Program-made: the position numbers and the translations under genes
In this document: positions 1-64,000 of the stretch, piece after piece
Numbering within the stretch: position 1 is the first letter of the stretch
Layout of the letters: every line of letters starts with the position of its first letter
The notes under the pieces: model-generated
Database searches by the model: none
Told to the model about the DNA's origin: nothing
What the model saw: only the letters and a program-made list of their open reading frames with translations
DNA from: an uncultured Chloroflexia bacterium
Lineage (GTDB): Bacteria; Chloroflexota; Dehalococcoidia; Dehalococcoidales; RBG-16-60-22
NCBI GenBank assembly: GCA_963739515.1
Contig: CAVUAO010000002.1
Location: forward strand, 51,263-115,262
Direction of reading: 5' to 3'
DNA length: 64,000 nt

Positions 1-1904
<1,904 letters not shown>

Positions 1905-2393
1905 TTATTCCTCGTCTTTAATTAGTGCTATCGCTTTATTTACCGCTTCTTGAGGATTTTTAGCGATGATAATTTTATCTTCCGCTTTTCCGCCCATCGC
2001 CAGCGACCACGTCTCCAGGCCGATGACCGGTATCCCGCTTTGCAGCGCATGGCCGATTTCCGCCAGCGTGCCGTAGCTGCCGTCGATGGCGATTATCGCC
2101 TGGGCGGTCCTCACCACGATGACGTTTCTGGCGTAGCCCAGGCCGGTGACGATGGGTATTTTAACGTACGGGTTGGCGCTTTCCCGGTTGTCCCCCGGCA
2201 ATATGCCTATCGTTAAGCCGCCCTCATCGCTGGCTCCCTTGCAGGCGGCTTCCATCACTCCACCCAGGCCGCCGCACACTAGCACCGCTCTCTGCCGGGC
2301 AATCTCCCGGCCCACTTCTTCGGCCAGTTTCGTTACCGGCGGGGATACCTCGCTCCCCCCGATTACCCCGATAAAGATATATTTATCTTTCAT
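1905..2393 (-). CDS. TIGR00725 / LOG-like Rossmann-fold nucleotide-binding protein
   Basis: CGGLGGVMEAACKG, ARN and GSYGTLAE motifs. Confidence 0.9.
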   Translation of the reverse strand: MKDKYIFIGVIGGSEVSPPVTKLAEEVGREIARQRAVLVCGGLGGVMEAACKGASDEGGLTIGILPGDNRESANPYVKIPIVTGLGYARNVIVVRTAQAIIAIDGSYGTLAEIGHALQSGIPVIGLETWSLAMGGKAEDKIIIAKNPQEAVNKAIALIKDEE

Positions 2394-2402
2394 GGCTATT
2401 AT

Positions 2403-2981
2403 TTAGTTATATTTGTTCATGGCGGCGGCCAGGCCCTCGGCCAGCAGGGAGACAATAGCATCGCTGACTTTAGGGATGACCGTATCGATGATTTTTTTCT
2501 CTTCGCTGGTGAAATCCCTCAGGACGTAGTCGATGACGGCGCTTTCTTTATCGACCGCTTTTTCATCGTTTTCCGGTCGTCCGATGCCCACCCGGACGCG
2601 GTAGAAGTCCCGCGTGCCGATGCGCGCAATGATGGAGTCGATTCCTTTGTGGCCGCCGGAGCTCCCGCCCCGGCGCAGGCGGATTTTGCCAGCCGGCAGG
2701 TCGAGGTCGTCATGGATAACGATAAGGTCGGCCGGGGCGACGTTAAGTTTTTTCATGAGCGCGCTCACCGATTCGCCGCTGGCGTTCATGTAGGTCTGCG
2801 GCCGCGCCAGCACTACCAGGTGTCCGGCGATATTGCCGATGCCGGTTCGCGCCTGCCCCTGCTTCCTGTCAAAGGCGATTTTTTGCGTCTTGGCCAGGTG
2901 GCTGACGCACATAAATCCCACGTTGTGCCGGTTGCGGGCGTATAAAAACCCCGGATTTCCCAGCCCCACTATCAGCTTCAT
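2403..2981 (-). CDS. pth: Peptidyl-tRNA hydrolase
   Basis: LIVGLGNPG, RHNVGF, HDDLDL, GGHKG. Confidence 0.98.
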   Translation of the reverse strand: MKLIVGLGNPGFLYARNRHNVGFMCVSHLAKTQKIAFDRKQGQARTGIGNIAGHLVVLARPQTYMNASGESVSALMKKLNVAPADLIVIHDDLDLPAGKIRLRRGGSSGGHKGIDSIIARIGTRDFYRVRVGIGRPENDEKAVDKESAVIDYVLRDFTSEEKKIIDTVIPKVSDAIVSLLAEGLAAAMNKYN

Positions 2982-5026
2982 GCTTTTGCCTTCTTGAGTA
3001 GCGCCAGGAACTCTTTTTCGTTAATTGTTTTAATCCCCAGCTCGTTCGCCCGTGCCAGCTTTGAGCCGGGCTCTTCACCCACGACCACATAGGCGGTCTT
3101 GCGGGTTACGTTGTCTTTAGCCGCCCCGCCCAGCTCCCTTAGCCGCGCCTCCGCTTCCTGCCGGGTTAATCCCTGCAGAGTTCCCGTCAGGACGAACTCC
3201 TGGCCGGACAGCGGCAGGTTTTTCTTTACGGCAGCTTTTTCTTCCAGCTTAACGCCGGACTTATTGAGCCTGCGGATAATGTCCAGGTTCTCTTTCTGAC
3301 CGAAAAACGCGGTGATACTCTCGGCAATTTTGGGGCCTACGGCGCTGATTTTCCTGAGGTCGTCCTGGGAAGCCGCCGCCAGCCTGTCGATGCTTTGGAA
3401 ATTGTCGGCGAGGACTCCCGCCATTTCCTCCCCGATGTGCCGAATGCCCAGCGCGTAGATCACCCTCGCCAGCGGGCGCTCTTTGCTGGCGTTGATCGCG
3501 TTGATAATGTTCGTGGCGCTTTTTTCGCCCATTTTTTCCAGTTCCGCAAGCTGTTCTTTTTTGAGGTTGTAAAGGTCGGCGATGTCTTTAACGAGCCCCT
3601 GGTTATAAAGCGTCGCGCTGATATTTTCGCCGATGCCCCGGATGTCCATCGCCCCCTTTGAGGCGAAGTGCTCGATGCGCTGCTGGGCCTGGGCGGGGCA
3701 GGCGGCATTTTCGCAGTAGTACATGACCTCGCCCTCCGGCCTGACGACACTGGGTTGCTGACATGCCGGGCAAACGGGCTGTCCCTTTTCGTTTTTGGGC
3801 AGCTTGTCCAGGAGCCTGAACTCTTTTTCTTTGCCCGTGCGTTTGCCGGCAATCGGCCCGAGTATTTCCGGGATGACTTCACCCGCCCTCTGGATGATGA
3901 CCGTATCGCCCTCGCGGATGTCTTTGCGCCGGATGTCGTCTTCGTTGTGCAGGGCGGCGCTTTTTATCGTGACGCCCCCCACCGCCACCGGCTCCAGGAC
4001 GGCGTAGGGATTGAGGGTGCCCGTCCTGCCCACGCTGATTTCGATGCTCTTTAGCCTGGTAGTGCCCTGGACGGCGGGGAACTTGTAGGCTATCGCCCAC
4101 CTTGGTTCGTGGCCGATGTCGCCGAGCTCTTCGTGCAGGTTGAGCTGGTTTATCTTGACCACGATGCCGTCGGCTTCATAGGTAAGCCCTTCGCGCTGCT
4201 GCTCCCAGGTGCGGTAATATTCCTCGACCTCGCTGATATCTTTCAGCAGGCGGTTATTAGGATTTATCTTGAAACCCAGCGATTTCAACCACGTCATCGC
4301 TTCCCAATGGGTCGGCGGTGTTGCTTTACCCTCGGCATAGCCCAGCACGTAGATATAGATATCCAGCGGGCGTTTGGCGGTGATGCGTGAATCGAGCTGG
4401 CGTACCGAGCCCGCTGCGGCGTTGCGCGGGTTGGCGAAGAGGGGCAGTCCCTCTTTAGCCCGCTCCTGATTCAGCTTGTGAAAGCCGGTCTTGGGCAGGT
4501 AGACTTCCCCCCGCACCTCGAAACGTTGCGGCGCGTCTTTAGGCACGGAGAGGGGGATGCTCCGTATCGTCCGGAGATTTTGCGTGATGTTCTCCCCCCG
4601 GTAGCCGTCGCCGCGGGTGGCGCCGGTGACGAACTGCCTGTCGACGTACGTTAACGCCACGGCCAGCCCGTCTATCTTATGCTCACCGACGAAGTCGAAA
4701 GGCGTGTCACCGGTAAGTCGCGCTGTCCGGTTGTACCAGGTAATCAACTCGTCGTCGGTAAAGACGTTGCCCAGCGATAGCAGAGGCAGGGGGTGGTTTA
4801 CCACCCCGAAGGCTTCGATGGGCGCCGCCCCGACGCGCTGGGTGGGGGAGTCCGGCGTAAGGTATTGGGGATTTTCCTCTTCCAGCCGCTTGAGCTCCCG
4901 TATCAGCCCGTCATATTCGGCGTCGCTGATTTCCGGGCTGTCCTGAACGTAATAGAGGTAATTGTGGCGGTTGATTTCCGCCTTCAGCTTTTCAATTCGC
5001 GACTTAATTTCGTCTTTACCGGCCAA
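2978..5026 (-). CDS. ligA: NAD-dependent DNA ligase
   Basis: KIDG adenylation motif, OB fold, Cys4 zinc finger, HhH and BRCT domains; TTG start. Confidence 0.99.
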   Translation of the reverse strand: MAGKDEIKSRIEKLKAEINRHNYLYYVQDSPEISDAEYDGLIRELKRLEEENPQYLTPDSPTQRVGAAPIEAFGVVNHPLPLLSLGNVFTDDELITWYNRTARLTGDTPFDFVGEHKIDGLAVALTYVDRQFVTGATRGDGYRGENITQNLRTIRSIPLSVPKDAPQRFEVRGEVYLPKTGFHKLNQERAKEGLPLFANPRNAAAGSVRQLDSRITAKRPLDIYIYVLGYAEGKATPPTHWEAMTWLKSLGFKINPNNRLLKDISEVEEYYRTWEQQREGLTYEADGIVVKINQLNLHEELGDIGHEPRWAIAYKFPAVQGTTRLKSIEISVGRTGTLNPYAVLEPVAVGGVTIKSAALHNEDDIRRKDIREGDTVIIQRAGEVIPEILGPIAGKRTGKEKEFRLLDKLPKNEKGQPVCPACQQPSVVRPEGEVMYYCENAACPAQAQQRIEHFASKGAMDIRGIGENISATLYNQGLVKDIADLYNLKKEQLAELEKMGEKSATNIINAINASKERPLARVIYALGIRHIGEEMAGVLADNFQSIDRLAAASQDDLRKISAVGPKIAESITAFFGQKENLDIIRRLNKSGVKLEEKAAVKKNLPLSGQEFVLTGTLQGLTRQEAEARLRELGGAAKDNVTRKTAYVVVGEEPGSKLARANELGIKTINEKEFLALLKKAKA

Positions 5027-5103
5027 ATGAGTTCACCCTTATCTAAATTCTTTCCTAAAGTATAGCACAGGGTAGGAAAGCGTACTACGATTGTAAGTGC
5101 TTG

Positions 5104-5300
5104 CCTCACCCCTGCCCCTCTCCAGCCTAATACATCGTTTTGGCTCGGGGTTGATTTTGGCTGGAGAGGGGGAATAAAAAAACAGGGGTTTCACCCCTCT
5201 AAAAAAAACAGGGCGTTTCAGAGGGGCGTCAGCCCCTCTTCCGATTACTCCCCCTTCCCTCTATCTATACCTGAGGGAAGGGGGACACAGGGGGTTAGGT
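5104..5300. repeat. Multi-hairpin intergenic repeat, copy A
   Basis: CCCCTCTCCAGCC-31 nt-GGCTGGAGAGGGG plus further hairpins; ends CCTCACCCC ... GGGGTTAGG. Confidence 0.85.
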
Positions 5301-5308
5301 TCAAATCT

Positions 5309-5563
5309 CTATTCCGCCCTTCTCAGCTCGAATATCACCGGATTGTCCGGGTCGGAGCAAGCTACGCGGGCTTTATCCGGGCCGCTTTCCCAGGGGAAAG
5401 CCCCGCCGAATTCCAGCGCCTCGGCGTAAGGAAACACCGCGGTAAATGCCCAGGAGCACATGCCCTCTGGCGTCGTCTGGCCGATGACGAACTCATCACC
5501 GACCTTGTGGCCGGCCTGGCAGGTTCCTTTTTGCGATACTACTTTAGCGATAATCTTCGTCAT
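5309..5563 (-). CDS. TIGR04076 family small protein
   Basis: C-x-AGHKVGD, GMCxWA and CSDP pattern; 84 aa. Confidence 0.85.
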   Translation of the reverse strand: MTKIIAKVVSQKGTCQAGHKVGDEFVIGQTTPEGMCSWAFTAVFPYAEALEFGGAFPWESGPDKARVACSDPDNPVIFELRRAE

Positions 5564-6252
5564 GTTTTCCGTCCCGCCGGTTTTTTGTCTTTTAATTTTG
5601 TCTCCAGTATTTCCAGGAAATGGTGGTCGCCCCGCGTGACCTTCTCGCTTCGGGTGATTTCCAGCCGTTTTTTAAATAGCGGCCCGTCGACCACTAAGGT
5701 ATGGTATTCCCCGGCTTCCCCGCAGGGGGTAATGCCTTTGTTCAGCCCCTCCAGGTAGGTCAAGAATTTCTTGTCGATGACCCTGCCCAGTACGTCTTTT
5801 CCCAGGAGGTCGGTTTTCACGGCGACGACTATCGACTTAAATCCGGCGGCGATAAACTCTTCCATGAGCTTTGTCTGGTCGTTAAGCCACAGCGGTAGAT
5901 ATGCCGTGATGCCCGCTTTTCGGCAGACCCTTTCAATCCACTCACGGTGGGCATTGAAATCGATATCCCCGAATACCCCGCCTTCGATTCCCTCCCGTTT
6001 GAAGCCCACGATATTCTTGACGAATACCGCCTCATAGGTATCGGTGGTCGTGGGCCGCTGCACGATGGGAATCCCCAGGGCTTCGGCCTGCTTTTTGATG
6101 ACCGCCGCCAGGATGCCGTGACTGCACGAACGCTGGCCGTCCTCGGTGACCATATTGGCCAGGTAGCGGACATCCATCCCGCTTTGCATTGCCCGGTAAA
6201 CGGCGAGACAGCCGTCTTTGCCCCCGCTCCACGACGCAAAAACTTTCGGCAT
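5560..6252 (-). CDS. DUF71/Dph6-like PP-loop ATP pyrophosphatase (diphthine-ammonia ligase family)
   Basis: SWSGGKD PP-loop, FGDI, PCGEAGEYHT. Confidence 0.92.
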   Translation of the reverse strand: MPKVFASWSGGKDGCLAVYRAMQSGMDVRYLANMVTEDGQRSCSHGILAAVIKKQAEALGIPIVQRPTTTDTYEAVFVKNIVGFKREGIEGGVFGDIDFNAHREWIERVCRKAGITAYLPLWLNDQTKLMEEFIAAGFKSIVVAVKTDLLGKDVLGRVIDKKFLTYLEGLNKGITPCGEAGEYHTLVVDGPLFKKRLEITRSEKVTRGDHHFLEILETKLKDKKPAGRKT

Positions 6253-6260
6253 AGACTCCT

Positions 6261-6860
6261 TTATTTAAGATGAGAGACATCGTTCAGCAGGCTCAAAATA
6301 GCCATGCCCGGATAGGTCTCCACTATGCTCAATGACGCGTGGTCTACCCGCATTTGTATCCAGTGCTCCAGCCCCAGTCCCAGTAGATTGCAGATTATCA
6401 GCCGCACCGGGCCTCCGTGCGCCACGATTAGCACCGTCTGCTCCGGTTGGCGTTTTACCAGTCGCTTTAAAAAGGCCATGACACGTTCGTTAAGTTCTTC
6501 GAGCGTTTCCCCGCCGGGGAACGCCCCCGTTTTCCGTTCGATAAGTTCCTCGGCCAGCGCCGGATAGTGCTGTTTTATCTCCTCGAAGGTCATCCCTTCG
6601 ACGGCGCCGAAATTGCATTCGCACAGCTCAGCGCAGGCGATGACCGCCACCTTATGCCCGGCGGCGACGATTTCGGCGGTGGCGCGGGCGCGACTCAGCG
6701 TGCTGGTGTAGACAGCGTCGATCTTTTCCGGGGCCAGACGCTGCCGCAGTTGTTCCGCCTGTTTTTTGCCGTCATCGTTCAAGGGGATGTCGGTTCTTCC
6801 CAGGAAACGTTCCTCTTTCAGGCCGACGAAGCCGTGTCTTACTAATAGTATCTTGGACAA
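6261..6860 (-). CDS. Histidine phosphatase family protein (CobC alpha-ribazole phosphatase-like)
   Basis: LVRHG, RAxxTA, E-x-NFG and VAHGG motifs. Confidence 0.88.
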   Translation of the reverse strand: MSKILLVRHGFVGLKEERFLGRTDIPLNDDGKKQAEQLRQRLAPEKIDAVYTSTLSRARATAEIVAAGHKVAVIACAELCECNFGAVEGMTFEEIKQHYPALAEELIERKTGAFPGGETLEELNERVMAFLKRLVKRQPEQTVLIVAHGGPVRLIICNLLGLGLEHWIQMRVDHASLSIVETYPGMAILSLLNDVSHLK

Positions 6861-6861
6861 A

Positions 6862-8010
6862 CTATTCCTCTTCGTCGGAATGTCTTTTTACCCATAGCTG
6901 AGGGTAGCTGGTCGTAATGCGCCTCAGTCCTTCGAGTTTATCTTTAATTTCCCGGGGGACTGTTGCGTCGGAGAGGATTAGTTTGACCAGCGCGGGGTCG
7001 AATCCGAGCACCTTTGCCCAGAGTCCCTCCGGCTCCAGCAGGGCTTTAACTTCTTCCTCGCTGAACCCCGTCCTTTCCGTGACTTTATAGGTTACTTCGC
7101 AGGTGTTGGCGAAGACCCGGTTCAGGCCTTCCTTCTGGCAGTACTGGATAATCGTCTCCCTGGCTTCATCAAGTTGCGTCTGTAGTTCCTTTATCTGTGC
7201 CTGGAGGGCGGCGTAGCGCTCGGCCGCGTCTAGCGCGGTGATACCCGGCAGAATTTCTTGTCTTGCCGCCTCTGGCGCGGTGGTCAGATACTGGTGGCGA
7301 TAGTACGGGCAGTGCTCGGAGAAATCGCAGGGGCAGAATTGGCCCTCCACTGCCGGGAAATTGCCCCTGGATATATTTTCGGCCACCTCCAGGATGAGTC
7401 GTCGCGTCTCATCTAGCTGTGTTCGGGCTCGCGGCGGGCACTGGCAGGGGGTGTTCGACCTCAGGTGATAGAGGGTCAGCTTTTCCACGGGGAGGTTCCA
7501 GGTCTGCTCAGCCGCCATCTGGTATATCGTCAGCTGGAGGTCTTCCGCCAGGTAATCGGCGGTAAAAAGGTCCTTATTCGTCTTGTAGTCGATGACTGAT
7601 AGGCCGCCGCTGTCCAGTTTGTCCACCCTGTCGATAAAGCCCCTGAGCTTGATGCCCTCGATGTCGATGGTGAAACCGCGCTCCAGGGCTATCGGCAGGC
7701 GGAAATCGGCGTTATGGATTTCCCAGAACCGCGTCAGGATATCCCTGCCGTATTTCTTGTACCTGGCTTCTTCCTCGGCTGATTCGTAACCCTGCGAAAC
7801 CCAGTTCTGCCCGTAATAGTTGAGCAGCTCGGCGAGCGATGGCGGCGGTGGCGTATTGACCCGGAAAAAGCGCTCGACGCAGTCGTGCATGGTGGTGCCG
7901 AAGCTGAAATACGACTTTTCTTTCGCTTTTAGGCCGTCGATGTACTGTAATTTGTAGGACAGGGGGCAGGAACGGTATAAAGAAATCTGGCTGAAACTCA
8001 GAGGTTTAAT
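6862..8010 (-). CDS. PD-(D/E)XK RecB/Cas4-like nuclease with putative Fe-S cysteines and C-terminal coiled coil
   Basis: LSFSQIS..CP, GFIDRVD, IDYKT, QLxIY and CPCDFSEHCP motifs. Best RBS (AAGGGAGG) precedes an in-frame ATT at 8010; the ORF track starts at 8073. Confidence 0.85.
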   Translation of the reverse strand: MKPLSFSQISLYRSCPLSYKLQYIDGLKAKEKSYFSFGTTMHDCVERFFRVNTPPPPSLAELLNYYGQNWVSQGYESAEEEARYKKYGRDILTRFWEIHNADFRLPIALERGFTIDIEGIKLRGFIDRVDKLDSGGLSVIDYKTNKDLFTADYLAEDLQLTIYQMAAEQTWNLPVEKLTLYHLRSNTPCQCPPRARTQLDETRRLILEVAENISRGNFPAVEGQFCPCDFSEHCPYYRHQYLTTAPEAARQEILPGITALDAAERYAALQAQIKELQTQLDEARETIIQYCQKEGLNRVFANTCEVTYKVTERTGFSEEEVKALLEPEGLWAKVLGFDPALVKLILSDATVPREIKDKLEGLRRITTSYPQLWVKRHSDEEE

Positions 8011-8088
8011 GGTTACCCTCCCTTGATTGATGCGCGCAGGCTGACTGATGGCGGGATAAGGGCACCAGGGCATTTACGAATTCCGGGT

Positions 8089-8376
8089 TCACTTTTTCAG
8101 CGTATTGATAAAATTATCTAATGTCAAGGCGGCGAGAGTATTGGTCTGCAGTGTGCCGCGGGAGCCCAGCTCCGTCGCTACCTTAGCTATCGTTTCGTTG
8201 TTCGGCGCTTCCAGGATGTTGATGAAGTCGTACTGCCCCAGGGTAACGTACTGGGCCAGTATTTTTACGCCCATAGCCTCGACTTCTTTATTGACTTCTT
8301 TAATCCTCTGTGGGTTTGCCTTTACCGTTTTCCTGCCTTCCTCGGTGAGGTTGGTCAGCATAATGTAAAGCGACAT
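8089..8376 (-). CDS. GYD domain protein
   Basis: TLGQYD motif, 95 aa, RBS GGAGG. Confidence 0.9.
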   Translation of the reverse strand: MSLYIMLTNLTEEGRKTVKANPQRIKEVNKEVEAMGVKILAQYVTLGQYDFINILEAPNNETIAKVATELGSRGTLQTNTLAALTLDNFINTLKK

Positions 8377-8594
8377 AATTCCCTCCTACCCAAAAGATTT
8401 TGCCCCTGGCCTCTGGTGCCCTCCGGAATATATATCTGGATTATATGACGTAAGCCTGATTTTGTCTAGAGGTAGCCTTACTTAGGCTCCGGCATCGGAG
8501 TTAATTTCATTACGAAAGGTGATATAATTAAGAATGTAAAGGTGGTGGCTTTTACCGATGTGATATTATCGGGTAAGCCGCAAAGGGGACAGTT

Positions 8595-8912
8595 ATGGAT
8601 GATATTCTGAACGAAGCCTACGGGATAGTCCAGTGCAAGGAATGTCCCTGGTATAAAGCCTGCGTCATACCCATGAAGTTTACCGCCGAGGATATCCGCC
8701 GCCAGATAGAGCAGGGGGCGCCGGGCGTCAGTGCTCCCCAGCAGATTGATAGCGGCATGCAGAACCTCCTATCGAGCATGGCGACCGCGGCGCAGAACTC
8801 GCTGCTGGAGGGTTGCCCCATTTTTATCCAGCGCCTGCGCACCAGTCCCAGGCTCGCCCAGCGCTTGAAGGAGTTCATGCAGGACTTTGGCTCCGAGGAA
8901 AGTCCCAAGTAA
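8595..8912 (+). CDS. Hypothetical Cys-containing protein (CKECPWYKAC ... GCP)
   Basis: ATG with RBS AAGGGG; 105 aa; converges on the next gene. Confidence 0.75.
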   Translation: MDDILNEAYGIVQCKECPWYKACVIPMKFTAEDIRRQIEQGAPGVSAPQQIDSGMQNLLSSMATAAQNSLLEGCPIFIQRLRTSPRLAQRLKEFMQDFGSEESPK

Positions 8913-8917
8913 CGTTT

Positions 8918-9679
8918 CTACAGTTTAAGGGCTTTTCTTTCTTGGGCGGTTAGACGCTGTTTATAGTCGGCCAGTTTCTTTTTGCTTTTGCCGGTGGCCG
9001 TTACCCTGTCGTCTTTGACCTCGACGTAGCCCATCAGTTCCAGTTCCCCGACCAGTGACGCAATGATGTTCTGGCCCAGTACCGGATAAATTTTATTAAT
9101 TTCATCCTGGGAAAATTCGTTTAATATTTTCTTCATGGCGATGCCCGGTTTTTCCCGGACCTTGTTCAGTATGGACATCGCCCGGCGGTAGTAGGGGAGG
9201 CTATCGCCCCGGTCGGCCAGGTCGAAGGCCTCCACTTTAAACCGGACCAGGGTATGTTTATCGCCGCAGACCAGCGATAGCTCTCTTTTCTCGGTGCCCT
9301 TCCCGATGACGTATTTTCCGCCCGGGGGATTATCGAATAGTGTCTCGTCGGGGATGAATTTATAGCCCTCCTCCGGTCTTTCCGGAGTTGGTCGGAATCC
9401 CACCCCGTCGTATTTTTTATAGGCTGGGTCGGCCACGCTTAAGGGTGAATGCCAGAAGGGGAAATAGCTCCCGGGGTCTTCCCCTTCTCGGTGCCGCCCG
9501 CCGGACGCCAGCAGGTCTTTGAAGGCTTTGCCGAGGACCGGCGCCATCGATGGGCATACCCGGCCGGTGATGGTCTCGCCGTCGTAGGTTATTTCCTCGC
9601 CGATTTTATAGCGGAAATGGCAGGGGTATTTCTTTTCGTCCCGCTCAAACCCCATCACCGTGGCTTTGACTTTGAACAT
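8918..9679 (-). CDS. Hypothetical protein: TIGR04076-like N-terminus plus possible C-terminal winged helix
   Basis: N-terminal PCHFRYKIGEE...RVCP resembles 5309..5563; RBS AAGGAG. Confidence 0.75.
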   Translation of the reverse strand: MFKVKATVMGFERDEKKYPCHFRYKIGEEITYDGETITGRVCPSMAPVLGKAFKDLLASGGRHREGEDPGSYFPFWHSPLSVADPAYKKYDGVGFRPTPERPEEGYKFIPDETLFDNPPGGKYVIGKGTEKRELSLVCGDKHTLVRFKVEAFDLADRGDSLPYYRRAMSILNKVREKPGIAMKKILNEFSQDEINKIYPVLGQNIIASLVGELELMGYVEVKDDRVTATGKSKKKLADYKQRLTAQERKALKL

Positions 9680-9707
9680 TTAGCTCCTTCAGTTGTTGCC
9701 GCCTGCT

Positions 9708-10361
9708 TTAAGCCAGCGCGTCCTTCGCCAGCTGATTGAGCCGCCGGTAGCTGGCGGCCGGGTCCGGCTGTAAAAAGATGGCGCTGCCGACGTATATCAC
9801 ATCGACGCCCGTCCTGGCGATTTGCGCGATGTTGTTTTCTTTAATGCCCCCGTCAATGCCTGTCGCTATTTTCGGATAGGCTTTACGGAACTCGACTATT
9901 TTCTCCAGGACCTCAGGGATGAACTGGGCGCCGTAAAAGCCGGGATTGACCGAGAGGAAGAGCACGTTGTCCAGCTTGGCGACGAGTTTTTTAATTGCCC
10001 TTATGGGTGTTTCCGGGTTAACGGCCAGGCCGGCCTTCATGTTGAGCTTTTTAATATTAAGGATAATTTTCTCCGGCATGTCGGTAGCTTCGTAGTGGAA
10101 GACGATTCCCCGCGCCCCCGCCCCCCGGAAATCTTCCAGGCAGTCCTCCGGGTGCATCACCATGAGATGCGCCTCCCACTTTAGCCTGGTTTTCAGTCCG
10201 GCGATATCCCCGCAGGTTACGCTCCGCGATGGCACGAATTTCCCATCCATGATATCCAGCTGGACGTAGTCGGTAAAGGTTTCGGCTTGTTTTACCAGTT
10301 TTTCCAGCACCCTGGGGTCATCGGTAAGAATCGCCGGTACTACGCGGACGCTCTGGCTCAT
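9708..10361 (-). CDS. rpe: Ribulose-phosphate 3-epimerase
   Basis: LDIMDGKFV, AHLMV, SVNPGFYG, IDGGI, VGSAIF. Confidence 0.95.
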   Translation of the reverse strand: MSQSVRVVPAILTDDPRVLEKLVKQAETFTDYVQLDIMDGKFVPSRSVTCGDIAGLKTRLKWEAHLMVMHPEDCLEDFRGAGARGIVFHYEATDMPEKIILNIKKLNMKAGLAVNPETPIRAIKKLVAKLDNVLFLSVNPGFYGAQFIPEVLEKIVEFRKAYPKIATGIDGGIKENNIAQIARTGVDVIYVGSAIFLQPDPAASYRRLNQLAKDALA

Positions 10362-10415
10362 GCCGCCTCCTTGAACTCTGCCGTAGATATTGAAATCAAG
10401 GTCGCCGTCGCCGAT

Positions 10416-10445
10416 ATTTTAAGTTTGCGCCCGTCGGGCTGTCAA
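10416..10445 (-). promoter_or_regulatory. Sigma70-type promoter for rpe
   Basis: TTGACA-18 nt-TAAAAT on the minus strand, immediately after the upstream terminator. Confidence 0.6.
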
Positions 10446-10448
10446 GCC

Positions 10449-10486
10449 AAAAAAAGTGGAGGCCGCTTTTTCTCGCGACCTCCACT
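10449..10486 (-). terminator. Rho-independent terminator of the putative ncRNA
   Basis: GTGGAGGTCGC-GAGAAAAA-GCGGCCTCCAC followed by TTTTTTT. Confidence 0.85.
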
Positions 10487-10711
10487 CACAAGACTGACGG
10501 GATACGAACCCAACTCACTTTCGGTGATCACTACCGTTCCGGGCATCCTTCCTTTGGAAGGACCGACTTCCGGATTTTATCTACGAGCCGGGTCCGCTTT
10601 CTGCTCGCCCCACTCAAGGCAGGGCGTCACAAATCCACCTGCCATACTCCGAACAACTCGTGAAGCTTCATTGGACACCTCCCGAAGCATATTCAGGTGT
10701 GTTAAGAGCTT
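10449..10711 (-). ncRNA. Putative stand-alone structured ncRNA (~260 nt), family not identified
   Basis: Bounded by a promoter and a terminator. A long-range closing stem (TTCACGAGTTG / CAGTCTTGTGAG) encloses hairpins GGCAGG/CCTGCC, CGAGC/GCTCG, TCCTTCC-AAA-GGAAGGA and TCAC-CGAAA-GTGA. Confidence 0.7.
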
Positions 10712-10717
10712 CGTTTG

Positions 10718-10747
10718 ATTGTATCCACAATCTTTTAAAATTGTCAA
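10718..10747 (-). promoter_or_regulatory. Sigma70-type promoter driving the putative ncRNA
   Basis: TTGACA (10747-10742), 18-nt spacer, TACAAT (10723-10718). Confidence 0.75.
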
Positions 10748-10752
10748 GCCGG

Positions 10753-11550
10753 TTACATCACATTTCCGCCCGAGACCTGGATCACCTGACCGGTGATGTA
10801 ATTGGTAACGTCAGATGCCATGAGGACGGTAATATTGGCGATATCTGTGGGGGTGCCCATCCTGCCGAGCGGGAAAGCGGCCAGCATTGCCTCCCGCATC
10901 TTCTTATATTGGTCTGGAGGGGGAGGGGGTGCGCCTTCCCTCAGAGCCGCCCCGAAATTGGTCGGCGCCGGGCCCGGGGCGATGCAGTTGCAGCGTATGC
11001 CGTTCTTGCCTTCCGCGTAAGCCAGTTGCTTGGTGAAGAGGTCGATCGCGTACTTGGAAATGGCGTAAACCGCCACGCCAAAAGAATACTGGCGGGTACT
11101 GCCCGAACCTATATTCACGATGGCGCCATGCTTCTGCTTTCTCATGTGGGGAAGGACCGCCCGGGTGATATACATGGTGCCGAAAAGGTTGAGGTCCATC
11201 TGCCTGGACCAGGTTTCGTATTTCTGCTCGTCCAGGGGGACATAGTCCTTGTGCAGGATGGCCCCGGCAACGTTGCAGAGGATATCGATTTTGCTGTACT
11301 CATTAATGGCTTGCTGGACCATGGCGTCGACTTCGGCTTTTTTGGTGATATCCGCCGGGATGGCGATGGATTTTTTACCAGTTTTCTTGATGGCTTCGGC
11401 CGTTTTCTGGGCGTCTTCCAGGTTGATATCGGTAACGGCGACCGCTTCACAACCTTCTTTGGCGAGGAGCAGCGCTATTTCGTGGCCAAAGCCTATCTGG
11501 CTGCCGGCGCCCGTTACCAGGGCGACTTTACCTTTAAACCCGAGGTCCAT
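10753..11550 (-). CDS. SDR family oxidoreductase
   Basis: TGAGSQIGFG, NVAG, YAISK. Confidence 0.95.
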   Translation of the reverse strand: MDLGFKGKVALVTGAGSQIGFGHEIALLLAKEGCEAVAVTDINLEDAQKTAEAIKKTGKKSIAIPADITKKAEVDAMVQQAINEYSKIDILCNVAGAILHKDYVPLDEQKYETWSRQMDLNLFGTMYITRAVLPHMRKQKHGAIVNIGSGSTRQYSFGVAVYAISKYAIDLFTKQLAYAEGKNGIRCNCIAPGPAPTNFGAALREGAPPPPPDQYKKMREAMLAAFPLGRMGTPTDIANITVLMASDVTNYITGQVIQVSGGNVM

Positions 11551-11581
11551 TTGAGCCTCCCGTTTTTTATTTTAGAGACCG

Positions 11582-12346
11582 TTAATCCAGTACCGAACCG
11601 CCGGAAACATGCAGGACGGCGCCGGTGATATAGCTGGACATATCAGACGCGAAGAAGACCGTGGCGTTGGCGATGTCGGCCTGGGTGGCGCCCCTTCCCA
11701 GGGGAATCGTCTTGGCCAGCATATCTATTATCCCCTTTTTATCCGGTCCCGGAATGAAATTGGTGGGGGCGGGGCCGGGGGCGACGCAGTTACAGCGGAT
11801 GCCGTCCTTGGCTCCATTAAAAGCCAGCTGTTTGGTAAAGGTATCGACGCCGGCCTTGGCAATGGCATACGTATTGCCGGCGCCGTGGCCGTACATGCGC
11901 GTGCTGCCCGAGCCGATATTAATGATAGAGCCGCTCTTCTTTTCCTTCATATAAGGAAGCACGGCCTGACAGGTGAGCATGATACTGTAGAGGTTGAGAT
12001 GGATATCTTTATCCCAGTCTGCCGGTTTGGCCTGGTCATAAGGCACGCGGCTGGCAATGCCGCCGGCCACGTTACACAGAATGTCTATTTTTTTATATTC
12101 ATCAACGACTTTCTTTATCAACGCACTTACATCGGCCGGACTGGTAATATCCGCTTTAACGGCGATGGATTTCTTGCCGAGTTTCTTTATTTCTTCCGCG
12201 GTGAGTTTCACATCATCGATGATATCCGTCACGGCCACGGCGTCACATCCCTCTCTGGCCAGCAGGAGCGCTATCTGTTTCCCGAAGCCAATCTGGCTGC
12301 CTGCCCCGGTGACCAGTGCCACCTTGCCTTTTAAACCTAGGTCCAT
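11582..12346 (-). CDS. SDR family oxidoreductase (tandem paralogue)
   Basis: TGAGSQIGFG, NVAG, YAIAK; start set at MDLGLKGK after RBS GAGGAGG. Confidence 0.95.
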   Translation of the reverse strand: MDLGLKGKVALVTGAGSQIGFGKQIALLLAREGCDAVAVTDIIDDVKLTAEEIKKLGKKSIAVKADITSPADVSALIKKVVDEYKKIDILCNVAGGIASRVPYDQAKPADWDKDIHLNLYSIMLTCQAVLPYMKEKKSGSIINIGSGSTRMYGHGAGNTYAIAKAGVDTFTKQLAFNGAKDGIRCNCVAPGPAPTNFIPGPDKKGIIDMLAKTIPLGRGATQADIANATVFFASDMSSYITGAVLHVSGGSVLD

Positions 12347-12454
12347 GATTACCTCCTCATATTTAAAGAATTTGCAGGTATCATTATATAACAAAGTTAT
12401 CGCAATGGTGAAATGCGACGATTTTTCTGATTTGGTATTCTTGGGTCTTCATAA

Positions 12455-12635
12455 CCTCACCCCTTACCCCTCTCCAGCCTGAAGCATCGTTAGAAACCGG
12501 CATTAACATTGGCTGGAGAGGGGAGTGTAAGAGAGAGGGGGCTTCGCCCCCTCTCAAATTCTTTCCCCCTCTCAAACACAATAAAATCCGGGCATAAAAT
12601 AGGAATCTGTTTGAGAGGGGGATAAGGGGGTGAGT
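12455..12635. repeat. Multi-hairpin intergenic repeat, copy B
   Basis: CCCCTCTCCAGCC-31 nt-GGCTGGAGAGGGG; GAGAGGGGGCTTCGCCCCCTCTC; CCCCCTCTCAAACA-29 nt-TGTTTGAGAGGGGG; terminal CTCACCCC/GGGGTGAG. Confidence 0.9.
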
Positions 12636-12662
12636 ATTACTGAATGTCGTAAAGAAGATAAA

Positions 12663-13370
12663 TTAAAGCCCCATGTAGGCTTTCCTGATATGCTCGTTGC
12701 TGAGGCACACGGCGCAGGTTCCCTCAATCACCACCCGCCCGTTTTCCAGCACGTAGGCGCGGTCGGAATTCTCCAATGTCTGCCGCACGTTCTGCTCGAT
12801 GAGCAGTATCGTTATGCCGCGGTCCCGCAGCGACTTGATGATCTGGAAGACCTCCTGCACCAGTTTCGGCGCCAGGCCGTTGGAAGGCTCATCGATAATA
12901 CATAATTTCGGCTTGGACATCAGGCCGCGTCCCATCGCCACCATCTGCTGCTCGCCGCCGCTCAGTGTCCTGGCCAGCTGCCCCGCTCTCTCTTTTAACG
13001 CGGGGAAAAGTTCAAAGACTGTCTTCATGGTCTCGTGCCTGGCTTCCCAGGCCTGTTTACCGTAGGCGCCCATCTCCAGGTTTTCCCGCACGGACATGTC
13101 GGTGAAAAGCTTCCTGCCTTCAGGTATGTGAGAAATACCGAGTTCGACGATAACATGGGGCGGCAGGTTGTCGATTCTCTTGCCCAGGTAAGTGATGCTG
13201 CCCGAAGTAGGGTGTATCACCCCGGATATCGTATTCAATAGAGTCGTTTTCCCGGCCCCGTTAGCGCCGACTAGGGCGACAATTTCCTTCTCGTCAATCT
13301 TAAACGAGACATCCCATAGCGCCTGGATTTGTCCGTAAAAAACATTGAGGTTTTTAGCTTCCAGCATCAT
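12663..13370 (-). CDS. livF: Branched-chain amino acid ABC transporter ATP-binding protein
   Basis: GANGAGKTT, LSGGEQQM, IIDEP, IEQN. Confidence 0.93.
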   Translation of the reverse strand: MMLEAKNLNVFYGQIQALWDVSFKIDEKEIVALVGANGAGKTTLLNTISGVIHPTSGSITYLGKRIDNLPPHVIVELGISHIPEGRKLFTDMSVRENLEMGAYGKQAWEARHETMKTVFELFPALKERAGQLARTLSGGEQQMVAMGRGLMSKPKLCIIDEPSNGLAPKLVQEVFQIIKSLRDRGITILLIEQNVRQTLENSDRAYVLENGRVVIEGTCAVCLSNEHIRKAYMGL

Positions 13371-13371
13371 G

Positions 13372-14091
13372 CTACTCTCCCAGATACACTTCAACGACGA
13401 CCTTGCTGTTGGCGATTTCCTGCGGGGTTCCTTCCGCAATCTTTTTACCGTAATTAAGCACGATGATGCGGTCGCATACGTTCATAATCGCTTTCATCAC
13501 GTGCTCTATCATGACCACGGTAACGCCTTTTTGCCGTATCATTCTGACCAGGTCCATGGCCTCGGCAATTTCCGTCTGGTTCAGGCCTGCCATCAGCTCG
13601 TCCAGCATGAGCAGTTCCGGCTGGGTCGCCAGCGCCCTGGCAACCTCGAGCCTTTTCTGGTTGGCCAAGGTCAGGTCTTTCGCCAGCGCGCCGCTTACTT
13701 TGGATAGCCCCACGAATTCCAGGAATTCACCGGCGCTCTTGGTCGCCTCCGCCGCGGAAATCATCTTCCCGGTGCCGAAAAGCGCGCCGAGGCGTACGTT
13801 CTCAATCACCGGCAGGCTGCTGAATATTTTCACGGTTTGAAAAGTCCTGGCGATGCCCATGCGGCAGATTTTATAAGGATTCATGCCGGTGATATTTATC
13901 CCTTTAAATTCTATGGTACCCGGCTTGGGCACCAGCGAGGCGGAAACAAGATTGAACAGCGTCGTCTTGCCGGCGCCGTTCGGGCCGATGAGGCCTACGA
14001 CCTCACCTTGGTCTACGTAGAAATCGACGTCGGACACGGCGGCCACCCCGCCGAAGTATTTAGTGACCCCTTTACCTTCAAGAATGTGCAC
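13372..14091 (-). CDS. livG: Branched-chain amino acid ABC transporter ATP-binding protein
   Basis: GPNGAGKTT, ARTFQ, MLDE, IEH. Confidence 0.93.
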   Translation of the reverse strand: MHILEGKGVTKYFGGVAAVSDVDFYVDQGEVVGLIGPNGAGKTTLFNLVSASLVPKPGTIEFKGINITGMNPYKICRMGIARTFQTVKIFSSLPVIENVRLGALFGTGKMISAAEATKSAGEFLEFVGLSKVSGALAKDLTLANQKRLEVARALATQPELLMLDELMAGLNQTEIAEAMDLVRMIRQKGVTVVMIEHVMKAIMNVCDRIIVLNYGKKIAEGTPQEIANSKVVVEVYLGE

Positions 14092-15034
14092 GTGCCCCTC
14101 CGGAAACCCGTCTCCAGAATCTCTGGATTAGCCCCATCAACCCGCTGGGCAGGAACAATATAGTAGCTACCAGGATACTGCCGAAGATGAGCATATAGTA
14201 TTTACTCCAGACGCCCGTTTGTAATAGTTCCTGGAGATAGCTGAACAGCACTGCGCCAATAACCGGCCCATATAAATTTCCCATCCCGCCGAAAATAGCC
14301 ATCAGCACCGGGTTGAAAGACATTAGCGGGTTAAAGGCGCCATCCGGGTCGATGATTGTCAATCTTGTCGCCATAATCACGCCGACGGCGGCCATAAATA
14401 TCGCGCTCACGGCATAGATAAGTATCTTCACCATAGTCACGTTGATACCGATATGCGCGGCCGCTTCTTCATTTTCCCCGATGCTTTGCAGCGCCAGCCC
14501 GTATTTCGACTTTCTTATCAGGTAGGCTATAATTATCGTGACGACGGTGATGCCAAGGAGATAATAATAAATTTGATTGTTGCCTACCGGTTCGAGGAAC
14601 CTGACGACGAGATGATTGATTTTGGTTTCCCAGAATAAAATTACCTCCTTCGCGAGCAGCACCAGACCGAAGGTAAACATCGCGAAATAGATGCCCTTGA
14701 GTCGTAGCGTTATCGCCCCGACGATGAAAGCGACAATAAAAGCGATGATGCCTGCGATAAAGACGACCAGGATTAACGGTATTTTGTCTACCAGCAGCGC
14801 TGCCGCATATATACCAATCCCATAATAGGCGGCTGACGCCAGCGAGATATAGCCGGTGGTGCCGGAGAAGATGACCCAGCTGATGGTCATGATTATGTAT
14901 TCCAGAAAAACGGTGAACAGCGTAACGCCATACGCCCAACCATATAAAGGCAGGAAGCCCAGTATCACCAGGATTACCAGCGGTATTCCCGCTTTATTGG
15001 CCGCCTGTTTCCAGTTCATCTTGCTAAAGTTCAT
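14078..15034 (-). CDS. livM: Branched-chain amino acid ABC transporter permease
   Basis: Hydrophobic; GYISL, RLKGIYFAMFT, ENEEAA..IGIN, FGG.G..YGP. Confidence 0.92.
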   Translation of the reverse strand: MNFSKMNWKQAANKAGIPLVILVILGFLPLYGWAYGVTLFTVFLEYIIMTISWVIFSGTTGYISLASAAYYGIGIYAAALLVDKIPLILVVFIAGIIAFIVAFIVGAITLRLKGIYFAMFTFGLVLLAKEVILFWETKINHLVVRFLEPVGNNQIYYYLLGITVVTIIIAYLIRKSKYGLALQSIGENEEAAAHIGINVTMVKILIYAVSAIFMAAVGVIMATRLTIIDPDGAFNPLMSFNPVLMAIFGGMGNLYGPVIGAVLFSYLQELLQTGVWSKYYMLIFGSILVATILFLPSGLMGLIQRFWRRVSGGARAHS

Positions 15035-15037
15035 TCT

Positions 15038-15901
15038 CTACTTCCCCAGAATTCCCTTCGGCCGTATCAGTAGTAAAATTATAAAAATTATGTAATAAGA
15101 GGCTATGGTTAATGCCGGCTGCAGATAGGTAACCCAGGTCCCGATGATGCCAAGGATAAAACCCCCGATAAAGCTGCCGGGGATGCTGCCCAGCCCGCCC
15201 AGCGTCACGACGACGATAGCGATGACGGTATATCCCAGGCCCATGACTGTATTTATCGGATAACAAATGCTGATAAGCGTGCCGGCGATGCCCGACATGG
15301 CGGCGCCGAAGCCGAAACAAAGCGCCAGCGTGTAGTTAATATTGACTCCCATCAGCCCGGCGGTAGAAGCATCCTGGGCGGCTGCCCTGATAGCCTTGCC
15401 GGTGCGGGTGCGCTCTAAAAACAGATAAAATGCTACACCGACGGCCACGGCAAATGCCGCGGCGATGATACGGTTTTCGGTAAATACGGCCCCGCCGATA
15501 TTGACGCCGGTCGATAAATACGCGTAGCTATGCGGTCTCGTGCCCCAGATGATAACCGCGATATTTTGCACGATAAAATAAAGACCGAAGGCGGCCAGCA
15601 GCCCGTTGCTTTCAAAAACGCCGGGATTGGGAGATTTTATCCTGATAGTCGTAAACAGTGTACGGTACAGGAAAAACCCTGCGATAAACAGTAGCGGGCC
15701 CACCACGAGAACGGTAACCAGCGGGTCAACGCCGTGTTCCTGAAGCGTTAAGGTAATGAAAGCCGCGAACATTAAAAATTCGCCGTGGGCGATGTTCAGC
15801 ACCCTGGCGACGCCGTATTGCAGACTGAGCCCTACGGATACCAGCGAATAAATGCCGCCGATAAATAATCCGCCAAGAAATATATTAAGAAATTGTTCCA
15901 T
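15038..15901 (-). CDS. livH: Branched-chain amino acid ABC transporter permease
   Basis: GLSLQYGV..LNIAHG, GKAIRA, GGLGSIPG, RPKGILG. Confidence 0.93.
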   Translation of the reverse strand: MEQFLNIFLGGLFIGGIYSLVSVGLSLQYGVARVLNIAHGEFLMFAAFITLTLQEHGVDPLVTVLVVGPLLFIAGFFLYRTLFTTIRIKSPNPGVFESNGLLAAFGLYFIVQNIAVIIWGTRPHSYAYLSTGVNIGGAVFTENRIIAAAFAVAVGVAFYLFLERTRTGKAIRAAAQDASTAGLMGVNINYTLALCFGFGAAMSGIAGTLISICYPINTVMGLGYTVIAIVVVTLGGLGSIPGSFIGGFILGIIGTWVTYLQPALTIASYYIIFIILLLIRPKGILGK

Positions 15902-15998
15902 TATATTGTTTTAAAATAATTTTCTGTATATTTATATTATATGCCCATTTTACACCAGCAGGCTGGCTGAAGGCCACACATGGTATCTATGATAGAGG

Positions 15999-16030
15999 AT
16001 ACCGGCGGGTGGTGAACCCCCGCTCGGTAT
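15999..16030. other. Intercistronic GC-rich hairpin after the substrate-binding protein gene
   Basis: ATACCGGCGGG-loop-CCCGCTCGGTAT with no U-tract; probably an mRNA-stabilising stem. Confidence 0.5.
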
Positions 16031-16080
16031 GACCTCCAGGCAGCCTGCAATTACTTATTCCAACTATTTTCCGTTACATG

Positions 16081-17391
16081 TTAGGGTTTGGCTGGCCACG
16101 CTGGCTTGGGGTAGATCGGTGCTGCGGTGCGCCGGGTGCCGGGGTCGACGACTTCGAAAATACCATTCTGCCACTGCCCGATTTGACCGGCGTAGCATGC
16201 CTGCGGTAGTAACCCACCGCCCTTGCCACCTTGAATGTCCCACCAAAATTCCCCCAGGACGGTTTGGAAATGTGCGGTAGCCATCACTGCCCTGACCTTG
16301 TCGGTATCAAGCGAAGCGGCTTTCTCAATCGCCTGCTGGAAGAACTGTAGCGAGGCATAGTAGTCTATGGATCCCCACCAATCCATATTCGGTGTCCCAA
16401 TTATGGCTTCTATTTTGTCCGCATAAGCGGCGGCGGCGGCGGAGCTCTTTCGGTTCCACCCGCCCTCGCCGAAGACGCCTTGCAGAGCGTCGCCAAACGT
16501 GAGAGGGAAGAAGCCGAAGTTACAGCCCGGGCCGATCAGGAGGGCCTTCGGGCTATAGTTGAGAGCCAGGGCCGTCTGCATGAAAAGAATATTGTTGTTA
16601 GGATAAGCGAATACGCAGACAATATCGGGATTCGCGGCCTGGACTTGCTTGACTAACGGCTCCATGTCGGCGATGGTAATCGGGAAACTCGAGTCGCCCA
16701 GGATCTGGATGCCATGTACGGCGAACTCGGTTTGGGCGACAAGGTTGTATTCGGCGCCGTGCAGGTTTTCCAGCCAGAGGATATATGCCGTCTTGGCTCC
16801 GGCATCCTGCATGATTTGCGCGAAGACGGGCATCTGGAAGTGGTCGGAGTAGTTCAAGACCGAGAAGACGTAAGGCATATCGACCAACTTCGGCTCGAGG
16901 GTAGTAGCGCCGCCTTCGCCGCAAATTATTAACCTCTTGTATTTATTGGCGATAGGCGCCGCGGCGAAAAGCGGGGTCGTGCCGGTAGGCCCGAAGAGGA
17001 AGTCGACGTGGTCCTGCGTGCATAGCTTCTCGATGTTGGCGGCGACTCTCGCGTTGTCGGCTCCATCATCGTATTCTATTATCCGGACCTTGAGTTTCTT
17101 CCCGGCTACGTTGATGCCGCCGGCGTCGTTGACTTCCTTGGCCCACATCTTATAGACAGGGGGGTAGCCAAAGTCCTGGAATCCGGCCGTCGGCCCGGTG
17201 ATATCCCGCGAAGCGCCGATGACGATTTCGTTCTGCGCCGGCGGGGTGGGCGAAGCGGAAACCGTCGGCGTTTTCGTAGGTGTGGGTGTGGGCGTGGGCG
17301 TGGGCGTGGTTGTTTTACACCCGGGGATAAAGGTGACTAAAAACACGAGACAAATTATCAGTGGTAAAGCAAATTTAATGGATTTTTTCAA
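16081..17391 (-). CDS. ABC transporter substrate-binding lipoprotein (LivJ/PBP1 type) with Thr-Pro linker
   Basis: Lipobox-like FIPGC, (TP)n linker, PBP1-type motifs (YDD, FGP). TTG start after AGGAGG; an upstream ATG at 17445 is possible. Confidence 0.9.
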   Translation of the reverse strand: MKKSIKFALPLIICLVFLVTFIPGCKTTTPTPTPTPTPTKTPTVSASPTPPAQNEIVIGASRDITGPTAGFQDFGYPPVYKMWAKEVNDAGGINVAGKKLKVRIIEYDDGADNARVAANIEKLCTQDHVDFLFGPTGTTPLFAAAPIANKYKRLIICGEGGATTLEPKLVDMPYVFSVLNYSDHFQMPVFAQIMQDAGAKTAYILWLENLHGAEYNLVAQTEFAVHGIQILGDSSFPITIADMEPLVKQVQAANPDIVCVFAYPNNNILFMQTALALNYSPKALLIGPGCNFGFFPLTFGDALQGVFGEGGWNRKSSAAAAAYADKIEAIIGTPNMDWWGSIDYYASLQFFQQAIEKAASLDTDKVRAVMATAHFQTVLGEFWWDIQGGKGGGLLPQACYAGQIGQWQNGIFEVVDPGTRRTAAPIYPKPAWPAKP

Positions 17392-17863
17392 TTTATATAT
17401 ACCTCCTGTTTTTCCGGAATACATCTTGTTTCCGTGTTCTTTCATGTCCTTTCCTTATATCTCACCTCCCGCTTTATTCGTTTTTTATTTTTACCTATTT
17501 TTATTTCGGCAGATAAATCCTCATGATAATTTCTATGACTTTATAGAGAATTTTTTAACATAAATTAACTTACCTAACTTGAATCTCCCCCGAAAATGGA
17601 TTTTCTAACTCATCTTCGAGGCTATTTCCCAAGTTACGCAATAGTCCTTTTCAGATGTATTACCGTTATCTATTTGCAAAACTTTATAATACCACCAATG
17701 TAGTTGTCAAGTATTGGTAATGGGGAGTTTTAGAAATAAAAAAACATTCGGAGTGTGGGGTGCTTTTCCTGAGGAGATTTTTTACCGGGCGTGGCGGTTT
17801 AAGAATATCAGCGATAAGGATTTTTCACCGGGCGGTGTCAGAAATAAAGTGGGTCTGCGCCGG

Positions 17864-18175
17864 TTAGACGGCGACCGCTTTTTTGATTTTTCCGGGATGT
17901 CTTTTCCAGCCGAGGGTTTCCAGCAGGTCGCCGATGGCTTTGTCCTGTTGCATCTCACCGCGTAATGGCATGGTGGGGTCGAAACTGTATTTTATCCGCC
18001 GCCCCTCCCTCTTCTTCGTGACGTAGCCGTCGGCTTCCAGATCGTTGATGATATTGCGCGTGGCTTTTTCTGTGATGCCGATGGCTGCGGAAATATCCCG
18101 GGCGGTTATCCGTGGCTGCTGGGCGATGAGGTTGAGTACCATGGCATGGTTGGTCAGAAATTTCCATCCCGGCAT
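17864..18175 (-). CDS. Winged helix-turn-helix transcriptional regulator
   Basis: W.FLTNH..VL, RDISAAIGITE..RNIINDLE.DGY, REGRR; divergent from the kamA operon. Confidence 0.9.
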   Translation of the reverse strand: MPGWKFLTNHAMVLNLIAQQPRITARDISAAIGITEKATRNIINDLEADGYVTKKREGRRIKYSFDPTMPLRGEMQQDKAIGDLLETLGWKRHPGKIKKAVAV

Positions 18176-18243
18176 GCTCTTACCTCCTTGCCCGGTTTTT
18201 TAAAAAATATTTTTTATCTTTCGGTTACAATTTCAAAAACCTA

Positions 18244-18294
18244 TTGACAATTTTTACCCAGGTTGTATAATTAATTTAGGAATAAAAATTCCTA
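18244..18294 (+). promoter_or_regulatory. Sigma70 promoter with palindromic operator upstream of the kamA operon
   Basis: TTGACA (18244), 16-nt spacer, TATAAT (18266); perfect inverted repeat TAGGAAT-AAAA-ATTCCTA at 18277-18294. Confidence 0.75.
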
Positions 18295-18393
18295 TATATT
18301 ATAACAGGAATGTCAAGTTAACACAAGTAATTAACGAAAAAACCGTTAAAAATAGAACAATCTAAATAAAAAGGAGCGTTAAAAAAAAGAAAA

Positions 18394-19770
18394 GTGAAAA
18401 CGTCATCGGTGGCCAGTAAAACCCGTACCACCCCCTCTACTACCAGAATGACAATGGAAACCATGTCCCGGAACGAAGCTGAAGAACCTCCCAGTAAAAC
18501 TCTAATCGCCAAAAATATCGATGACGAGCCCCCCGGTAAAAGCCTTACCGGAAGATATAGACTGTTCGGGAACGTCCCGGACAGCTCTTGGCATGATTGG
18601 AAGTGGCACTTCCGTAACCGCATCACCACCGTTGACCAGCTCAGCCGGCTGGTACCGCTATCGACTGAGGAAAAAGCGCAAATCGAAATGGTTTGCCAGC
18701 GTTATCCTCTCGCCATCACGCCTTACTACCTGTCGCTCATTGACCCCTCCGACCCCAACGACCCCGTGAGGAAACAAGCCATACCTTCCATCCTGGAAAT
18801 TTCCATGAGCGATATAGGATTGGAAGACCCCCTGGCGGAAAAAGAAGACTCGGTGGTCCCCGGCCTGGTGCACCGCTACCCGGATAGGGTGTTGATGGTC
18901 CTCACCGATATCTGCCCCATGCTCTGCCGTCACTGCACCCGCAAGAGGGAATGGCGGCATGGTGGCTGGGTGCGCCCCTGGAGCGAAATCGAAGCCATGC
19001 TGGGTTACCTGCGCCGGAACACGAAAGTCAGGGATGTCATCATCTCCGGAGGCGACCCGCTGACGCTTGCCACGGCTCACCTGGAGAACATCATCGCCAG
19101 GATACGGGAAATCAAACACATCGAAATCATCCGTATCGGCAGCCGGTTCCCCGTGGTGCTGCCGCAGCGTATTGACGCCGAGCTCTGCGACATGCTTTCG
19201 CGGCACGGCCCCATCTGGCTCAATACTCACTTTAACCACCCCCGTGAGATCACGCCGGAATCCGCCGCTGCCTGCGACCGCCTGCTGCGGGCCGGCGTGC
19301 CGGTCAATAACCAGACAGTGCTGCTGCGCGGCATCAACGACAGCGTCCAGACGCAGCTGAAGCTCTGCCAGGGCTTACTGAAAATAAAAGTGCGTCCTTA
19401 CTACCTCTTCCAGTGTGACGAGGTGCAGGGGACGGAGCATCTCCGAACCTCGGTGGACGTCGGCATAAAAATTATTGAAGGAATGCGCGGGCATACCTCC
19501 GGTTTGGCCGTACCTAACTTCGTCGTCGACTTGGTCAACGGCGGTGGCAAAGTGCCCCTGCAGCCCAACTACGTGCTTTCGATGACCAAGGACGAGTTGC
19601 TCTTGAAAAACTACGAGGGCAAAGTCTTCCGTTATCGCAATCCTAATTCGTCGGTCCGCCGCGACAATGTCGGGGCGCCGGTCAGCGGCGTCGTGGATAG
19701 CCTGCTGGCGGATGCTGACCTCCCGGTGAAAACTGAAGGAGAGGTAGATGCGGATCGGGTTATCGTTTGA
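18394..19770 (+). CDS. kamA: KamA-family radical SAM/PLP aminomutase (lysine 2,3-aminomutase-like)
   Basis: HRYPDR, CPMLCRHC, SGGDPL, HFNHP, QCD and VVD...GGGK (PLP Lys); start codon uncertain. Confidence 0.92.
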   Translation: MKTSSVASKTRTTPSTTRMTMETMSRNEAEEPPSKTLIAKNIDDEPPGKSLTGRYRLFGNVPDSSWHDWKWHFRNRITTVDQLSRLVPLSTEEKAQIEMVCQRYPLAITPYYLSLIDPSDPNDPVRKQAIPSILEISMSDIGLEDPLAEKEDSVVPGLVHRYPDRVLMVLTDICPMLCRHCTRKREWRHGGWVRPWSEIEAMLGYLRRNTKVRDVIISGGDPLTLATAHLENIIARIREIKHIEIIRIGSRFPVVLPQRIDAELCDMLSRHGPIWLNTHFNHPREITPESAAACDRLLRAGVPVNNQTVLLRGINDSVQTQLKLCQGLLKIKVRPYYLFQCDEVQGTEHLRTSVDVGIKIIEGMRGHTSGLAVPNFVVDLVNGGGKVPLQPNYVLSMTKDELLLKNYEGKVFRYRNPNSSVRRDNVGAPVSGVVDSLLADADLPVKTEGEVDADRVIV

Positions 19771-20749
19771 CCTTAAAGCGGCGGTAGAAGGCCATCTCGC
19801 CGTCGAAGATGCGCTGGAAGAATATGATTCTCCGGAAACGGTGGAGATGATATCGGCGGCCCTGGCGTCGCAGGGTCACACCGTCGTCCGTCTGGGCGGC
19901 GGCAAACACTTTCTCGATAATATCCGCCGCGAGAGTGTTGACCTCGTCTTTAACATCGCCGAAGGCCGCGGTACTTATCGCAGTCGCGAGGCCCAGGTGC
20001 CGGCCGTCCTGGAAATGCTGGATATTCCCTTTACCGGCTCCGACCCTCTGACCCTGGCGGTCTGCCTGGACAAGCCGCTGACCAAGAAGCTGATGGCGGC
20101 GGAAGGTATCCGCACGCCCGACTGGTTCGTTATCGCCGGTGAGGCGGAGCTGCGCCGCGCGCCCTGGCATAACCTGAAATTCCCCGTCATCATCAAGCCG
20201 GCAGCGGAGGGCTCAAGCAAGGGCATTCGTCTGACATCGCTGGCGCATAACGTCCCCCAGGCGGAAGACGAGGCCCGCCGGATTTTCCAGGGCTACCGCC
20301 AGCCGGTCATGGCGGAGGAGTTCATCAGCGGCGACGAGGTCACTGTGGGGATAACCGGAAACTCGCCGCCCAAAATCGTCGGCATGATGCGCGTCGTCCC
20401 CAAGAAACCGGTCGAGCATTTCGTCTACTCGCTGGAAGTGAAACGCGACTACGTAAACCTCGTGGACTACGAGTGCCCCGCCCGGCTGCCGCGGCGTACC
20501 CTCGATACGATGGAGCTTTTCGCTCTGAGAGCCTTTAAGATGCTGGGCTGCCGGGACTTTTCCCGCATCGACTTCCGGGTCGGCCTGGACGGCACGCCTT
20601 ACTTTATCGAAATCAATCCGCTGCCCGGACTGGGGAGCTATAGCGACCTCGTTATCATGGCTCAGATGCTCGGGTGGACTTATGAGGCGTTAATCGGCGC
20701 GGTGCTCGATGCCGCTTTAAAGAGGTACCCGCAATGTGTGCGCGTATAG
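19748..20749 (+). CDS. ATP-grasp ligase, D-Ala-D-Ala ligase-like (copy 1)
   Basis: FNIAEG, PFTGS, LDK, KP..EGSSKG, RIDFR, EINPLPG. Confidence 0.9.
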   Translation: MRIGLSFDLKAAVEGHLAVEDALEEYDSPETVEMISAALASQGHTVVRLGGGKHFLDNIRRESVDLVFNIAEGRGTYRSREAQVPAVLEMLDIPFTGSDPLTLAVCLDKPLTKKLMAAEGIRTPDWFVIAGEAELRRAPWHNLKFPVIIKPAAEGSSKGIRLTSLAHNVPQAEDEARRIFQGYRQPVMAEEFISGDEVTVGITGNSPPKIVGMMRVVPKKPVEHFVYSLEVKRDYVNLVDYECPARLPRRTLDTMELFALRAFKMLGCRDFSRIDFRVGLDGTPYFIEINPLPGLGSYSDLVIMAQMLGWTYEALIGAVLDAALKRYPQCVRV

Positions 20750-21813
20750 CCGTTGTCTATAACGAGCCGAACCCGTCGCGTTACGACCGTACCAATGAGC
20801 AAAAGGCGGTCATCGGTGTCCTTGAGGCGGTGGAAGCGGTCCGCGCTTCGATAGTTGAGCTCGGGTACGAGGTCGTCCTCCTGCCGCTGGTGCCGCCCTT
20901 TAAGACCGCCCGGCAAAAGCTGGCCGCGCTGGATGTCGCGCTGGTCTTCAACCTTTTCGAGGGTTTTTGCGGCGAGCCGGAAACGGAAGCCCTGGTGCCG
21001 GAAGCCCTGGACGAGTTGGGCATACCTTTTACCGGCTGTCGGACCTCGGTGCTCCGCCTGGCTCTTGATAAAGCCAAGGTCAAGGTGCTGCTCCAGGCCG
21101 CCGGCATCCCTACCGCGGACTTCCAGCTTCTTAATCCCGATACTCTCTCCACGTTCCGGCTCGAATTTCCCTGTATTGTTAAGCCCCGCGCCGAGGATGC
21201 CAGTCACGGCATTACCGCGGACAGCGTTGTGCGGGACTTTGAATCTCTCGCCAGGCAGGTCAGGGTTGTGTCCGAATCTTACGGCGGCAGTGCCCTGGTG
21301 GAAAAGTTTATTGGCGGGCGGGAGTTTAACGCCACCGTGATGGGCAACGAAAAGTGTATTGTGTTGCCCGTGTCTGAAATCGTCTATTCGCTAGCCCCGG
21401 ACGTGCCCCGCATATTGAGCTTTGAAGCTAAGTGGGAGGAGGACAGCGTTTATTTCAAGGGTACCAAGGTTGTTTGCCCGGCGCCCATAAGAGCCGCGGA
21501 GTGGGATTATATCGCCGCGACGGCCCTGGCGTCTTATAATTTGCTCGATTGCACCGGCTATGCCCGGGTGGATATGCGCATGGATGAAGCGGGAAAACTT
21601 AATGTGATGGAAGTCAATCCTAACCCGGATATCTCTCCAGGGACCGGCGCGGCCCGTCAGGCCCTGGCGGCCGGCATGAATTACGCGCAGTTTGTGGATA
21701 GAATTGTGAAACTGGCTCTGGAGAGGAAAGAATATGACCATCGGAATCCGCGCCATGGTCGCCGGGGACAAACCGGCGCTGATGCGAATACTGCGGCATA
21801 CGCCCGAATTTAA
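20734..21813 (+). CDS. ATP-grasp ligase, D-Ala-D-Ala ligase-like (copy 2)
   Basis: FNLFEG, PFTG, LDK, KP..EDASHG, RVDMR, EVNPNP. Confidence 0.9.
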   Translation: MCARIAVVYNEPNPSRYDRTNEQKAVIGVLEAVEAVRASIVELGYEVVLLPLVPPFKTARQKLAALDVALVFNLFEGFCGEPETEALVPEALDELGIPFTGCRTSVLRLALDKAKVKVLLQAAGIPTADFQLLNPDTLSTFRLEFPCIVKPRAEDASHGITADSVVRDFESLARQVRVVSESYGGSALVEKFIGGREFNATVMGNEKCIVLPVSEIVYSLAPDVPRILSFEAKWEEDSVYFKGTKVVCPAPIRAAEWDYIAATALASYNLLDCTGYARVDMRMDEAGKLNVMEVNPNPDISPGTGAARQALAAGMNYAQFVDRIVKLALERKEYDHRNPRHGRRGQTGADANTAAYARI

Positions 21814-22210
21814 GCCTTTCGAGGTGGCGGTGGCGGAGGAGGTCATTGACGCCTATCTTGCCGACCCCATTGGTACCGGTTACTTTACCCTGGTCGCTGA
21901 GGACGACGGCAAAATCGCGGGCTACGTCTGTTATGGAGAAACGCCTTGCACCGTGGGCACCTGGGATATCTTCTGGATAGCCGTCGACCGGACAAAAAGG
22001 GGAAGGGGCATCGGCAAAATCCTTTCGGAAAAGGCGGAAGCGGCGATTAAACAGGCCGGGGGCAGGCTGGCGGTCATTGAGACCTCCTCGACCCCTCTGT
22101 ATGAAAATACCCGGCGTTTTTACCTCGGCCGCGGCTATGAGAACGTCGCCCGCATCCCGGATTTCTATTCCCCCGGCGACGATAAACTTATTCTCCTGAA
22201 GAAGCTATAA
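21734..22210 (+). CDS. GNAT family N-acetyltransferase
   Basis: IAV...RGRGIG acetyl-CoA motif, FY..GY. Confidence 0.92.
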   Translation: MTIGIRAMVAGDKPALMRILRHTPEFKPFEVAVAEEVIDAYLADPIGTGYFTLVAEDDGKIAGYVCYGETPCTVGTWDIFWIAVDRTKRGRGIGKILSEKAEAAIKQAGGRLAVIETSSTPLYENTRRFYLGRGYENVARIPDFYSPGDDKLILLKKL

Positions 22211-22252
22211 TAATATTAGCCGGAATTCCAGCCTGGGAGGGGATACTTTAGC

Positions 22253-22849
22253 GTGTCCTGGCAAAATTTCGTTTTGACCTTCGTGCCCCTGTTCATCGTT
22301 ATCGATGCCTTCGGCAATCTGCCCTTCGTCATCACCATGGGCGAAGGCAGAGATAAATCGGAACGCCGCCGCATGGTCCATATCGCCGTCATCACCGCGA
22401 CCATCGTCGGGCTGGTCTTCCTTTTCTTCGGACGTTTTATCCTGGACGTGATGAATATCTCCGTCGGCTCTTTCGCCATCGCCGGCGGCATTATCCTGCT
22501 GGTGCTCTCGATTAACTACATGATCAGCGGCCACATGGTCACGACCATTAAAGAAGAGATGGTGGCGGTCGTGCCCATCGGCACCCCGCTGACGGTCGGC
22601 CCGGCCACCATCACCACCCTGATTATCCTGGCCCTCCAGTATCCCCTTTATTTGGTCCTCATCTCTTTTGCCCTGAACATGCTGATTACCTGGATTGTCT
22701 TCATGTTAAGCCAGCGGATTGGCGCTTTCATGGGGCAGGGCGGTATCAGGGCGGTCTCGCGGGTCTTCTCCCTGCTGCTCGCTGCCATCGCCGTGAGCAT
22801 GGTGATCCACGGGCTAAATCTCGTTGGCATCATCAACGCGACAGGCTAG
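22253..22849 (+). CDS. MarC family integral membrane protein
   Basis: LFIVID..GN, IAGG, AVVPIGTPL.VGP, R..LLLAAIAV. Confidence 0.92.
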   Translation: MSWQNFVLTFVPLFIVIDAFGNLPFVITMGEGRDKSERRRMVHIAVITATIVGLVFLFFGRFILDVMNISVGSFAIAGGIILLVLSINYMISGHMVTTIKEEMVAVVPIGTPLTVGPATITTLIILALQYPLYLVLISFALNMLITWIVFMLSQRIGAFMGQGGIRAVSRVFSLLLAAIAVSMVIHGLNLVGIINATG

Positions 22850-22914
22850 ATGACATCTTTTAATTTCGTTCCTGCTATAATCTAATGCGGTTGTATGGCA
22901 TGAGTTAGCCTTCG

Positions 22915-24153
22915 ATGATTTCCATAATTACCCTGGCGGTGGTTTTTCTGCTTATCGCCGTGCGCCGGGTCGGCAATATCAGGCTCCGGATATGGCAGAT
23001 TATGCTCCTGGGGGCGCTGGTCGTTCTCGTTACCCGGGAAATATCCCCTTTAAATGCCCTCAAGGCGATCAATATCGACGTGATGCTTTTCCTTTTCGGC
23101 GTTTTCACCATCGGCCAGGCGATGGAGGACAGCGGCTATCTCGGCCACCTGGCTTACCGCTTTTTCGGGAAGGCCCATTCCCTGAACTCTTTGGTGCTCC
23201 TGATACTTTTCGGCGTGGGTCTGCTCTCGGCGTTGCTTTTAAACGACACCCTGGCTATCATCGGCACGCCCGTGGTACTGTCTCTCGCCGGCCGGAACAA
23301 TACCCAGCCCAAAATCCTGCTGCTTTCCCTGGCTTTCGCCGTAACCATCGGCAGCGTGATGAGTCCCATCGGCAATCCCCAGAATTTGCTGATAGCCATC
23401 CATGGCAACGTGACCAACCCTTTCGTAACTTTCTTTAAATACCTCATACTGCCCACTTTGTTGAACTTGGCGATCGCTTACGGTCTATTGAGACTATTCT
23501 ACCGTAAACATTTTGGCGGTCAGCCTGCGGTGCAATCTGAAGAGCCGATAAAGGACGTCCGGTTGGCCAATCTTGCCAGGATTTCTTTGGTCATGCTGGT
23601 CGTTCTGGTGCTGGTCAAGATATTGATGGTGTTTATCGCGCCAAACATCGATTTCAAGCTGACCTATATCGCCCTGGCGGCGGCTTTACCCATTTTTGTC
23701 TTTATTCCCCGCCGCCCCGGCATATTGAAACGGCTCGACTGGTTTACCCTGATTTTCTTTGCCGCGATGTTCGTCCTGATGCAGAGCGTCTGGGACTCCG
23801 GCTATTTCCAGAGGGCGATTGCTTCCACGAACATTAATTTGAATTCGACGGGCATGATTCTGGGGGTGAGCGTTCTGCTGAGCCAGGTGCTCTCCAACGT
23901 CCCCCTGGTGGCGCTCTATTTGCCGGTGCTTTTACAGGCGGGCGCGGCGACTACCCAGATGATGGCGCTGGCGGCGGGGAGCACCATCGCCGGCAACCTC
24001 ACCATCCTCGGCGCGGCCAGCAATATTATCATTATCCAGAACGCTGAGAAACGGAGCGGCGCCACTCTGACTTTTCTGGAGTTCGTGAAAATCGGCGTGC
24101 CCCTGACCATTTTGAACGTGACGGTCTATTGGCTCTTTCTGATGATTTTCTGA
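22915..24153 (+). CDS. ArsB/NhaD (SLC13/CitM) family anion permease
   Basis: NDT, IGSVMSPIGNPQN, SNVP, STIAGN...GAASN. Confidence 0.9.
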   Translation: MISIITLAVVFLLIAVRRVGNIRLRIWQIMLLGALVVLVTREISPLNALKAINIDVMLFLFGVFTIGQAMEDSGYLGHLAYRFFGKAHSLNSLVLLILFGVGLLSALLLNDTLAIIGTPVVLSLAGRNNTQPKILLLSLAFAVTIGSVMSPIGNPQNLLIAIHGNVTNPFVTFFKYLILPTLLNLAIAYGLLRLFYRKHFGGQPAVQSEEPIKDVRLANLARISLVMLVVLVLVKILMVFIAPNIDFKLTYIALAAALPIFVFIPRRPGILKRLDWFTLIFFAAMFVLMQSVWDSGYFQRAIASTNINLNSTGMILGVSVLLSQVLSNVPLVALYLPVLLQAGAATTQMMALAAGSTIAGNLTILGAASNIIIIQNAEKRSGATLTFLEFVKIGVPLTILNVTVYWLFLMIF

Positions 24154-24166
24154 ATCGATTGATTCT

Positions 24167-24991
24167 TCAGGCCGGCAGGTTTTTCAGGAAATCGAAAAGA
24201 GCGGCTTTATACTCCCCGAAATTATCGCGGCGGATATTGTGGGTCGTGCCTTTAATCTGTACCCATTTGAAGGGCTGTTTTGATTTCCAGAGCTTAGCGG
24301 CGTTGACGGCTACTTCTGGTGTCACGATGCCTTGTTCGGCAATAATGAGGAGGGTGGGGCACTTTATTTGCGGCACCAGCTCGGAGTAATGGTGCTCGTT
24401 AACGATAGGGTATTGGAATAATTCGACATCGAATTGCTGCTTGGCTCTGGCCCAGGGGAGTCTTTCTTCCTCCGGCCACTGGGGGTCGCTCTTGCGGCTT
24501 TCCTGGAGGATACCTTCCAGAGTCAGTTTGCGGAGGCCCGTCAGCCACTTTACCCTGGCGGCCCCTTCCTTTCTCGCTGCCTCGGCCTCTGCGGCGTTAG
24601 CTGGCGGCTCGCCCCAGGGCGGGTCTTCCAGGATGATGGCTCTGGGCAGCGAGGGATAGGTGATGGCGATATTCGCGGCGGTGTCGGCTCCCATGGAATG
24701 CCCCATGACGAGGGGTTTCTTTAGGCCCAGTTCTCGCGCCAGCCCGACTATCTGCTTAACAAGTTTTTCGAAATTAAAGCCCTCGCCAAGCCTGTCCGAG
24801 AGGCCGTGCCCCGGTAAGTCCGGCATGATAACGTCATAGCTTTCCGCGAGGGATGACGCTATCCTCGTCCAGCAAAGCCCGTTGTCCGTCGCGCCGTGCA
24901 GGAGGATGAAGGGCGGTTTCCTGCCGCCGGTGCGGCAATAGTGAATCCTGACGCCATCTACATTGAGATAGCCTTCCGTGTATTTTAACAT
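24167..24991 (-). CDS. Alpha/beta hydrolase
   Basis: LHG, DLPGHGLS, GHSMG nucleophile elbow, C-terminal His. Confidence 0.92.
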   Translation of the reverse strand: MLKYTEGYLNVDGVRIHYCRTGGRKPPFILLHGATDNGLCWTRIASSLAESYDVIMPDLPGHGLSDRLGEGFNFEKLVKQIVGLARELGLKKPLVMGHSMGADTAANIAITYPSLPRAIILEDPPWGEPPANAAEAEAARKEGAARVKWLTGLRKLTLEGILQESRKSDPQWPEEERLPWARAKQQFDVELFQYPIVNEHHYSELVPQIKCPTLLIIAEQGIVTPEVAVNAAKLWKSKQPFKWVQIKGTTHNIRRDNFGEYKAALFDFLKNLPA

Positions 24992-25115
24992 GGAGCTCCT
25001 TTTATATCGGGATGTTTTATTTTAACTAATCAGTTGTATGAAAGTAAATTTGGGAAATATCAGAGAAAAATGCTAGTATATGGCTGGAATCGATAGAAAG
25101 TCAGGGAGATGAAGA

Positions 25116-25508
25116 ATGGTAGTTAAAACAATCAGGCAAACGGTAACGATTAAAGCCGCCCCGCACGATGTCTATGAGGCTTTAATGGACTCGAAGAAGC
25201 ATTCCCAATTTACCGGCGGCAAGGCGGTCATCAGCCGTAAAGTCGGCGGTAAATTTACCGCTTATGACGAATATGCCGAAGGCGTCAACCTGGAGCTGGT
25301 GCCGGACAAGAAAATCGTACAGTCCTGGCGCGCCAGCGATTGGCCGGAAGGCCACTATTCTAAAGCCACCTTCGCTCTTGAGGCAACAGCTGCAGGCACG
25401 AAATTAACTTTCACCCAGACGGATATACCGGAAGAGTTTGCCGCTGACGTGGCTCAAGGGTGGCGGGACTATTACTGGGCGCCCATGAAAGAGATGCTGG
25501 AAAAGTAA
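25116..25508 (+). CDS. SRPBCC / AHSA1-like domain protein
   Basis: VGGKF, KIVQSWR, GW.DYYW. Confidence 0.88.
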   Translation: MVVKTIRQTVTIKAAPHDVYEALMDSKKHSQFTGGKAVISRKVGGKFTAYDEYAEGVNLELVPDKKIVQSWRASDWPEGHYSKATFALEATAAGTKLTFTQTDIPEEFAADVAQGWRDYYWAPMKEMLEK

Positions 25509-25534
25509 CATTCTTAAACTGTCAGGAGAAAAAT

Positions 25535-27625
25535 ATGCCTTCCCCGAAATTCGAAAAGCTTATGGAGCCCGGCCGCATCGGCCCGGTGAAGACCCGTAAC
25601 CGCATTATCAAGACCGGCGCCGGGACGTTCATGTGGCACGAGGATGAGACCCGTATGAACGCGGCTATCCTGGCTTATTACGAGTCGCTGGCCCGGGGCG
25701 GCGTCGGGCTTTTGATTGTCGAGTCCCCGACGATTGACTACCCTTTGGGCGCGCGCTGGCGGGAGCGCTACCGTATTGACGACGATAAATATATTCAGGG
25801 TCTCAGCGAGCTGACACAGATAATCCATAAATACGGCTGCCCCGCGTTCATGCAGATGAACCACGACGGCCCCTGGCAGCGGGCGCTGCTGGGAAATACG
25901 CCTTTCTTCGATGGTCAGCCCATCGCCGCTTCGCCGGTTACCGTGAAAGCCGCTAACGATTTTCATAACGAAATGCCCCACCCTCTTACCATCCCGGAAA
26001 TCGAGGTCATTATCGATAAGTTCGCCAGCGCCGCCGTGCGCGCCCAAAAAGCCGGCTTCGATGGCGTGGATATCAATGCCGCCAGCAGCCACCTGCTGCA
26101 TAATTTTTTGTCGCCCTTCTGGAACCGGCGCCAGGATATCTATGGCGGCACTCTCGAAAACCGGGCGCGTTTTGTGACCTCCATCGTCAAAGAGATTAAA
26201 AAACGTCTGGGCAAGGACTTCCCGGTATCCGTTTGCATAAATGCCAGGGAATACGGCCGACTCGCCGGTATTTCCGATGATAAGTGCCTGACGGTGGCCG
26301 ACGCTAAAGGGACGGCGCGTTTGCTGGAGGCGGCCGGCGCCGATGCCATCCACGTGCGCAGCCACTGGCTGGGCTACCACGTCGGCGGTTATCTCCCCGA
26401 CCTGCTTTTCTATCCGGAGCCGCCCATCCCTTTAAAATCTTTCCCGAAAGAATATCACGCGCGTCGGCGCGGTCGGGCGTGGAACGTCGAGTTCGCCGCC
26501 GGCATCAAGCAGGCGGTCTCTATTCCGGTGATGGTGGTCGCCAAGCTCGACCCCGTCCTGGGGGAAAACGCCCTGCGGGAAGGCAAAGCTGACTTTATTG
26601 CCATGACCCGGCGCCTTCAGGCCGACCCCGACCTCCCCAACAAGGTCGCCGCCGGTAAATGGGAGGATATTGCCCCCTGCACCGCCTGTGAAAACTGCCT
26701 GGGGAGCCGGCGCTGTCGCATCAATGCCTTCATGGGCAAAGAGTATAATACCGTCGCAAAAGCGACTAACAAGAAAAAGGTTTTAGTGGTCGGGGCAGGC
26801 CCGGCCGGGCTTGAGGCCGCCAGGGTGGCCGCATTGCGTGGCCATGACGTTGCCCTTTACGATAAGCTGAACCGCGTCGGAGGGTTGTTGCCCATTGCCG
26901 CGATGGTCAAGGGCACCGAGCTTGAAGACCTGCCGGCGATGGTCCACTATTTTAGGCGTCAGTTGAAAAAACTGGACGTTAAAATAAACCTTGGCCAAGA
27001 GGTAAATTCGGCCATTATCGACCAGGTCAAGCCGGATGTGGTTATCCTCGCTACCGGCGGCACGCCGGCTATGCCGGAGATAAAAGGCATCGGTGGCCGG
27101 AACGTCGTCAGTAACGCTGCCCTCCACCGCAAACTCAAGTTTTATCTGCGTTTTTTCAGTCCGCAGGCCCTCCGCTGGCTGACGCGCTTTTATCTGCCGG
27201 TCGGCAAGAGGGTGGTGATTATCGGCGGCAGTCTGCACGGCTGTGAGCTTGGCGAGTTCCTCGCCCGGCGGGGCCGGCAGGTCACTATCGTGGAAAAATC
27301 GGCTACGTTGGGGCAGGGGATGGTAGACGTCATCCAGGCTTACCTGTTCGACTGGTTTCGCAAGAAGGCCGTGACCCTCATTAGCGGGGTGAAAGAGTAC
27401 GTGGAAATCACGGACAAAGGCTTGACGATAGTTAATCAAGAGGGTGAAAAGCAGACCATCCCCGCCGATACTGTTATCCCCGCCCTTCCCCTTTCTCCCG
27501 ATTTGAAACTTTACGAAAGTCTCAAAGGCAAAGTATCGGAAATTTATGCCATCGGCGATTGTATCGAGCCGCTTCTGATTGCCGATGCTGTCAGCAAGGG
27601 TATGGAAACCGCCCGAAATATCTAG
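25535..27625 (+). CDS. NADH:flavin oxidoreductase / ene-reductase (OYE barrel, Fe-S and FAD domain; FadH/BaiCD-like)
   Basis: GFDGVDINAA, FLSP.WNRR.D.YGG, CTACENC, VVGAGPAG, IGD; start MPSPK after AGGAG. Confidence 0.92.
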   Translation: MPSPKFEKLMEPGRIGPVKTRNRIIKTGAGTFMWHEDETRMNAAILAYYESLARGGVGLLIVESPTIDYPLGARWRERYRIDDDKYIQGLSELTQIIHKYGCPAFMQMNHDGPWQRALLGNTPFFDGQPIAASPVTVKAANDFHNEMPHPLTIPEIEVIIDKFASAAVRAQKAGFDGVDINAASSHLLHNFLSPFWNRRQDIYGGTLENRARFVTSIVKEIKKRLGKDFPVSVCINAREYGRLAGISDDKCLTVADAKGTARLLEAAGADAIHVRSHWLGYHVGGYLPDLLFYPEPPIPLKSFPKEYHARRRGRAWNVEFAAGIKQAVSIPVMVVAKLDPVLGENALREGKADFIAMTRRLQADPDLPNKVAAGKWEDIAPCTACENCLGSRRCRINAFMGKEYNTVAKATNKKKVLVVGAGPAGLEAARVAALRGHDVALYDKLNRVGGLLPIAAMVKGTELEDLPAMVHYFRRQLKKLDVKINLGQEVNSAIIDQVKPDVVILATGGTPAMPEIKGIGGRNVVSNAALHRKLKFYLRFFSPQALRWLTRFYLPVGKRVVIIGGSLHGCELGEFLARRGRQVTIVEKSATLGQGMVDVIQAYLFDWFRKKAVTLISGVKEYVEITDKGLTIVNQEGEKQTIPADTVIPALPLSPDLKLYESLKGKVSEIYAIGDCIEPLLIADAVSKGMETARNI

Positions 27626-27639
27626 AAGGAGCGCCAGTA

Positions 27640-28131
27640 ATGCCGAAAAAACAGAAGTACGCTAAAAACATCCTCACGGAAGACAAAATGCCCCCGCCGC
27701 CCGTCAGGGATGTGAAAAGCATGGAGAAGCAGGCGAAGGCGGGCCGGACCCTCGACCGGACGCTGCTGCTGGGTATTCAGAATTCGATAGTGAAGGGGGC
27801 CTTCTTCGCCGGGTGCGAGTGGCTCTGGCAGCTGACGGGCAACGGGCCGGTGGCCATCGAGACACCGCACACGCACGACTTCGACGAGATCATCGGGTTC
27901 GCCGGCTCGAACCGCAATCACCCGCGCGACCTCGGCGGGGAAATCGAGTTCTGGATGGGCGACGAGCCTTATACGCTTACTAAAACCTGTTTCATTTTTA
28001 TCCCCAGGGGGGTAAAGCATTGTCCGGTCGTTTTAAAAAGGATAGACACGCCGATTTTCATGTTTGAGTCCGGCAACAATACTTCGTACGAAAAGATAAA
28101 ATCGAACGCGAGGAGAAAAAGCCATGCCTAA
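27640..28131 (+). CDS. Cupin-like protein (paralogue 1)
   Basis: PHTHDFDE...LGGEIEF...IPRGVKHCP. Confidence 0.8.
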   Translation: MPKKQKYAKNILTEDKMPPPPVRDVKSMEKQAKAGRTLDRTLLLGIQNSIVKGAFFAGCEWLWQLTGNGPVAIETPHTHDFDEIIGFAGSNRNHPRDLGGEIEFWMGDEPYTLTKTCFIFIPRGVKHCPVVLKRIDTPIFMFESGNNTSYEKIKSNARRKSHA

Positions 28132-28612
28132 GAGAACCACCAAAAAGTACGATGCGAAGAAACACTTCGTGAGTAAGCCCGCTTATGAAGTTATCCCCTT
28201 GGAGGATGTAAAAAACCGCCGCCCGGCGATGACCCTGATGAGCAATAACCTCGTGCCGGGCAGCAATTTTTATATCGAGACGGGCTGGGTGTTCGGCATG
28301 CCCGACCCCAATCCCCACATCCACGAGCACGTCCATGATTACGATGAAATTGTCATCCACCTCGGCACCGACCCTAAAGACCAGGAGGAGCTGGGCGGTG
28401 AAATCGAGTTTATGGTGGACGGGCAGCCGTTAATCATCAATAAGACCTCGGCGGTGTATGTGCCCAAAGGCGTTAAGCACGGGCCGCTGGTCTGGAAAAA
28501 ATACAGCCGGCCGCATCTGGAATTTACGATCATGGTGGGCGCCGGGTCCCTGGCGGAAGCCGACCCCGGCGGACATCAAAAAAGAAAGGCAGGGAAAAAG
28601 AAAAATGGCTAA
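28124..28612 (+). CDS. Cupin-like protein (paralogue 2)
   Basis: EHVHDYDE...LGGEIEF...VPKGVKHGP. Confidence 0.8.
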   Translation: MPKRTTKKYDAKKHFVSKPAYEVIPLEDVKNRRPAMTLMSNNLVPGSNFYIETGWVFGMPDPNPHIHEHVHDYDEIVIHLGTDPKDQEELGGEIEFMVDGQPLIINKTSAVYVPKGVKHGPLVWKKYSRPHLEFTIMVGAGSLAEADPGGHQKRKAGKKKNG

Positions 28613-29048
28613 ATGGGATAAAAAATACTTCGTTACCGAGCTCAGAGATGTCGTCGGCGATGCCCCCTGGACGCCCGTCTTCGCGGATAATGAGGCGCGG
28701 CGCCTGCTTTCTCTGGACGGCGATGTGAGAAAAGGGGCTTTCTACATGGAAACAGCCTGGTTCCTCCCCGGCGATTGGCCGAAAAAAACGGGAGGGCTTA
28801 AAAACCGCACCATCGGGGCTCACACCCATGATTACGATGAGACCGTGGCCTGGGTGGGCACCGACCCCGCCGACCCGTATAACCTCCACGGGGAAATCGA
28901 AATCTGGATCGACGGCAAGCAGAGCTTCATCGATAAAAGCTTTATCGCTTTCATCCCGGCGGGCGTCGAGCACGGCCCGATCAACATCCGGAGGATAGAG
29001 AGGCCCATGTTCCACTTTACCGCCGGCATGGGTAAGAAATATCGTTAA
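28605..29048 (+). CDS. Cupin-like protein (paralogue 3)
   Basis: AHTHDYDE...LHGEIEI...IPAGVEHGP; start MAKWD overlaps the previous stop. Confidence 0.8.
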   Translation: MAKWDKKYFVTELRDVVGDAPWTPVFADNEARRLLSLDGDVRKGAFYMETAWFLPGDWPKKTGGLKNRTIGAHTHDYDETVAWVGTDPADPYNLHGEIEIWIDGKQSFIDKSFIAFIPAGVEHGPINIRRIERPMFHFTAGMGKKYR

Positions 29049-29098
29049 AGGGCATAATTCGGGATAACCGGGGGTCGGCTATTCTTTGAGGAGGTTGT

Positions 29099-30565
29099 AT
29101 GTCTACCGCCAAGCTGAAGTTCGCCGCGCTTTTGGTTATTTTTACCGCTTTGGTCTTTACTCTGATACCTCTTCCCGCCCGCGCTGACGGCGGCCCCGTC
29201 GTCCCCCGTGATTTATGGGGAACTATCAAAGAAGGGCAGCAGGTTGCCGTCGTTACTCTGCTCAGCGAACATACCGCCGAAATCGACCTCTTTATCTCGA
29301 TTCTTGATAAGACCGCCCAGTCCCACGACGTGACCTTTTTCGTTCCCGTCGGCACTGACACCTCCGGTTTCTACGCCGTCGAAGAAAGCCTGTCGCAGTT
29401 CAATATCAGTGCTACCAACAATCTGGATAAAATTCTTCGCGACAGCGCGGATAAGAAGAAACACGCCATGCAGGTTCTGTTTTCCGGGGCGCTGTTGACC
29501 AATGGGGCCCTGCTGGTCCCTTTCTGGGCGCCTCTTTTGCTTACCGGCTGCGGCGCCATCGCGCCCGAGGCGGACGTGACCCTGCAAACGGAAAGCTCGG
29601 AGATAAGCATTTTCAGCATCAATGATAACACCGACATTGATGCCTTGATTCAGACTACCGGCTTGCCCCCTTCCGTCGTCGATACTCTGTCCAGGCTTCG
29701 GGGCCAGCAGATTGCCGTGGTGAGAATCGCCACGAATCCCCATGCGGCGCCCGGCAGTGGCACGAGTATTTTCCCTCCCCAGCAGGGATTGCATTTATCC
29801 TGGCGGACCACTCTGGTGCCGGTGGACAACCGGCCTACCTATGCCTACCCCCTGGGCACCGGGGCTTCGTGGTCCAAGCCGATTGAGCTCACCCGGGTTT
29901 ACGTCGTGGCCCCGAAAGGCCTGGATTTCGACGTTACGTATCCCGCTATCGGCTCCGAGCAGTCCGGGTTCGACCTGATTAAGGGCGCGCGGATAGCCCA
30001 ATACTACCAGATACCGTCCTACGCCATCGACGGGGCCAGGGGACGCTTCGGTCGCGTCTGGCGGGCGACCTATACCCAGAGCAACCCGACGGAAGACATC
30101 GTTATCGAGGCTAAAAAGCAGTCGGCTATGGGCAAATTCATGGCTCAACTGGAGGACTCGGCATTGCTGTCCGCGTTCTTTTTTGCGATTATTTTCGGGC
30201 TGGTGATATGGGTTCTTGCCTGGGCTTTGCTCATGCCGCGCTTTTTAGGTCGGGCCGCCGGGCAGCCGCCGCGGCTGGGCTGGTATTACTCGTTGCTCTA
30301 TCCCTGCATTAATATCCTGTTTATGATTTTCCCGGGGGGGATTTTATACGGGCTTTTCCTTCTCGGGGTGACCGTGCCGTCTTTGATTGTGCTGTTTGTC
30401 ATCATGGGTGCGGCTATCATCGGGTTTTTCATCCTTTTTCACGGCGGGCATCTGGGCGTTTCCCGGGGCAAAGCGATAATGTCTTTTGTCTATACCAGCC
30501 TGGTAAGTAGCGCCGCCTATCTGATACTGGCCGTTATCTTTGCTTTCATCGTCAACATTGTTTAA
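29099..30565 (+). CDS. Hypothetical membrane protein (signal peptide, extracellular domain, about 4 C-terminal TM helices)
   Basis: RBS GAGGAGG; ARA-DGG signal cleavage; hydrophobic C-terminus. Confidence 0.8.
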   Translation: MSTAKLKFAALLVIFTALVFTLIPLPARADGGPVVPRDLWGTIKEGQQVAVVTLLSEHTAEIDLFISILDKTAQSHDVTFFVPVGTDTSGFYAVEESLSQFNISATNNLDKILRDSADKKKHAMQVLFSGALLTNGALLVPFWAPLLLTGCGAIAPEADVTLQTESSEISIFSINDNTDIDALIQTTGLPPSVVDTLSRLRGQQIAVVRIATNPHAAPGSGTSIFPPQQGLHLSWRTTLVPVDNRPTYAYPLGTGASWSKPIELTRVYVVAPKGLDFDVTYPAIGSEQSGFDLIKGARIAQYYQIPSYAIDGARGRFGRVWRATYTQSNPTEDIVIEAKKQSAMGKFMAQLEDSALLSAFFFAIIFGLVIWVLAWALLMPRFLGRAAGQPPRLGWYYSLLYPCINILFMIFPGGILYGLFLLGVTVPSLIVLFVIMGAAIIGFFILFHGGHLGVSRGKAIMSFVYTSLVSSAAYLILAVIFAFIVNIV

Positions 30566-30571
30566 CCAATA

Positions 30572-30601
30572 AAAAATCCCCCGGGCAATCAGGGGGATTT
30601 T
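30572..30601. terminator. Bidirectional Rho-independent terminator
   Basis: AAAAATCCCCC-loop-GGGGGATTTT between convergent genes. Confidence 0.75.
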
Positions 30602-30614
30602 AGCTTTAAATAAT

Positions 30615-30691
30615 TGGTAGCGCATACGGGATTCGAACCCGTGATCTCGTCCTTGAGAGGGACGCGTCCTAGGCCGCTAGACGAATGCGCC
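30615..30691 (-). tRNA. tRNA-Glu (CTC)
   Basis: 77-nt cloverleaf GGCGCAT...; anticodon arm CGTCC-CTCTCAA-GGACG; GGTTCGAATCC; CCA. Confidence 0.97.
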
Positions 30692-30732
30692 GCAACGTTT
30701 CATTATCCCTTTTTTGGCAGTTATCCGTCAAG

Positions 30733-31248
30733 CTAAACGCTTTCCAGTATCTCGTTCATTTTTTGCCGCATTTTCTCGGTCAGTTCGACGAGCCGTTTTT
30801 GCTCTTTAGCCTCGAGGGCGCTCATGACTTTATTGGCGCGCTCGTTGCCCCGGGCAAACCGCCGTTTCACGTTCTCCAGGCCCTCGGCCGTCAGCTTTAT
30901 CGAGGTCACCCGCCGGTCTTTATTCGTAAAGTCCCGGACGACCAGCCCCTCTTTTTCCAGGGAGTCGATTATTTTGGTGACGCTGTGCTTGGAGCGCAGC
31001 ATGACGTTGGCGAGCTGTGTCGGCGTCGATTCGCCGCCGCCGAGGAGCAAAAAGTAAAGCGCCGAGCCTTGCAGCCGGCTGATCAAGCTGTCCTGCTTCA
31101 TGGTGATTTCCAGATATCTGATGAGCGTGTCCGCGAACTGCACACACAGCCAGAAGTCCGTTTCTTTAATCTGTTTTAAAACGCCCTTGATGTCCTCGGG
31201 TACAGGCGGTTGCCGCGATTTTTGAGCGGTTTTTCTCTTTACTGCCAT
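30733..31248 (-). CDS. MarR family transcriptional regulator
   Basis: TPTQLA...SVTKIIDSLEKEGLV, DRR, LT.EG. Confidence 0.92.
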   Translation of the reverse strand: MAVKRKTAQKSRQPPVPEDIKGVLKQIKETDFWLCVQFADTLIRYLEITMKQDSLISRLQGSALYFLLLGGGESTPTQLANVMLRSKHSVTKIIDSLEKEGLVVRDFTNKDRRVTSIKLTAEGLENVKRRFARGNERANKVMSALEAKEQKRLVELTEKMRQKMNEILESV

Positions 31249-31272
31249 TCAAGTTTGTCTTTCTCTTGATTT

Positions 31273-32055
31273 TTATCCTGAGGTCATGCCCCCGTCGATG
31301 GGCATCGCGTGTCCGGTGATAAACGATGCCTCGTCGGAGCACAGCCAGATGACGGCCTCGGCCATGTCTTCGGGCGTGCCTATCCGCCTCATGGGAATGA
31401 TGTTCATCATCTGTTCTTTTTGTCCGGGTGTTGCCCCGGTCAGGTATTCAAATAGCAGCGTTCTCTCCGTCGGTCCCGGCAATATCGTATTGACGCGGAT
31501 GCCGGCAGTGGCGCCTTCCAGAGCACCGGTCTTGGTCAGCGCTATCAAGCCGCTTTTACTGGCATTGTACGCGCAGAAGCCCGGTACGGGTTTCCATGCC
31601 CCGACCGACGCGGTATTGACGATGACGCCGTATTTCTGCCGGAGCATCTGTTTCATCTCGTATTTCATGCACAGGAAAACGCCCTTAAGGTTGATATCTA
31701 TCGTGCGGTCCCAGATTTCCTCCGGGCAATCCACGATGTTGACGAGGGGCACGCGCTTGCCGTCCGGCCCGATGCCGGCGTTATTGAAGGCGTAGTCCAG
31801 CCGACCGTACATCTGGACGCATTTGGTGACCATCGCCTCGACCTCGCCCGCTTTTGCCACGTCGCACTTGATGAAGCTCGCTTCTCCGCCGGCCTTTTTA
31901 ATGGTGCTCACCGTCTCTTCCCCGCCTTTGATGTTGGCGTCGGTGGCGACGATTACCCTGGCTCCCTCGCGCGCGAAAATCTGCGCCGTCACCTTGCCTA
32001 TCCCCGAAGCCCCGCCGGTCACTAGCGCTACTCTGCCTTGAAATTTCTTCGGCAT
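31273..32055 (-). CDS. SDR family oxidoreductase
   Basis: TGGASGIG, NNAG, YNASK. Confidence 0.95.
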   Translation of the reverse strand: MPKKFQGRVALVTGGASGIGKVTAQIFAREGARVIVATDANIKGGEETVSTIKKAGGEASFIKCDVAKAGEVEAMVTKCVQMYGRLDYAFNNAGIGPDGKRVPLVNIVDCPEEIWDRTIDINLKGVFLCMKYEMKQMLRQKYGVIVNTASVGAWKPVPGFCAYNASKSGLIALTKTGALEGATAGIRVNTILPGPTERTLLFEYLTGATPGQKEQMMNIIPMRRIGTPEDMAEAVIWLCSDEASFITGHAMPIDGGMTSG

Positions 32056-32100
32056 TTCTTTCTCCTTCCAAACATTATATCCAAATTATATCACACTTAG

Positions 32101-32142
32101 ATAATATAACTATTATACTATTTTATTTTTCGTTAAAATAGT
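32101..32142. promoter_or_regulatory. AT-rich inverted repeats in the divergent promoter (candidate MarR operators)
   Basis: ATAAT-N6-ATTAT (32101-32116) and ACTATTTT-N10-AAAATAGT (32117-32142), just before TATAAT. Confidence 0.45.
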
Positions 32143-32243
32143 GCTAGTATAATGTGGATTGGATGCATTGTCAATTTTTAGGGGCTTGCTTTAGGCTTAT
32201 TTAGTATTATACATTAAGGCATCGATATTTAAGGAGGCCGACC

Positions 32244-33050
32244 GTGTTGCTGGAGAACAGGGTAGCTATCGTTACCGGGGGCGCCAAGGGCATGGGCCGC
32301 GCCATCGCTTTGAAATTCGCCGGGGAGGGCTGTGACGTCGTCGTCAACGCCCTGCATATCGAGGGCGCCCGTAAGGTCGCCGACGAGATTAAAGCCCTGG
32401 GGCGCCGGTCCCTGGCGATCAAAGCCGATATCTCGAAAAGCGCCGAGGTCAACGCTATGGTGGCCCGGACGATTAAAAAGTTCGGTAAAATCGATATCCT
32501 GGTGAACAATGCCGGCGGCGTCGGCGTTAAGGGCGGCGATAGCGCCACCGCCACTGAGGCGGACTGGGACCGGATACTGGATGTCAATTTGAAAGGCGCA
32601 TTTTTGTGCTGTATCGCGGTTATTCCCTATATGAAAAAGCAGCGCTACGGCAAAATCATTAACCTTTCCTCGATGGGCGCCGTCCATCCTGCGGTTTCTG
32701 TGCTTCACTATCATTCCGCCAAGGCCGGTATATTGGGCTTGACCACCAACCTGGCTTTCGAGCTGGCGCCTTGCGGTATCTACTGCAACGCTATCGTGCC
32801 CGGCCCCATCGAGACGCCGTTCTGGGATTCGCTCCAGCCGCCGGGACCCGAGCGGGACGCCTTCTTTGCCGCGTTGTGTAAAAAGGAGGTGCCGCTGGGG
32901 AGGATGGGCAAGCCGGAGGATATCGCCGGGCCGGCTTTGTTCCTGGCGTCAGGCATGTCCGACTACGTTACCGGGCAGGTCATTTACGCTGCCGGGGGCC
33001 AGCCGATATCGGCGCAGGCCGCCACGTTTTTATCCGCCCCTCAAGACTAA
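32244..33050 (+). CDS. SDR family oxidoreductase
   Basis: TGGAKGMG, NNAG, YHSAK; GTG start after AAGGAGG. Confidence 0.95.
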   Translation: MLLENRVAIVTGGAKGMGRAIALKFAGEGCDVVVNALHIEGARKVADEIKALGRRSLAIKADISKSAEVNAMVARTIKKFGKIDILVNNAGGVGVKGGDSATATEADWDRILDVNLKGAFLCCIAVIPYMKKQRYGKIINLSSMGAVHPAVSVLHYHSAKAGILGLTTNLAFELAPCGIYCNAIVPGPIETPFWDSLQPPGPERDAFFAALCKKEVPLGRMGKPEDIAGPALFLASGMSDYVTGQVIYAAGGQPISAQAATFLSAPQD

Positions 33051-33075
33051 TCACTAGCAGCTAGCGGAGGTTAGC

Positions 33076-34537
33076 ATGAAAAGACCCAGGATTGTGAATA
33101 AGCGTATTGACGACGATTTGTTGATGAAAAAGCGCCGCGAGGAGCTGGATAAGTGGCCCACCGGCAAAGAGGTGGACTTCGATGAGGCGGTGGCTTACCA
33201 GAAAAGCCTGCCGGACTCAAAAATCTGGTGGAAGGTGATGGTAAAGCTCCGCGATGAAGGCCGGATGAGCGTTTTCCCCCGCGCCGGCACCCCCATCCTG
33301 GAAAAAATGATTGAGCTCTGCCAGGGACTCCGCGATTCCGGCGTCGTCCTCATCCCCGTGACCACGGATAGCTATACCCGCCTCGGCCAGTACGAAAAGG
33401 TCGAGGAAATTCTCAAGGAGTGCTACCGCACCGGCCAGCCTCTCCTGAACGGCTTTCCCATCATTAACTATGGAGTTAATAAGACCCGCAAGCTGATTGA
33501 AAGCGTCGATGCTGCTTTCAGTCCCCGCGGCGCCGGCGGGGAAATCGCCATCGCCTCCGGCATGACCACCGCCGAGGCCGGCCTGGGCTTTTTAGCCTGG
33601 GGCAGCTATTCCAAGAAGATGACTATCCGCGAGCTGGTGGAGAGCAGCCAGAACGGTATGCGGACCATCGGCTGGTACGCCGATAGGGGCGTGATATTGT
33701 GCAAAGACCTCCATGGCTGGCTCCCCGGCGCGCCTTTCCCCCTGAGCGTCAATATCGTCTGTCATGATTATCGAGGCGCTGACGGCGGCGGAGCAGGGCC
33801 AGAAAGCCCTGTATCCGCTGGTGCACTGCATGGGCAACATGGCGCAGGACATGGCCTGGATTCGCCTCGCCCCGCGACTCATCCGCGAGTATCTTGACAA
33901 GTTCGGCTATAGGGACTGCCAGATTATCGGCACCTGTCCCGCCCAGACGCCGCTTTTCCCCGTCGCCATGGACCTGGGCGGCGCTTTCGCCTATCTGAGT
34001 TACGTTTCGATGGTCGGCGCGCTGGCCAGGGCTAACGCCGTCGACCTCCGCAGCATTGATGAAGGGGCCGGCGTTCCCACTCAGGAGACCCACAAGGTGA
34101 GCTACCGCGCCGCCAAGTGGATTTTCGACGTTGTCCGCGAGCAGAAAATCGATATTCAGGTAAAAGATATTGAAGTCGAAGAAAAGATTACCGAAGCTGA
34201 GGTCAGGGCTATTTTTTACCGGATTTTGGACCTCGGCGACGGTGATGTCGTCGACGGCACCATCAAGGCCGTCGAGTCCGGCGTGCTGGATTCCCCATGG
34301 AGTCCCAACGTTAACGTTAAGGATAAAGTGCTGGGCGTGAGGGATGCCCGCGGCGCCTGCCGCTACCTGGAGTTTGGCAACCTCCCCATCCCCAAATACA
34401 TCAAGGAGTTCCACCGCCGCAAAATAGCCGAGCGGGAGAAGCTGGAAGGCAAAAAAGCGGATTACCATACCGCCGTTAAGGACCTCTGGAGCCTCAGCAA
34501 GGGTAAAATCGTGGGTATCCCGCCTTTTAATCAGTAA
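33076..34537 (+). CDS. glmE: Divergent glutamate/methylaspartate mutase epsilon subunit-like protein (one frameshift near 33762)
   Basis: WPTG, PRAG, DSYTR, LLNGFPIINYG, IIEAL.AAEQG and RDARGA.RYLEFGNLP motifs spread over two ORFs that join after removing one base. Confidence 0.85.
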
Positions 34538-34562
34538 TTGACATAATAATGGGAGAATCGCT

Positions 34563-34988
34563 ATGAAAAGAGTACCGACAGTCATTACGGGAACGGTAGG
34601 GATGGACGCGCACGTCATCGGCACCAAGGTTCTCTCCCGCGCTTTACGGGACGCCGGCTTTAAGGTCGTCGAGCTGGGCATGCAGGTCTCCCCGGAAGAA
34701 TTTATCAGCGTCGCCCAGGAGACCCGGGCGGACGCCATCCTGATGAGCTCGCTTTACGGCATGGCTGAACTCGACCTCAAAGGCTTTAACGAGAAACGAC
34801 TTGAAGCCGGACTCGGTGATGTTCTGCTCTATATCGGCGGGAACCTGGTCATCGGTCGGTCCGACCCGCAGGAGGTCGAGAAAAAGTTTAAAGCCCTGGG
34901 GTTCGATAGGGTCTACCCGCCGGAGACCGACACCGGGGTCGGCATCGCCGACCTCATTAACGACCTTAAAGCTAAAGAAAAATTCTAG
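34563..34988 (+). CDS. glmS: Mutase B12-binding sigma subunit
   Basis: DAHVIG base-off/His-on motif, SSLYG, YIGGNL, GFDRVYPP. Confidence 0.92.
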   Translation: MKRVPTVITGTVGMDAHVIGTKVLSRALRDAGFKVVELGMQVSPEEFISVAQETRADAILMSSLYGMAELDLKGFNEKRLEAGLGDVLLYIGGNLVIGRSDPQEVEKKFKALGFDRVYPPETDTGVGIADLINDLKAKEKF

Positions 34989-35014
34989 TGTCATTCTGAG
35001 CGAAGCGAAGAATC
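34988..35014. repeat. Half-copy of a GTCATTCTGAGCGAAGCGAAGAATC-type intergenic repeat
   Basis: Fills almost the whole gap between the S subunit and GlmL genes; no inverted partner seen. Confidence 0.5.
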
Positions 35015-35020
35015 CGTAAT

Positions 35021-36388
35021 ATGGACGATATCCGGCTTCTCATTGATTTCGGCAGCACCTTCACCAAGGTCGTCGCCGTCGACCTCGCCAAAATCGAGGT
35101 CGTGGCTACCGCCCGGGTGCCCTCCACCGTGGACACCGATATCACTTTAGGGCTGGAGGAAGCTTTAGGGCAGATTGCCCAAAAAACCAGCCTGACCAAC
35201 CTCGAAAAGAAGGAAGCCCTCGCCTGCTCCAGCGCCGCCGGCGGCCTGCGTATGGTCTGCGCCGGCTTCGTGCCCGAGCTCACCAGCAAGGCGGCCAGCC
35301 TCGCGGCTTTAGGGGCGGGCGCTAAGGTGGTTGGCAGCTATTCTTATAAGCTAACCGAATCTGAAGTCCATGAAATCGAGTCGTCCGCTCCGGATATCCT
35401 CCTCCTCTCCGGCGGCACGGACGGTGGTGACGAGCAGGTCATTATTCACAACTCCCGCCTGTTTGCCCACACCGGCACCGCTATTAAGAATGTCATCATC
35501 GCGGGTAATAAGACCGCTTATGACGAAATTAAAACCATCTTTAAAGATAGTCCTAAAAACGTTATTTATACCAGGAACGTCATGCCGGAGATAGGTGTGC
35601 TGGATGTCGCCCCGTGCAATAAAGAAATCCGCGCCCTCTTTATGCGGAACATTATCGAGGCTAAAGGCATCGCCAGAGCCAGGGCAATCATCAAGGACGT
35701 CATTATGCCCACCCCTTCCGCCGTTTTAGAGGCCGCCAAGCTTATCGCCGGCGGCTATAAAAACGATGCCGGTTTCGGGGAGCTTATCGTTATCGACCCC
35801 GGTGGCGCTACCACGGACGTCCATTCCATCGCTAAGGGCGCTCCCGCCCGACCCGATATCGTGATGGTCGGCCTGCCGGAGCCTTATGAAAAGAGGACGG
35901 TTGAAGGCGACCTCGGCCTGAAATATAATCTGGACCGGCTTTTGGAGCTGGTCGGCGATCGGGAAACGCCGCCCGGTTTTGCCGCTGTTGTCCGCCGCTT
36001 CCGGGAGGGCGCTTTGCCCTGTAATCAGGAAGAGTTTGCCTGCCATCGGCTTTTGTCTCGCCTTATGGTAGAGGTGGCGATGGAACGCCACGCCGGCCGG
36101 CTCGAAGTCGTCTATAGTCCCGCCGGCGAGAGGCTTATCCAGCACGGCAAGGACCTCACCGGCGTGAAGACCGTTATCGGTACGGGCGGCCCGATTATTT
36201 TTTCGGATAGCCCGCGGCAAATCCTGGAGGGCGTCCTCTTCCGTGAGGAAAATCCGTTCGTTTTGAAGCCCAAAAATCCCGCATTTTATCTGGACGAGCT
36301 ATATCTTCTCTATGCGGTGGGCTTGCTCGCCCAGGTCGAGCCGGCCAGGGCGTTGTCACTTGCCAGAAAGTATCTCAAATCAATATAG
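35021..36388 (+). CDS. glmL: Mutase accessory/reactivase protein GlmL
   Basis: DFGSTFTK, CSSAAGGL, GGTDGG, MPTP, DPGGATTDVHS, KRTVEGDLG. Confidence 0.93.
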   Translation: MDDIRLLIDFGSTFTKVVAVDLAKIEVVATARVPSTVDTDITLGLEEALGQIAQKTSLTNLEKKEALACSSAAGGLRMVCAGFVPELTSKAASLAALGAGAKVVGSYSYKLTESEVHEIESSAPDILLLSGGTDGGDEQVIIHNSRLFAHTGTAIKNVIIAGNKTAYDEIKTIFKDSPKNVIYTRNVMPEIGVLDVAPCNKEIRALFMRNIIEAKGIARARAIIKDVIMPTPSAVLEAAKLIAGGYKNDAGFGELIVIDPGGATTDVHSIAKGAPARPDIVMVGLPEPYEKRTVEGDLGLKYNLDRLLELVGDRETPPGFAAVVRRFREGALPCNQEEFACHRLLSRLMVEVAMERHAGRLEVVYSPAGERLIQHGKDLTGVKTVIGTGGPIIFSDSPRQILEGVLFREENPFVLKPKNPAFYLDELYLLYAVGLLAQVEPARALSLARKYLKSI

Positions 36389-36398
36389 TAAGGGTAAA

Positions 36399-37633
36399 AT
36401 GTTAAGCCATCTTCGCGCTTTAGACTTGACCGACGATAAGGGGTTCCTCTGCGGCAAAATCCTGGCCGACCTCGGTGTGAACGTTATCAAGGTCGAAAAG
36501 CCCGGCGGCGACCCCTCGCGTAACATTGGCCCGTTCTGGGGCGGCCAACTTGGTCTCGAGAGAAGTCTTTACTGGTTCGCCTATAACTCCAATAAAAAGG
36601 GCATCACGCTGGATATTGAAAAATCTAAAGGCAGGGAGACCTTTAAAAAGCTCGTTAGTATCGCCGACTTCGTTATCGAGTCGTTCCCGCCGGACTATCT
36701 GGATAAGCTCGGCGTAGGCTATCAGGATTTAAGCAGAGATAATAAAAAGCTCATCTGGGCGTCGATTACCCCCTTCGGCTCGCAGGGTCCGTATCGCGAC
36801 TACAAGGACTCGGATATCGTCGTTATGGGCCTGAGCGGTACGCTCTACCAGACCGGCGAGGCCGATGGTCCGCCCGTCCATATCAGTATCCCCCAGGCTT
36901 CCCTGCACGCCGGCGCCGATGCCGCCGTCGGCTGTATGGTGGCCTATTACCACCGGGAAAAGACCGGCCTGGGCCAGCACGTCGATGTCTCGATGCAGCA
37001 GTCCGCCGCCTGGTTCCAGGCTAATGCCGTGCCCGTGTACGAGCTCAACGGCACTATCTTAAAGCGCGCCGGGGCTTTCCGCGCCGGCATGAGCTCGCAG
37101 GTGGCGCAGCGGCAGGTCTGGCGCTGTAGGGACGGCTATGTCTTTTTCAACGTCATCGGCGGCCGCACCGGTGCCAAAACGCTGGGTTCTTTAGTCGCCT
37201 GGATGCACGAGGAAAACCTGGCTACCGATTTCCTTCTCCATCTGGACTGGGACAATTTCGACATGTTCAACGTCAGCCGTGAGGTCATGGATAAGATATC
37301 CGGTCCGGTAGGGGATTTTTTCCTGAAACACACTAGGAAAGAATTGCTTCAGGGCGCCGTGTTGAGCGCGGCGTCTCGTTAGGCCCACTTTCCAGTATGC
37401 AGGACCTGCTCGATGACGAGTGCCTTAACGCCCGTCATTACTGGACACAGATTGCCCACCCGGAGCTTAGCGCGAACATTACGTATCCCAAAGAATATAT
37501 CCACTCGTCTTTGGCCGACCTCTCCACGCGCTTGCGCGCTCCTCTCGTCGGTGAGCACAACGCCGAGGTCTATAAAGAGATTGGACTTTCCAAAAAAGAA
37601 CTGCAATCTTTGAAAAAAGATGGGGTAATTTAA
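36399..37633 (+). CDS. Class III (CaiB/BaiF) CoA-transferase, subunit A (frameshift near 37360)
   Basis: LADLG.NVIKVE.PGGD, N.NKK; removing a duplicated GT restores AVERGVSLGPLSSMQDLL...APLVGEHN. Confidence 0.85.
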
Positions 37634-38856
37634 TGCAAAAACGGGAAGGCGTCTTCAGCGGACTTAAAATACTCTCTTTCTCCTGGGCGGTGGTCGGCCC
37701 CTTGACGATGAAGTTTTTCGCTGACCATGGTGCCACGGTTATCCGTATCGAGACAAGTCAGCGCCCCTGCACCATGCGCTCGTCCGCCCCTTATAAAGAT
37801 AATCAGCCCGGCCTGAACCGCGGCGGCTATTTCACCTATTATAACGCCAACATCCTGAGCTTCGCCCTCAATATGAACCACCCTAAAGCCCATGAGATTG
37901 CCCGCAGGCTGGTCGCCTGGTGCGATGTTTTCATGGAAAACTATACCCCCGGTGTCATGGAAAAGTGGGGACTCGATTACGATAGCCTGAAGAAGATTAA
38001 ACCGGATATCATTATGCTGCGCCAGAGTGGCTACGGCTCCTGGGGGCCCTATAAAAACCTGCCGGCTTTCGGCATGGTGCTGGGTCCTATCGCCGGACTC
38101 CCCAACTTTATCGGCTGGCCCGGCAAAGAGCCGCTGCCCGTCGGCGTCTCTGCCTATACGGACTGTATTGCCCCGCGCTTCGCCTCTGCCGCTTTAATCG
38201 CCGCCCTGGATTACCGCAACCGGACCGGCAAAGGCCAGTTGCTGGACGTTTCCCAGTTCGAGGCCGCTATCTCTTTCATCCTGCCCGGCCTGCTGGAATA
38301 CGAAAGCACCGGCCAGGAGCCTGAACGTGTCGGTAACTCTTCGCCTTATGCCGCCCCTCACGGTGTCTATCGCTGTCAGGGCGCCGACCGCTGGTGTACC
38401 ATTGCCGTAACTACCGACGAAGAATGGCAGAGCCTTTGCCGTGAAATGGGCAAACCCGGACTAACCAAAGACAATCGCTTCAATACTCTGGAAAATCGTC
38501 AGAAAAATGAGGATGCGCTGAACCAAATAGTCGAGACATGGACGGCTCATCAGACCCCGGAGGCTGTGATGGCCCGACTTCAGGCGGTCGGCGTGCCGGC
38601 GGGCGTCGTGTCCAATACCGCCGACATGCTTAATGACCCGCAGTTGAAGCAGCGCAACATCTTCTGGCCCATGCACCACACTGAAATGGGCGATTTCACC
38701 CACCTTGGCCAGAGCTTCCAGCTGTCGGCAACGCCCGCCCGGCCTTATTCCCCCGCCCCCCTCCTCGGCGAGCACACCGAGTCAATCTGTACGGAAATCC
38801 TCGGCATGGCCGACGAAGAGTTTATCAGCCTGATGCAGGAAGGCGTTTTTGAGTAA
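37633..38856 (+). CDS. Class III (CaiB/BaiF) CoA-transferase, subunit B
   Basis: ADHGATVIRIE, ENYTPGVM, YTD catalytic Asp, APLLGEHT. Confidence 0.93.
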   Translation: MQKREGVFSGLKILSFSWAVVGPLTMKFFADHGATVIRIETSQRPCTMRSSAPYKDNQPGLNRGGYFTYYNANILSFALNMNHPKAHEIARRLVAWCDVFMENYTPGVMEKWGLDYDSLKKIKPDIIMLRQSGYGSWGPYKNLPAFGMVLGPIAGLPNFIGWPGKEPLPVGVSAYTDCIAPRFASAALIAALDYRNRTGKGQLLDVSQFEAAISFILPGLLEYESTGQEPERVGNSSPYAAPHGVYRCQGADRWCTIAVTTDEEWQSLCREMGKPGLTKDNRFNTLENRQKNEDALNQIVETWTAHQTPEAVMARLQAVGVPAGVVSNTADMLNDPQLKQRNIFWPMHHTEMGDFTHLGQSFQLSATPARPYSPAPLLGEHTESICTEILGMADEEFISLMQEGVFE

Positions 38857-38892
38857 ATAGTCTTATAATATGTAAATAAATGGAGGTAGACC

Positions 38893-39768
38893 ATGCTTAA
38901 GTTTAAAAAAGCCGGCGACTTTAAGGACGTTATTTATGAGAGGAGCGGCTACGTCGCCCGCATTACGCTAAACGACCCCGACACTATGAATACCGGCGTC
39001 AAGGATTTCTGGAAGGCGCTTTCCGTCGTGGAGGAGGCGGATGACCTTAAGGTTCTCATTATCAAGGGGGCGGGGCGCGCTCTGGCTGCCGGCGCTCCCC
39101 TTAACGAGGTCGGCTTCGTCTACGGCTGGAAGGAGCCGAAACACGGTGAAAAAGCCCCCAAAACCGCCCTCCGCACCCGCCTTAAGTTCGATCGGAAACT
39201 TTTTTACGAGTGCGCCCAGAAGCTGCTCTTTTTCCCCAAGATAACGGTCGTGCAGGCGCACGGCTTCCTGCTCGGCGCTTCCATGGATATGTACATGCTG
39301 TGCGACTTTATCGTCGGTGCCGATGACTGCAAGTTCGGGGAAATCGAGGTCAGGCTGGGCATCCCCAACCTCACGATTACTCCCATCATGATACTGCGCT
39401 GCGGCCTTACCAATGCCCTCGACCTCTGTCTGACCGGCCGCATGATTGATGGCAGCGAAGCCGCCCGCATCGGCCTTATCAACCGCGCCGTCCCCGCTGA
39501 CAAGCTGGAAAAAGAGGTCAACCGTTACGCCGAGGGCTTCTCCAAATTCCCCTTCGACGGTATTGCCATGGGCAAGACCTCCAAGCAAATCGTTTACGAC
39601 ATGATGGGTATTACCACCGGCCTGACCAACCACTTTATGATGCACACCCTGGGCACGAATATCCACTTCGAAGAGGATGAATTCAATTTCTTCAAGGCGC
39701 GGCGCGATATGGGCGTACGCGATGCCATCCACGCCCGCAATAAACTCTATGAGCAACTGGACAAATAA
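38893..39768 (+). CDS. Enoyl-CoA hydratase/isomerase (crotonase) family protein
   Basis: GAGRALAAG, FGEIEVRLG, LTGR.IDGSEA..IGLINR. Confidence 0.9.
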   Translation: MLKFKKAGDFKDVIYERSGYVARITLNDPDTMNTGVKDFWKALSVVEEADDLKVLIIKGAGRALAAGAPLNEVGFVYGWKEPKHGEKAPKTALRTRLKFDRKLFYECAQKLLFFPKITVVQAHGFLLGASMDMYMLCDFIVGADDCKFGEIEVRLGIPNLTITPIMILRCGLTNALDLCLTGRMIDGSEAARIGLINRAVPADKLEKEVNRYAEGFSKFPFDGIAMGKTSKQIVYDMMGITTGLTNHFMMHTLGTNIHFEEDEFNFFKARRDMGVRDAIHARNKLYEQLDK

Positions 39769-39770
39769 AA

Positions 39771-41168
39771 ATGGACGCGGCATATTCTTTAGCAAAGAAC
39801 CTGGTCGACACTAAATATGACAACCTTCCCCCTGACGTCGTCGCGCACACTAAGAAGCAGGTGCTGGATATTCTTGGCGTGGCACTGGGCGGCTCGGCGA
39901 AAGCCGGCGTTAGCGAGCTGGCGGAAATCGTGTCCGACTGGGGAGGTAAAGAGGAAAGTACCATATGGTGCTACGGTAAAAAGGTGCCCGCCCCGAACGC
40001 CGCCCAGGTGAATGCCTCGATGGGCCATGCCCTGGATTACGATGATACCGGCGATGGTCCCACCCATCCCTCGGTGGTTGTCGTTCCCACCGCTTTAGCT
40101 ATGGCCGAGCGTCAGGGCGGTGTCAGAGGGAAAGAGTTTATCACCGCCGTCGCCCTGGGGGTTGACATGATGGGCCGACTCGGCCAGGCTTTCCGGTCGG
40201 GTCTGAAGACTGCTCCCGTCGCCGGTCATCCGGGGGCCGGCTGGCACCTGACCGCTTTATACGGCTATCTGGTCTCGGCGGGCGTCGCCGGCAAGCTGCT
40301 CAAGCTGGACCGGGAAGGCGTCCAGAACGCTATCGGCATCGCCTATCACCAGTGCGCCGGCAACGGCCAGTGCGTTACCGAGGGCGCTTTGACCAAGCGG
40401 ATGGGGCCCGGTTTTGCCGCGCGGGGCGGCATCGTCGCTGCTTTGATGGCGGAAAAGGGCATTACGGGAGCTAAAGAGTCGCTGGAAGGGGAGGTGGGCC
40501 TTTTTCGTCTCTACCATAAGGGCGAGTACGACCCTCTGCCATTGACCGCCGGCCTCGGTAAGCGGTTTACCAATTTGAACGTTGCCATGAAGCCCTATCC
40601 CTGCTGTAAAGGCACTCATAGCTATGTTGATGTCGCCCTGGCGATGGTCGCTAAATACCATATCAAGCCCGGAGACATTAAGGAAATCGAGGTCTATTCC
40701 CAGGACGAAGAGTATTTCCTGGTCTATCCGCTGGACAAGCGGAGCCGCCCCGCCAATCCGGTAGATTCCCAGTTCAGTATCCCCTGGGCGGTCGCGGCGG
40801 TTTTCGCCCGCGGACGCGCCGGTATCGGGGAATTTACGGAAGAAGCGATTCAAAGCCCGGATATTCTGGATATCGCCGCTAAAGTGCTTGTTAAGGCGGA
40901 TAAGAACATCGGCGAGAAGCAAGGTCTTGTTCCTGCTAAAATCAGCGTATCTACTAACCATGGCGTCACTTTCTTCGAGCAGGCGGATATTTTAGATGAA
41001 GGAGCGAGCAAACCTTTGCCTTTTTCTGCCTATGAAGCTAAATTCCGCGACTGCGCCTCTTATGCCGTTAAGCCGCGTACTAAAAAGCAAATCGATAAGA
41101 TCGTTTCTATGGTCAAAAAGCTTGAAAATATCGATGATCTCCGTGAGCTGGTTGAACTATTATCGTAG
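39771..41168 (+). CDS. MmgE/PrpD family protein
   Basis: HALDYDD, HP, GWH, KPYPCC, QFSIP. Confidence 0.93.
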   Translation: MDAAYSLAKNLVDTKYDNLPPDVVAHTKKQVLDILGVALGGSAKAGVSELAEIVSDWGGKEESTIWCYGKKVPAPNAAQVNASMGHALDYDDTGDGPTHPSVVVVPTALAMAERQGGVRGKEFITAVALGVDMMGRLGQAFRSGLKTAPVAGHPGAGWHLTALYGYLVSAGVAGKLLKLDREGVQNAIGIAYHQCAGNGQCVTEGALTKRMGPGFAARGGIVAALMAEKGITGAKESLEGEVGLFRLYHKGEYDPLPLTAGLGKRFTNLNVAMKPYPCCKGTHSYVDVALAMVAKYHIKPGDIKEIEVYSQDEEYFLVYPLDKRSRPANPVDSQFSIPWAVAAVFARGRAGIGEFTEEAIQSPDILDIAAKVLVKADKNIGEKQGLVPAKISVSTNHGVTFFEQADILDEGASKPLPFSAYEAKFRDCASYAVKPRTKKQIDKIVSMVKKLENIDDLRELVELLS

Positions 41169-41187
41169 AAGTCAGAGGAGGTAATTT

Positions 41188-42414
41188 ATGGTCTATCCTC
41201 TGGAAGGCATTAAAGTCCTGGATTTCAGTATCGCCGTCGCCGCGCCTTTTGGGGGTGCCATGCTCGCGGATATGGGCGCCGAGGTCATTAAAGTGGAAAG
41301 GGTGCAGGGCGAGGCTACCCGACTCGGCCTTCCCGCCGGTATGGATGATGTCCTCGATACCGATACCACCGGTTCTGAAGATAAAGCCGACTGGATGGCG
41401 TTTAACCGCGGCAAGAAGGACCTGGCTGTAGATATCAGGTCGGCGAAAGGACGGGAAATCGTCCTGAAGCTGGCTAAAGATACCGACGTCATCTTGCAGA
41501 GCTTCCGGCCCGGTGTTGCCGATAGATTGGGTATCGGTTATGAAGCTATCTCGAAAATCAACCCTCGCGTCATTTATTGCTCTTTCTCCGGCTACGGCGA
41601 AACGGGCCCCGTCGCCCACCGCGCCGGCGGCGACATGTGGAGCCAGGCGATGTCCGGTATCGTCAGCGTGATGGGCTATCCCGGCCGTGACCCCCGGATG
41701 CTGCCCTTCCCCGCCTGCGACCATCTCGGCGGGATTCTGGTGGCCTACGCCGTCATGACGGCCCTCTTCGTGCGGGAGCGTACGGGTGTGGGACAGGCTT
41801 TGACGGTGAACAACCTCGATGCCGCGCTATATTTGCAGTTCTCCGGTTTCGCCGAGTATCTGGCGGGCGGCCGGATGCCCTACAAGTCCGGCCGGAGCTA
41901 TGGCACCCCGCCCTTCGGCCCCTTTAAGGCTAAGGATGGCGATGTCCTGACCATCTTCGGCACCGGTCCCATGTGGCCGGATTTCTGCAAGGTGGTAGGC
42001 GTCGAGCACCTGGCGAACGACCCCCGTTTCAGTACCGACGAAGCCCGCTGGGAGAACCGCGAGGAAATCGGCCGGCTTTTGGACGATGCTTTTATGAAGA
42101 AGACCCGCGCCGAGTGGGCGCAGATTTTCCGCGATAATAAAATGCGCTGCGACCCCTGTCTTACCTACGAGGAGCTTTGTGCCCATCTCCAGCTCAAGGA
42201 AAACGATATCATTTATTCCGTTGACCACCCCACCCGCGGCAAGGTAAAAATGCTGGGTCTGCCGGTAAAGCTCAAGAAAACACCGGGCCAGCCTCAGGGT
42301 GCGGCGCCTTTGCTGGGTCAGCACACGGAAGAAATCCTGCTGAAATTAGGCTATAAATCTAAAGAAATCGCTGATATGGAAAAGCGGGGCATAATCAAGA
42401 CCTATAAAAAATAA
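41188..42414 (+). CDS. Class III (CaiB/BaiF) CoA-transferase
   Basis: PLEGIKVLD, LADMGAEVIKVE, NRGKK, SFRPGV, CD, APLLGQHT. Confidence 0.95.
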   Translation: MVYPLEGIKVLDFSIAVAAPFGGAMLADMGAEVIKVERVQGEATRLGLPAGMDDVLDTDTTGSEDKADWMAFNRGKKDLAVDIRSAKGREIVLKLAKDTDVILQSFRPGVADRLGIGYEAISKINPRVIYCSFSGYGETGPVAHRAGGDMWSQAMSGIVSVMGYPGRDPRMLPFPACDHLGGILVAYAVMTALFVRERTGVGQALTVNNLDAALYLQFSGFAEYLAGGRMPYKSGRSYGTPPFGPFKAKDGDVLTIFGTGPMWPDFCKVVGVEHLANDPRFSTDEARWENREEIGRLLDDAFMKKTRAEWAQIFRDNKMRCDPCLTYEELCAHLQLKENDIIYSVDHPTRGKVKMLGLPVKLKKTPGQPQGAAPLLGQHTEEILLKLGYKSKEIADMEKRGIIKTYKK

Positions 42415-42440
42415 TGGTATTCCAGTCGGTAGTGCGCAGC

Positions 42441-42559
42441 GAGAGGGGGTTCATCCTGAAGGTTCACCCTGAAGGGCGAAGCCCCTCTTCTTTCTCCCAG
42501 TTTGAGAGGCCTGCCCTTCGAAGCCTTGGCGCAGAAGGGGGGACAAAGGGGGTGAGGTA
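42441..42559. repeat. Multi-hairpin intergenic repeat, degenerate copy D
   Basis: GAGAGGGGG...CCCCTCT; ends GGGGGACAAAGGGGGTGAGGT. Confidence 0.7.
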
Positions 42560-42567
42560 ATTAAAAT

Positions 42568-43257
42568 TCACACCTCCATCACTATCCTGGCGTCCACCAC
42601 CAACGCCGCATCTTTATAAGCGATTATCGGATTAAGGTCGATTTCTTTAATCTCCGGTGTCTTCTCCACAAAATCGGATACTTTCATTAAAATGTCTTCC
42701 AGCGCGTTGATGTCCGCCGCCTCGTGTCCCCGGTAGCCCTGCAGCAGGGGATAGCCCTTGATTTCTTTAATCATTTCCGCGGCGTCCCGTCGCGCTATCG
42801 GCACAATCCGGAAGGCTACGTCTTTCAGCACCTCCACGAATATCCCCCCCAGACCGAACATGATCACCGGCCCGAACTGGGCGTCTTTGAATGTCCCGAC
42901 GATTATCTCCACCCCCGGCCGGGCCATCTTTTCCACGGCCACGCCGTCTATTTTTGCCTTTGGGAACGCTGCTTTCGCCGCCGCCATGATTTCCCCGTAA
43001 GCTTTCTCGACCTCGGCTTTATTTTTCAGCCCTACCTTCACCCCGCCCGCGTCGCTTTTATGGATAATGTCCGGCGAGGCTATCTTCAATACTACCGGAA
43101 AACCGATTTCGGCGCTGATTTCGGCGGCCTGCTTTCGACTGGTTGCCAGCTGTGTCTCGACCACGCTGATGCCGGCTCCTTTGAATATCTCCTTGGCTTC
43201 GATTTCCGTCAATATCGTCCTGCCCTGTTTTTTAGCGTCTGCGATGATTTTATTCAT
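42568..43257 (-). CDS. ADP-forming acetate/acyl-CoA ligase beta (ATP-grasp) subunit
   Basis: GFPVVLKI.SPDI.HKSD.GGV, FGPVIMFGLGG, EIDLNP, VDARI. Confidence 0.93.
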   Translation of the reverse strand: MNKIIADAKKQGRTILTEIEAKEIFKGAGISVVETQLATSRKQAAEISAEIGFPVVLKIASPDIIHKSDAGGVKVGLKNKAEVEKAYGEIMAAAKAAFPKAKIDGVAVEKMARPGVEIIVGTFKDAQFGPVIMFGLGGIFVEVLKDVAFRIVPIARRDAAEMIKEIKGYPLLQGYRGHEAADINALEDILMKVSDFVEKTPEIKEIDLNPIIAYKDAALVVDARIVMEV

Positions 43258-43279
43258 ATTTCCCCCTGTCGCCGGACTG

Positions 43280-44737
43280 TTATTTGGCTCGAGTATCTTC
43301 GAGGTACCGCCGGTACCGGTTGAGGTTCCGCAGTACCCTGGCCGCCCGCCGCGCGTTCGACTGCACGATGATTTTGGCGTTTTTAAAGACCCATTCCACC
43401 TCCGGGTCGATGTTGAAGCCGCGTGATTGCCACATGAGGAATACCGGCTTGCGGTATTTCTCCGCTTTCTCGCTTATCGACCTCAGGTTCTTTTGCTCTT
43501 TTTCGCGGTAGGCTTTGATTTGTGCGTCGCTGAGGCCCATGTATCCCGACAGCATGGCCCTGTCGGTAATTATCGGCGCGAGCAGCAGCGCCGCGTCGAT
43601 ATTCTCGTCTTCCATCACCGCCAGCAGCAGGTCGCTGACGACCGCGAAGTCCGAAGCGTTAGGCCCGGCCATATCGACCGGGTTGCGGCGGGGCCAGCGC
43701 GTCGGCAGCATTTTGTCCAGCTTTTGTAGCGTCGCTTCTTGCAGCGTCCCGATGGTTAACCCTTCCTTTTCGCAGGCCTCGGCGGTCAGCGCCCCCGGCC
43801 CGCCCCCGATGCTGATTATCCCTATCCGGTCCCCCCGCGGAAGCGGCCCATTGAGCAGGGCAATCACCGTGTCGCCGAGCTCTTCATCATCGTCGACCCG
43901 TATCACGCCGGTCTGCCGGAAGGCGGCGGTATAGACCGCGTCCTCGCCGGCCAGCGCCCCGGTATGGGACCTGACCGCTTTAGCCGACTCTTTGGTGCCG
44001 CCGACCTTAACGACGATGAGCGGTTTGCGCGCCGTCAATTTCCTGGCAATCTCGAGGAAACGCCGGCCTTCCCTGAGTCCTTCGATGTAGGCCGCAATCA
44101 CTTTCGTATCGGCGTCTGCGGCGAGGTATTCCAGGTAGTCTTCCATGCGCAGGTCGGTCTCGTTGCCGGTGCTGATGTATTTGCTGAAGGCGGCCCCACC
44201 TTCCGCCAGTCCCCGCACTATCTTGATGCACATATTGCCGCTCTGGGACAGTACCGCTACCGGCCCCCGGGACATTTCGGCTATCTGCCCGAAGGTGGAT
44301 ACCTGCGACCCCGTGTCGGCGTGGCCCATGCTGTTCGGCCCGATGAATCGTAAATTCCCCTGGCGGGCGATATCGTGTATCTCCGCTTCCATCTGGCGGC
44401 CTTCCTCGCCCGTTTCCCCGAACCCGGACGATATGATGACCGCCGCTCTAATGCCCTTGGTGACGCACTGGCGCAGTATCTGCGGGACTAATCTGGCCGC
44501 TACCACGATCACCGCCAGTTCGATGGCGTCCGGTATGTCCAGGACGCTGGGATAAGCCTTCAGCCCGAGGATTTCCGTGGCGTTGGGATTGACCGGGTAG
44601 ATGCGCCGCCCGCTTTTGTTCAGTAAGCCCCTGATGGCGTTGTTTCCCCACGACCCCGCCGTGTTGGACGCCCCGATAACGGCCACCGAAACGGGCGCAA
44701 AAAGATGTTGCCAGTCTTCCGGTCTCATGTTGTTCAA
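43280..44737 (-). CDS. ADP-forming acetate/acyl-CoA ligase alpha (CoA-binding) subunit
   Basis: SVAVIGAS, GPNSMG, SQSG, SHTGALAG phospho-His, NPVD. Confidence 0.92.
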   Translation of the reverse strand: MNNMRPEDWQHLFAPVSVAVIGASNTAGSWGNNAIRGLLNKSGRRIYPVNPNATEILGLKAYPSVLDIPDAIELAVIVVAARLVPQILRQCVTKGIRAAVIISSGFGETGEEGRQMEAEIHDIARQGNLRFIGPNSMGHADTGSQVSTFGQIAEMSRGPVAVLSQSGNMCIKIVRGLAEGGAAFSKYISTGNETDLRMEDYLEYLAADADTKVIAAYIEGLREGRRFLEIARKLTARKPLIVVKVGGTKESAKAVRSHTGALAGEDAVYTAAFRQTGVIRVDDDEELGDTVIALLNGPLPRGDRIGIISIGGGPGALTAEACEKEGLTIGTLQEATLQKLDKMLPTRWPRRNPVDMAGPNASDFAVVSDLLLAVMEDENIDAALLLAPIITDRAMLSGYMGLSDAQIKAYREKEQKNLRSISEKAEKYRKPVFLMWQSRGFNIDPEVEWVFKNAKIIVQSNARRAARVLRNLNRYRRYLEDTRAK

Positions 44738-44805
44738 GTCTTTTAAGACCCTCCGTCGATGTCGACAGCTTTGCCTTCGAGGCTTTTCATTGTTCCTCCC
44801 GCTTA

Positions 44806-46627
44806 TTATCGCTGGCCGGCGGTTTTTTGCGGCGGCCAGAGCTCTTCGGCGATATCGTTTAATCCCAGCTCCAGCAGCTTTTTCCGGCTGGGCTTGGTCG
44901 TGACCCTGTCCCAGTCCATCGCACCGAGGTTCCAGTACACCTGGGCGTCCAGGTCGGCGGTAACCCCCGCCAGCGGTCCTTCTGTTTGCGGCGGCTGGCC
45001 GATTATCCGACCGTGCACTTTACGTTTCAGGGGATTGTCTCCCTCCCGCAGATTGAAAACGTGCCGCATCACCTCGATGCGCTCGCCGCACTTCAGGATT
45101 TCTTCCAGCGGGCGCTGCCATCCCGTCACCGCCGCGAGGAATTCAGCGGCGTATTGTGCTCCGTTGACCATGGTATTGATGTGCAGGCAGAGCCCGGCGG
45201 AGTTTATCACCAGCCACCCGAAGTGCGTCGGCCCGAAGCCGCCCGTATGCCGTCCCGGGGCGGCGTCCATTTTATACTTGGCGGAAGTAGGCTGGCCGGC
45301 AAAGCCGGGAAAATCGGCTTTGGGGTCGTGCAGCCCGAGCTCTTGCCCTCCGATGTGCACCGCGTATGCCTCGGCGCCCCTGCCGATTCTCTCCGCCGCT
45401 TTTTTTACGCCGTCCGCCAGCACGTCCCCGAACCCTTCGCGCCTGGCCAGCTTTTCCGTCATGGCCACCATGGCGCGGTGGTCCCCCCACCTCAGGTCGA
45501 TGCCGTCGGTATCTTTTTTCGTGATAAGGCCATGCTCGTAGCACTCCATGGCAAAGGCGATGACCGTGCCGGCGGAGATAGTATCCACCCCGTACCAGTT
45601 GCAGATATGGTTCGCCATCGCCACGGCCTCGGCGTCCCTGCAAAGGCACATCGCCCCGAAAGCGGCGGCTGTTTCGTACTCCGGCCGCTTCGTGCCGCCG
45701 GGTATTTATATTCCCCGGAGCCTTCTTTCAGCCGGCCGTGGCAGGCCACCGGGCAATGCCAGCAGCCGGCGCGGCTGGCCACGTTTTCGTTAAAGTGTTC
45801 TTTGCTGAGTCCTGAGACGTCGGGCATTTCGATGACCCCCACCCCGCCCCAGTTCTTTACCGGCGTGTCCCCGCTGTGCGCGGAATTATCGGTATGCGAG
45901 CACGTGCCGAAGTTGTGCAGCCCGTTACGGGCCGGGCTTTTATTGATGATGGCTAAATAGTCTTTTCTCAGCCTGTCGGTGGTGCCGGTGTCGTCAATGG
46001 GCACTTTGCCTTCTCCCCGCACCGCCACCGCTTTGAGTTTTTTCGAGCCCATGACCGCCCCCAGGCCGGAGCGCCCCGCCGCCGAGCCCTTATGCGTAAT
46101 TATCGCCGAGATGAGCGAGAGCTTTTCTCCCGCCGGCCCGATGGCGATGACCCTGGTATCGCTGCCGTGTTCCTCTCTTAAAGTATCCTCGGTCTCGAAG
46201 GTGCTTTTTCCCCAGAGGCGCGCGGCATCGCGCAGCTCCGCTTTGCCGTTATTAATAAAAAGATAAATCGGCTTGGGAGAGATGCCCGAAAAAAAGATGC
46301 CGTCATAGCCGGTAAATTTTAGATATGGGCCGAATTCCGACCCGCAGTTGGCGTCCCCCCACCCCCCGGTCAGCGGTGATTTGCCCACGACCGCGTACCG
46401 GCAGCCCAGGGGGCCGGCGTGCCGGTCAATGGTCCGGTCATTACGCCGAGGATGTTCTCCGGCCCCAGCGGGTCGACCCCGCCCCTCTGCCGACTATATA
46501 GGATGCGGGCGCCTACGCCGTATCCCCCGATGTAGTCGCGGTAGAGACCCTCGTCGGGCGTTTCTTCTATAATCTGCCCGCTGGCAAGATTGACGAAGAG
46601 GAGCTTGCCCAGGTATCCTCCGGCCAT
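44806..46627 (-). CDS. Aldehyde:ferredoxin oxidoreductase (W/Mo-pterin), two frameshifts (~46410, ~45697)
   Basis: GGY.GK, DPLGPEN, KSPLTG, IGPAGE, GRSGLGAVMGSK, CWHCPVAC, (P)EYET and GVDTIS motifs across three ORFs. Confidence 0.88.
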
Positions 46628-46716
46628 TCTTATGCTTCCTTTACTTTATATTAATTCAACGTTGATAAAGAAATTAATATGACTTCATTCGGGAGATTTG
46701 GTGAATCTTATCAAAA

Positions 46717-46790
46717 TGGCTGGCGAGCCAGGATTCGAACCTGGGCTAAAGGATCCAAAGTCCTCGGTGCTACCACTACACCACTCGCCA
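46717..46790 (-). tRNA. tRNA-Gln (TTG)
   Basis: 74-nt cloverleaf TGGCGAG...; anticodon arm GAGGA-CTTTGGA-TCCTT; CCA. Confidence 0.97.
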
Positions 46791-46839
46791 GCGTTACTCG
46801 TAGAATTATATCATTTCAGCCTGGCGGCGACAACGCATA

Positions 46840-46883
46840 AAAAATCACCCCGCCGTCACGGTCCGCTTCCCTTGACGGCGGGG
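46840..46883 (-). terminator. Rho-independent terminator
   Basis: CCCCGCCGTCA-loop-TGACGGCGGGG followed by TGATTTTTT on the minus strand. Confidence 0.6.
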
Positions 46884-46905
46884 CGTTATTGATCCCCTGA
46901 TGTTT

Positions 46906-47238
46906 CTATTTTGAGGACGGTCTTTTCTTCGTGAGGAGATTATCTATTTCGTGCATCGCCTCGATGCGCATTTTCCATTTGCGGGCTTTATCGGCCAGGA
47001 AACGCCGGGTTGGTTTCGCGCTGAGAAGAATTGAATTTATGTTTACCCAGGGGATGAAGATGCTTTCCGTATATCCTCCCGGCATGTCGAGCTTGTCGTC
47101 CCAATGTACCAGGTTTATCACGATGCCGTGCTCGTCCACGACATCGACTATCCCGATATAGCAGTCGTCCGGCGCCGTATCCGGCATAAGGTGTACTGCC
47201 ACGCAACAGCCCGGCTGTATCGCGTGTGTTTTAGCCAT
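46906..47238 (-). CDS. Hypothetical protein (possible Sm/Hfq-like beta fold)
   Basis: RBS AGGAGG; YIGIV..VDEHGI and FIPW.NI pattern. Confidence 0.7.
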   Translation of the reverse strand: MAKTHAIQPGCCVAVHLMPDTAPDDCYIGIVDVVDEHGIVINLVHWDDKLDMPGGYTESIFIPWVNINSILLSAKPTRRFLADKARKWKMRIEAMHEIDNLLTKKRPSSK

Positions 47239-47339
47239 ATCCTGCCTCCTTTTGAGAGGAGCCTTCTTAGCGTGCGTATATATTATATACCACGCCTGTC
47301 AATAGCATTCGAAATATTTGTTCGTGTTTATAAGTGATA

Positions 47340-47523
47340 ACCCACCCCTTACCCCTCTCCAGCCAGAATTATTGGTAGGTGACCACAGATATTCTTGGCT
47401 GGAGAGGGGAGTTCAGTAGAGAGGGGGCTTCGCCCCCTCTCGAAATCTCTCCCCCTCTCAAACACGCGGCATCTTAATTTGATGATTATACACCTGTTTG
47501 AGAGGGGGACAAAGGGGGTGAGT
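47340..47523. repeat. Multi-hairpin intergenic repeat, copy C
   Basis: Same three stems as copy B, with different 32-nt and 30-nt loops. Confidence 0.9.
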
Positions 47524-47590
47524 GTCGAAGATCGGTAATACACAACAGGTGGCTTTTTCGCTCTCAAACGAATCTGCCCTGCCGCTTTTA

Positions 47591-47669
47591 TTATGATTCC
47601 TAAATCAATCTTTATGAAATCTTAAGGTTAGTTTAGGTCAAGTTTATATATTTTATGTGGACTTTTATG
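47591..47669 (+). promoter_or_regulatory. Helically phased TTA(T/A/G)(G/A) direct repeats (OmpR/PhoB-type boxes?)
   Basis: Pentamers at 47591, 47612, 47622, 47633, 47644, 47653 and 47665. Confidence 0.45.
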
Positions 47670-47762
47670 AAGTATTGTTATGCTTTTTAAGGTTAATGAA
47701 AGAAACGTCGTAAATAGTTGAGTTCCCCAAACGCGGAACACCTGATAGGGGAGGTAAAATAA

Positions 47763-47876
47763 ATGGAAAACTTCGTCATGGTAGGAAAAGCTAAAACGGT
47801 TTTTCGGCTTATCGAGCTGAAAGCGAAGCGCGAAGAGCTTGCCAAGCGGGCTAAAAAACAGGGCTCGAAGAAATAG
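47763..47876 (+). CDS. Small basic protein, 37 aa (MENFVMVGKAKTVFRLIELKAKREELAKRAKKQGSKK)
   Basis: Strong RBS GGGGAGGT; below the ORF-track cutoff; stop lies 5 nt from the convergent gene. Confidence 0.65.
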   Translation: MENFVMVGKAKTVFRLIELKAKREELAKRAKKQGSKK

Positions 47877-47881
47877 AAATA

Positions 47882-48103
47882 TTATTGTTGAGGTTTCCGG
47901 AATTTATCCCTGAGCGCGTTAATTTCCTGCTGCTTCTCGAAATCTTCCTGGCTCATCGGTTCACAGGCTATCAGCATATTGTTCCTGATCTTTACCTTGA
48001 ATAACTCGTGGCATTTCCAGCACCGCCGCGGCCCCTCGTAGCTGTCCCCAACGAAAGAAATCTTGCTTTCCGCACTGCACTTGGGGCATATCATCGACAT
48101 CAT
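47882..48103 (-). CDS. Small zinc-ribbon protein
   Basis: CPKC...CWKC; RBS AAGGA. Confidence 0.75.
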   Translation of the reverse strand: MMSMICPKCSAESKISFVGDSYEGPRRCWKCHELFKVKIRNNMLIACEPMSQEDFEKQQEINALRDKFRKPQQ

Positions 48104-48225
48104 ATCGCTGTGGTCCTTTCATCCCCATCGCTTTCCCGGGGATTTTGCGCTCTTGCCTGATTATACCATTGGGCTGTGTCCGCTGCCAAGCTGAATAGTA
48201 GGGGAGATGAATTAGCCCGGGGATT

Positions 48226-48447
48226 TCATTCACTCAACTTATGGCACCTTGTGCAGTCATTATTGACGTATTCGTGTTTGATGTGAGACACGGGAAAAGG
48301 TTGGACACCGTTCGGACCATGACACGAGAGACAATCAGTCCGCTCTTCGAGGGGATGTGGTATGGTCGGCGCTGACCCGCACGCGCTAAGTAATACCGTC
48401 AGGGCCATGAGACCGGAGAGACAAAACCATATGAATCTCTTTTTCAT
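48226..48447 (-). CDS. Small diheme c-type cytochrome lipoprotein
   Basis: Signal peptide with LSAC lipobox; IPH, CLSCH and CTRCH. Confidence 0.82.
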   Translation of the reverse strand: MKKRFIWFCLSGLMALTVLLSACGSAPTIPHPLEERTDCLSCHGPNGVQPFPVSHIKHEYVNNDCTRCHKLSE

Positions 48448-48472
48448 TTATCCGCGCCCGTTATTGGTTAAC

Positions 48473-48560
48473 TGGTGCCGAAGGTCGGAGTCGAACCGAC
48501 ACGAGAGTTGCCCCTCAACGGTTTTTGAGACCGCCGCGTCTGCCATTCCGCCACTTCGGC
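48473..48560 (-). tRNA. tRNA-Leu (CAA)
   Basis: 88 nt, long variable arm; anticodon arm GCGGT-CTCAAAA-ACCGT; CCA. Confidence 0.97.
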
Positions 48561-48615
48561 ATAATTATCCTATTCTAGGTGAAAATAAAATATTACGCAA
48601 GGCTTTTGAATACAC

Positions 48616-48725
48616 AGGGCGTCTAAGAGGGGTTCACCAAGAAGGGTTCTCCCTGAAGGGTCACGACCCCTCTTCCATTTCCTCCCCCTCTTCTCTTACG
48701 GAGAGGGGGATAAGGGGGGTGAGGT
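48616..48725. repeat. Multi-hairpin intergenic repeat, partial copy E
   Basis: AGGGCGTCTAAGAGGGG...CCCCTCTT; CCCCCTCT..AGAGGGGG; GGGGGTGAGGT. Confidence 0.75.
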
Positions 48726-48818
48726 TGTCTCCCGCCCGGCGGAAAAACGAGAATGTTGCTCAACGGGCGCCGTTATTATAAACTTTTATTGTATTCTGAA
48801 AATGTTGGAGGTATCTTT

Positions 48819-49349
48819 ATGAAAGCCACCGATTTGATTGCCATGTCGCTCGAAGAAAGCAGCGGCTATGTATCCGAAGCGCTTAAAGGCCTGTCTCCGG
48901 CAGAGCTTGCCTGGCGCCCCAAGCCGTACAGCAACAGCATCGCTTTTCTCATGTGGCACCTTACCCGCGGCGAGGACCTGTGGATCAACCGGATTCTCCT
49001 CGGAGAGAAGGATATTTACGAGTCTGCAGGCTGGTATAAAAAGTTCGGCACTCCCGCCCAGGATACCGGTTTCGGTTACGACGTCGCCAAACTTGATGCC
49101 TGGCCGGTCCCGGCTCTATCACTCTTAATAGAATACGCCGACGCCGTCCGGGCCAAAACACTCGCTTACCTGAAATCGCTGACCGCGGTTAAGCTGGATG
49201 AGCCCCGCGACTTTGGCTGGAGGAAGGGTACCGCCGGTTCGGCGCTCTCGCATCTGGTCAATGAGCTCGCCGAGCACAGCGGCCAGATAGGCTATCTCCA
49301 CGGTATCATGAAGGGCATCCAGCCCCTCCCGCCTCCGCCCAAAACTTAA
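48819..49349 (+). CDS. DinB family protein
   Basis: NSIAFLMWHL...ED, HL..E.AEH.GQI; RBS GGAGG. Confidence 0.9.
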   Translation: MKATDLIAMSLEESSGYVSEALKGLSPAELAWRPKPYSNSIAFLMWHLTRGEDLWINRILLGEKDIYESAGWYKKFGTPAQDTGFGYDVAKLDAWPVPALSLLIEYADAVRAKTLAYLKSLTAVKLDEPRDFGWRKGTAGSALSHLVNELAEHSGQIGYLHGIMKGIQPLPPPPKT

Positions 49350-49496
49350 CATAACTCTCAAAACGAATCAAAGCTGTCAGCCGCGATTTTTTCCCAAAAA
49401 CGAATAATCGCCTTATCAGCCCATTTACAGCCGTAGCTATTATTGCTACAATGACTTCGAGGGCTACGTTGATATTTAGCCGTACGGAGAGTGCCC

Positions 49497-51950
49497 ATGC
49501 CGGATAGATACAATCCTCAGGAGATAGAGCCGAAGTGGCAGCAAAAGTGGGCTGACGATAAGCTTTACGAGGTCAGGGACGACGACCCCCGCCCCAAGTG
49601 GTACGCCCTGACCATGTTCCCTTACACCTCCGGCGACCTCCATATCGGCCATTGGTACAACAATATCCCCGCCGATGTCCATGCCCGTTATATGCGTATG
49701 CGCGGCTTCAATGTGCTGCACCCTTATGGCTTTGACGCCTTCGGGCTTCCCGCGGAGAACGCCGCCATCAAGCGGGGCATCCACCCCTACAAGTGGACGA
49801 TGCAGAACATCGATAACATGCGGCGGCAGGTCAAGAGTATCGGCGCGATCTACGACTGGTCCCGGGAGGTCATTACCTGCGTGCCGGAGTACTATAAGTG
49901 GACCGAGTGGTTTTTTCTGAAGCTCTACCAGGCCGGCCTGGCTTACCGCGCCCGCGCGCCCGTCAACTGGTGCCCCGAGTGCCAGACGGTCCTCGCCAAC
50001 GAGCAGGTGGTGGGGGAGGGGGTCTGCGAGCGCTGTGAGACGCCAGTCATCCGGCGCGACCTCGAACAGTGGTTCTTCAGGATCACGAAATACGCCGACG
50101 AGCTTATGAGCTTCGACGGCATTGACTGGCCCGAGCGCATCAAGACCATGCAGCGCAACTGGATAGGCAAGAGCTACGGGACGGAAATTTCTTTTGCCCT
50201 GGACCATCCCGGCGTCGCCGAGAAAGAAATAAAGGTATTTACCACCCGGCCCGACACCGTTTTTGGCGTGACCTTTATGGTTCTGGCGCCGGAACATCCC
50301 CTGGTGGCTAAACTGACCTCGCCGGATAAAAAGGCCGAGGTCGAAGCCTATATCTTGAAGTCGCGCCGCCAGAGTGAAATCGAGCGCCTGTCCACGGAAA
50401 AAGAAAAGGACGGCGTCTTCATCGGGGCGTACTGCATCAACCGCCTTAACGGTAAAAAGGTGCCCATCTGGATCGCCGACTACGTTCTCCTGAGCTACGG
50501 CACCGGTGCCGTCATGGCGGTGCCCGCCCACGATGCACGCGACTTCGCTTTCGCGAAAAAATACCGCCTGCCGATTCCCGTCGTTATCGCCCCGCCCGAT
50601 TGGGATAAAAAAGCGCTCAAGGCGGCTTATATCGAGTCCGGCACGATGGTAAACTCCAGGCAGTTCGACAGTCTTTCCAGTCAGGAGGGCGTCGAGGCGG
50701 TCTCTAAATATCTGGAGGAAAAGGGCTGGGGCAAGCGCACCGTTAGCTATAAAATCCGCGACTGGCTGATTTCCCGCCAGCGTTACTGGGGCGCGCCCAT
50801 CCCCATCATTTACTGTAAAAAATGCGGCATGGTCGCCGTGCCGGAGAAAGACCTGCCCGTGTTATTGCCGGAAGACGCCGAGTTCAAGCCCACCGGCGAA
50901 TCGCCCCTGAAGTACCATGAGAAATTCGTCAATACCACCTGCCCGGAATGCGGCGGTCCGGCCCAGCGGGAAACGGACACGATGGATACTTTCGTGTGTT
51001 CTTCCTGGTATTTCCTGCGTTATACCAGCCCGCATTATCAAAAGGCGGCTTTTGACCCCGCTAAGGTGAAACGCTGGCTGCCGGTGGACTTTTATACCGG
51101 CGGCGCCGAGCATGCCGTGATGCACCTGCTCTACGCCCGCTTCTTCATCAAGGCTATCCGGGATATCGGTATCGTCGATTTCGGCGAGCCATTTTTGAAG
51201 CTGTTCAACCAGGGGATTATCCTCTCCGGCCACACGAAGATGAGCAAGTCCAGGGGCAACGTGGTTAACCCCGACGACTATGTCGCCGAGCTGGGGGCGG
51301 ATACCCTGCGGGGCTATTTCATGTTCCTCGGTCCCTGGGACCAGGGCGGTGAATGGGACGATAGCGGCATCTCCGGGATGAGCCGCTGGATGAAACGTAT
51401 CTGGAACCTGGTTCTGGATGACTACGCTTCTCAGGGCGGTCAGGGGGATATCGAGCTGGCCCGCTTTACCCACCGGACGATTAAGAAGGTGACCGAGGAC
51501 ATCGAAAAAATCCGCTTTAATACGATGGTGGCCGCCCTCATGGAGTTTACCAACTTCCTGGGCAAGGTCAAAGAGGAGGGCAGCGTTTCGGGACCTGCCT
51601 GGCAATCCTCGATAAAAACGCTGCTATTGCTTTTAGCGCCAACGACCCCCCATCTTGCCGAGGAGCTGTGGCAGCGTTTGGGCTACGCGTACAGCGTCCA
51701 CAACCAGCGCTGGCCGGATTGGGATGAAGCCTTAATTAAAGAGGAAGAAATCGTGATTCCCGTGCAGGTCAACGGCAAGTTGCGTGACACGGTGACGCTG
51801 CCGGCGTCGATGGCCGCTTCCCTCACCGAGGGTGAATTGCCGCGGCTTATCAAGGAAAAATCGAAACGCATTGCCGAGTACCTTGAGGGCAAGCAATTAG
51901 TAAAAACAATCTACGTGAGAAGTAAAATCATCAATTTCATAGTTAGGTAG
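49497..51950 (+). CDS. leuS: Leucyl-tRNA synthetase
   Basis: HIGH, KMSKS, FTTRPDT, GTGAVMAVPAHD editing domain. Confidence 0.99.
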   Translation: MPDRYNPQEIEPKWQQKWADDKLYEVRDDDPRPKWYALTMFPYTSGDLHIGHWYNNIPADVHARYMRMRGFNVLHPYGFDAFGLPAENAAIKRGIHPYKWTMQNIDNMRRQVKSIGAIYDWSREVITCVPEYYKWTEWFFLKLYQAGLAYRARAPVNWCPECQTVLANEQVVGEGVCERCETPVIRRDLEQWFFRITKYADELMSFDGIDWPERIKTMQRNWIGKSYGTEISFALDHPGVAEKEIKVFTTRPDTVFGVTFMVLAPEHPLVAKLTSPDKKAEVEAYILKSRRQSEIERLSTEKEKDGVFIGAYCINRLNGKKVPIWIADYVLLSYGTGAVMAVPAHDARDFAFAKKYRLPIPVVIAPPDWDKKALKAAYIESGTMVNSRQFDSLSSQEGVEAVSKYLEEKGWGKRTVSYKIRDWLISRQRYWGAPIPIIYCKKCGMVAVPEKDLPVLLPEDAEFKPTGESPLKYHEKFVNTTCPECGGPAQRETDTMDTFVCSSWYFLRYTSPHYQKAAFDPAKVKRWLPVDFYTGGAEHAVMHLLYARFFIKAIRDIGIVDFGEPFLKLFNQGIILSGHTKMSKSRGNVVNPDDYVAELGADTLRGYFMFLGPWDQGGEWDDSGISGMSRWMKRIWNLVLDDYASQGGQGDIELARFTHRTIKKVTEDIEKIRFNTMVAALMEFTNFLGKVKEEGSVSGPAWQSSIKTLLLLLAPTTPHLAEELWQRLGYAYSVHNQRWPDWDEALIKEEEIVIPVQVNGKLRDTVTLPASMAASLTEGELPRLIKEKSKRIAEYLEGKQLVKTIYVRSKIINFIVR

Positions 51951-51972
51951 GGCGTCTAAGAGGGGGTGAGGT
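51949..51972. repeat. Collapsed remnant of the intergenic repeat (copy F)
   Basis: AGGGCGTCTAAGAGGGGGTGAGGT is the 5' end of copy E fused to its 3' end. Confidence 0.65.
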
Positions 51973-51975
51973 AGC

Positions 51976-52788
51976 ATTAATCTTAAAATAGCGTTCATCG
52001 GCGGCGGCAATATGGGGGAGGCTATGCTGGCGGCGGTCCTGGGAAAAAAGCTGGCAACTCCCACTGATATCTCTGTCAGCGACGTCGTCGAATCACGCCG
52101 TCAGTACCTGAAAAAGCAATACGGCGTCGCCGTTACGGAAAATAACCGTGCCGCCGTTAAAGACAAAGATATCATCGTCCTGGCTGTCAAGCCGCAGAAC
52201 ATTCCGGAAGTCCTGGTCGACTTAACAGGATGGTTAAAAGCAAGTCAGCTTGTATTATCCATCGCGGCGGGAGTTAAAATCGATACTATTTCTCAGGGAA
52301 TGGGACACAATAATATCGTGCGTGCCATGCCCAACACCCCGGCGCAAATCGGCTTTGGCTTTACCGGCTGGACGTCGACCTCTGCCGTAGCCCGCACACA
52401 GCGGGATTCTGCGCGGGCTATTCTCGGGGCTATGGGCAAAGAAATTTACTTCGATGATGAGACCTATCTTGATGCCGTTACCGCGGTCAGCGGCAGCGGC
52501 CCGGCCTATTTTTACCTGTTTGCCGAGTCTTTAATCGATGCCGCGGTGGCCATTGGTCTTGCCCGCCCGGCCGCCGAGCAAATGGTCCGGCAAACGATGT
52601 TGGGCTCGGCCCAGTTGCTGCTAAAGTCCGGCAAGCCTCCCGCCGAACTGCGCCGCGCGGTGACGTCTAAGGGCGGCACCACGGAACACGCTCTGCAGGT
52701 TTTAGAGGATGGCGGCTTCGCCAAGCTCGTCGAAACGGCGATACGGGCCGCCTGTCTCCGCGCTAAAGAGCTGGGCCAGAGAACTTAG
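51976..52788 (+). CDS. proC: Pyrroline-5-carboxylate reductase
   Basis: KIAFIGGGNMG lies upstream of the ATG at 52012; AVKPQ, RAMPNTP, SGSGPAY, SKGGTT. The start must be non-canonical (ATT, CTT or ATA). Confidence 0.95.
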   Translation: MNLKIAFIGGGNMGEAMLAAVLGKKLATPTDISVSDVVESRRQYLKKQYGVAVTENNRAAVKDKDIIVLAVKPQNIPEVLVDLTGWLKASQLVLSIAAGVKIDTISQGMGHNNIVRAMPNTPAQIGFGFTGWTSTSAVARTQRDSARAILGAMGKEIYFDDETYLDAVTAVSGSGPAYFYLFAESLIDAAVAIGLARPAAEQMVRQTMLGSAQLLLKSGKPPAELRRAVTSKGGTTEHALQVLEDGGFAKLVETAIRAACLRAKELGQRT

Positions 52789-52835
52789 CTTTTCGGCTAT
52801 TGACGTCCGATATTTTTTGGGAGTAAAATGCACTT

Positions 52836-53324
52836 ATGAACTGGCTGGATATCGTTATCCTGGTTGGTCTCGTCCTGGCGGCCTTCACCGGACTCAAAGC
52901 CGGTATCATGAAGATACTCTTTACGGTCGTCGGTATCATTGTCGGCATTGTCCTGGCGGGGCGTTACTCCGATTCTCTGGCCGGTGTGCTGGGTTTTATC
53001 AATAATCCCGACTGGGCAAAAATAGCCGCTTTCGCCATTATCCTGGTGGCCGTATTGATTATCTCGGCGATACTCGCTGCCATATTGAGCAAGCTCATTT
53101 CCGCGATACTGCTGGGCTGGATAAATCGACTGGGCGGGGCTATTTTAGGTATTGTGGTGGGCGCCCTCTTCTGGGGGGCTATTCTATCGATGTGGGTACA
53201 TTATCTGGGTCCCAGCGATGCCGTGTCTCATTCGGCACTGGCGCGTTTTCTGCTGGATACTTTCCCCTTCGTGCTGGGGCTATTGCCCTCCGAGTTCGAC
53301 TCGGTCCGCCATTTCTTCAGCTAA
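52836..53324 (+). CDS. CvpA family membrane protein
   Basis: MNWLD, G..AG and NRLGG..LG motifs; 4 TM helices. Confidence 0.9.
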   Translation: MNWLDIVILVGLVLAAFTGLKAGIMKILFTVVGIIVGIVLAGRYSDSLAGVLGFINNPDWAKIAAFAIILVAVLIISAILAAILSKLISAILLGWINRLGGAILGIVVGALFWGAILSMWVHYLGPSDAVSHSALARFLLDTFPFVLGLLPSEFDSVRHFFS

Positions 53325-53377
53325 TCGGGACGTTCCACTGGATGCCGCCGCCCGCTATCTTTGTTAACAAATCGATT

Positions 53378-53605
<228 letters not shown>

Positions 53606-53633
53606 TCACCCACCTGATGGATTTTGGTGTATG

Positions 53634-54119
53634 TTATTTCTTGGCGATGCCCTTTTTTATCAGGGCTTCGGCGACGTTTTTCGGGACCAGGCTGTGAATA
53701 TCGCCTCCCAGGCTGGCGACCTCTTTGATCAGGCTGGCGCTGAGGAACTGGAATTCCTGGCTGGCCATGAAGCACACTGTCTCCAGTCCGGGGGAAAGCA
53801 TCTGGTTCATCATCGCCATTTCAAATTCCCACTCGAAGTCGCCGATCATCCTGAGTCCGCGCACCAGCACCTGGGCTTTGACCTCCCGGGCGAATTCCAC
53901 CGTAATATTGCTGTACGGTCTCACTTCCACCTTGGGCAGGTGGGCCGTCGCTCGCCTGGCCATCTCTACCCGCTCATCGAGGGTGAACATCAGGTTTTTT
54001 TCCGGTGTGGCGAAGATGCCGATGATGGTCTTGTCGAAGAGTTGGGAGGCCCTGGTGGCGATATCGATGTGCCCGTTAGTTATCGGGTCGAAGCTGCCTG
54101 GGTAGAGAGCGATAATCAC
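53634..54119 (-). CDS. coaD: Phosphopantetheine adenylyltransferase
   Basis: YPGSFDPITNGH, VRGLR. Confidence 0.98.
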   Translation of the reverse strand: MIIALYPGSFDPITNGHIDIATRASQLFDKTIIGIFATPEKNLMFTLDERVEMARRATAHLPKVEVRPYSNITVEFAREVKAQVLVRGLRMIGDFEWEFEMAMMNQMLSPGLETVCFMASQEFQFLSASLIKEVASLGGDIHSLVPKNVAEALIKKGIAKK

Positions 54120-54670
54120 GGCTTGACCTCCTTGCGGTAGATGGAAATGCAGCTGTCACCGTGGCGGTGCTCTTTAACGAGGTTGATGGTGGCGTAGGTC
54201 TGGCTGAGGGTCAGGTGCGGTGAATGGGTCACCATCACGGTCGTCTTGGTTCCGACCAGTCTGGAGTTAGCCAGTTCCGTGATAAATTCACCTATTGACG
54301 TATCGCGATAGGGCGGGTCCATTAAAATAACGTCATACTCCTTATCGAGAAAAGAAAATACTTTTTTAGCGTTGCCGCAATAGACGCGGGCTTGTGCCGA
54401 TAGCTTCGTTTTCTCCAAATTTTCCTTTATTATACCACAACACTTCGGTTCGCTTTCAACAAAGTCTACCCAGCCTGCCCCCCGGCTGAGGGCCTCGATG
54501 CCCAGCGCGCCGCTGCCGGAGAACAGGTCCAGCACCAGCGACCAGTCGTCGGCGATGTTCTCCAGGATGGCAAAGATGGCGCCGCGCACCAGGTCGGTGG
54601 CCGGGCGCGTCTGCGTCCCTTTCGGGAACTTCAGATGGTGTCCTTTCGCCTTGCCGGTGATAACTCGCAT
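54116..54670 (-). CDS. rsmD: 16S rRNA m2G966 methyltransferase
   Basis: MRVITG, LDLFSGSGALGIEALSRGA, DPPY. Confidence 0.96.
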   Translation of the reverse strand: MRVITGKAKGHHLKFPKGTQTRPATDLVRGAIFAILENIADDWSLVLDLFSGSGALGIEALSRGAGWVDFVESEPKCCGIIKENLEKTKLSAQARVYCGNAKKVFSFLDKEYDVILMDPPYRDTSIGEFITELANSRLVGTKTTVMVTHSPHLTLSQTYATINLVKEHRHGDSCISIYRKEVKP

Positions 54671-54796
54671 ATGACGTCAAAAGTATTACGGGAGCTCGTG
54701 AAAAATAGGGCTTTCTAAGAAACAGGATAGCTGGATAAGCTGGAATTTGTCAAACAGGGGAGCCTGAATGTATGTGCTGATATTTTGTCGCCGGAC

Positions 54797-54833
54797 AAAA
54801 GGAAAGGCTGCGGGCGCTGACCGCCCGCAGCCT
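54797..54833 (-). terminator. Rho-independent terminator downstream of ftsZ
   Basis: AGGCTGCGGGCG-loop-CGCCCGCAGCCT followed by TTCCTTTT. Confidence 0.75.
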
Positions 54834-54904
54834 GTTGGTTAGAATTAATAATATATATTATTTATTCTATTTTTTACCGCACAACCTATAGCTCGGCACA
54901 TTTT

Positions 54905-56035
54905 TTACTGGAAGTGCCGCTGCCTTACCGGTTCGCTGGGCGCCTCGCTCTGGGTCGGCAGCCGCCGCTTGCTGAACAAAGGACGCCGCAGGAAGGAAGG
55001 CATATCGAGCTCGTCCTCGGTCTTCATGTTCTTCAGAATCTTGTTGAGCTCTTCCTCTTCCTGGTTCACTTTGCCCATCCCCAGCTTGGCATGGAAGCCG
55101 GTGGTGATGAGGGTGATCTTGACCTCGTTCTCCATCGACGGGTCATTGGCGACACCGAAGATGATGTTGGCTTCCGGGTCAACGGCCTGTTTGATGACGT
55201 CGGCGGCCTGGTTGACCTCGAATAGCGAGAGGCTGTTGCCGCCCACCACGTTGAACAGGACGGCTTTGGAGCCCTCGATGGAAACATCGAGCAGCGGGCT
55301 GGCCAGCGCTTCCTTGGCGGCGTCGATGGCGCGGTTCTGTCCCGTCCCCTTACCGATGGACATCCACGCAGGTCCGGCATCTTTCATGATGGCCTTTACG
55401 TCGGCAAAGTCGAGGTTAATCATGCCCGGTGTGGTGATGACCTCGGCGATGGCCTGGACGCCGTGCCTCAGCACATCATCGGCCAGTTTAAAGGCGCTGT
55501 CCACGCCGGTCTTGTGGTCGCAGAGGGTCATCAGGCGGTCGTTCGGGATGATTATCAGCGTATCGACCTTGTCGATAAGATTTTCAATCCCCTCTTCCGC
55601 CGTCTCCATGCGATGTACGCCCTCGAAGGCGAACGGTTTGGTGACCACGGCGATGGTGAGAGCGCCGCTGTGTTTGGATATCTCCGCCACGATGGGAATC
55701 GCGCCGGTGCCGGTGCCGCCGCCCATGCCGGCGGTAACAAATACCATGTCCGCCCCGGAGATGAGTTCCTTCAGTTCGTCGCGGTTTTCCTCGGCGGCTT
55801 TAGCCCCGATGATGTGGTCGCCGCCCGCACCCAGGCCCTTGGTCAGCTTTGGCCCGAGCTGGACGCATACCGGGGCTTCACAGACCGCCAGGGCCTGGGC
55901 GTCAGTGTTCATCGCGATGAACTCGACACCCTGGATGTTCTCTCTGACCATGCGGGTCACGGCGTTGCTGCCGCCGCCACCCAGACCGATTACTTTTATC
56001 TTAGCTGGACTGGCTACGAAACTTGTTCTTGCCAT
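54905..56035 (-). CDS. ftsZ: Cell division protein FtsZ
   Basis: GGGGSNAV, GMGGGTGTG, NLDFADV, LDMPSFLR core peptide. Confidence 0.99.
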   Translation of the reverse strand: MARTSFVASPAKIKVIGLGGGGSNAVTRMVRENIQGVEFIAMNTDAQALAVCEAPVCVQLGPKLTKGLGAGGDHIIGAKAAEENRDELKELISGADMVFVTAGMGGGTGTGAIPIVAEISKHSGALTIAVVTKPFAFEGVHRMETAEEGIENLIDKVDTLIIIPNDRLMTLCDHKTGVDSAFKLADDVLRHGVQAIAEVITTPGMINLDFADVKAIMKDAGPAWMSIGKGTGQNRAIDAAKEALASPLLDVSIEGSKAVLFNVVGGNSLSLFEVNQAADVIKQAVDPEANIIFGVANDPSMENEVKITLITTGFHAKLGMGKVNQEEEELNKILKNMKTEDELDMPSFLRRPLFSKRRLPTQSEAPSEPVRQRHFQ

Positions 56036-56077
56036 GTCCTCCTCCTTTCAATACTATTTTGAATATTTTCTTTATCA

Positions 56078-57297
56078 TTAGTCGAACAGCTTTTTAAGCT
56101 GGATGTGCCAGCGCGTTCAGGGCACCGCCGAACATGCCCGCCCTTCCATTGCTTCTTGCCCCTGTTTTTGGCGCCCCAGAGCATCAGGCCGACGCCGGTG
56201 GCATAGGCCGGGTCGCGCAGGATATCGGCGATGCCGTAAATATCGGTGGGAGCGCCCACCCTGACCGGGATTCTCAGGATTTCACTCCCCAGCGAAGCGA
56301 TGCCGACCAGGTTGGAGCTGCCGCCGGTAAGTACCAGCCCTGCCGGTACCAGCGTATCGTAGTCCGAGGTCGGCATTTCCAGCAGGATTAGCTTCAGGAT
56401 TTCTTCGACCCTGGCCCGGATGATATCGCAGAGGTCCTGGTAGGAGACGCCGTGCCCGTCCTTGGATATGGCCGGTGAGGTATCTGTCTTGGCGTCGTAA
56501 ACGGGCATGACGCTGCCGTACTTTTTCTTCATTTCCTCGGCGATTTCAAACGGGAGTCCCAGGCCGATGGCGATATCACGGGTGAGCTGATATCCCGCTA
56601 CCGGCAGGATGGAGGTGTGCCAGATGCTGCCCTCTCTGAAGACGGCGACATCCGTGGTGCCGCCCCCGATATCCGCCATGATGACGCCTACCTGCTTTTC
56701 ATCTTCGGTGAGGATGGCCTCACTGCTGGCCAGGGGCTCCAGGACCAGGTCCTCGATGTCTATCCCGATACTGCGTATGCATTTCACGAGATTCTGAATG
56801 GAGGTTACGGCCGCGGTAATAACGTGTGTCTCTACGTCAAGGCGAAATCCGTGCATACCGACCGGGTTCTTGACACCGGGCTGACCGTCCACGGTATAGC
56901 TCCGCGGGATGACATGCAGCAGTCTGCGGTCGGTGGCCGTTTTGACGCTTTGGGCGGAGGCAAGAACTCGTTTTAAATCATCCGGTCGCACGACCCTGTC
57001 GTTGCGGGTAATGGCCACGACGCCGTGGTTATTCATCGAGGATACGTGACGGCCGGTAACGCCGATATAAGCTGATTCTACCTTGCAGGCGCTGGTCTGT
57101 TCGGCTTTCCTTACAGATTCGCGAATCGATTCTCTGGCTTCATTGATGTTGACCACCAGCCCTTTATGCAGTCCCTTAGACGGGGTAATCCCCACACCCA
57201 CGACGCGAGGGCTGCCCCCATCGCTGATATCTGCCAGGATGGTGCATATTTTGGTAGTGCCGACATCAATTGCACCTATTACATTTCTCTTTTTCAT
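56078..57297 (-). CDS. ftsA: Cell division protein FtsA (C-terminus apparently frameshifted)
   Basis: DVGTTK, DIGGGTT, LTGGS, YATGVGL. An amphipathic IQLKKLFD-stop lies in another frame ending at 56078; the ORF track reads on to 56014. Confidence 0.95.
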
Positions 57298-57391
57298 CTG
57301 CCCTCCTTAGTAACTGGATTATTCTTTGGTTTTGCGGATACCCCGTTTTTACATATATTTGTGAAACCTCCTTTCAGAATCTCGTTTTATT

Positions 57392-58444
57392 CTAAGCGGC
57401 AAAAAATTCCACCTTAATCTTTTGGAGTAATGCCGGCCGCCGCCAGCCCTGTAGCCTGGCAATGGTCAGGAAATCATGGTCGACGGTCGCGGCATAGCAG
57501 TCATCCTGCGCGATAATGTGTTCCGCCACTCTCAGCTTGGCGCTCCGGCTCCGCGGATTGGCGCGTATCTCGGCGGCTGAGGGGGTGATGACTTTTTTAT
57601 TGATAATCCTCAGACTCGGTATGTGCCCGCAGACACAGACCGGGGTCTCCGGCGGGCAGATACAGCCCCTGGCTTCTTTTTGCATAAACTGCTTGACGAT
57701 GCGGTCTTCCAGCGAGTGATAGGTAATTACCACCAGCCGGCCCTCGTAGCCGAGCAGGTCCACCGCCTGCTTTAACGCTGATTCCAGGTGTTCCAGTTCG
57801 TTATTCACGGCGATGCGCAGCGCCTGGAAAGTCCTGGTGGCCGGGTGCAGCCTGCCGTGGCGGCCGACCGCCTTCTCGATTAATTGGGCCAGCTGGCGGG
57901 TTGTCTCTATGGGTCTTTCTTTCACGATGGACCGGGCGATGCGCTGGCTCTGGCTTTCCTCGCCGTAGGTCCTGATGATACTGGCGAGCCTCGCTTCCGG
58001 GACCGTATTGACGATGTCGGCGGCGGTCGTCCTCTGTCCCGGGCTGAAGCGCATATCGAGCGGGGCGTCATGCTGAAAGCTGAAACCGCGTCCGCTCCCG
58101 CTCAGCTGGGGCGAAGAGAGCCCCAGGTCGAAGAGGATGCCGTGCACCGGGAAAAAATCGTATTTAACGCAGATGGACTGCAGGTTCACGAAATTATCGT
58201 TGACGAGCCGGATGGAGTCCCCGGCGCCCCGGAACCTCTCCTGGACCGCCTCTATGGCGTTGGGGTCGGCGTCGATGCCGAGCACCTGTCCGCCGGGCGA
58301 ACTTTTTTCCAGGATAGCGGCGGCGTGTCCCCCGCCGCCGAGAGTGCCGTCGATATACCGACCGCCTGGCTGGACCGCCAGGGCTTGGATTACCTCGGAG
58401 AGCAGGACGGGAGTATGGGTGGAGGCTGGACCGTGTTTTATCAT
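57392..58444 (-). CDS. rsmH: 16S rRNA m4C1402 methyltransferase
   Basis: [38 protein letters not shown]; TAATG overlap with mraZ. Confidence 0.98.
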
Positions 58445-58869
58445 TACCGATTTTCCAGGCTTTCTATGATCTGCCATGCCTGTTCCTGGCTGATGCCCTT
58501 CTCTTCCTCCCAGAGTCCCTTGTTCCATATCTCCAGGTTGGTGTTGACGCCAACGATGGTTATTTCATCAAGAATTTGGGCATGTTCCCGCAGGGGCGCC
58601 GGTAGGGCCACCCGGCCCTGCCCGTCAACCCTGGTAACGAAGGCCGTGGCAAACAGCGCCCGACTCAGCCGGCGCATTTTGCTGCGTGTCAGTGAGCCGC
58701 TGGTGAGTGAGCTGGAGAGCTTTTTCCATTCCGTCACCGTGTAGGCGGTGATACATTTCTCCGCCCCGACGGTTAATACGAGCCCATCCTTAAGCGCATT
58801 TCTGAAACGCGGCGGGATAGGCACCCGGCCCTTGTCATCTATTTTATAATCGAATTCACCGTAGAACAT
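58444..58869 (-). CDS. mraZ: Transcriptional regulator MraZ
   Basis: Two DxxGR motifs (DDKGR, DGQGR), LEIW. Confidence 0.98.
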
Positions 58870-58880
58870 ATTATTATCTT

Positions 58881-58944
58881 ACCACTATTTACCACTATTT
58901 ACCATATTTCACCATTTTATAGCACACTAGGCTTTATTTGTCAA
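58881..58944 (-). promoter_or_regulatory. mraZ promoter with four 10-bp-spaced TGGT(A/G) direct repeats (MraZ boxes)
   Basis: TTGACA-17 nt-TATAAA with extended -10 TG; ACCA repeats at 58881, 58891, 58901 and 58911. Confidence 0.8.
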
Positions 58945-59086
58945 GTATTTTGCCGGAAATATTTTACGTTTGTGACGAATACGTGATTTCGTGGGGTGAA
59001 AAGTCTAATGGGGAAATGACTCCGCGGCAGTACTTTCGCCCTAGGCGTCAAGTGTGATACAATATAATTTGTTTTGTGTAACGAAG

Positions 59087-59575
59087 ATGATTAATATCGG
59101 TATACTTACTATCAGCGATAAGGGTTCCCGGGGCGAGCGCCAGGACAAAAGCGGCGAGGCTATCCGGGCGATTGTTATCTCGAATGAAAAGCGCCGTCGT
59201 TAAATACGATATTGTCCCCGATGAAGCTGATATTATCTCCGGCAAGCTTACCGATTGGGCGGATGGGGGCGATGTTGACGTTGTCCTGACCACCGGCGGC
59301 ACCGGGCTGAGCGCGCGCGACGTTACCCCGGAAGCGACCCTCGTCGGTCATCGATAAAGAGGTGCCCGGTATCGCCGAAGCCATGCGGGCTAAATCCTTG
59401 GAAAAAACGCCGATGGCGATGTTGAGCCGGGCGGTGGCCGGTCTGCGCGGGCAAGTGCCTTATCATCAATTTGCCGGGCAGCCCGAAAGCGGTGCAGGAA
59501 TGTCTGGAGGTTGTCTTGCCGGCCCTTCCCCACGCCGTGGAAATTATTAAAGGAGAGGTGACGGAGCAACCGTGA
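59087..59575 (+). CDS. mogA: MogA/MoaB molybdopterin adenylyltransferase (three 1-nt insertions; error or pseudogene)
   Basis: [40 protein letters not shown] and NLPGSPK motifs in shifting frames (~59172, ~59346, ~59450). Confidence 0.8.
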
Positions 59576-59600
59576 GGTACGCCGGGATAGGTTCAGATCG

Positions 59601-60362
59601 ATGCGCATCGATATTTTGACGCTGTTTCCGCAGATGTTTGACGCGCCGTTCAATTACGGCATTTTCCAGCGGGCGATTGATCACGGACTGGTCGGTATCA
59701 ACGTGCACAATATCCGCGACCATACTCACGATAAGCACCACACCGCCGATGACTATCCTTATGGTGGCGGTGCCGGCATGGTGCTGCGTCCCGGCCCTAT
59801 TTTTGAAGCGGTGGAAGCCATCCGGGGCAGCGTCGTCGAAGAAGAAAGGGACTTCCCCGTGATTCTCCTTACCCCCCAGGGCCGGCTTTTGTCCCAGCCG
59901 GTGGCCCTCGAGCTTTCGCGGCAGCGCCACCTGGTCTTTATCTGCGGCCACTATGAGGGCGTCGACGAGCGGGTGCGCGAGCACCTGGCTACCGACGAAA
60001 TCAGCATCGGCGACTATGTTCTGACCGGCGGCGAAGTGCCGGCGCTGGTGGTCATCGACGCCGTCTTGAGACTTTTGCCGGGGGTGCTGGGCTCTGAAGA
60101 GTCGCCGCTGGAGGATTCTCATGCCAGCGGACTTTTGGAATATCCCCAGTATACCCGCCCGGCCGATTTCCGCGGGTGGACCGTGCCGGAGGTCCTGCTT
60201 TCCGGGAACCATGCTGAAATTGCCAAGTGGCGACGGGAACAGGTCATCCGCCGCACGATGGAGCGCCGCCCCGACCTTTTGAATAAGGCCAATCTGGGCC
60301 TTGAAGATAAAAAACTGGTCGAACGCCTGAAGACCCGCCGGTCTCGGGCTGGTAACGAATAG
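59601..60362 (+). CDS. trmD: tRNA (guanine37-N1)-methyltransferase
   Basis: [37 protein letters not shown]. Confidence 0.99.
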
Positions 60363-60373
60363 GGAGTCTTAAC

Positions 60374-61015
60374 ATGGATGTTTCATCGCTGGTTGAAATC
60401 AAAAAGAACCCGAAAATACCGGACATCGCCCCCGGCGATACCGTCCGGGTCAGCGCTAAGATCGTAGAAGGCGGCAAAGAGCGCATCCAGGTCTTCCAGG
60501 GCGTGGTCATCAAGATTAAGCGCGGCGGTAACGGCGCCGGCTTTACCGTCAGACATGTCGCCTACGGTGTTGGCGTGGAGCGCACCTTCCCGTACAATTC
60601 GCCGCTGGTAGAAAAAGTGGAGATTGTCCGCCAGGGCAAGGTGCGCCGTTCCCGGCTTTACTATCTGCGCGGACTCAGCGGCAAGGAAGCCCGCCGCAAG
60701 ATAAAGCGCGTCGAGAGGAAAGTCAGGGAGCAGGTAGGTGAGGAACTGTTGGTGGCGCCGCCGGAAGAAGAAGTTATCGAGCCCGTCGCCGCCGAAGTAA
60801 AACCGGAAGTCGCTGCCCCCGCCCCAGCTGCTCCCGAAGCCAAGGCTGCGACCGAAACCAAACCCGCGCCCGAAGCGAAAGCTGTGCCGGAGGCAAAGGC
60901 GGCCAAACCGGTCGAGCCGGTGAAGTCGGAGGCGGTCGCCGAAAAACCCGCCGCCCCGGAAGCGAAAGCCGCCCCACCCGCCGAGGCTAAAGAAACAGAA
61001 CCGCCCAAATCATAA
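60374..61015 (+). CDS. rplS: 50S ribosomal protein L19 with long Ala/Pro/Glu/Lys tail
   Basis: [34 protein letters not shown]. Confidence 0.97.
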
Positions 61016-61043
61016 ACGCCGTCGGGTCGTGCCGGAGGCTGGT

Positions 61044-63457
61044 ATGAAATATGCCGAGGTCAGTGTCAATTCACCGGCCGCCCGGCGTCGCACTTTTTCT
61101 TACGCCGTTCCTCCGGGTATGGATGTCCGCGAGGGACAGGCGGTCCTCGTTCCTTTCGGCGAGAAAGTCCTCCAGGGCGTTGTTCTGGAGCTGACCGACA
61201 TCCCCGCTGTGGAAGACACCCGCGAGATAATCGATATTCTTGAGCCGCTTCCGGTTTTATCGCCGAATCACTTATCCCTGGCGCGCTGGATTCGCGATTA
61301 TTACCTTGCGCCGCTGTTCGACGCGGTGGCTTTAATGCTGCCCCCGGGGTTCGAGCGGCGCGCCGTTACTTTCGTCAGCCCGGCGCGAACCGATATCGGC
61401 CCTTCCTCCCTGAACGACGACCAGCAGAAAATTCTCGAGCTTGTTGCCGGGCAGGAGAGGGTCGAGCTGAAAAGGCTGGAGAAAGCCCTCGGCAAGAAAA
61501 AGGCTTCATCCCTCGTGTCGTCGATGGTGCGGCATGGGCTCCTCTCCCGCAGCTATGAGCTGACGCACGTCCGGATAAAGCCCAAGAAAGAACTTTACCT
61601 GAGTCTAACCGGCGATATCAGTAAAGCCACGGAGCTGCCTCTTAAACAGGCGGCCCTTTTCCATTTGTTAATCGAAAAGAAAGTGCCGCTTTCCTGGGCG
61701 GAAGCCCGGAAACAGACCGGCGGCAACAAGTCTGTCGCTGCTGCCCTGGTACGCCGCGGGCTGGCCGCCTTTCAGGAGGTGGAAGTCCGCCGCGAGCCGA
61801 TTTCCTATGATAATATTACCTCTTCTTTTCCTTTGACCCTCACCGCCGACCAGCAGTCTGCATTTAATGCCGTGAAAGCCGGTTTAGGACGGGCGGCCGG
61901 GGTCAATGCCGGACCTGAAGTTTATTTGCTGCACGGCGTTACCGGCAGCGGTAAGACTGAGGTGTATTTACAGGCCCTGGCGGAGGCGGTAAAATTGGGT
62001 AAAAAAGGCATCGTCCTGGTGCCTGAGATTGCCCTGACCCCCCAGACCATCGAGCGTTTTGCCTCCCGTTTTCCCCACCGCGTGGCGGTACTGCACAGTC
62101 GACTCTCCCTGGGAGAGCAATATGACGAGTGGCACCGCATCCGCCGCGGTGACTTCGATGTCGTCATCGGGTCGCGGAGCGCTATCTTCGCGCCGCAGCC
62201 GGACCTCGGCTTGATCGTCATTGACGAGGAGCACGAGTGGACCTATAAGCAGGACAATTCGCCACATTATCACGCGCGGGCGGTGGCTATCAGGCTGGCC
62301 GGGTTTACCGGTGCCGTGGTGCTCCTGGGCAGCGCCACGCCGGACGTCGAGTCCTATTTTAAAGCGCAAAACGGCGAATATACGCTGTTAAAGCTCCCCG
62401 AGCGTATCGTCCCCACCGCCGGGGCGCCTTTACCCCGGGTGGAGGTCGTCGATATGAGGGAGGAGCTTAAAGCGGGCAACCTCGGCATTTTCAGTCGGTC
62501 GCTGACGCGCGCTATCAACGAAGCCATTGCCGCCGGGGAGCAGATAATTCTTTTTCTCAACCGGCGCGGCGGCGCCACCTTTATCCAGTGCCGGAACTGC
62601 GGTTTCGTGCTGCGCTGCCGCCGCTGTGATGTGCCTCTCGCCCAGAATATCGCCGGGGATACCCTGGTCTGCCACCAGTGCGGCTATCAGACCCCGGTCC
62701 CGCCGGTCTGCCCCAGGTGTGCCGGTCGCCAGTTGAAGTTTTTGGGCGCCGGGACCCAGAAGCTGGAGCAGGAAACGCGTTTCGCTTTTCCCCGCGCCCG
62801 CCAGCTTCGCTGGGATAGCGACGTTATCACCGGCAGGACCTCCCACGAGGCGATTTTGCAGAAATTCCGCACCCGCCAGGCGGAAATCCTCATCGGCACC
62901 CAGATGATTGCCAAGGGACTGGACATCCCCTCGGTGACGCTGGTCGGTGTTGTCAGCGCGGATACTTCGCTTAATCTCCCCGATTTCCGCTCCGGCGAGA
63001 GGACGTTCCAGTTGCTGAGCCAGGTCGCGGCCGGGCCGGGCGCGGGCCTTCGGGCGGACGCGTCGTTATCCAGACCTTTTCCCCCGAGCACTATGCCATA
63101 CAGGCGGCCGCCCGCCACGACTACGCTTCTTTTTACGAGCAGGAAATCGCCTATCGCCGGCAGCTTCATAATCCTCCGTTCACCCGCCTCGCCAGTCTGG
63201 TCTATGTCCACACCAACGAAGCTATCTGCCAGCGGGAGGCGGAAAAAATGAAACAGCGACTTGCCGGGGAAATGGCCGCCCGTGGCGTCGCCGGCATTGA
63301 AATCATCGGTCCCGCCCCCGCCTTTATCCGCCGCCTCAGAGGGCGGTTCCGCTGGCAGCTCGTCCTGCGCGGCTCCGGGCTGACGGACTTTTTAGCGCCG
63401 CTGGCTTTGCCGCAGGGCTGGACGATAAATATTGACCCCGTGAGTCTGGTTCAGTAA
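61044..63457 (+). CDS. priA: Primosomal protein N' (frameshift near 63028)
   Basis: GVTGSGKTE, DEEH, SAT, Cys clusters, GTQMIAKGLD. QVAGRAGR is restored by adding one C, and the frame continues to IDP. Confidence 0.95.
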
Positions 63458-63510
63458 ACTAAAAGTAGGAGACATAGTAAACTGCATCTCCGGCAAAGGG
63501 AGTGAAAATA

Positions 63511-63583
63511 AGAGAGGGGTGAAACTCCTCTCTAAAGCCTCCTCCCCCTCTCCTGCCGGGAGAGGGGGATAAAGGGGGTAAGG
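63511..63583. repeat. Multi-hairpin intergenic repeat, short copy G
   Basis: AGAGAGGGG-TGAAA-CTCCTCTCT; CCCCCTCTCC..GGAGAGGGGG; GGGGGTAAGGT. Confidence 0.75.
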
Positions 63584-63607
63584 TTAAAATATACTAAAGG
63601 AGACCAC

Positions 63608-64000
63608 ATGGCGGTTTTGCCTATCAGGACTCTGCCCGACCTTGTGCTGCGGCGCAAGGCAAAACGCATTTCGACCGTTGATAAGTCGGTGAAAAAGCTT
63701 ATCGCGGATATGCGCGAGACGCTGCACGCTGACGTTGGCAGGGTAGGGCTGGCTGCCCCTCAGGTGGGCGTCTCCCTGCGCGCGACGGTCATTTGTCTGC
63801 CGGAAGGCGAGGATATTATCCTGATAAACCCGGAGATCGTGCGCCGCAAGGGCCAGCGTCTCGTCAGCGAGGGGTGCCTCAGCATCCCGGGCTATGTCGG
63901 GGAGCTTTTCCGGGCGGAGTCGGTTACCGCTAAAGGCCTTGACCTTGCCGGCAAGCCGGTCCGCATCAAGGCGGAGGGCCTGCTTTCCCAGGCGCTCGAA
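63608..64000 (+). CDS. def: Peptide deformylase (partial, runs off window end)
   Basis: MAVLPI..., VGLAAPQVG, INP, EGCLS; RBS AAGGAG; not in the ORF track because the stop is outside the window. Confidence 0.93.
   Translation, partial: MAVLPIRTLPDLVLRRKAKRISTVDKSVKKLIADMRETLHADVGRVGLAAPQVGVSLRATVICLPEGEDIILINPEIVRRKGQRLVSEGCLSIPGYVGELFRAESVTAKGLDLAGKPVRIKAEGLLSQALE

Follow-up and report, generated by a model that had tools for sequence, protein, structure and literature searches.

The locus, its signals and its distribution

Between a short-chain dehydrogenase (SDR) gene (10753-11550), which lies upstream, and rpe (9708-10361; Pfam PF00834), which lies downstream in the same orientation, the window (the whole stretch of 64,000 nucleotides that was analysed) carries, on the minus strand at 10747-10449, a single-copy gene that stands alone between a promoter and a terminator of its own. 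The sigma-70-type promoter, TTGACA-18-TACAAT (10747-10718), agrees with the consensus at 11 of 12 positions, and four promoter-like sites occur around the locus against 0.6 expected. The intrinsic terminator (10449..10487, minus strand) consists of a 13-bp stem (10487-10454) with eight G-C pairs and a conserved GGAGG/CCUCC, followed by T7. With its ends placed from the positions of the promoter and terminator, the predicted transcript is ∼265 nt long (10449..10712, minus strand), running from ∼7 nt past the -10 box to the T-run. Directly past the terminator, on the same strand, a separate rpe promoter, TTGACA-18-TAAAAT (10445-10416), lies outside the RNA and delimits it. The preliminary description had drawn a self-contained minus-strand unit between the SDR gene and rpe, with this promoter, a hairpin and T7 terminator and an rpe promoter beyond it, and the promoter, terminator and neighbours agree with that outline throughout.

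These signals recur in homologous loci. The terminator hairpin is present in 30/30 loci, with both-side changes in 11 of its 11 pairs and 97.9% of cells paired, and a TTGAC box lies 76-81 nt 5' of the start codon in 28/30. The local gene order around the RNA gene is kept within the order, where 22-25 of 30 loci have rpe downstream on the same strand; a new promoter follows the terminator in 12/30 loci, and a convergent gene lies between the terminator and rpe in 15/30. At the class level (28 loci) there is no conserved neighbour: rpe is next in 0/28, and what follows is an unrelated gene, in many cases a convergent one. The RNA is therefore not a leader of rpe, in line with the preliminary description, which had argued against a leader or riboswitch for rpe and had proposed checking whether homologues sit as 5' untranslated regions of one gene class; no consistent association of this kind is seen at the class level. 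The layout also differs from that of a riboswitch, as the structured domain follows the open reading frame (ORF) and precedes the terminator, no particular gene consistently accompanies it across the class and no Rfam riboswitch matches.

The search for homologues suggested by the preliminary description was successful in the family, class and phylum samples. The source genome holds a single match. Carriers number 35 among 61 relatives and 30 among the 36 genomes of its own family. Of the 151 Dehalococcoidia in the class sample, 39 carry it (source genome counted), and the phylum sample, again of 151 genomes, has 18 carriers (the source genome and 17 further). Among the matches listed, 79 of 80 named records are Dehalococcoidia or Chloroflexota; a pattern match in Lutimaribacter comes without a terminator and was taken as chance. 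The predicted RNA is thus conserved across Chloroflexota. Contigs of ∼110-250 nt from RNA libraries of four studies lie within 10448-10709, so that the proposed metatranscriptome mapping placed sequence over the RNA; these contigs derive from relatives with at least 80% likeness and carry no information on strand or ends. Contig depth is 0 over the promoter (10710-10739), where the flanks of relatives would not align anyway. The metatranscriptome runs contain only small shares (0.05-0.07 of words), and uncovered parts and relative depth are left uninterpreted.

The assignment to an unrecognised family is upheld by Rfam, which gave no match at the gathering score in the whole window, no match at E up to 10 in 10380-10800 and, for 20 divergent homologues at E up to 0.1, only a noise match to sR44 (11 bits, the threshold being 45). 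The preliminary description had also set the RNA apart from SRP RNA, RNase P RNA and tmRNA, and all three are found elsewhere in the genome: SRP RNA on contig 5 (71.8 bits with the small model, RF00169, and 206.7 bits with the large model, RF01854) and RNase P RNA on contig 3 (RF00010, 308.5 bits), neither model matching at the locus, and tmRNA on contig 3 (RF00023, 157.1 bits). ARAGORN returned nothing for 10300-10900, where the tRNA-like domain of tmRNA was not encountered. The 6S RNA model (RF00013) gave no match at the locus (E up to 10), none in the source genome (E up to 1) and none among 61 genomes of the order. Its silence in carriers and non-carriers makes the distribution uninformative on 6S RNA, and the 6S niche in the order is formally unfilled; the model matches in only 5 of 14 control genomes. 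A hammerhead-like UGAUG…GAAA was rejected, as its letters belong to the stop codon and are not constant, and no Rfam model responds. Literature searches with the motif strings and the topic brought up no description of the element, unnamed candidates in survey supplements lying outside the comparison; the available part of a 2024 NAR survey gives for Dehalococcoides only an unrelated rdhA motif. The element appears to be undescribed in the literature.

Reading frame and RNA fold

The front of the predicted transcript is mRNA-like, with a 5' hairpin that joins the 5' end to codons 2-3, a strong Shine-Dalgarno (SD) sequence and a 14-codon ORF. The SD, GGAGG (10678..10682, minus strand), lies inside GGGAGGUG and is present in 30/30 loci and in 110 of 111 further loci; it was not a component of the search pattern. 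A start codon is present in all 30 and all 111, with ATG, GTG and TTG interchanging. The micro-ORF itself, 14 codons and TGA (MKLHELFGVWQVDL; 10627..10671, minus strand), encodes the core GVWQVD (10650-10633) and displays codon periodicity and an excess of synonymous change. Entropy at the three codon positions is 0.40/0.26/0.73, the third being the freest, and synonymous to non-synonymous differences stand at 1300:1162 in frame against 218:2067 and 189:1883 out of frame (synonymous shares of 1300/2462 against 218/2285 and 189/2072). The first valine of the motif is encoded by GTA 43, GTT 39, GTG 36 and GTC 27 times, and where residues of the motif are replaced the change is conservative (W by F or R, D by E, V by I). 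Many loci were found by a pattern that fixes the motif, and the independent evidence in these motif counts comes from loci found by BLAST and covariance models. The pattern across homologues indicates that the short ORF is under clear peptide-level selection. A transcript with a 14-codon ORF conserved across the phylum is not purely non-coding; the preliminary description of a complex non-coding RNA holds as far as a stand-alone, conserved, structured RNA gene is concerned, and overlooked the SD and the selected ORF.

The constraint is unevenly spread along the peptide. The N-terminus is variable (13 to more than 22 residues) with a drifting sequence, and GVWQVD is kept in other orders and classes. 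The conserved C-terminal pattern is an aromatic or aliphatic residue followed by G-V-W-Q-V-D-x. A stop lies exactly one codon past the aspartate in 104 of 149 unique copies; in 44 of 149 the stop at codon 15 is absent and reading continues for 4 to ∼25 codons, so that arrest strictly at termination would not be a universal mode. Stop codons are TGA (71), TAA (23) and TAG (11), and the use of all three means that no single release factor is required. At codon 3, CTT is used in 30/30 loci, though leucine has six codons, which points to a constraint at the RNA level there. No match in NCBIfam or Pfam was found for 6/6 proteins from the longer ORF variants (E up to 10). Three other coding arrangements were considered and set aside. 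A second ORF coupled at the stop (TGATG/ATGA) has a start in 69 of 103 copies, but its peptides are merely dictated by the hairpin sequence; selenocysteine recoding at UGA plus hairpin is ruled out by the use of TAA and TAG; and programmed frameshifting is ruled out by a variable pre-stop codon and the lack of a slippery site.

The back of the predicted transcript is structured: a GC-rich hairpin follows the stop, and the three-way junction domain and the terminator come next. The whole has a minimum free energy of -111.6 kcal/mol; 200 shuffles give -84.9 +/- 5.2 (z = -5.1), and none of them is equally stable. In two alignments (A1 and A2), 89.0% and 89.7% of cells are paired, against 35-48% with slid partners, and both-side changes occur in 34 of 61 and 48 of 58 pairs, respectively. 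Covariation, which had been proposed as a check, comes out clearly, with 0/500 shuffles reaching the observed values, and it strongly supports the structure.

The 5' arm of P1, GAAGCU (10707..10712, minus strand), pairs with AGCUUC in codons 2-3 (10667-10662), as anticipated for the outer stem of the 5' hairpin; 94.7-95.6% of cells are paired, and the innermost pair varies among U:A, U:G and C:G. The 5' arm of P2, an anti-SD-like ACACCU (10695..10700, minus strand), is paired in 81-87% of cells with little covariation. Strong masking of the SD by this hairpin is unsupported: in a thermodynamic test its pairing (0.61) was no higher than in controls with the upstream part shuffled (0.66), and the start codon paired with a probability of 0.54 against 0.47 in the same controls. 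The GC-rich hairpin P3 (CGCCCUGCC...UGGGGCG; 10606..10626, minus strand) begins 1 nt past the stop and is paired in 94.7% of cells, with both-side changes in six of eight pairs (A2). Among 110 copies with a perfect 6-bp arm, the P3 arm begins 6-7 nt past the aspartate codon in 90, and this spacing survives loss of the stop. Selection is thus indicated on the C-terminal residues together with their fixed distance to the hairpin, the N-terminus having no such constraint. The Trp-Gln codons (GGCAGG) could pair with CCUGCC, the 5' arm of P3, in 92.8% of cells, but there are no both-side changes and the values are those of shuffles. This pairing is broken by CAA or an altered P3 in some copies and is retained as an idea only.

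The three-way junction domain (10504..10597, minus strand) is closed by the long-range stem P4 (10597-10585 with 10516-10504; 13 pairs, 91.1% paired, 10 with both-side changes), which encloses two covarying hairpins, P5 (10574-10538) and P6 (10536-10522), the latter a conserved GGUGAUCACC-like hairpin. The closing stem of the preliminary description therefore exists, but the domain spans ∼94 nt and holds two hairpins, not ∼180 nt and four. Its proposed pseudoknots do not stand: CGCCC/GGGCG forms an ordinary hairpin instead, and neither GGATTT/AAATCC (57.7% of cells paired) nor GGACC/GGTCC (72.7%) gains pair types relative to shuffles. The T-loop-like sequence near the 3' end is the 3' strand of P4; it is not conserved as a T-loop, and ARAGORN finds nothing in it. 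The covarying structure 3' of the stop amounts to ∼170 nt across the order. In other classes the junction domain has a different sequence, while the ORF and P3 stay, and a structured domain of similar size is present. A single-stranded linker (…CAGUCUUGUG…; 10488..10503, minus strand) precedes the terminator; it is conserved within the family only (A1) and has no pairing partner in an all-against-all scan.

Candidate functions

The best explanation, to which we assign a probability of roughly 0.45, is an mRNA-like regulatory RNA in which the nascent peptide and the hairpin would act together in pausing the ribosome, a pause that we infer from comparative sequence data. The position of GVWQVD at a fixed distance before the hairpin suggests a ribosome-pausing device of an undescribed kind, and the conserved C-terminus and variable N-terminus are those expected of an arrest peptide. 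The ORF would be translated and its nascent C-terminus would act in cis inside the ribosome. With the aspartate codon in the P site, the entry channel of the ribosome would meet the base of P3, the stop lying one codon later. Peptide and hairpin together may slow elongation or termination, and a dwelling ribosome would keep P3 open. The dwell time, set by some condition, would determine how the 3' domain folds, how stable it is or whether it is available, and this domain would constitute the output. Because no cis target gene is conserved, this output would act in trans.

Known arrest peptides control a downstream gene, and here none is conserved, an observation that speaks against a pause. 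A more specific version of the pausing model, a free-standing translational sensor used throughout the phylum, is tentative and on balance improbable; here the arrest peptide would be untied to any downstream gene, and the 3' domain would read ribosome occupancy and then act in trans or change stability.

An ordinary small-protein gene is a weaker but serious competitor, though we consider it rather unlikely. The released 14-residue peptide would be functional, for example as a regulator or ligand, and the structure would tune mRNA stability and translation. The peptide-level selection, the strong promoter and SD and the absence of a conserved neighbour are consistent with such a gene, and a 14-amino acid leader peptide with its own function, peTrpL, is on record in the accessible part of one report (10.1101/606483). 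The distribution of the constraint argues in the other direction. Conservation is limited to the last seven residues while the N-terminus drifts in length and sequence, hairpin-dictated C-terminal extensions are tolerated wherever the stop is missing, the distance between motif and hairpin is fixed, the covarying structure past the stop is kept across the order and no protein family matches.

Less likely again is a dual-function base-pairing RNA, in which the 3' part would regulate mRNAs in trans and the ORF would be a separate second function. SgrS/SgrT and rnTrpL/peTrpL are examples of such combinations of RNA and peptide. An independent transcript with a translated small ORF is indicated here by comparison alone, and the transcript ends in a terminator hairpin and U-tail, with the family-conserved single-stranded linker (10503-10488) just upstream. 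RNAs of this type are an established kind in the available text of a further report (PMC12612679). The linker is not conserved in other families of the order, however, and the sequence of the 3' domain changes between classes where the ORF and P3 stay.

A cis-acting leader or attenuator, in which the position of the ribosome on the ORF controls terminator read-through into rpe or the next gene, is largely refuted by the genomic context and very improbable. The layout of short ORF, hairpins and terminator does resemble leader-peptide attenuators, with SD, ORF and terminator together in 30/30 loci, and rpe is the usual downstream gene in the order. Against it stand the promoters and convergent genes that separate the terminator from rpe, and the 28 class-level loci share no neighbour that could be a regulated gene conserved along with the ORF. 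With its 13 bp the terminator is long, and the covariation scan shows no conserved antiterminator pairing; the covarying pairs include no alternative partner for the terminator arm, invariant columns being unable to reveal one.

A purely non-coding RNA with an incidental ORF, such as the divergent 6S RNA that the preliminary description held as its main known alternative, is even less probable. The unfilled 6S niche in the source genome and the 61 genomes of the order, the strong promoter and the single copy would suit it. The three-base periodicity, the interchange of start codons, the conserved SD and the conservative replacements all speak for translation; the 5' end pairs with codons 2-3 and not with the 3' end, there is no central bubble in the branched interior, no Rfam family matches at E up to 10, and the missing 6S matches are equal in carriers and non-carriers with a model that finds 5 of 14 controls. 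Least probable of all is a type I toxin mRNA, whose structured transcript would encode a small toxic peptide: a short ORF in a highly structured stand-alone transcript whose 5' end pairs into the initiation region would fit, but the 14 residues include several charged ones (K, H, E, D) and do not form a membrane helix, neither a conserved antisense promoter nor such an RNA came up in a non-exhaustive look, and the gene occurs in one copy with its local gene order kept within the order.

To our knowledge, regulatory nascent peptides and dual-function RNAs are always known as gene leaders or as species-restricted oddities, and almost no RNA biology is known for the environmentally important and mostly uncultured Dehalococcoidia. 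Here, one small predicted transcript combines a phylum-conserved micro-ORF under peptide-level selection with a covarying RNA domain and has no cis target. If peptide and hairpin pause ribosomes, GVWQVD would be a new arrest motif for the biology of the ribosome tunnel, and the arrest would be read out by the RNA itself, a new regulatory layout. If the sensor model holds, arrest-peptide riboregulators that stand alone would have their first example here, possibly one that monitors the capacity for translation or termination as a housekeeping function of Chloroflexota. Should the 14-mer instead act as a free effector, few bacterial gene products of such broad conservation would be smaller. Either way, the locus represents an unannotated, probably abundant gene in Dehalococcoidia, and candidates for novel non-coding RNAs should be checked for three-base periodicity.

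Comparison with known systems

Two structured RNAs are similar in general terms. Like 6S RNA (RF00013), the element looks abundant, stands alone in single copy under a strong promoter and is of broadly similar size; unlike 6S RNA, it lacks a 5'/3' closing stem and a central bubble, has a branched interior and a conserved ORF and leaves the model silent. Like tmRNA, it is structured, includes a short reading frame and is present once per genome; in contrast with tmRNA, it lacks a tRNA-like domain and has a start codon preceded by an SD, and the genuine tmRNA lies elsewhere.

The closer parallels are found among regulatory leader peptides. In TnaC, as here, a tryptophan and an aspartate are key residues of the conserved C-terminal part. 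TnaC and SpeFL resemble the Chloroflexota ORF in having a conserved C-terminal part and a variable N-terminus and act at or near the stop, as the Chloroflexota ORF would, as far as the available text describes them (PMC11890864), whereas they control downstream operons and respond to known metabolites and the Chloroflexota element stands alone. The trpL of Sinorhizobium (rnTrpL with the 14-amino acid peTrpL) shares a small transcript, a 14-codon ORF and a terminator, and the accessible part of its description assigns trans functions to both the RNA and the peptide (10.1101/606483). It differs as a classical Trp attenuator upstream of trp genes, an operon with no counterpart here, where a single conserved Trp codon replaces the tandem ones and the 3' domain is much larger.

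The closest parallel is PepNL, a 14-codon Escherichia coli ORF described, in the part of the report available, as blocking RF2 at the stop while tRNA-Asp occupies the P site, with predicted stem-loops around the stop (PMC11890864). As described there, PepNL lies upstream of pepN and regulates it, and its arrest is demonstrated; for the Chloroflexota ORF, which has no conserved downstream gene, arrest is a prediction. No sequence homology between the two is evident, the aspartate is penultimate here and last in PepNL, and here a third of the copies have no stop at that position and a large conserved RNA domain follows. The two ORFs are nevertheless alike in their 14 codons, in a C-terminal aspartate and hydrophobic residue, in UGA (here the commonest stop) and in stem-loops around the stop, and in both the nascent chain acts, or in Chloroflexota would act, near the peptidyl-transferase centre.

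An independent RNA gene outside the known families

The element (10747-10449, minus strand) lies between the gene of a short-chain dehydrogenase (10753-11550) and rpe (9708-10361; PF00834). Its promoter, TTGACA-18-TACAAT (10747-10718, minus strand), agrees with the consensus at 11 of 12 positions, and sequence analysis places its terminator, a 13-bp hairpin with eight G-C pairs followed by seven T, at 10487-10454 on the same strand. Directly after this terminator, a second near-consensus promoter (10445-10416, minus strand) serves rpe. The minimum free energy of the 272-nt stretch is -111.6 kcal/mol compared with -84.9 +/- 5.2 for 200 dinucleotide shuffles (z = -5.1), none of which folds as stably. 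The observation of an RNA gene is therefore real and, with the covarying helices described below, the stand-alone, structured unit of the preliminary description is upheld.

At the gathering score of Rfam 15, the window contains three tRNAs and nothing else. The locus alone, searched with E up to 10, gave one noise match, sR44, at 11 bits (threshold 45), and 20 divergent homologues gave none with E up to 0.1, in agreement with the proposal of an unrecognised family. This genome encodes its SRP RNA on contig 5 (large model, 206.7 bits) and both RNase P RNA (308.5 bits) and tmRNA (157.1 bits) on contig 3, all away from the locus, where ARAGORN reports nothing. The main known alternative had been a divergent 6S RNA. 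Neither the window's own genome (G000) nor any of the 61 Dehalococcoidales genomes, closed ones included (G000-G060), carriers and non-carriers alike, matches the Rfam 6S model; as this model detects 6S RNA in no more than 5 of the 14 control genomes, the missing matches are uninformative either way, and the 6S RNA of this order is either too divergent for the model or missing. No earlier description of the element was found by motif strings or topic in main-text literature, and the only survey found to mention Dehalococcoides gives an rdhA motif unrelated to the element. The gene is apparently undescribed.

Five metatranscriptomes contain small shares of the stretch. Contigs from four (four studies: a wetland, two soils, and a sediment; at least 80% likeness) cover 10448-10709, with zero depth across 10710-10739. 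These are short contigs of about 110-250 nt, and adapter sequence terminates a few of them near 10699-10703. As they are contigs and derive from relatives, they indicate presence in RNA libraries but not the strand, ends, or level of the discrete RNA of about 260 nt that had been expected.

A micro-ORF with a conserved end

The preliminary description took the element to be non-coding, a view replaced by that of a micro-ORF, MKLHELFGVWQVDL plus TGA (10671-10627, minus strand), on the grounds of three-base periodicity, a Shine-Dalgarno sequence (SD), start codons, and peptide-level selection. Each of the 30 loci found by BLAST has GGAGG(T/C)G, a gap of 3-5 nt, and an ATG or GTG start; the ORF opens with M-[K/R]-L-H in every one and is 14 codons long in 22. 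Entropy at codon positions 1, 2, and 3 is 0.40, 0.26, and 0.73, and pairwise synonymous and non-synonymous codon differences number 1300:1162 in frame compared with 218:2067 and 189:1883 in the other two frames. An SD is present in 110 of 111 further loci, with starts ATG (92), GTG (18), and TTG (1); the search pattern included neither feature. All 30 loci of the order use CTT as codon 3, one of six possible for Leu, so RNA pairing in helix P1, and not the peptide, constrains the early part of the ORF.

Among distant genomes found by the covariance model, the N-terminus of the ORF is different and varies from 13 to more than 22 residues. These ORFs share their end, an aromatic or aliphatic residue followed by G-[V/I/R/C]-[W/F/R]-Q-[V/I]-[D/E]-x-stop. 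A regular expression for this end matched 22 of the 28 loci at class level and 10 of the 11 at phylum level; in the eleventh (L201) it is visible in the model match. The motif frequency among 149 unique copies is inflated since many were found by a pattern fixing the motif, which leaves wobble freedom, starts, SD, and the model-found distant copies unaffected. The first Val of the motif is GTA in 43, GTT in 39, GTG in 36, and GTC in 27 of these copies. The stop (TGA 71, TAA 23, TAG 11) falls exactly one codon past Asp in 104 and immediately past it in one, and the frame continues past the usual stop in 44. Of 103 copies, 69 have an ORF stop that overlaps a start codon (TGATG, TAATG, ATGA, or GTGA), in the window at 10627-10631. 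A second frame (MPC…) running from this start through helix P3 was rejected as a conserved gene, as it is not universal and its peptide is only what the hairpin sequence dictates.

A covarying RNA domain

The structure was curated by hand on a 30-sequence alignment and comprises 61 pairs, with 89.0% of cells paired compared with 37.6-46.8% after shifting the partners by 1-3 columns. Both sides change in 34 pairs (shuffle mean 22.9). In A2, the alignment of 102 model-aligned matches, which is fitted to the model and hence biased towards its structure, 89.7% of cells are paired compared with 34.7-48.2% for slid partners, and both sides change in 48 of 58 pairs. The covariation score is reached by 0 of 500 shuffles in either alignment. 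P1 pairs the 5' end with codons 2-3, P3 is a GC hairpin starting 1 nt past the stop, P4 is a 13-bp long-range stem around P5 and P6, and the terminator (10487-10454) forms the last helix. P2, pairing an anti-SD-like stretch with the SD, is weakly supported (81-87% paired, little covariation). An all-against-all pairing scan recovered P1-P6 and the terminator and no further convincing helices; the pairs of the pseudoknots suggested earlier are weak. Of the 110 copies whose 6-bp P3 arm is perfect, 90 have it starting 6-7 nt past the Asp codon. The domain beyond P3 has another sequence in other classes but again forms several hairpins and closes with a terminator.

The Trp-Gln codons (GGCAGG, 10636-10644) are identical to the P3 3' arm and could pair instead with its 5' arm (10618-10623; 92.8% of cells, no covariation), which might be the reason for the near-invariant P3 sequence. 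Gln is encoded by CAG rather than CAA by 113 to 36. The outer half of the terminator stem (A2 columns 383-387 with 417-421) has a fixed orientation, GGAGG in the 5' arm and CCUCC in the 3' arm (example pair, G:C 95 vs C:G 1), whereas inner-half pairs flip freely. This SD-like/anti-SD-like pair, which is not retained in every other class, is constrained in sequence beyond pairing.

Distribution, context, and proposed mode of action

With the 272 nt as query, BLAST detected the element once in the window's own genome and also in 35 of the 61 relatives, 30 of them among the 36 genomes of the family. A degenerate pattern of the ORF core, run against the genomes of named species, gave at least 118 stretches; 79 of the 80 matches listed are labelled Dehalococcoidaceae, Dehalococcoidales, Dehalococcoidia, or Chloroflexi/Chloroflexota. 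The other, in Lutimaribacter marinistellae (L088), lacks a terminator at the expected distance and is probably due to chance. Covariance model R1 of the element detects it in 39 of the 151 genomes in the class sample, in none of five closed genomes of family f10, and in 18 of 151 genomes of the phylum sample, G000 among them, most notably in families f107 (5/6) and f87 (4/6). A few genomes (G176, G180, and G254) hold two copies on separate contigs.

In the order, 22-25 of 30 loci have rpe downstream. A full promoter follows the element's terminator in 12 of the 30, and a convergent gene separates the element from rpe in 15 (L003, L005, L008-L011, L013, L015-L017, L019, L022, L024, L026, and L030). 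The 28 class-level loci have unrelated neighbours, often with a convergent gene next. Linkage to rpe is thus a matter of inherited gene order, and no cis target of the element is conserved, which strengthens the earlier argument against an rpe leader. The convergent gene, not present in the window, sits directly after the terminator on the opposite strand, and may share it; it encodes a small protein of ~95 residues whose N-terminus has a hydrophobic segment and whose C-terminal half is conserved (…IPDIEKIY…AESKIYD-DIAE-Y…). In three distant loci (L192, L194, and L195), the next same-strand gene downstream of the element, which is not rpe, starts with a similar N-terminal motif (…NLWLA…). A 253-residue protein without a Pfam family (8918-9679, minus strand) follows rpe in the window and recurs there in some relatives (neighbour-protein clusters c12 and K10).

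As judged by sequence comparison, the element is an independent unit in which peptide-level selection is concentrated in the last seven ORF residues, with a fixed spacing to a conserved hairpin and a covarying RNA domain beyond. We infer that the peptide acts in cis within the ribosome and not as a free product, because the C-terminus is conserved, the N-terminus is free, and C-terminal extension is tolerated while the hairpin spacing is kept. By established ribosome geometry, the base of P3 would meet the mRNA entry site once Asp is in the P site, with the stop one codon on. This geometry and the cis-peptide signature lead to the proposal that peptide and hairpin together would cause the ribosome to linger at the end of the ORF, which would set the state of the 3' domain. 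Against this reading, a third of copies lack a stop at codon 15, all three stop codons are in use, no regulated gene lies downstream, and masking of the SD by the fold is not above control.

The element, of interest for its conservation across the phylum and its lack of a cis target, is most likely a variation on the arrest-peptide or dual-function RNA theme. For an arrest peptide this short there is a precedent in PepNL, a 14-codon ORF on which RF2 is blocked at UGA, with the P-site tRNA-Asp carrying the chain (PMC11890864). For the element, a stall is proposed from sequence comparison.

Follow-up and report, generated by a model that had tools for sequence, protein, structure and literature searches.

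Two Ddl-fold ligases beside a lysine 2,3-aminomutase: a conserved operon in a wall-less Dehalococcoidia bacterium that may yield a small N-acetylated β-lysine amide

Why does a bacterium without a cell wall carry two adjacent genes whose public records both read D-alanine–D-alanine ligase, and why do they follow a lysine aminomutase? The question arises from a window of 64,000 nucleotides of DNA, whose host is a wall-less Dehalococcoidia bacterium. In its genome, which is 95% complete, the sole match to Mur_ligase_M is FolC and no PBP transpeptidase was found; a check of murC–F, recommended in the initial annotation, likewise found no murein pathway there. The same annotation had taken the dcw cluster of the window to be of the wall-less type, and this is borne out by a stripped remnant in which rsmH (57,392–58,528) passes straight to ftsA (56,014–57,297) and ftsZ (54,905–56,035), with no wall genes between them. 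No published description of the aminomutase–ligase cassette was found in the literature searched.

Six open reading frames were confirmed in the region, one on the minus and five on the plus strand. The latter encode a KamA-type radical-SAM/PLP lysine 2,3-aminomutase (18,394–19,770), the Ddl-fold ATP-grasp ligases Lig1 (19,748–20,749) and Lig2 (20,734–21,813), a small GNAT acetyltransferase (21,734–22,210) and a MarC/NAAT-family membrane protein (22,253–22,849). The arrangement of four overlapping genes followed by MarC is as first described, with overlaps of exactly 23 nt (KamA/Lig1), 16 nt (Lig1/Lig2) and 80 nt (Lig2/GNAT). A CitMHS/ArsB/NhaD-superfamily permease (22,915–24,153, plus strand; PF03600, 175 bits) begins 66 nt 3′ of MarC and is possibly the last gene of the transcription unit. 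The divergent gene on the minus strand (17,864–18,175) encodes a MarR/ArsR-like wHTH regulator of 103 aa (Pfam HTH_24, 37.8 bits; MarR_2, 36.7 bits), which is the likely repressor of the operon. Upstream of KamA, a sigma-70-type promoter, TTGACA-16 nt-TATAAT (18,244–18,271, plus strand), matches the consensus at 12 of 12 positions, and a palindromic operator candidate, ATTTAGGAAT-aaaa-ATTCCTATAT (18,274–18,297, no strand assigned; arms of 10 nt, 90% complementary), starts directly 3′ of the −10 box. Among the 59 related loci with at least 1500 nt of upstream DNA, 34 carry a divergent wHTH gene at most 3.5 kb ahead of KamA. In the 28 loci where this gene is adjacent, TTGACA-N16-18-TAnnnT is conserved in 27 and AGGAAT-N2-6-ATTCCT, with at most two mismatches, in 20. 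The early report of a divergent regulator with an operator is thereby upheld, the operator as a candidate, and a promoter that is both perfect and conserved suggests a high flux through the operon after derepression.

KamA measures 458 aa when counted from its GTG, although the exact start is uncertain, and opens with a low-complexity extension of ~50 residues. The motifs initially listed for it, CxxxCxxC (here CPMLCRHC), GGGK, QCD and VVD, are all found in the translation. Against lysine 2,3-aminomutase 2a5h (473 bits), D342, D379 and K386 align to D293, D330 and K337, of which the two aspartates hold the ε-amino group of lysine and K337 is the PLP lysine. None of the three residues varies across the 68 cassette KamA sequences, and the alignment shows a lysine-type pocket. 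The enzyme clears the cut-off of the family model TIGR00238 (337 bits against 199) and misses those of the equivalogs: AblA, its best, with 482.6 bits (cut-off 525.4), the glutamate enzyme with 445.6 (650), the arginine enzyme with 411.3 (600) and EpmB with 236 (369). Since it falls below the lysine, glutamate and arginine enzyme cut-offs alike, another basic amino acid is possible as substrate.

Besides Lig1 and Lig2 (PF07478, Dala_Dala_lig_C, 124.6 and 103.5 bits), the genome has no full-length Ddl-like gene. The two ligases resemble the DdlB/VanA family in fold, the predicted model of Lig1 (pLDDT 88.3) reaching a TM of 0.80–0.85 to DdlB, and in conserved residues: the equivalents of K97, K144, E180, E187, R255, D257, E270 and N272 (E. 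coli DdlB numbering) are kept in both, and all ATP, Mg and catalytic residues of DdlB are retained in the respective alignments of 81 Lig1 and 76 Lig2 sequences. They differ from that family in their substrate residues, in the lack of a murein pathway around them and in their constant linkage to KamA. In MAFFT alignments, whose loops are possibly misaligned, the residues that hold D-Ala are replaced (Lig1/Lig2) at E15 (V or I/S or D), H63 (E in both), E68 (R/T), Y216 (L/W) and L282 (D/G). At E15, Y216 and S281/L282, the D-Ala-binding residues of DdlB, Lig1 has V, L and S-D, and Lig2 S, W and T-G. Lig2 is changed further (G149 to D, S150 to A, G276 to D, besides L282 to G), and its pocket holds the extra invariant acidic residues D155 and D299. 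The EGSSKG and EDASHG loops ascribed to Lig1 and Lig2 are present. The best scores against the NCBIfam Ddl/Van models are 183 and 150 bits for a cut-off of 243, and every Ddl equivalog or subfamily cut-off is missed. Judged by their sequences, Lig1 and Lig2 are Ddl-fold enzymes but not D-Ala–D-Ala ligases, in agreement with the initial view that D-Ala–D-Ala synthesis is unlikely here.

The GNAT (158 aa; PF00583, Acetyltransf_1, 47 bits) is of the 2r7h family, named for a solved but uncharacterised protein in the PDB, which a profile built from 15 orthologues matches with E 7e-44 over 150 residues. At E ≤ 1e-30, this small GNAT marker is represented by 647 clusters.

Is this set of genes a unit or an accident of one contig? 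Of 80 related loci, 74 have KamA, Lig1, Lig2 and GNAT in this order with all four genes on the same strand, and five of the six loci that lack the complete order end at contig boundaries; the synteny, which needed testing, is far beyond chance. A Lig2 orthologue occurs in 20 of 151 sampled genomes of the class and adjoins KamA in all 20. Two lineages (genus g3 and L013) have KamA–Lig1 without Lig2 and GNAT. Fusions of Lig1 to Lig2 make up five of nine long homologues, a pattern that supports joint action of the ligases but no particular interface; the ligase heterodimer of the initial annotation is hypothetical. Lig2–GNAT fusions account for 42 among the best 150 GNAT-family representatives. 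The surroundings are more variable. Where enough downstream DNA is available (61 loci), MarC lies 3′ of GNAT on the same strand in 14, a fusion of a GNAT with an acetylpolyamine amidohydrolase (APAH) lies 3′ of the cassette in 23, and an M20 deacylase with a second GNAT in seven. A permease from the protein cluster of the CitMHS-type one neighbours the cassette, on its 5′ or its 3′ side, in nine of 80 loci. MarC, initially proposed as the transporter of the pathway, matches the NAAT family (TIGR00427, 121.6 bits, cut-off 99.2) but is optional rather than a fixed member of the operon.

The following pathway is proposed from these data. KamA, given its lysine-type active site, would convert L-lysine to β-lysine. 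Lig1, which is constant beside KamA, would make the first ATP-dependent amide bond involving β-lysine. Lig2 and the small GNAT, which gene fusions mark as a probable unit, would form a second amide bond and acetyl-cap a free amine, respectively, and MarC and the CitMHS-type permease may transport either the product or one of its precursors through the membrane. In relatives, the GNAT/APAH fusion and the M20 deacylase would dismantle the compound; these add-ons point to a product that undergoes both synthesis and breakdown, a pattern that fits a bulk cytoplasmic solute which is accumulated and later degraded. That the product is a small β-lysine amide is probable. The fuller statement, of a putatively repressor-controlled, strongly promoted operon leading from lysine to a small N-acetylated β-lysine amide, is favoured by a narrower balance of likelihood. 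The best reading of the product is an N-acetylated β-lysine di- or tripeptide-like solute, and its role as a stress or compatible solute is suggested tentatively, at less than even odds. According to record titles, carriers come from groundwater, lakes, peat, soil and marine sites, and such varied habitats, not marine alone, give no pointer to salt adaptation in particular. The operon is real and conserved. Of the earlier suggestion of an acetylated β-lysine di/tripeptide or a protein modification, the first half stands as the best reading; no positive evidence was found that the ligases themselves modify a protein.

Two known systems offer partial analogies. In the Ngg/AsnO pathway, a GNAT and an ATP-grasp ligase, often in one polypeptide, produce the osmolyte N-acetylglutaminylglutamine amide. 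The cassette shares this cooperation towards an N-acetylated small peptide, whereas its ATP-grasp enzymes are two, of Ddl type, with β-lysine as the building block and no amidotransferase; the Ngg family TIGR03103 reaches only 18.9 bits, for a neighbouring second GNAT, and there is no family-level homology. In pyrrolysine biosynthesis, the radical-SAM lysine mutase PylB feeds the ATP-grasp ligase PylC, which forms an amide bond to an amine. The supply of an amide ligase by a lysine mutase would be common to both systems, but KamA is PLP-dependent and shifts the amino group rather than the carbon skeleton, and another ligase and a GNAT are added in the cassette. PylC is not among the PDB sequence matches at E ≤ 1e-10.

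A further demand on β-lysine may come from translation. The initial annotation found neither EpmA nor efp, which is correct for the window; elsewhere in the genome, however, there is an efp–epmA pair, with EpmA (TIGR00462, 306.3 bits, cut-off 286.9; 309 aa, the short length of a LysRS core) starting 3 nt after efp, and the EF-P carries a KPGKG loop. As in EpmA/EpmB systems for the β-lysylation of EF-P Lys34, this EpmA needs a source of β-lysine, and KamA, the only KamA-family gene that the genome search returned, is the only candidate. It differs from EpmB in its score and in standing in a separate operon, with ligases foreign to EpmA-type systems. A sole KamA together with efp–epmA indicates that the enzyme probably serves both the cassette and EF-P. 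Among the 24 KamA genomes of the sample are all ten EpmA-type genomes, eight of them with one KamA only, a co-occurrence confounded by the relatedness of the sampled genomes. The clostridial-type KamA yields (S)-β-lysine, whereas EpmA prefers the (R) form, which makes pool sharing uncertain; whether the β-lysine pool also feeds EF-P modification is an even question. A bolder extension, which we consider rather unlikely, is an undescribed primary metabolite of anaerobes, β-lysine-based and charge-switched by acetylation and deacetylation, whose pool is common with EpmA, so that a single aminomutase would couple a stress metabolite with translational tuning.

The strongest rival to an acetylated β-lysine solute is a polyamine-like polycation, e.g., a short β-lysine oligomer, with GNAT and APAH as a charge switch and nucleic acids or membranes as targets. 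The add-on deacetylase has its nearest counterparts among the acetylpolyamine amidohydrolases (9gkz, E 3e-72), and, considering this enzyme type and the spermidine synthase encoded in the genome, a polycation fits as well as a solute. Consistent with it are the acidic residues of Lig2 and the H63-to-E change in both ligases, the fact that Ddl itself joins two copies of a single substrate, and exporter-type neighbours (an MFS gene no more than 3.5 kb upstream in 12 of 59 loci, and MarC on the downstream side in 14 of 61). On the other hand, a spermidine synthase is already encoded in the genome, the operon of the window has no deacetylase and a search of the genome found none of the add-on type, and oligomerisation would be an assumption of the reading. 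We consider it improbable, though the best of the alternatives.

A secreted bioactive compound, either an antibiotic-like β-lysine peptide or a metal-binding molecule, is less probable again. β-Lysine is known from several antibiotics, acetylation could serve self-protection, and MarC, MFS or CitMHS proteins could act as exporters; in genus g3, a Fur-family regulator and ZnuABC come after KamA–Lig1 in the same orientation. However, the cassette is carried by very small genomes and is present across most lineages in several families, there are no resistance or tailoring genes near it, and the add-on deacetylase, its translation read by eye, has no obvious N-terminal hydrophobic stretch resembling a signal peptide.

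Marginally behind comes an EF-P-type system in which the ligases modify EF-P or another translation component with β-lysine and an acetyl group. The sole KamA in a genome with efp–epmA speaks for it, as does RimI as the best NCBIfam match of the GNAT (32.6 bits, far below the cut-off). Against it, 14 of the 24 sampled KamA genomes are without an EpmA-type gene, the step is already covered here by EpmA, the substrates known for Ddl-fold ATP-grasp enzymes are small molecules, and a metabolite would suit the hydrolase add-ons and the transporters.

A plain N-ε-acetyl-β-lysine route with accessory ligases is very unlikely. The AblA/AblB route is known from methanogens and some bacteria (Pflueger et al. 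2003, as cited in PMC3543383). The cassette resembles it in uniting a KamA-type aminomutase, with AblA as best equivalog, and a GNAT in one operon, and in a lysine-derived acetylated solute as the proposed product. Its GNAT, however, is much smaller and of another family, without a match to AblB (TIGR03827), for which the genome search returned none either; its KamA forms a separate subfamily below the AblA cut-off; and the two added ATP-grasp ligases are the most constant partners. Genus g3, moreover, carries a true AblA–AblB fusion (751.7 and 339.4 bits) besides its cassette-type KamA–Lig1, which argues that the cassette is not the acetyl-β-lysine route.

Ordinary or relic D-Ala–D-Ala ligases, to which the fold, the Pfam family and the public name point, can practically be dismissed given the missed cut-offs, the replaced D-Ala residues, the absence of Mur ligases and transpeptidase from the genome searched, the stripped dcw cluster and the tight conserved synteny with KamA. 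As the name is used even in wall-less cells, it is misleading in a widespread family. Identification of the product would correct this annotation, add a new lysine-derived metabolite to Dehalococcoidia biochemistry and tell whether one aminomutase serves both metabolite synthesis and EF-P modification.

Reading of the open reading frames reproduced exactly the six genes of the initial annotation and their overlaps of 23, 16 and 80 nt. Behind the divergent wHTH gene (17864-18175, minus strand), the plus strand carries KamA (18394-19770; TIGR00238, 337 bits against a cut-off of 199), the two Ddl-fold ATP-grasp ligases Lig1 (19748-20749) and Lig2 (20734-21813), both matching Dala_Dala_lig_C, a small acetyltransferase, GNAT (21734-22210; Acetyltransf_1), and MarC (22253-22849; NAAT family, 121.6 bits, cut-off 99.2). 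A CitMHS/ArsB-type permease (22915-24153, plus strand) starts 66 nt behind MarC, and a convergent alpha/beta hydrolase gene ends the operon block. The overlaps lie at the KamA/Lig1, Lig1/Lig2 and Lig2/GNAT junctions, respectively, the 80 nt of the last corresponding to a C-terminal Lig2 tail present in the closest relatives only. A perfect consensus promoter (TTGACA-16-TATAAT, 18244-18271, plus strand) is followed directly on its 3' side by a palindrome with 10-nt arms (18274-18297). The promoter is kept in 27, and the palindrome (AGGAAT-N-ATTCCT) in 20, of the 28 related loci where a divergent wHTH gene lies adjacent; thus, the earlier proposal of a wHTH regulator acting on this operator holds. 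An Rfam search of the whole window matched three tRNAs only, with no riboswitch before KamA.

Lig1 has 206 relatives in species-representative genomes. The best 80 of these 206 loci are labelled Dehalococcoidia or Chloroflexota, bar one Deltaproteobacteria, and 74 of the 80 contain KamA, Lig1, Lig2 and GNAT in this order and on the same strand. Five of the six exceptions are interrupted by contig ends; the sixth (L013:4569-7208) is a reduced unit that keeps KamA-Lig1 with a Lig2 remnant of about 74 aa and has lost the GNAT. In an even class sample of 151 Dehalococcoidia genomes, KamA exceeds the cut-off in 24, and 20 of these possess a Lig2 orthologue (E <= 1e-87), always about 3 kb or less from KamA. 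A genus of three genomes retains, of the whole cassette, KamA (55% identical) and the Lig1 orthologue (54%) alone, which indicates that KamA-Lig1 is the minimal working unit. In one of its genomes, a Fur-family regulator and ZnuABC come after this pair (L097:2240-7587) in the same orientation. Since the same genus separately carries a true AblA-AblB fusion (751.7 and 339.4 bits, both above cut-offs), the cassette and the acetyl-beta-lysine pathway are different systems. The fusion, a single 753-aa protein in that genome (L096:1735-3996), would be a one-polypeptide N-epsilon-acetyl-beta-lysine synthase.

Fusions also occur among the cassette proteins themselves. Five of nine long Lig2 homologues join a Lig1-like to a Lig2-like part, in that order. 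The small-GNAT profile recovered 647 representative clusters at E <= 1e-30, and the best 150 of the 647 comprise 42 Lig2-GNAT fusions, 105 standalone proteins and 3 with other extensions. The same profile matches PDB 2r7h, a solved and uncharacterised structure, at E 7e-44.

KamA aligns with the lysine 2,3-aminomutase of Clostridium subterminale (2a5h) over 367 residues at 473 bits. The motifs reported from the initial reading are confirmed by sequence and alignment: the radical-SAM motif CPMLCRHC is present, and K386, D342 and D379, which correspond to K337, D293 and D330 of 2a5h, do not vary in any of the 68 cassette KamA sequences. The substrate is probably lysine, other basic amino acids being possible. 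The protein falls below every specific equivalog cut-off (482.6 bits against 525.4 for AblA, 445.6 against 650 for the glutamate, 411.3 against 600 for the arginine and 236 against 369 for the EpmB model) and therefore forms a subfamily of its own. Ahead of its conserved core, KamA has a single in-frame start, a GTG located 17 nt past a GGAG box, which gives a low-complexity N-terminal extension of about 50 residues (18394-18550); because this extension is limited to the closest relatives, the true start is uncertain.

The two ligases were compared with E. coli DdlB in an alignment of 81 Lig1 and 76 Lig2 sequences. Since K97, K144, E180, E187, R255, D257, E270 and N272 (DdlB numbering) are kept in both, Lig1 and Lig2 look catalytically competent. 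A different picture emerges for E15, H63, E68, K215-Y216, S281-L282, G149 and G276, the residues that bind the two D-alanines in DdlB. E15 is replaced by V/I in Lig1 and S/D in Lig2, H63 by an invariant E in both, and E68 by R and T, respectively. K215-Y216 corresponds to S-L in Lig1 and to K-W in Lig2, S281-L282 to S-D (with invariant D) in Lig1 and to T/S/A-G in Lig2, and G149 and G276 are both D in Lig2. As the loops surrounding positions 205-220 align poorly, these residues give weak indications of the substrates. With this reservation, the loss, in both ligases, of the acidic pair that binds the free alpha-ammonium of the donor in Ddl fits N-blocked or beta-amino donors, and the invariant acidic residues gained would suit side chains that are cationic. 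The predicted Lig1 model (pLDDT 88.3) superimposes on DdlB with a TM of 0.80-0.85. The Lig1-Lig2 complex prediction (score 0.00, mark 0.32) is evidence neither for nor against pairing.

In the most probable pathway, KamA would convert lysine to beta-lysine, Lig1 would form a first amide bond with it, and Lig2 and GNAT, frequently one polypeptide, would contribute a further amide bond and an acetyl group as cap. Ngg is the fused GNAT/ATP-grasp enzyme of the N-acetylglutaminylglutamine amide pathway, and the Lig2/GNAT step resembles it.

Further hints at the product come from neighbouring genes, which were counted where the flank reached 1500 nt or more (61 loci downstream, 59 upstream). Downstream, 23 of 61 loci have a 579-aa protein, 14 have MarC and 7 have a second GNAT together with an M20 deacylase of the ArgE/DapE type; upstream, 34 of 59 have the divergent wHTH gene, 12 an MFS transporter and 6 a permease of the ArsB/CitMHS kind. 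The 579-aa protein lies directly behind the cassette (L020:8491-10230 and 22 further loci), and no orthologue of it was found in the window's own genome. Acetylpolyamine amidohydrolases are the nearest relatives of its C-terminal half (9gkz, E 3e-72), and its N-terminal half gives a weak GNAT signal. Together with the M20 enzyme, this hydrolase suggests that the product is both built and taken apart and carries its acetyl group on an alkyl amine. A consensus promoter under a repressor, hydrolase add-ons and transporters fit a bulk solute. A polycation is a less likely reading of the product, for which the polyamine-type deacetylase among the add-ons and the acidic ligase pockets both speak. 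The habitat labels of the carriers include groundwater, lakes, peat, soil and marine sites, with salt not singled out.

A role in EF-P modification had been set aside for lack of epmA and efp. This is correct for the window, but both genes are present on another contig (L089:5993-7492), where EpmA (306 bits, cut-off 286.9) lies 3 nt behind efp (188 aa, KPGKG loop), with no epmB beside the pair; the operon KamA is the sole KamA-family gene found in the genome. The simplest reading is that the cassette KamA also provides beta-lysine for EF-P, although EpmA prefers (R)-beta-lysine and clostridial-type KamA makes the (S) form. In the class sample, seven genomes have EpmA above the cut-off and another three contain short EpmA-like frames that narrowly miss it; all ten are among the 24 KamA genomes and eight have a single KamA, a count confounded by relatedness. 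Because the other 14 of the 24 lack an EpmA-type gene, the complete cassette does not constitute an EF-P system. Elsewhere in the genome (contig C6, 60807-61722), two adjacent LysRS/EpmA-core matches (115 and 90 bits), the first with an in-frame TGA, possibly represent a class-II synthetase-like gene that is broken or recoded.

D-Ala-D-Ala synthesis, already considered unlikely in a presumably wall-less cell, can be discounted in view of the replaced pocket residues, the missed cut-offs, the missing Mur ligases and transpeptidase, and the bare dcw cluster. Lig1 and Lig2 score under every Ddl and Van cut-off of the curated family models. The clusters listed in an ESM Atlas look-up with Lig2 were all Ddl-family, from several phyla, which offers a lead at most. 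Lig1 and Lig2 are the only full-length Ddl-like genes in the genome (2.08 Mb, 95% complete), in which the sole Mur_ligase_M match is FolC and no PBP transpeptidase was found. In the dcw cluster of the window (54905-58528), rsmH is directly followed by ftsA and ftsZ, with no ftsL, ftsI, mur, mraY, ftsW, ddl or ftsQ between them.

No description of a pathway combining KamA, a Ddl-like ligase and a GNAT was found in the literature, supplementary files, which may hold expression or fitness data, lying outside the search. Passages in three papers deal with mannosylglycerate (PMC4918011), AblA/AblB (PMC3543383) and the LysX regulon (PMC4045070) rather than with the cassette. It is a widespread orphan pathway assembled from known kinds of enzymes, not a new kind of system. 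The present analysis adds the coexistence of a sole KamA with EpmA, KamA-Lig1 as the minimal unit, the count of fusions between Lig2 and GNAT, and the conservation of promoter and operator.

Lysine-fermentation genes were absent from the 37 window ORFs scanned against families, and its B12-mutase genes, at about 33-36 kb, belong to the methylaspartate-mutase type. The subunit-E-like gene (33076-34537) lies in two overlapping frames, 33076-33897 and 33764-34537, which cover model positions 1-226 and 232-478 of methylaspartate-mutase subunit E and reflect a frameshift or a true division of the gene. Behind it are GlmL (35021-36388) and three CaiB-type CoA-transferases.

Follow-up and report, generated by a model that had tools for sequence, protein, structure and literature searches.

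To our knowledge about a dozen AdoCbl isomerase reactions have been described, only two of which act on free dicarboxylates, and 2-methyleneglutarate mutase of Eubacterium barkeri (EC 5.4.99.4) is the sole AdoCbl mutase that we know to use a free, non-amino C5 dicarboxylate. Its product is processed by a PrpF-type isomerase and further free-acid steps. Glutamate mutase (GlmES or MutES, with GlmL; Clostridium cochlearium and C. tetanomorphum; EC 5.4.99.1; PDB 1CCW, 1I9C, 6H9E) converts an amino diacid. In this enzyme R66, R149 and E171 serve the glycyl part of the substrate, with E171 holding the amino group, and R100 and Y177 serve the acrylate part (PMC10947579). The benzylsuccinate beta-oxidation module of anaerobic toluene degraders is BbsEF-G-H-CD-AB (PMC10818641), and the methylaspartate cycle includes a succinyl-CoA:mesaconate CoA-transferase and a mesaconyl-CoA hydratase (PMC5592240).

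The window, a stretch of 64,000 nucleotides from an uncultured wetland Dehalococcoidales bacterium, contains an operon centred on a B12 enzyme that resembles glutamate mutase and has the same E, S and L genes. Unlike those of glutamate mutase, however, these genes adjoin CoA-transferases.

Gene organization of the operon

The operon consists of nine genes in the order SDR, GlmE-like, GlmS-like, GlmL, two CoA-transferases, crotonase, PrpD-like and third CoA-transferase, all transcribed in one direction and with intergenic gaps of -1 to 36 nt. The same gene string and co-orientation had been read in an earlier note, made from the letters of the window alone, and Pfam matches domains to all nine genes at the coordinates below, where the neighbouring genes discussed in the text are also given.

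25460..27625, + strand: 721-aa enoate/dienoyl-CoA-reductase-type flavoprotein with OYE and FAD/NAD domains (PF00724, PF07992)
31273..32055, - strand: SDR2, a second SDR, divergently transcribed (Pfam)
32244..33050, + strand: SDR1, short-chain dehydrogenase, operon gene 1 (Pfam adh_short_C2, 206.8 bits)
33076..34537, + strand: GlmE-like catalytic subunit, with 486 codons once the two frames are joined (PF06368, Met_asp_mut_E)
34563..34988, + strand: GlmS-like subunit that binds B12, whose translation has DAHVIG as the DxHxxG motif (Pfam B12-binding)
35021..36388, + strand: GlmL/MutL accessory protein (PF13941, 505.7 bits)
36399..37633, + strand: CT1, class III CoA-transferase, BbsE/F-like subunit, frame-split (PF02515)
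37633..38856, + strand: CT2, class III CoA-transferase, the other BbsE/F-like subunit (PF02515, 345 bits)
38893..39768, + strand: ECH, crotonase-fold enoyl-CoA hydratase or hydratase/lyase (PF00378, ECH_1, 82.7 bits)
39771..41168, + strand: MmgE/PrpD-family protein, distant from PrpD, an optional operon member (PF03972, PF19305)
41188..42414, + strand: CT3, third class III CoA-transferase (PF02515, 375 bits)
42568..44737, - strand: ADP-forming acyl-CoA synthetase, a recurrent neighbour, with beta (42568-43257) and alpha (43280-44737) parts (ATP-grasp_5; Succ_CoA_lig and CoA_binding)
44806..46493, - strand: aldehyde:ferredoxin oxidoreductase (AFOR), frameshift-split, a recurrent neighbour (AFOR_N and AFOR_C in two overlapping frames)

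The Met_asp_mut_E domain spans the full length of E over two open reading frames, 33076-33897 corresponding to profile positions 1-190 and 33764-34537 to positions 192-440. The CoA_transf_3 match of CT1 stops at profile position 251 of 366 and its tail lies in another frame (37337-37633); CT2 follows CT1 directly, with a 1-nt overlap.

The E subunit and its predicted active site

By sequence comparison E belongs to a subfamily of the glutamate-mutase family that is distinct and uncharacterised. An intact orthologue (G006), 87% identical to the C-terminal half of the window E, aligns end to end with the C. cochlearium chains 6h9e_B and 1cb7_B (E = 6e-88; 299 bits), but its score against the NCBIfam equivalog TIGR01503 (347.9 bits) is below the glutamate-mutase cut-off of 390.1. 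The closest relatives outside the clade are 49% identical, including a 642-aa fused E-S protein from Oscillospiraceae (P0121), and the remaining ones are at most 39% identical. Phylogenies that include the canonical glutamate mutases, as the earlier note had suggested, set E apart, with a stem support of 100 for the subfamily in FastTree (141 rows) and an SH-aLRT of 100 for the separating branch in a quick IQ-TREE run (59 rows), in which the canonical group has 90. The species genomes searched contain 395 relatives of the subfamily, which is common in Dehalococcoidales of peat, wetlands, aquifers and sediments and is also present in at least seven other lineages. The GlmS-like subunit passes both NF002612 (184 bits, cut-off 110) and TIGR01501 (160 bits, cut-off 136) and matches 1i9c_A with E = 1e-40, and GlmL passes NF040745 accessory_GlmL (543 bits, cut-off 475).

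PF06368 as a whole contains many more groups, which carry one, two or zero of the claw arginines.

Residues were numbered and motifs compared with the C. cochlearium E chain, and conservation was counted over 120 close homologues. R66, R100, R149, N123, Y181 and K183 are invariant (120/120), and the window E keeps the three claw arginines within FPRAG, DSYTR and SPRG, as the earlier note had aligned them; among the subfamily loci listed, the claw is present in all but one (L080), where the third site is L-R-A. The three claw arginines, N123, Y181 and E330 are shared with glutamate mutase. In contrast, the H150 position is Gly (104) or Ala (16) and the Y177 position is Phe (81) or Trp (39), His and Tyr never being kept. 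The clade further differs in having DxHGW for REPFGP and an 8-residue deletion after position 154. The motif replacements described in the earlier note (SPRGAG, FLAWGSY and CKDLHGWL) hold against the C. cochlearium chain, corresponding to QxRHG to SPRGAG, ISYNxPY to FLAWGSY and NREPFGP to CKDLHGW.

The Glu of TTAEAG in the window E aligns with E171 and had been proposed as a probable catalytic residue, but the position is variable, with E in 79 of the 120 homologues, G in 20, N in 11, T in 4, A in 2 and others in 4. Within a single operon type (SDR1-E-S-L-CT1-CT2-ECH) it is E, N, G or P, and among the matches listed it is never E in subfamily members at most 70% identical. The MAFFT and HMMER alignments disagree in the loop near residues 170-178, which includes E171 and Y177, and residue assignments there are somewhat uncertain. 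The variation in the E171 column is a stronger argument against an amino-bearing substrate than the earlier note had made; given the Glu in 79 of 120, the substrate in the window's own clade may nonetheless bear an amino or hydroxy substituent.

Operon conservation and relatives of the CoA enzymes

Genes downstream of E were counted in 42 loci with at least 5 kb of downstream sequence. S is present in 37, L in 32, both CT1 and CT2 in 35, and ECH or the PrpD-like gene in 37 (ECH in 26, PrpD-like in 23); the seven loci without the CoA-transferase pair are mostly from other phyla. The PrpD-like gene is also absent from two of four relatives' loci examined (G006 and G019). It is thus optional, and PrpD-type dehydration, which the earlier note had put forward with isomerisation as the other option, is no core step of the pathway. 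Among 49 loci with at least 5 kb upstream, an SDR1 orthologue (at least 60% identity) directly precedes E in 22, AFOR (at least 60% identity) is found in 19 and a homologue of the flavoprotein (at least 50% identity) in nine. SDR2 adjoins SDR1 in most Dehalococcoidales loci tabulated, and the ADP-forming acyl-CoA synthetase recurs downstream of CT3 in many loci. The flavoprotein homologue directly precedes E in L053, L056 and L058-L063, and the flavoprotein of the window (25460..27625) is possibly part of the same pathway.

CT1 and CT2 have as their top solved matches the two subunits of benzylsuccinate CoA-transferase, one each: 9fn0_A for an intact CT1 orthologue (L015:11636-12988; 205 bits, next 143) and 9fn0_B for CT2 (264.5 bits, next 178). 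The top solved match of SDR1 is BbsD (7pcs_B, 212 bits; next single-domain SDR 179), and SDR2 is 36% identical to SDR1. This likeness of CT1, CT2 and SDR1 to Bbs proteins is one of best matches among solved structures only, a set from which other heteromeric class III CoA-transferases, such as Chloroflexus SmtAB, are presumably absent. CT3 is closest to succinate-hydroxymethylglutarate CoA-transferase (9br6, 223 bits). ECH reaches no NCBIfam equivalog, and the PrpD-like protein scores only 34.5 bits against a PrpD equivalog, with cis-aconitate decarboxylase (117 bits) and IDS epimerase (97 bits) as top solved matches.

The operon would thus resemble the Bbs module (PDB 9FN0, 7PCS) in a one-to-one match of CT1 and CT2 to the BbsEF chains, a BbsD-like SDR1 and a crotonase at the place of BbsH. 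Unlike that module, the operon includes neither a BbsG-type acyl-CoA dehydrogenase nor a BbsAB-type thiolase; the host genome has six ACAD and six thiolase-like matches, all outside the window. The host genome (95% complete) also has no match to PFL-like glycyl-radical enzymes, hence nothing akin to benzylsuccinate synthase, and at the entry of the pathway a B12 mutase would take the place of fumarate addition.

Class III CoA-transferases also act on branched C5 diacids in the methylaspartate cycle and in bacterial itaconate degradation. The operon CoA-transferases score 158-199 bits against NF041294 and 168-228 bits against succinate-glutarate CoA-transferase, where the cut-offs are 700-750 bits. 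Those routes use hydratases of the MaoC type, not crotonases, whereas the operon cluster has a crotonase and no citramalyl- or methylmalyl-CoA lyase.

Methylaspartate ammonia-lyase was sought with PF07476 in 41 genomes of the order (17 with E) and in five from other phyla, following a suggestion of the earlier note, and no methylaspartase was found in the host genome or across the 46. The host genome, 95% complete, has only a partial match of 21 bits on an enolase-sized frame; all matches in the 41 genomes are partial and at most 27.5 bits, two of them touching the 27-bit cut-off, and the other five genomes have none above it.

Predicted pathway and alternative readings

Taking the observed gene content, synteny, subfamily separation, residue conservation and methylaspartase absence together, we consider it fairly probable that the operon encodes an AdoCbl carbon-skeleton mutase for a non-amino diacid that feeds Bbs-like CoA steps; what type of substrate it takes, which way the pathway runs and all steps after the mutase are predictions from sequence. 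The enzyme would be of the E2S2 type with GlmL as helper, its three-arginine claw still gripping the two carboxylates of the substrate. The residues that are fixed in glutamate mutase, E171 for the amino group of glutamate and Y177 with the H150 region for its acrylate part, appear lost while the claw is kept, and the reaction is therefore most likely the interconversion of a non-amino glutarate-type diacid and a branched succinate-type isomer. The branched diacid would become a CoA ester through the two-subunit, benzylsuccinate-CoA-transferase-like CT1/CT2, probably with succinyl-CoA as CoA donor, and the crotonase and the BbsD-like dehydrogenase would then act on the ester. The PrpD-like protein, CT3, the enoate-reductase-type flavoprotein, AFOR and the acyl-CoA synthetase would be variable accessories. 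The earlier note had likewise proposed that the mutase acts on a different dicarboxylate from glutamate and belongs to a CoA pathway; this core is borne out by the separate subfamily, the score of E, the missing methylaspartase and the conserved CoA-transferase pair, but the catalytic Glu and the PrpD step are not retained.

As a sub-case of this explanation, the substrate could be a 2-substituted C5 diacid, either 2-methyleneglutarate giving 3-methylitaconate, or 2-hydroxy- or 2-oxoglutarate giving 3-methylmalate or 3-methyloxaloacetate. In the hydroxy/oxo option the SDR would set the oxidation state; the later steps of either option would be CoA-dependent and similar to those for itaconate or mesaconate. 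This would explain the loss of the amino-binding Glu with retention of the claw, the SDR as gene 1, the cluster without acyl-CoA dehydrogenase and the presence of a PrpD/cis-aconitate-decarboxylase-like protein; PrpD-family genes also occur in itaconate clusters. Glutamate mutase reportedly turns over 2-hydroxyglutarate slowly, in work attributed to Roymoulik et al. in 2000, and 2-methyleneglutarate mutase, compared by reaction alone, is the natural functional analogue of a claw enzyme without the amino-binding Glu. However, where the E. barkeri product passes through a PrpF-type isomerase and other free-acid reactions, the operon has CoA-transferases; the best 80 of the 395 E relatives include no E. 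barkeri locus, the cluster is without the lyases named above, and the top solved matches of CT1, CT2 and SDR1 suggest larger, benzylsuccinate-type substrates. The names hydroxyglutarate, oxoglutarate and ketoglutarate mutase were not found in the literature searched, and we regard this sub-case as possible but doubtful.

Alternatively, E could be a true but divergent glutamate mutase, with a CoA-transferase forming 3-methylaspartyl-CoA and the crotonase eliminating ammonia to give mesaconyl-CoA, which would be hydrated and cleaved elsewhere. The intact claw, the Glu that the window E and 79 of the 120 homologues have at the E171 position, and the S and GlmL scores above the glutamate-mutase cut-offs are consistent with this, as is one HpcH/HpaI-family lyase candidate elsewhere in the host genome. 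C. cochlearium E is also as close to the clade as most family members (299 bits, where representatives outside the clade reach no more than 334 bits). Against it stand the G, N, P or T at the E171 column inside the same operon type, the unkept H150 and Y177, the E score under the equivalog cut-off and a subfamily apart from the canonical clade; the conserved first-gene SDR would be left without a role, and we know of no precedent for crotonase-type ammonia elimination on methylaspartyl-CoA. We consider a divergent glutamate mutase unlikely.

The reading frames bear on whether the operon functions in this genome. An extra base at 33764 splits E (frame 1, 33076-33762; frame 2, 33764-34537) and CT1 is split by two extra bases at 37362 and 37365, whose close spacing of 3 nt resembles what a noisy consensus gives; the frameshifts to which the earlier note alluded are present in the sequence. 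Exactly these bases are missing from related metagenome contigs of two runs (X1 and X3), which derive from relatives ~95% identical and of a different strain from the window. Orthologues are intact in short-read relatives (G019, G010, G012), E has an open frame of at least 473 aa in all six genomes of the genus, and the two window E pieces are 95% and 91% identical to an intact orthologue (L027), with dN/dS of 0.058 and, downstream of the break, 0.101. G006, the second assembly of the genus with few contigs, is frameshifted at other positions, in CT1 and CT3, and the operon has no further lesion besides the frame breaks. Because contigs lack the extra bases, relatives are intact and dN/dS is low, the breaks in E and CT1 most likely arose in the assembly and do not reflect gene decay. 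The AFOR break is most likely an assembly error too. A decaying operon with real frameshifts and a non-functional pathway, the alternative raised in the earlier note, would fit three out-of-frame genes within 14 kb, extra bases outside homopolymers and frame-restoring contigs from other strains, but is unlikely against this evidence.

Within the preferred reading of a non-amino diacid mutase, a more specific and rather improbable proposal is a 3-substituted glutarate/(substituted-methyl)succinate mutase, a new AdoCbl reaction giving, for example, benzylsuccinate-type acids from 3-arylglutarate, or a 2-alkylidene-glutarate mutase. The migrating group would be carboxymethyl, in the role that glycyl has with glutamate, and the acrylate part would bear an additional (aryl) substituent. 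Such a reaction would account for the lost E171, for Phe or Trp in place of Y177, for an aromatic loop that varies, and for products that pass directly to enzymes like BbsEF, BbsH and BbsD. The recurrent enoate-reductase-type flavoprotein would provide the saturated diacid, starting from a glutaconate- or cinnamate-type compound, of which sphagnum acid is an example. If true, strict anaerobes could bring plant-derived aromatic diacids into benzylsuccinate-type beta-oxidation with no need for fumarate addition.

The JGI annotation labels E 'methylaspartate mutase' whereas NCBI records give a hypothetical protein, and under the former label genome-based models can wrongly assign glutamate fermentation to the hosts. 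PF06368 is a larger radiation, itself unexplored, of which the E subfamily of this operon is a single example. An identified substrate would add a new B12 reaction and would probably reveal how abundant, uncultured bacteria of the carbon cycle use an acid from plants or detritus anaerobically, by a pathway so far undescribed.

Gene organization and interrupted reading frames

The mutase operon contains nine genes in one orientation (32244-42414), spaced by no more than 36 nt or overlapping. The operon genes, assigned with Pfam, and those upstream of them are as follows.

22915-24153, CitMHS-family carboxylate transporter
24167-24991 (-), alpha/beta hydrolase
25460-27625, 721-aa OYE-type enoate/dienoyl-CoA reductase
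27559-29048, three ORFs with weak cupin matches
29099-30565, 488-aa protein without a Pfam match
32244-33050 (+), short-chain dehydrogenase (SDR1)
33076-33897 (+), Met_asp_mut_E, first ORF of E (profile positions 1-190)
33764-34537 (+), Met_asp_mut_E, second ORF of E (profile positions 192-440)
34563-34988 (+), B12-binding protein (S)
35021-36388 (+), MutL (GlmL)
~36399-37633 (+), class III CoA-transferase (CT1)
37633-38856 (+), class III CoA-transferase (CT2)
38893-39768 (+), crotonase
39771-41168 (+), MmgE/PrpD protein
41188-42414 (+), class III CoA-transferase (CT3)

The gene list, coordinates and motif substitutions of the earlier note are correct as judged by Pfam and alignments. Reductase and cupin genes are also located immediately 5' of E in other Dehalococcoidales loci. 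The window also contains a lysine-2,3-aminomutase-like radical-SAM gene with, behind it, two D-Ala-D-Ala-ligase-type ATP-grasp genes (18394-21813, +), a small cluster that appears to have no connection with the mutase operon. Rfam searches reveal no riboswitch in the window, the sole matches being three tRNA genes (30618-30691, 46720-46790 and 48476-48560 (-)), the first of which falls between the operon and the cupin ORFs upstream of it. The genome containing the window is bacterial (2.08 Mb, 8 contigs, 95% complete), and close homologues of the E protein are from MAGs recorded as Dehalococcoidales or Dehalococcoidaceae.

The E gene is split into two ORFs, and the main ORF of CT1 ends at profile position 251 of 366 with its tail in another frame (37337-37633). 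Deleting bases 33764, 37362 and 37365 joins the frames and yields residues that match the orthologues. Logan contigs of X1 and X3, two peat-metagenome runs from the same study, lack one base at each of these positions; there is one contig per run over each site, at full local depth, and the sites are uncovered in runs X2 and X5. These contigs represent relatives ~95% identical to the window and not the same strain, the best share of the window's words in any run screened being 0.26, with none reaching half. The runs recovered do not include RNA. E is an open frame of 473-710 aa in all six genomes of the genus, and 15 of the 24 genomes of the family have an E match. The entire gene set is intact in three relatives (G019, G010 and G012). 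G006, the only other genome of the genus assembled in few contigs, is interrupted at different places, in CT1 and CT3. Identity to the intact orthologue at locus L027 is 95% for the first E piece and 91% for the second; dN/dS is 0.058 for the first and 0.101 for the second, which lies downstream of the break. The relatives' contigs, the orthologues and the dN/dS values indicate that the frameshifts are very probably assembly errors, and they argue against the decaying operon that the earlier note raised as an alternative. An aldehyde:ferredoxin oxidoreductase (AFOR) gene (44806-46493, -) is also split into two overlapping frames, one with AFOR_N and part of AFOR_C, then one with the remaining AFOR_C; this third frameshifted gene in 14 kb is consistent with assembly indel errors.

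The E subunit, its pocket and the missing ammonia-lyase

Judged from its sequence, the window's enzyme is a member of the glutamate mutase family, but it departs from glutamate mutase proper in its equivalog score, in the variable E171 column of its close homologues, at positions Y177 and H150, and in having no methylaspartate ammonia-lyase partner. The intact E orthologue in G006 scores 347.9 bits on the NCBIfam glutamate-mutase E equivalog against a cut-off of 390.1; S is above the cut-off of two NCBIfam equivalogs, and GlmL is above its own. The family (PF06368) has 763 matches in a protein set clustered at 50% identity. The closest proteins outside the clade are P0121, a 642-aa fused E-S protein from Oscillospiraceae, and P0122 (both 49% identical), the remainder being at most 39% identical.

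A phylogeny of the E subunit, proposed in the earlier note, sets the subfamily apart from the canonical group. A FastTree phylogeny of 141 rows has two well-supported groups: a canonical group, whose 25 proteins carry the complete signature (three arginines, H150 and E171), and a subfamily of 33 rows, including the window's orthologue, on a long stem with support of 100. A quick IQ-TREE run with 59 of these rows, picked to cover each group, splits the 17 subfamily rows from the others at a branch with SH-aLRT support of 100; for the 10 canonical rows this support is 90. The matched clusters in the ESM Atlas are all named methylaspartate mutase E and thus offer no functional lead. No description of the E subfamily was found in the literature searched, in which 2-methyleneglutarate mutase appears only in reference lists or among abbreviations, with no statement on its PF06368 membership.

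An excerpt of PMC10947579 assigns binding of the migrating glycyl part in glutamate mutase to R66, R149 and E171, and binding of the acrylate part to R100 and Y177. Across 120 homologues sharing 74% identity or more with the G006 orthologue, the claw arginines R66, R100 and R149 (C. cochlearium glutamate mutase E numbering) are invariant, as are N123, Y181 and K183. H150 is replaced by Gly (104) or Ala (16), Y177 by Phe (81) or Trp (39), and eight residues are deleted after position 154. The E171 column contains Glu in 79 proteins, Gly in 20, Asn in 11, Thr in four, Ala in two and other residues in four; it is Glu, Asn, Gly or Pro even among loci sharing the SDR1-E-S-L-CT1-CT2-crotonase layout, and Gly, Pro, Ser or Ala in the listed subfamily members no more than 70% identical, other phyla included. 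Such variation, unlike the behaviour of a residue that binds the defining group of a substrate, leaves the probable catalytic Glu of the earlier note unsupported and makes an amino-bearing substrate unlikely. The subfamily signature is [FWSY]PR[AG]G, DSYTR, AFxPR, ASGMT, F..[FW]G.Y.K and D.HG[WFL].

The absence of methylaspartate ammonia-lyase, described earlier for the window, extends genome-wide: searches for METHYLASPARTASE (PF07476) in 41 genomes, that of the window included (17 of the other 40 carry E), gave only partial matches of at most 27.5 bits, covering profile positions ~134-217 in enolase-sized frames, and there is no match above the cut-off in five genomes of other phyla carrying the subfamily. 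One HpcH/HpaI gene and three HMGL-like genes are located elsewhere in the genome, all at a distance from the operon, and therefore do not favour one route over another.

Conserved neighbourhoods and the CoA module

A scan of species genomes detected 395 relatives, and the best 80 of the 395 loci are mostly from Dehalococcoidales. Members 52-62% identical are, by title, from Moorellales, Syntrophorhabdaceae, Leptospirales, Thermodesulfobacteriota, Bacillota, Desulfobacteraceae or 'delta proteobacterium', and Thermoleophilia. In the 42 loci whose sequence extends 5 kb or more downstream of E, S is present in 37, GlmL in 32, CT1 and CT2 together in 35, crotonase in 26, a PrpD-like gene in 23 (one or other of these two in 37) and CT3 in 23; the CoA-transferase pair is absent from L080, L082, L086, L094, L097, L101 and L103. 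An ADP-forming acyl-CoA synthetase recurs 3' of CT3. Upstream, 49 loci have at least 5 kb, of which nine contain homologues (at least 50% identity) of the 721-aa enoate-reductase-type flavoprotein (window 25460-27625), and 19 contain AFOR at 60% identity or more.

Three layouts recur. The first, that of the window, is a divergent second SDR followed by SDR1-E-S-L-CT1-CT2-crotonase-[PrpD]-CT3; the second is enoate reductase-cupin-E-S-L-CT1-CT2-PrpD-CT3-PrpD; and the third has a class I CoA-transferase-like gene, a CoA-transferase, E-S-CT1-CT2-SDR, a ferredoxin-like protein and a FAD flavoprotein. The third (L083, 6824-17554; similar in L074, L085, L088 and L095) is without GlmL, its additional genes beside E-S-CT1-CT2 encode a 623-aa class I CoA-transferase-like protein, a ferredoxin-like protein and a 495-aa FAD_binding_2 flavoprotein, and a carboxylesterase is in the vicinity. 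One contig of a 'delta proteobacterium' MAG (L101, 8237-13535) has two paralogous subfamily E genes, one on either side of an enoate-reductase homologue that has 65% identity to the reductase in the window. The paralogues share 57% and 53% identity with the C-terminal E piece of the window, and 54% and 52% with the G006 orthologue.

Among solved structures, the best matches of CT1 (intact orthologue) and CT2 are the two benzylsuccinate CoA-transferase chains, 9fn0_A (205 bits; next 143) and 9fn0_B (264 bits; next 178), and that of SDR1 is BbsD (7pcs_B, 212 bits). CT3 best matches succinate-hydroxymethylglutarate CoA-transferase (223 bits) and the PrpD-like protein cis-aconitate decarboxylase (117 bits). 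In an excerpt of PMC10818641 the order of the benzylsuccinate beta-oxidation (Bbs) pathway is BbsEF, BbsG, BbsH (crotonase), BbsCD and BbsAB; the window's cluster differs in lacking the acyl-CoA dehydrogenase and thiolase steps, and the genome's six acyl-CoA dehydrogenase and six thiolase-like matches are all outside the window. No glycyl-radical enzyme was found in the genome (95% complete), so a substituted succinate would not be formable here by fumarate addition.

Candidate reactions and the wider family

In the proposed reaction E2S2 with AdoCbl, helped by GlmL, would abstract hydrogen from a free diacid held in the claw, and a carboxyl-bearing fragment would move by one carbon, interconverting glutarate-type and branched succinate-type skeletons. 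CT1/CT2 would then form a CoA ester, to be hydrated and oxidised by the crotonase and SDR1. The candidate substrates, ranked by falling precedent, are 2-methylene-, 2-hydroxy- or 2-oxoglutarate; 2-alkylidene-glutarates; and unsubstituted or 3-substituted (aryl) glutarates, giving methyl- or benzylsuccinates. The last, while unprecedented, would fit the likeness to Bbs enzymes, the Phe or Trp found in place of Y177 and the enoate reductase linked to the operon. Sphagnum acid serves as one example of a precursor and not as a specific proposal, because the loci also occur in aquifer, spring and reactor MAGs by record title.

Many other groups in the FastTree phylogeny are without one or more claw arginines. 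Two claw arginines are present in 28 of the 141 rows, one in 26 and none in four, and the canonical pocket is absent from most 50%-identity representatives of PF06368 (P0124-P0270). These divergent members make PF06368 home to an extensive, unexplored diversity of B12 (or B12-like) enzymes.
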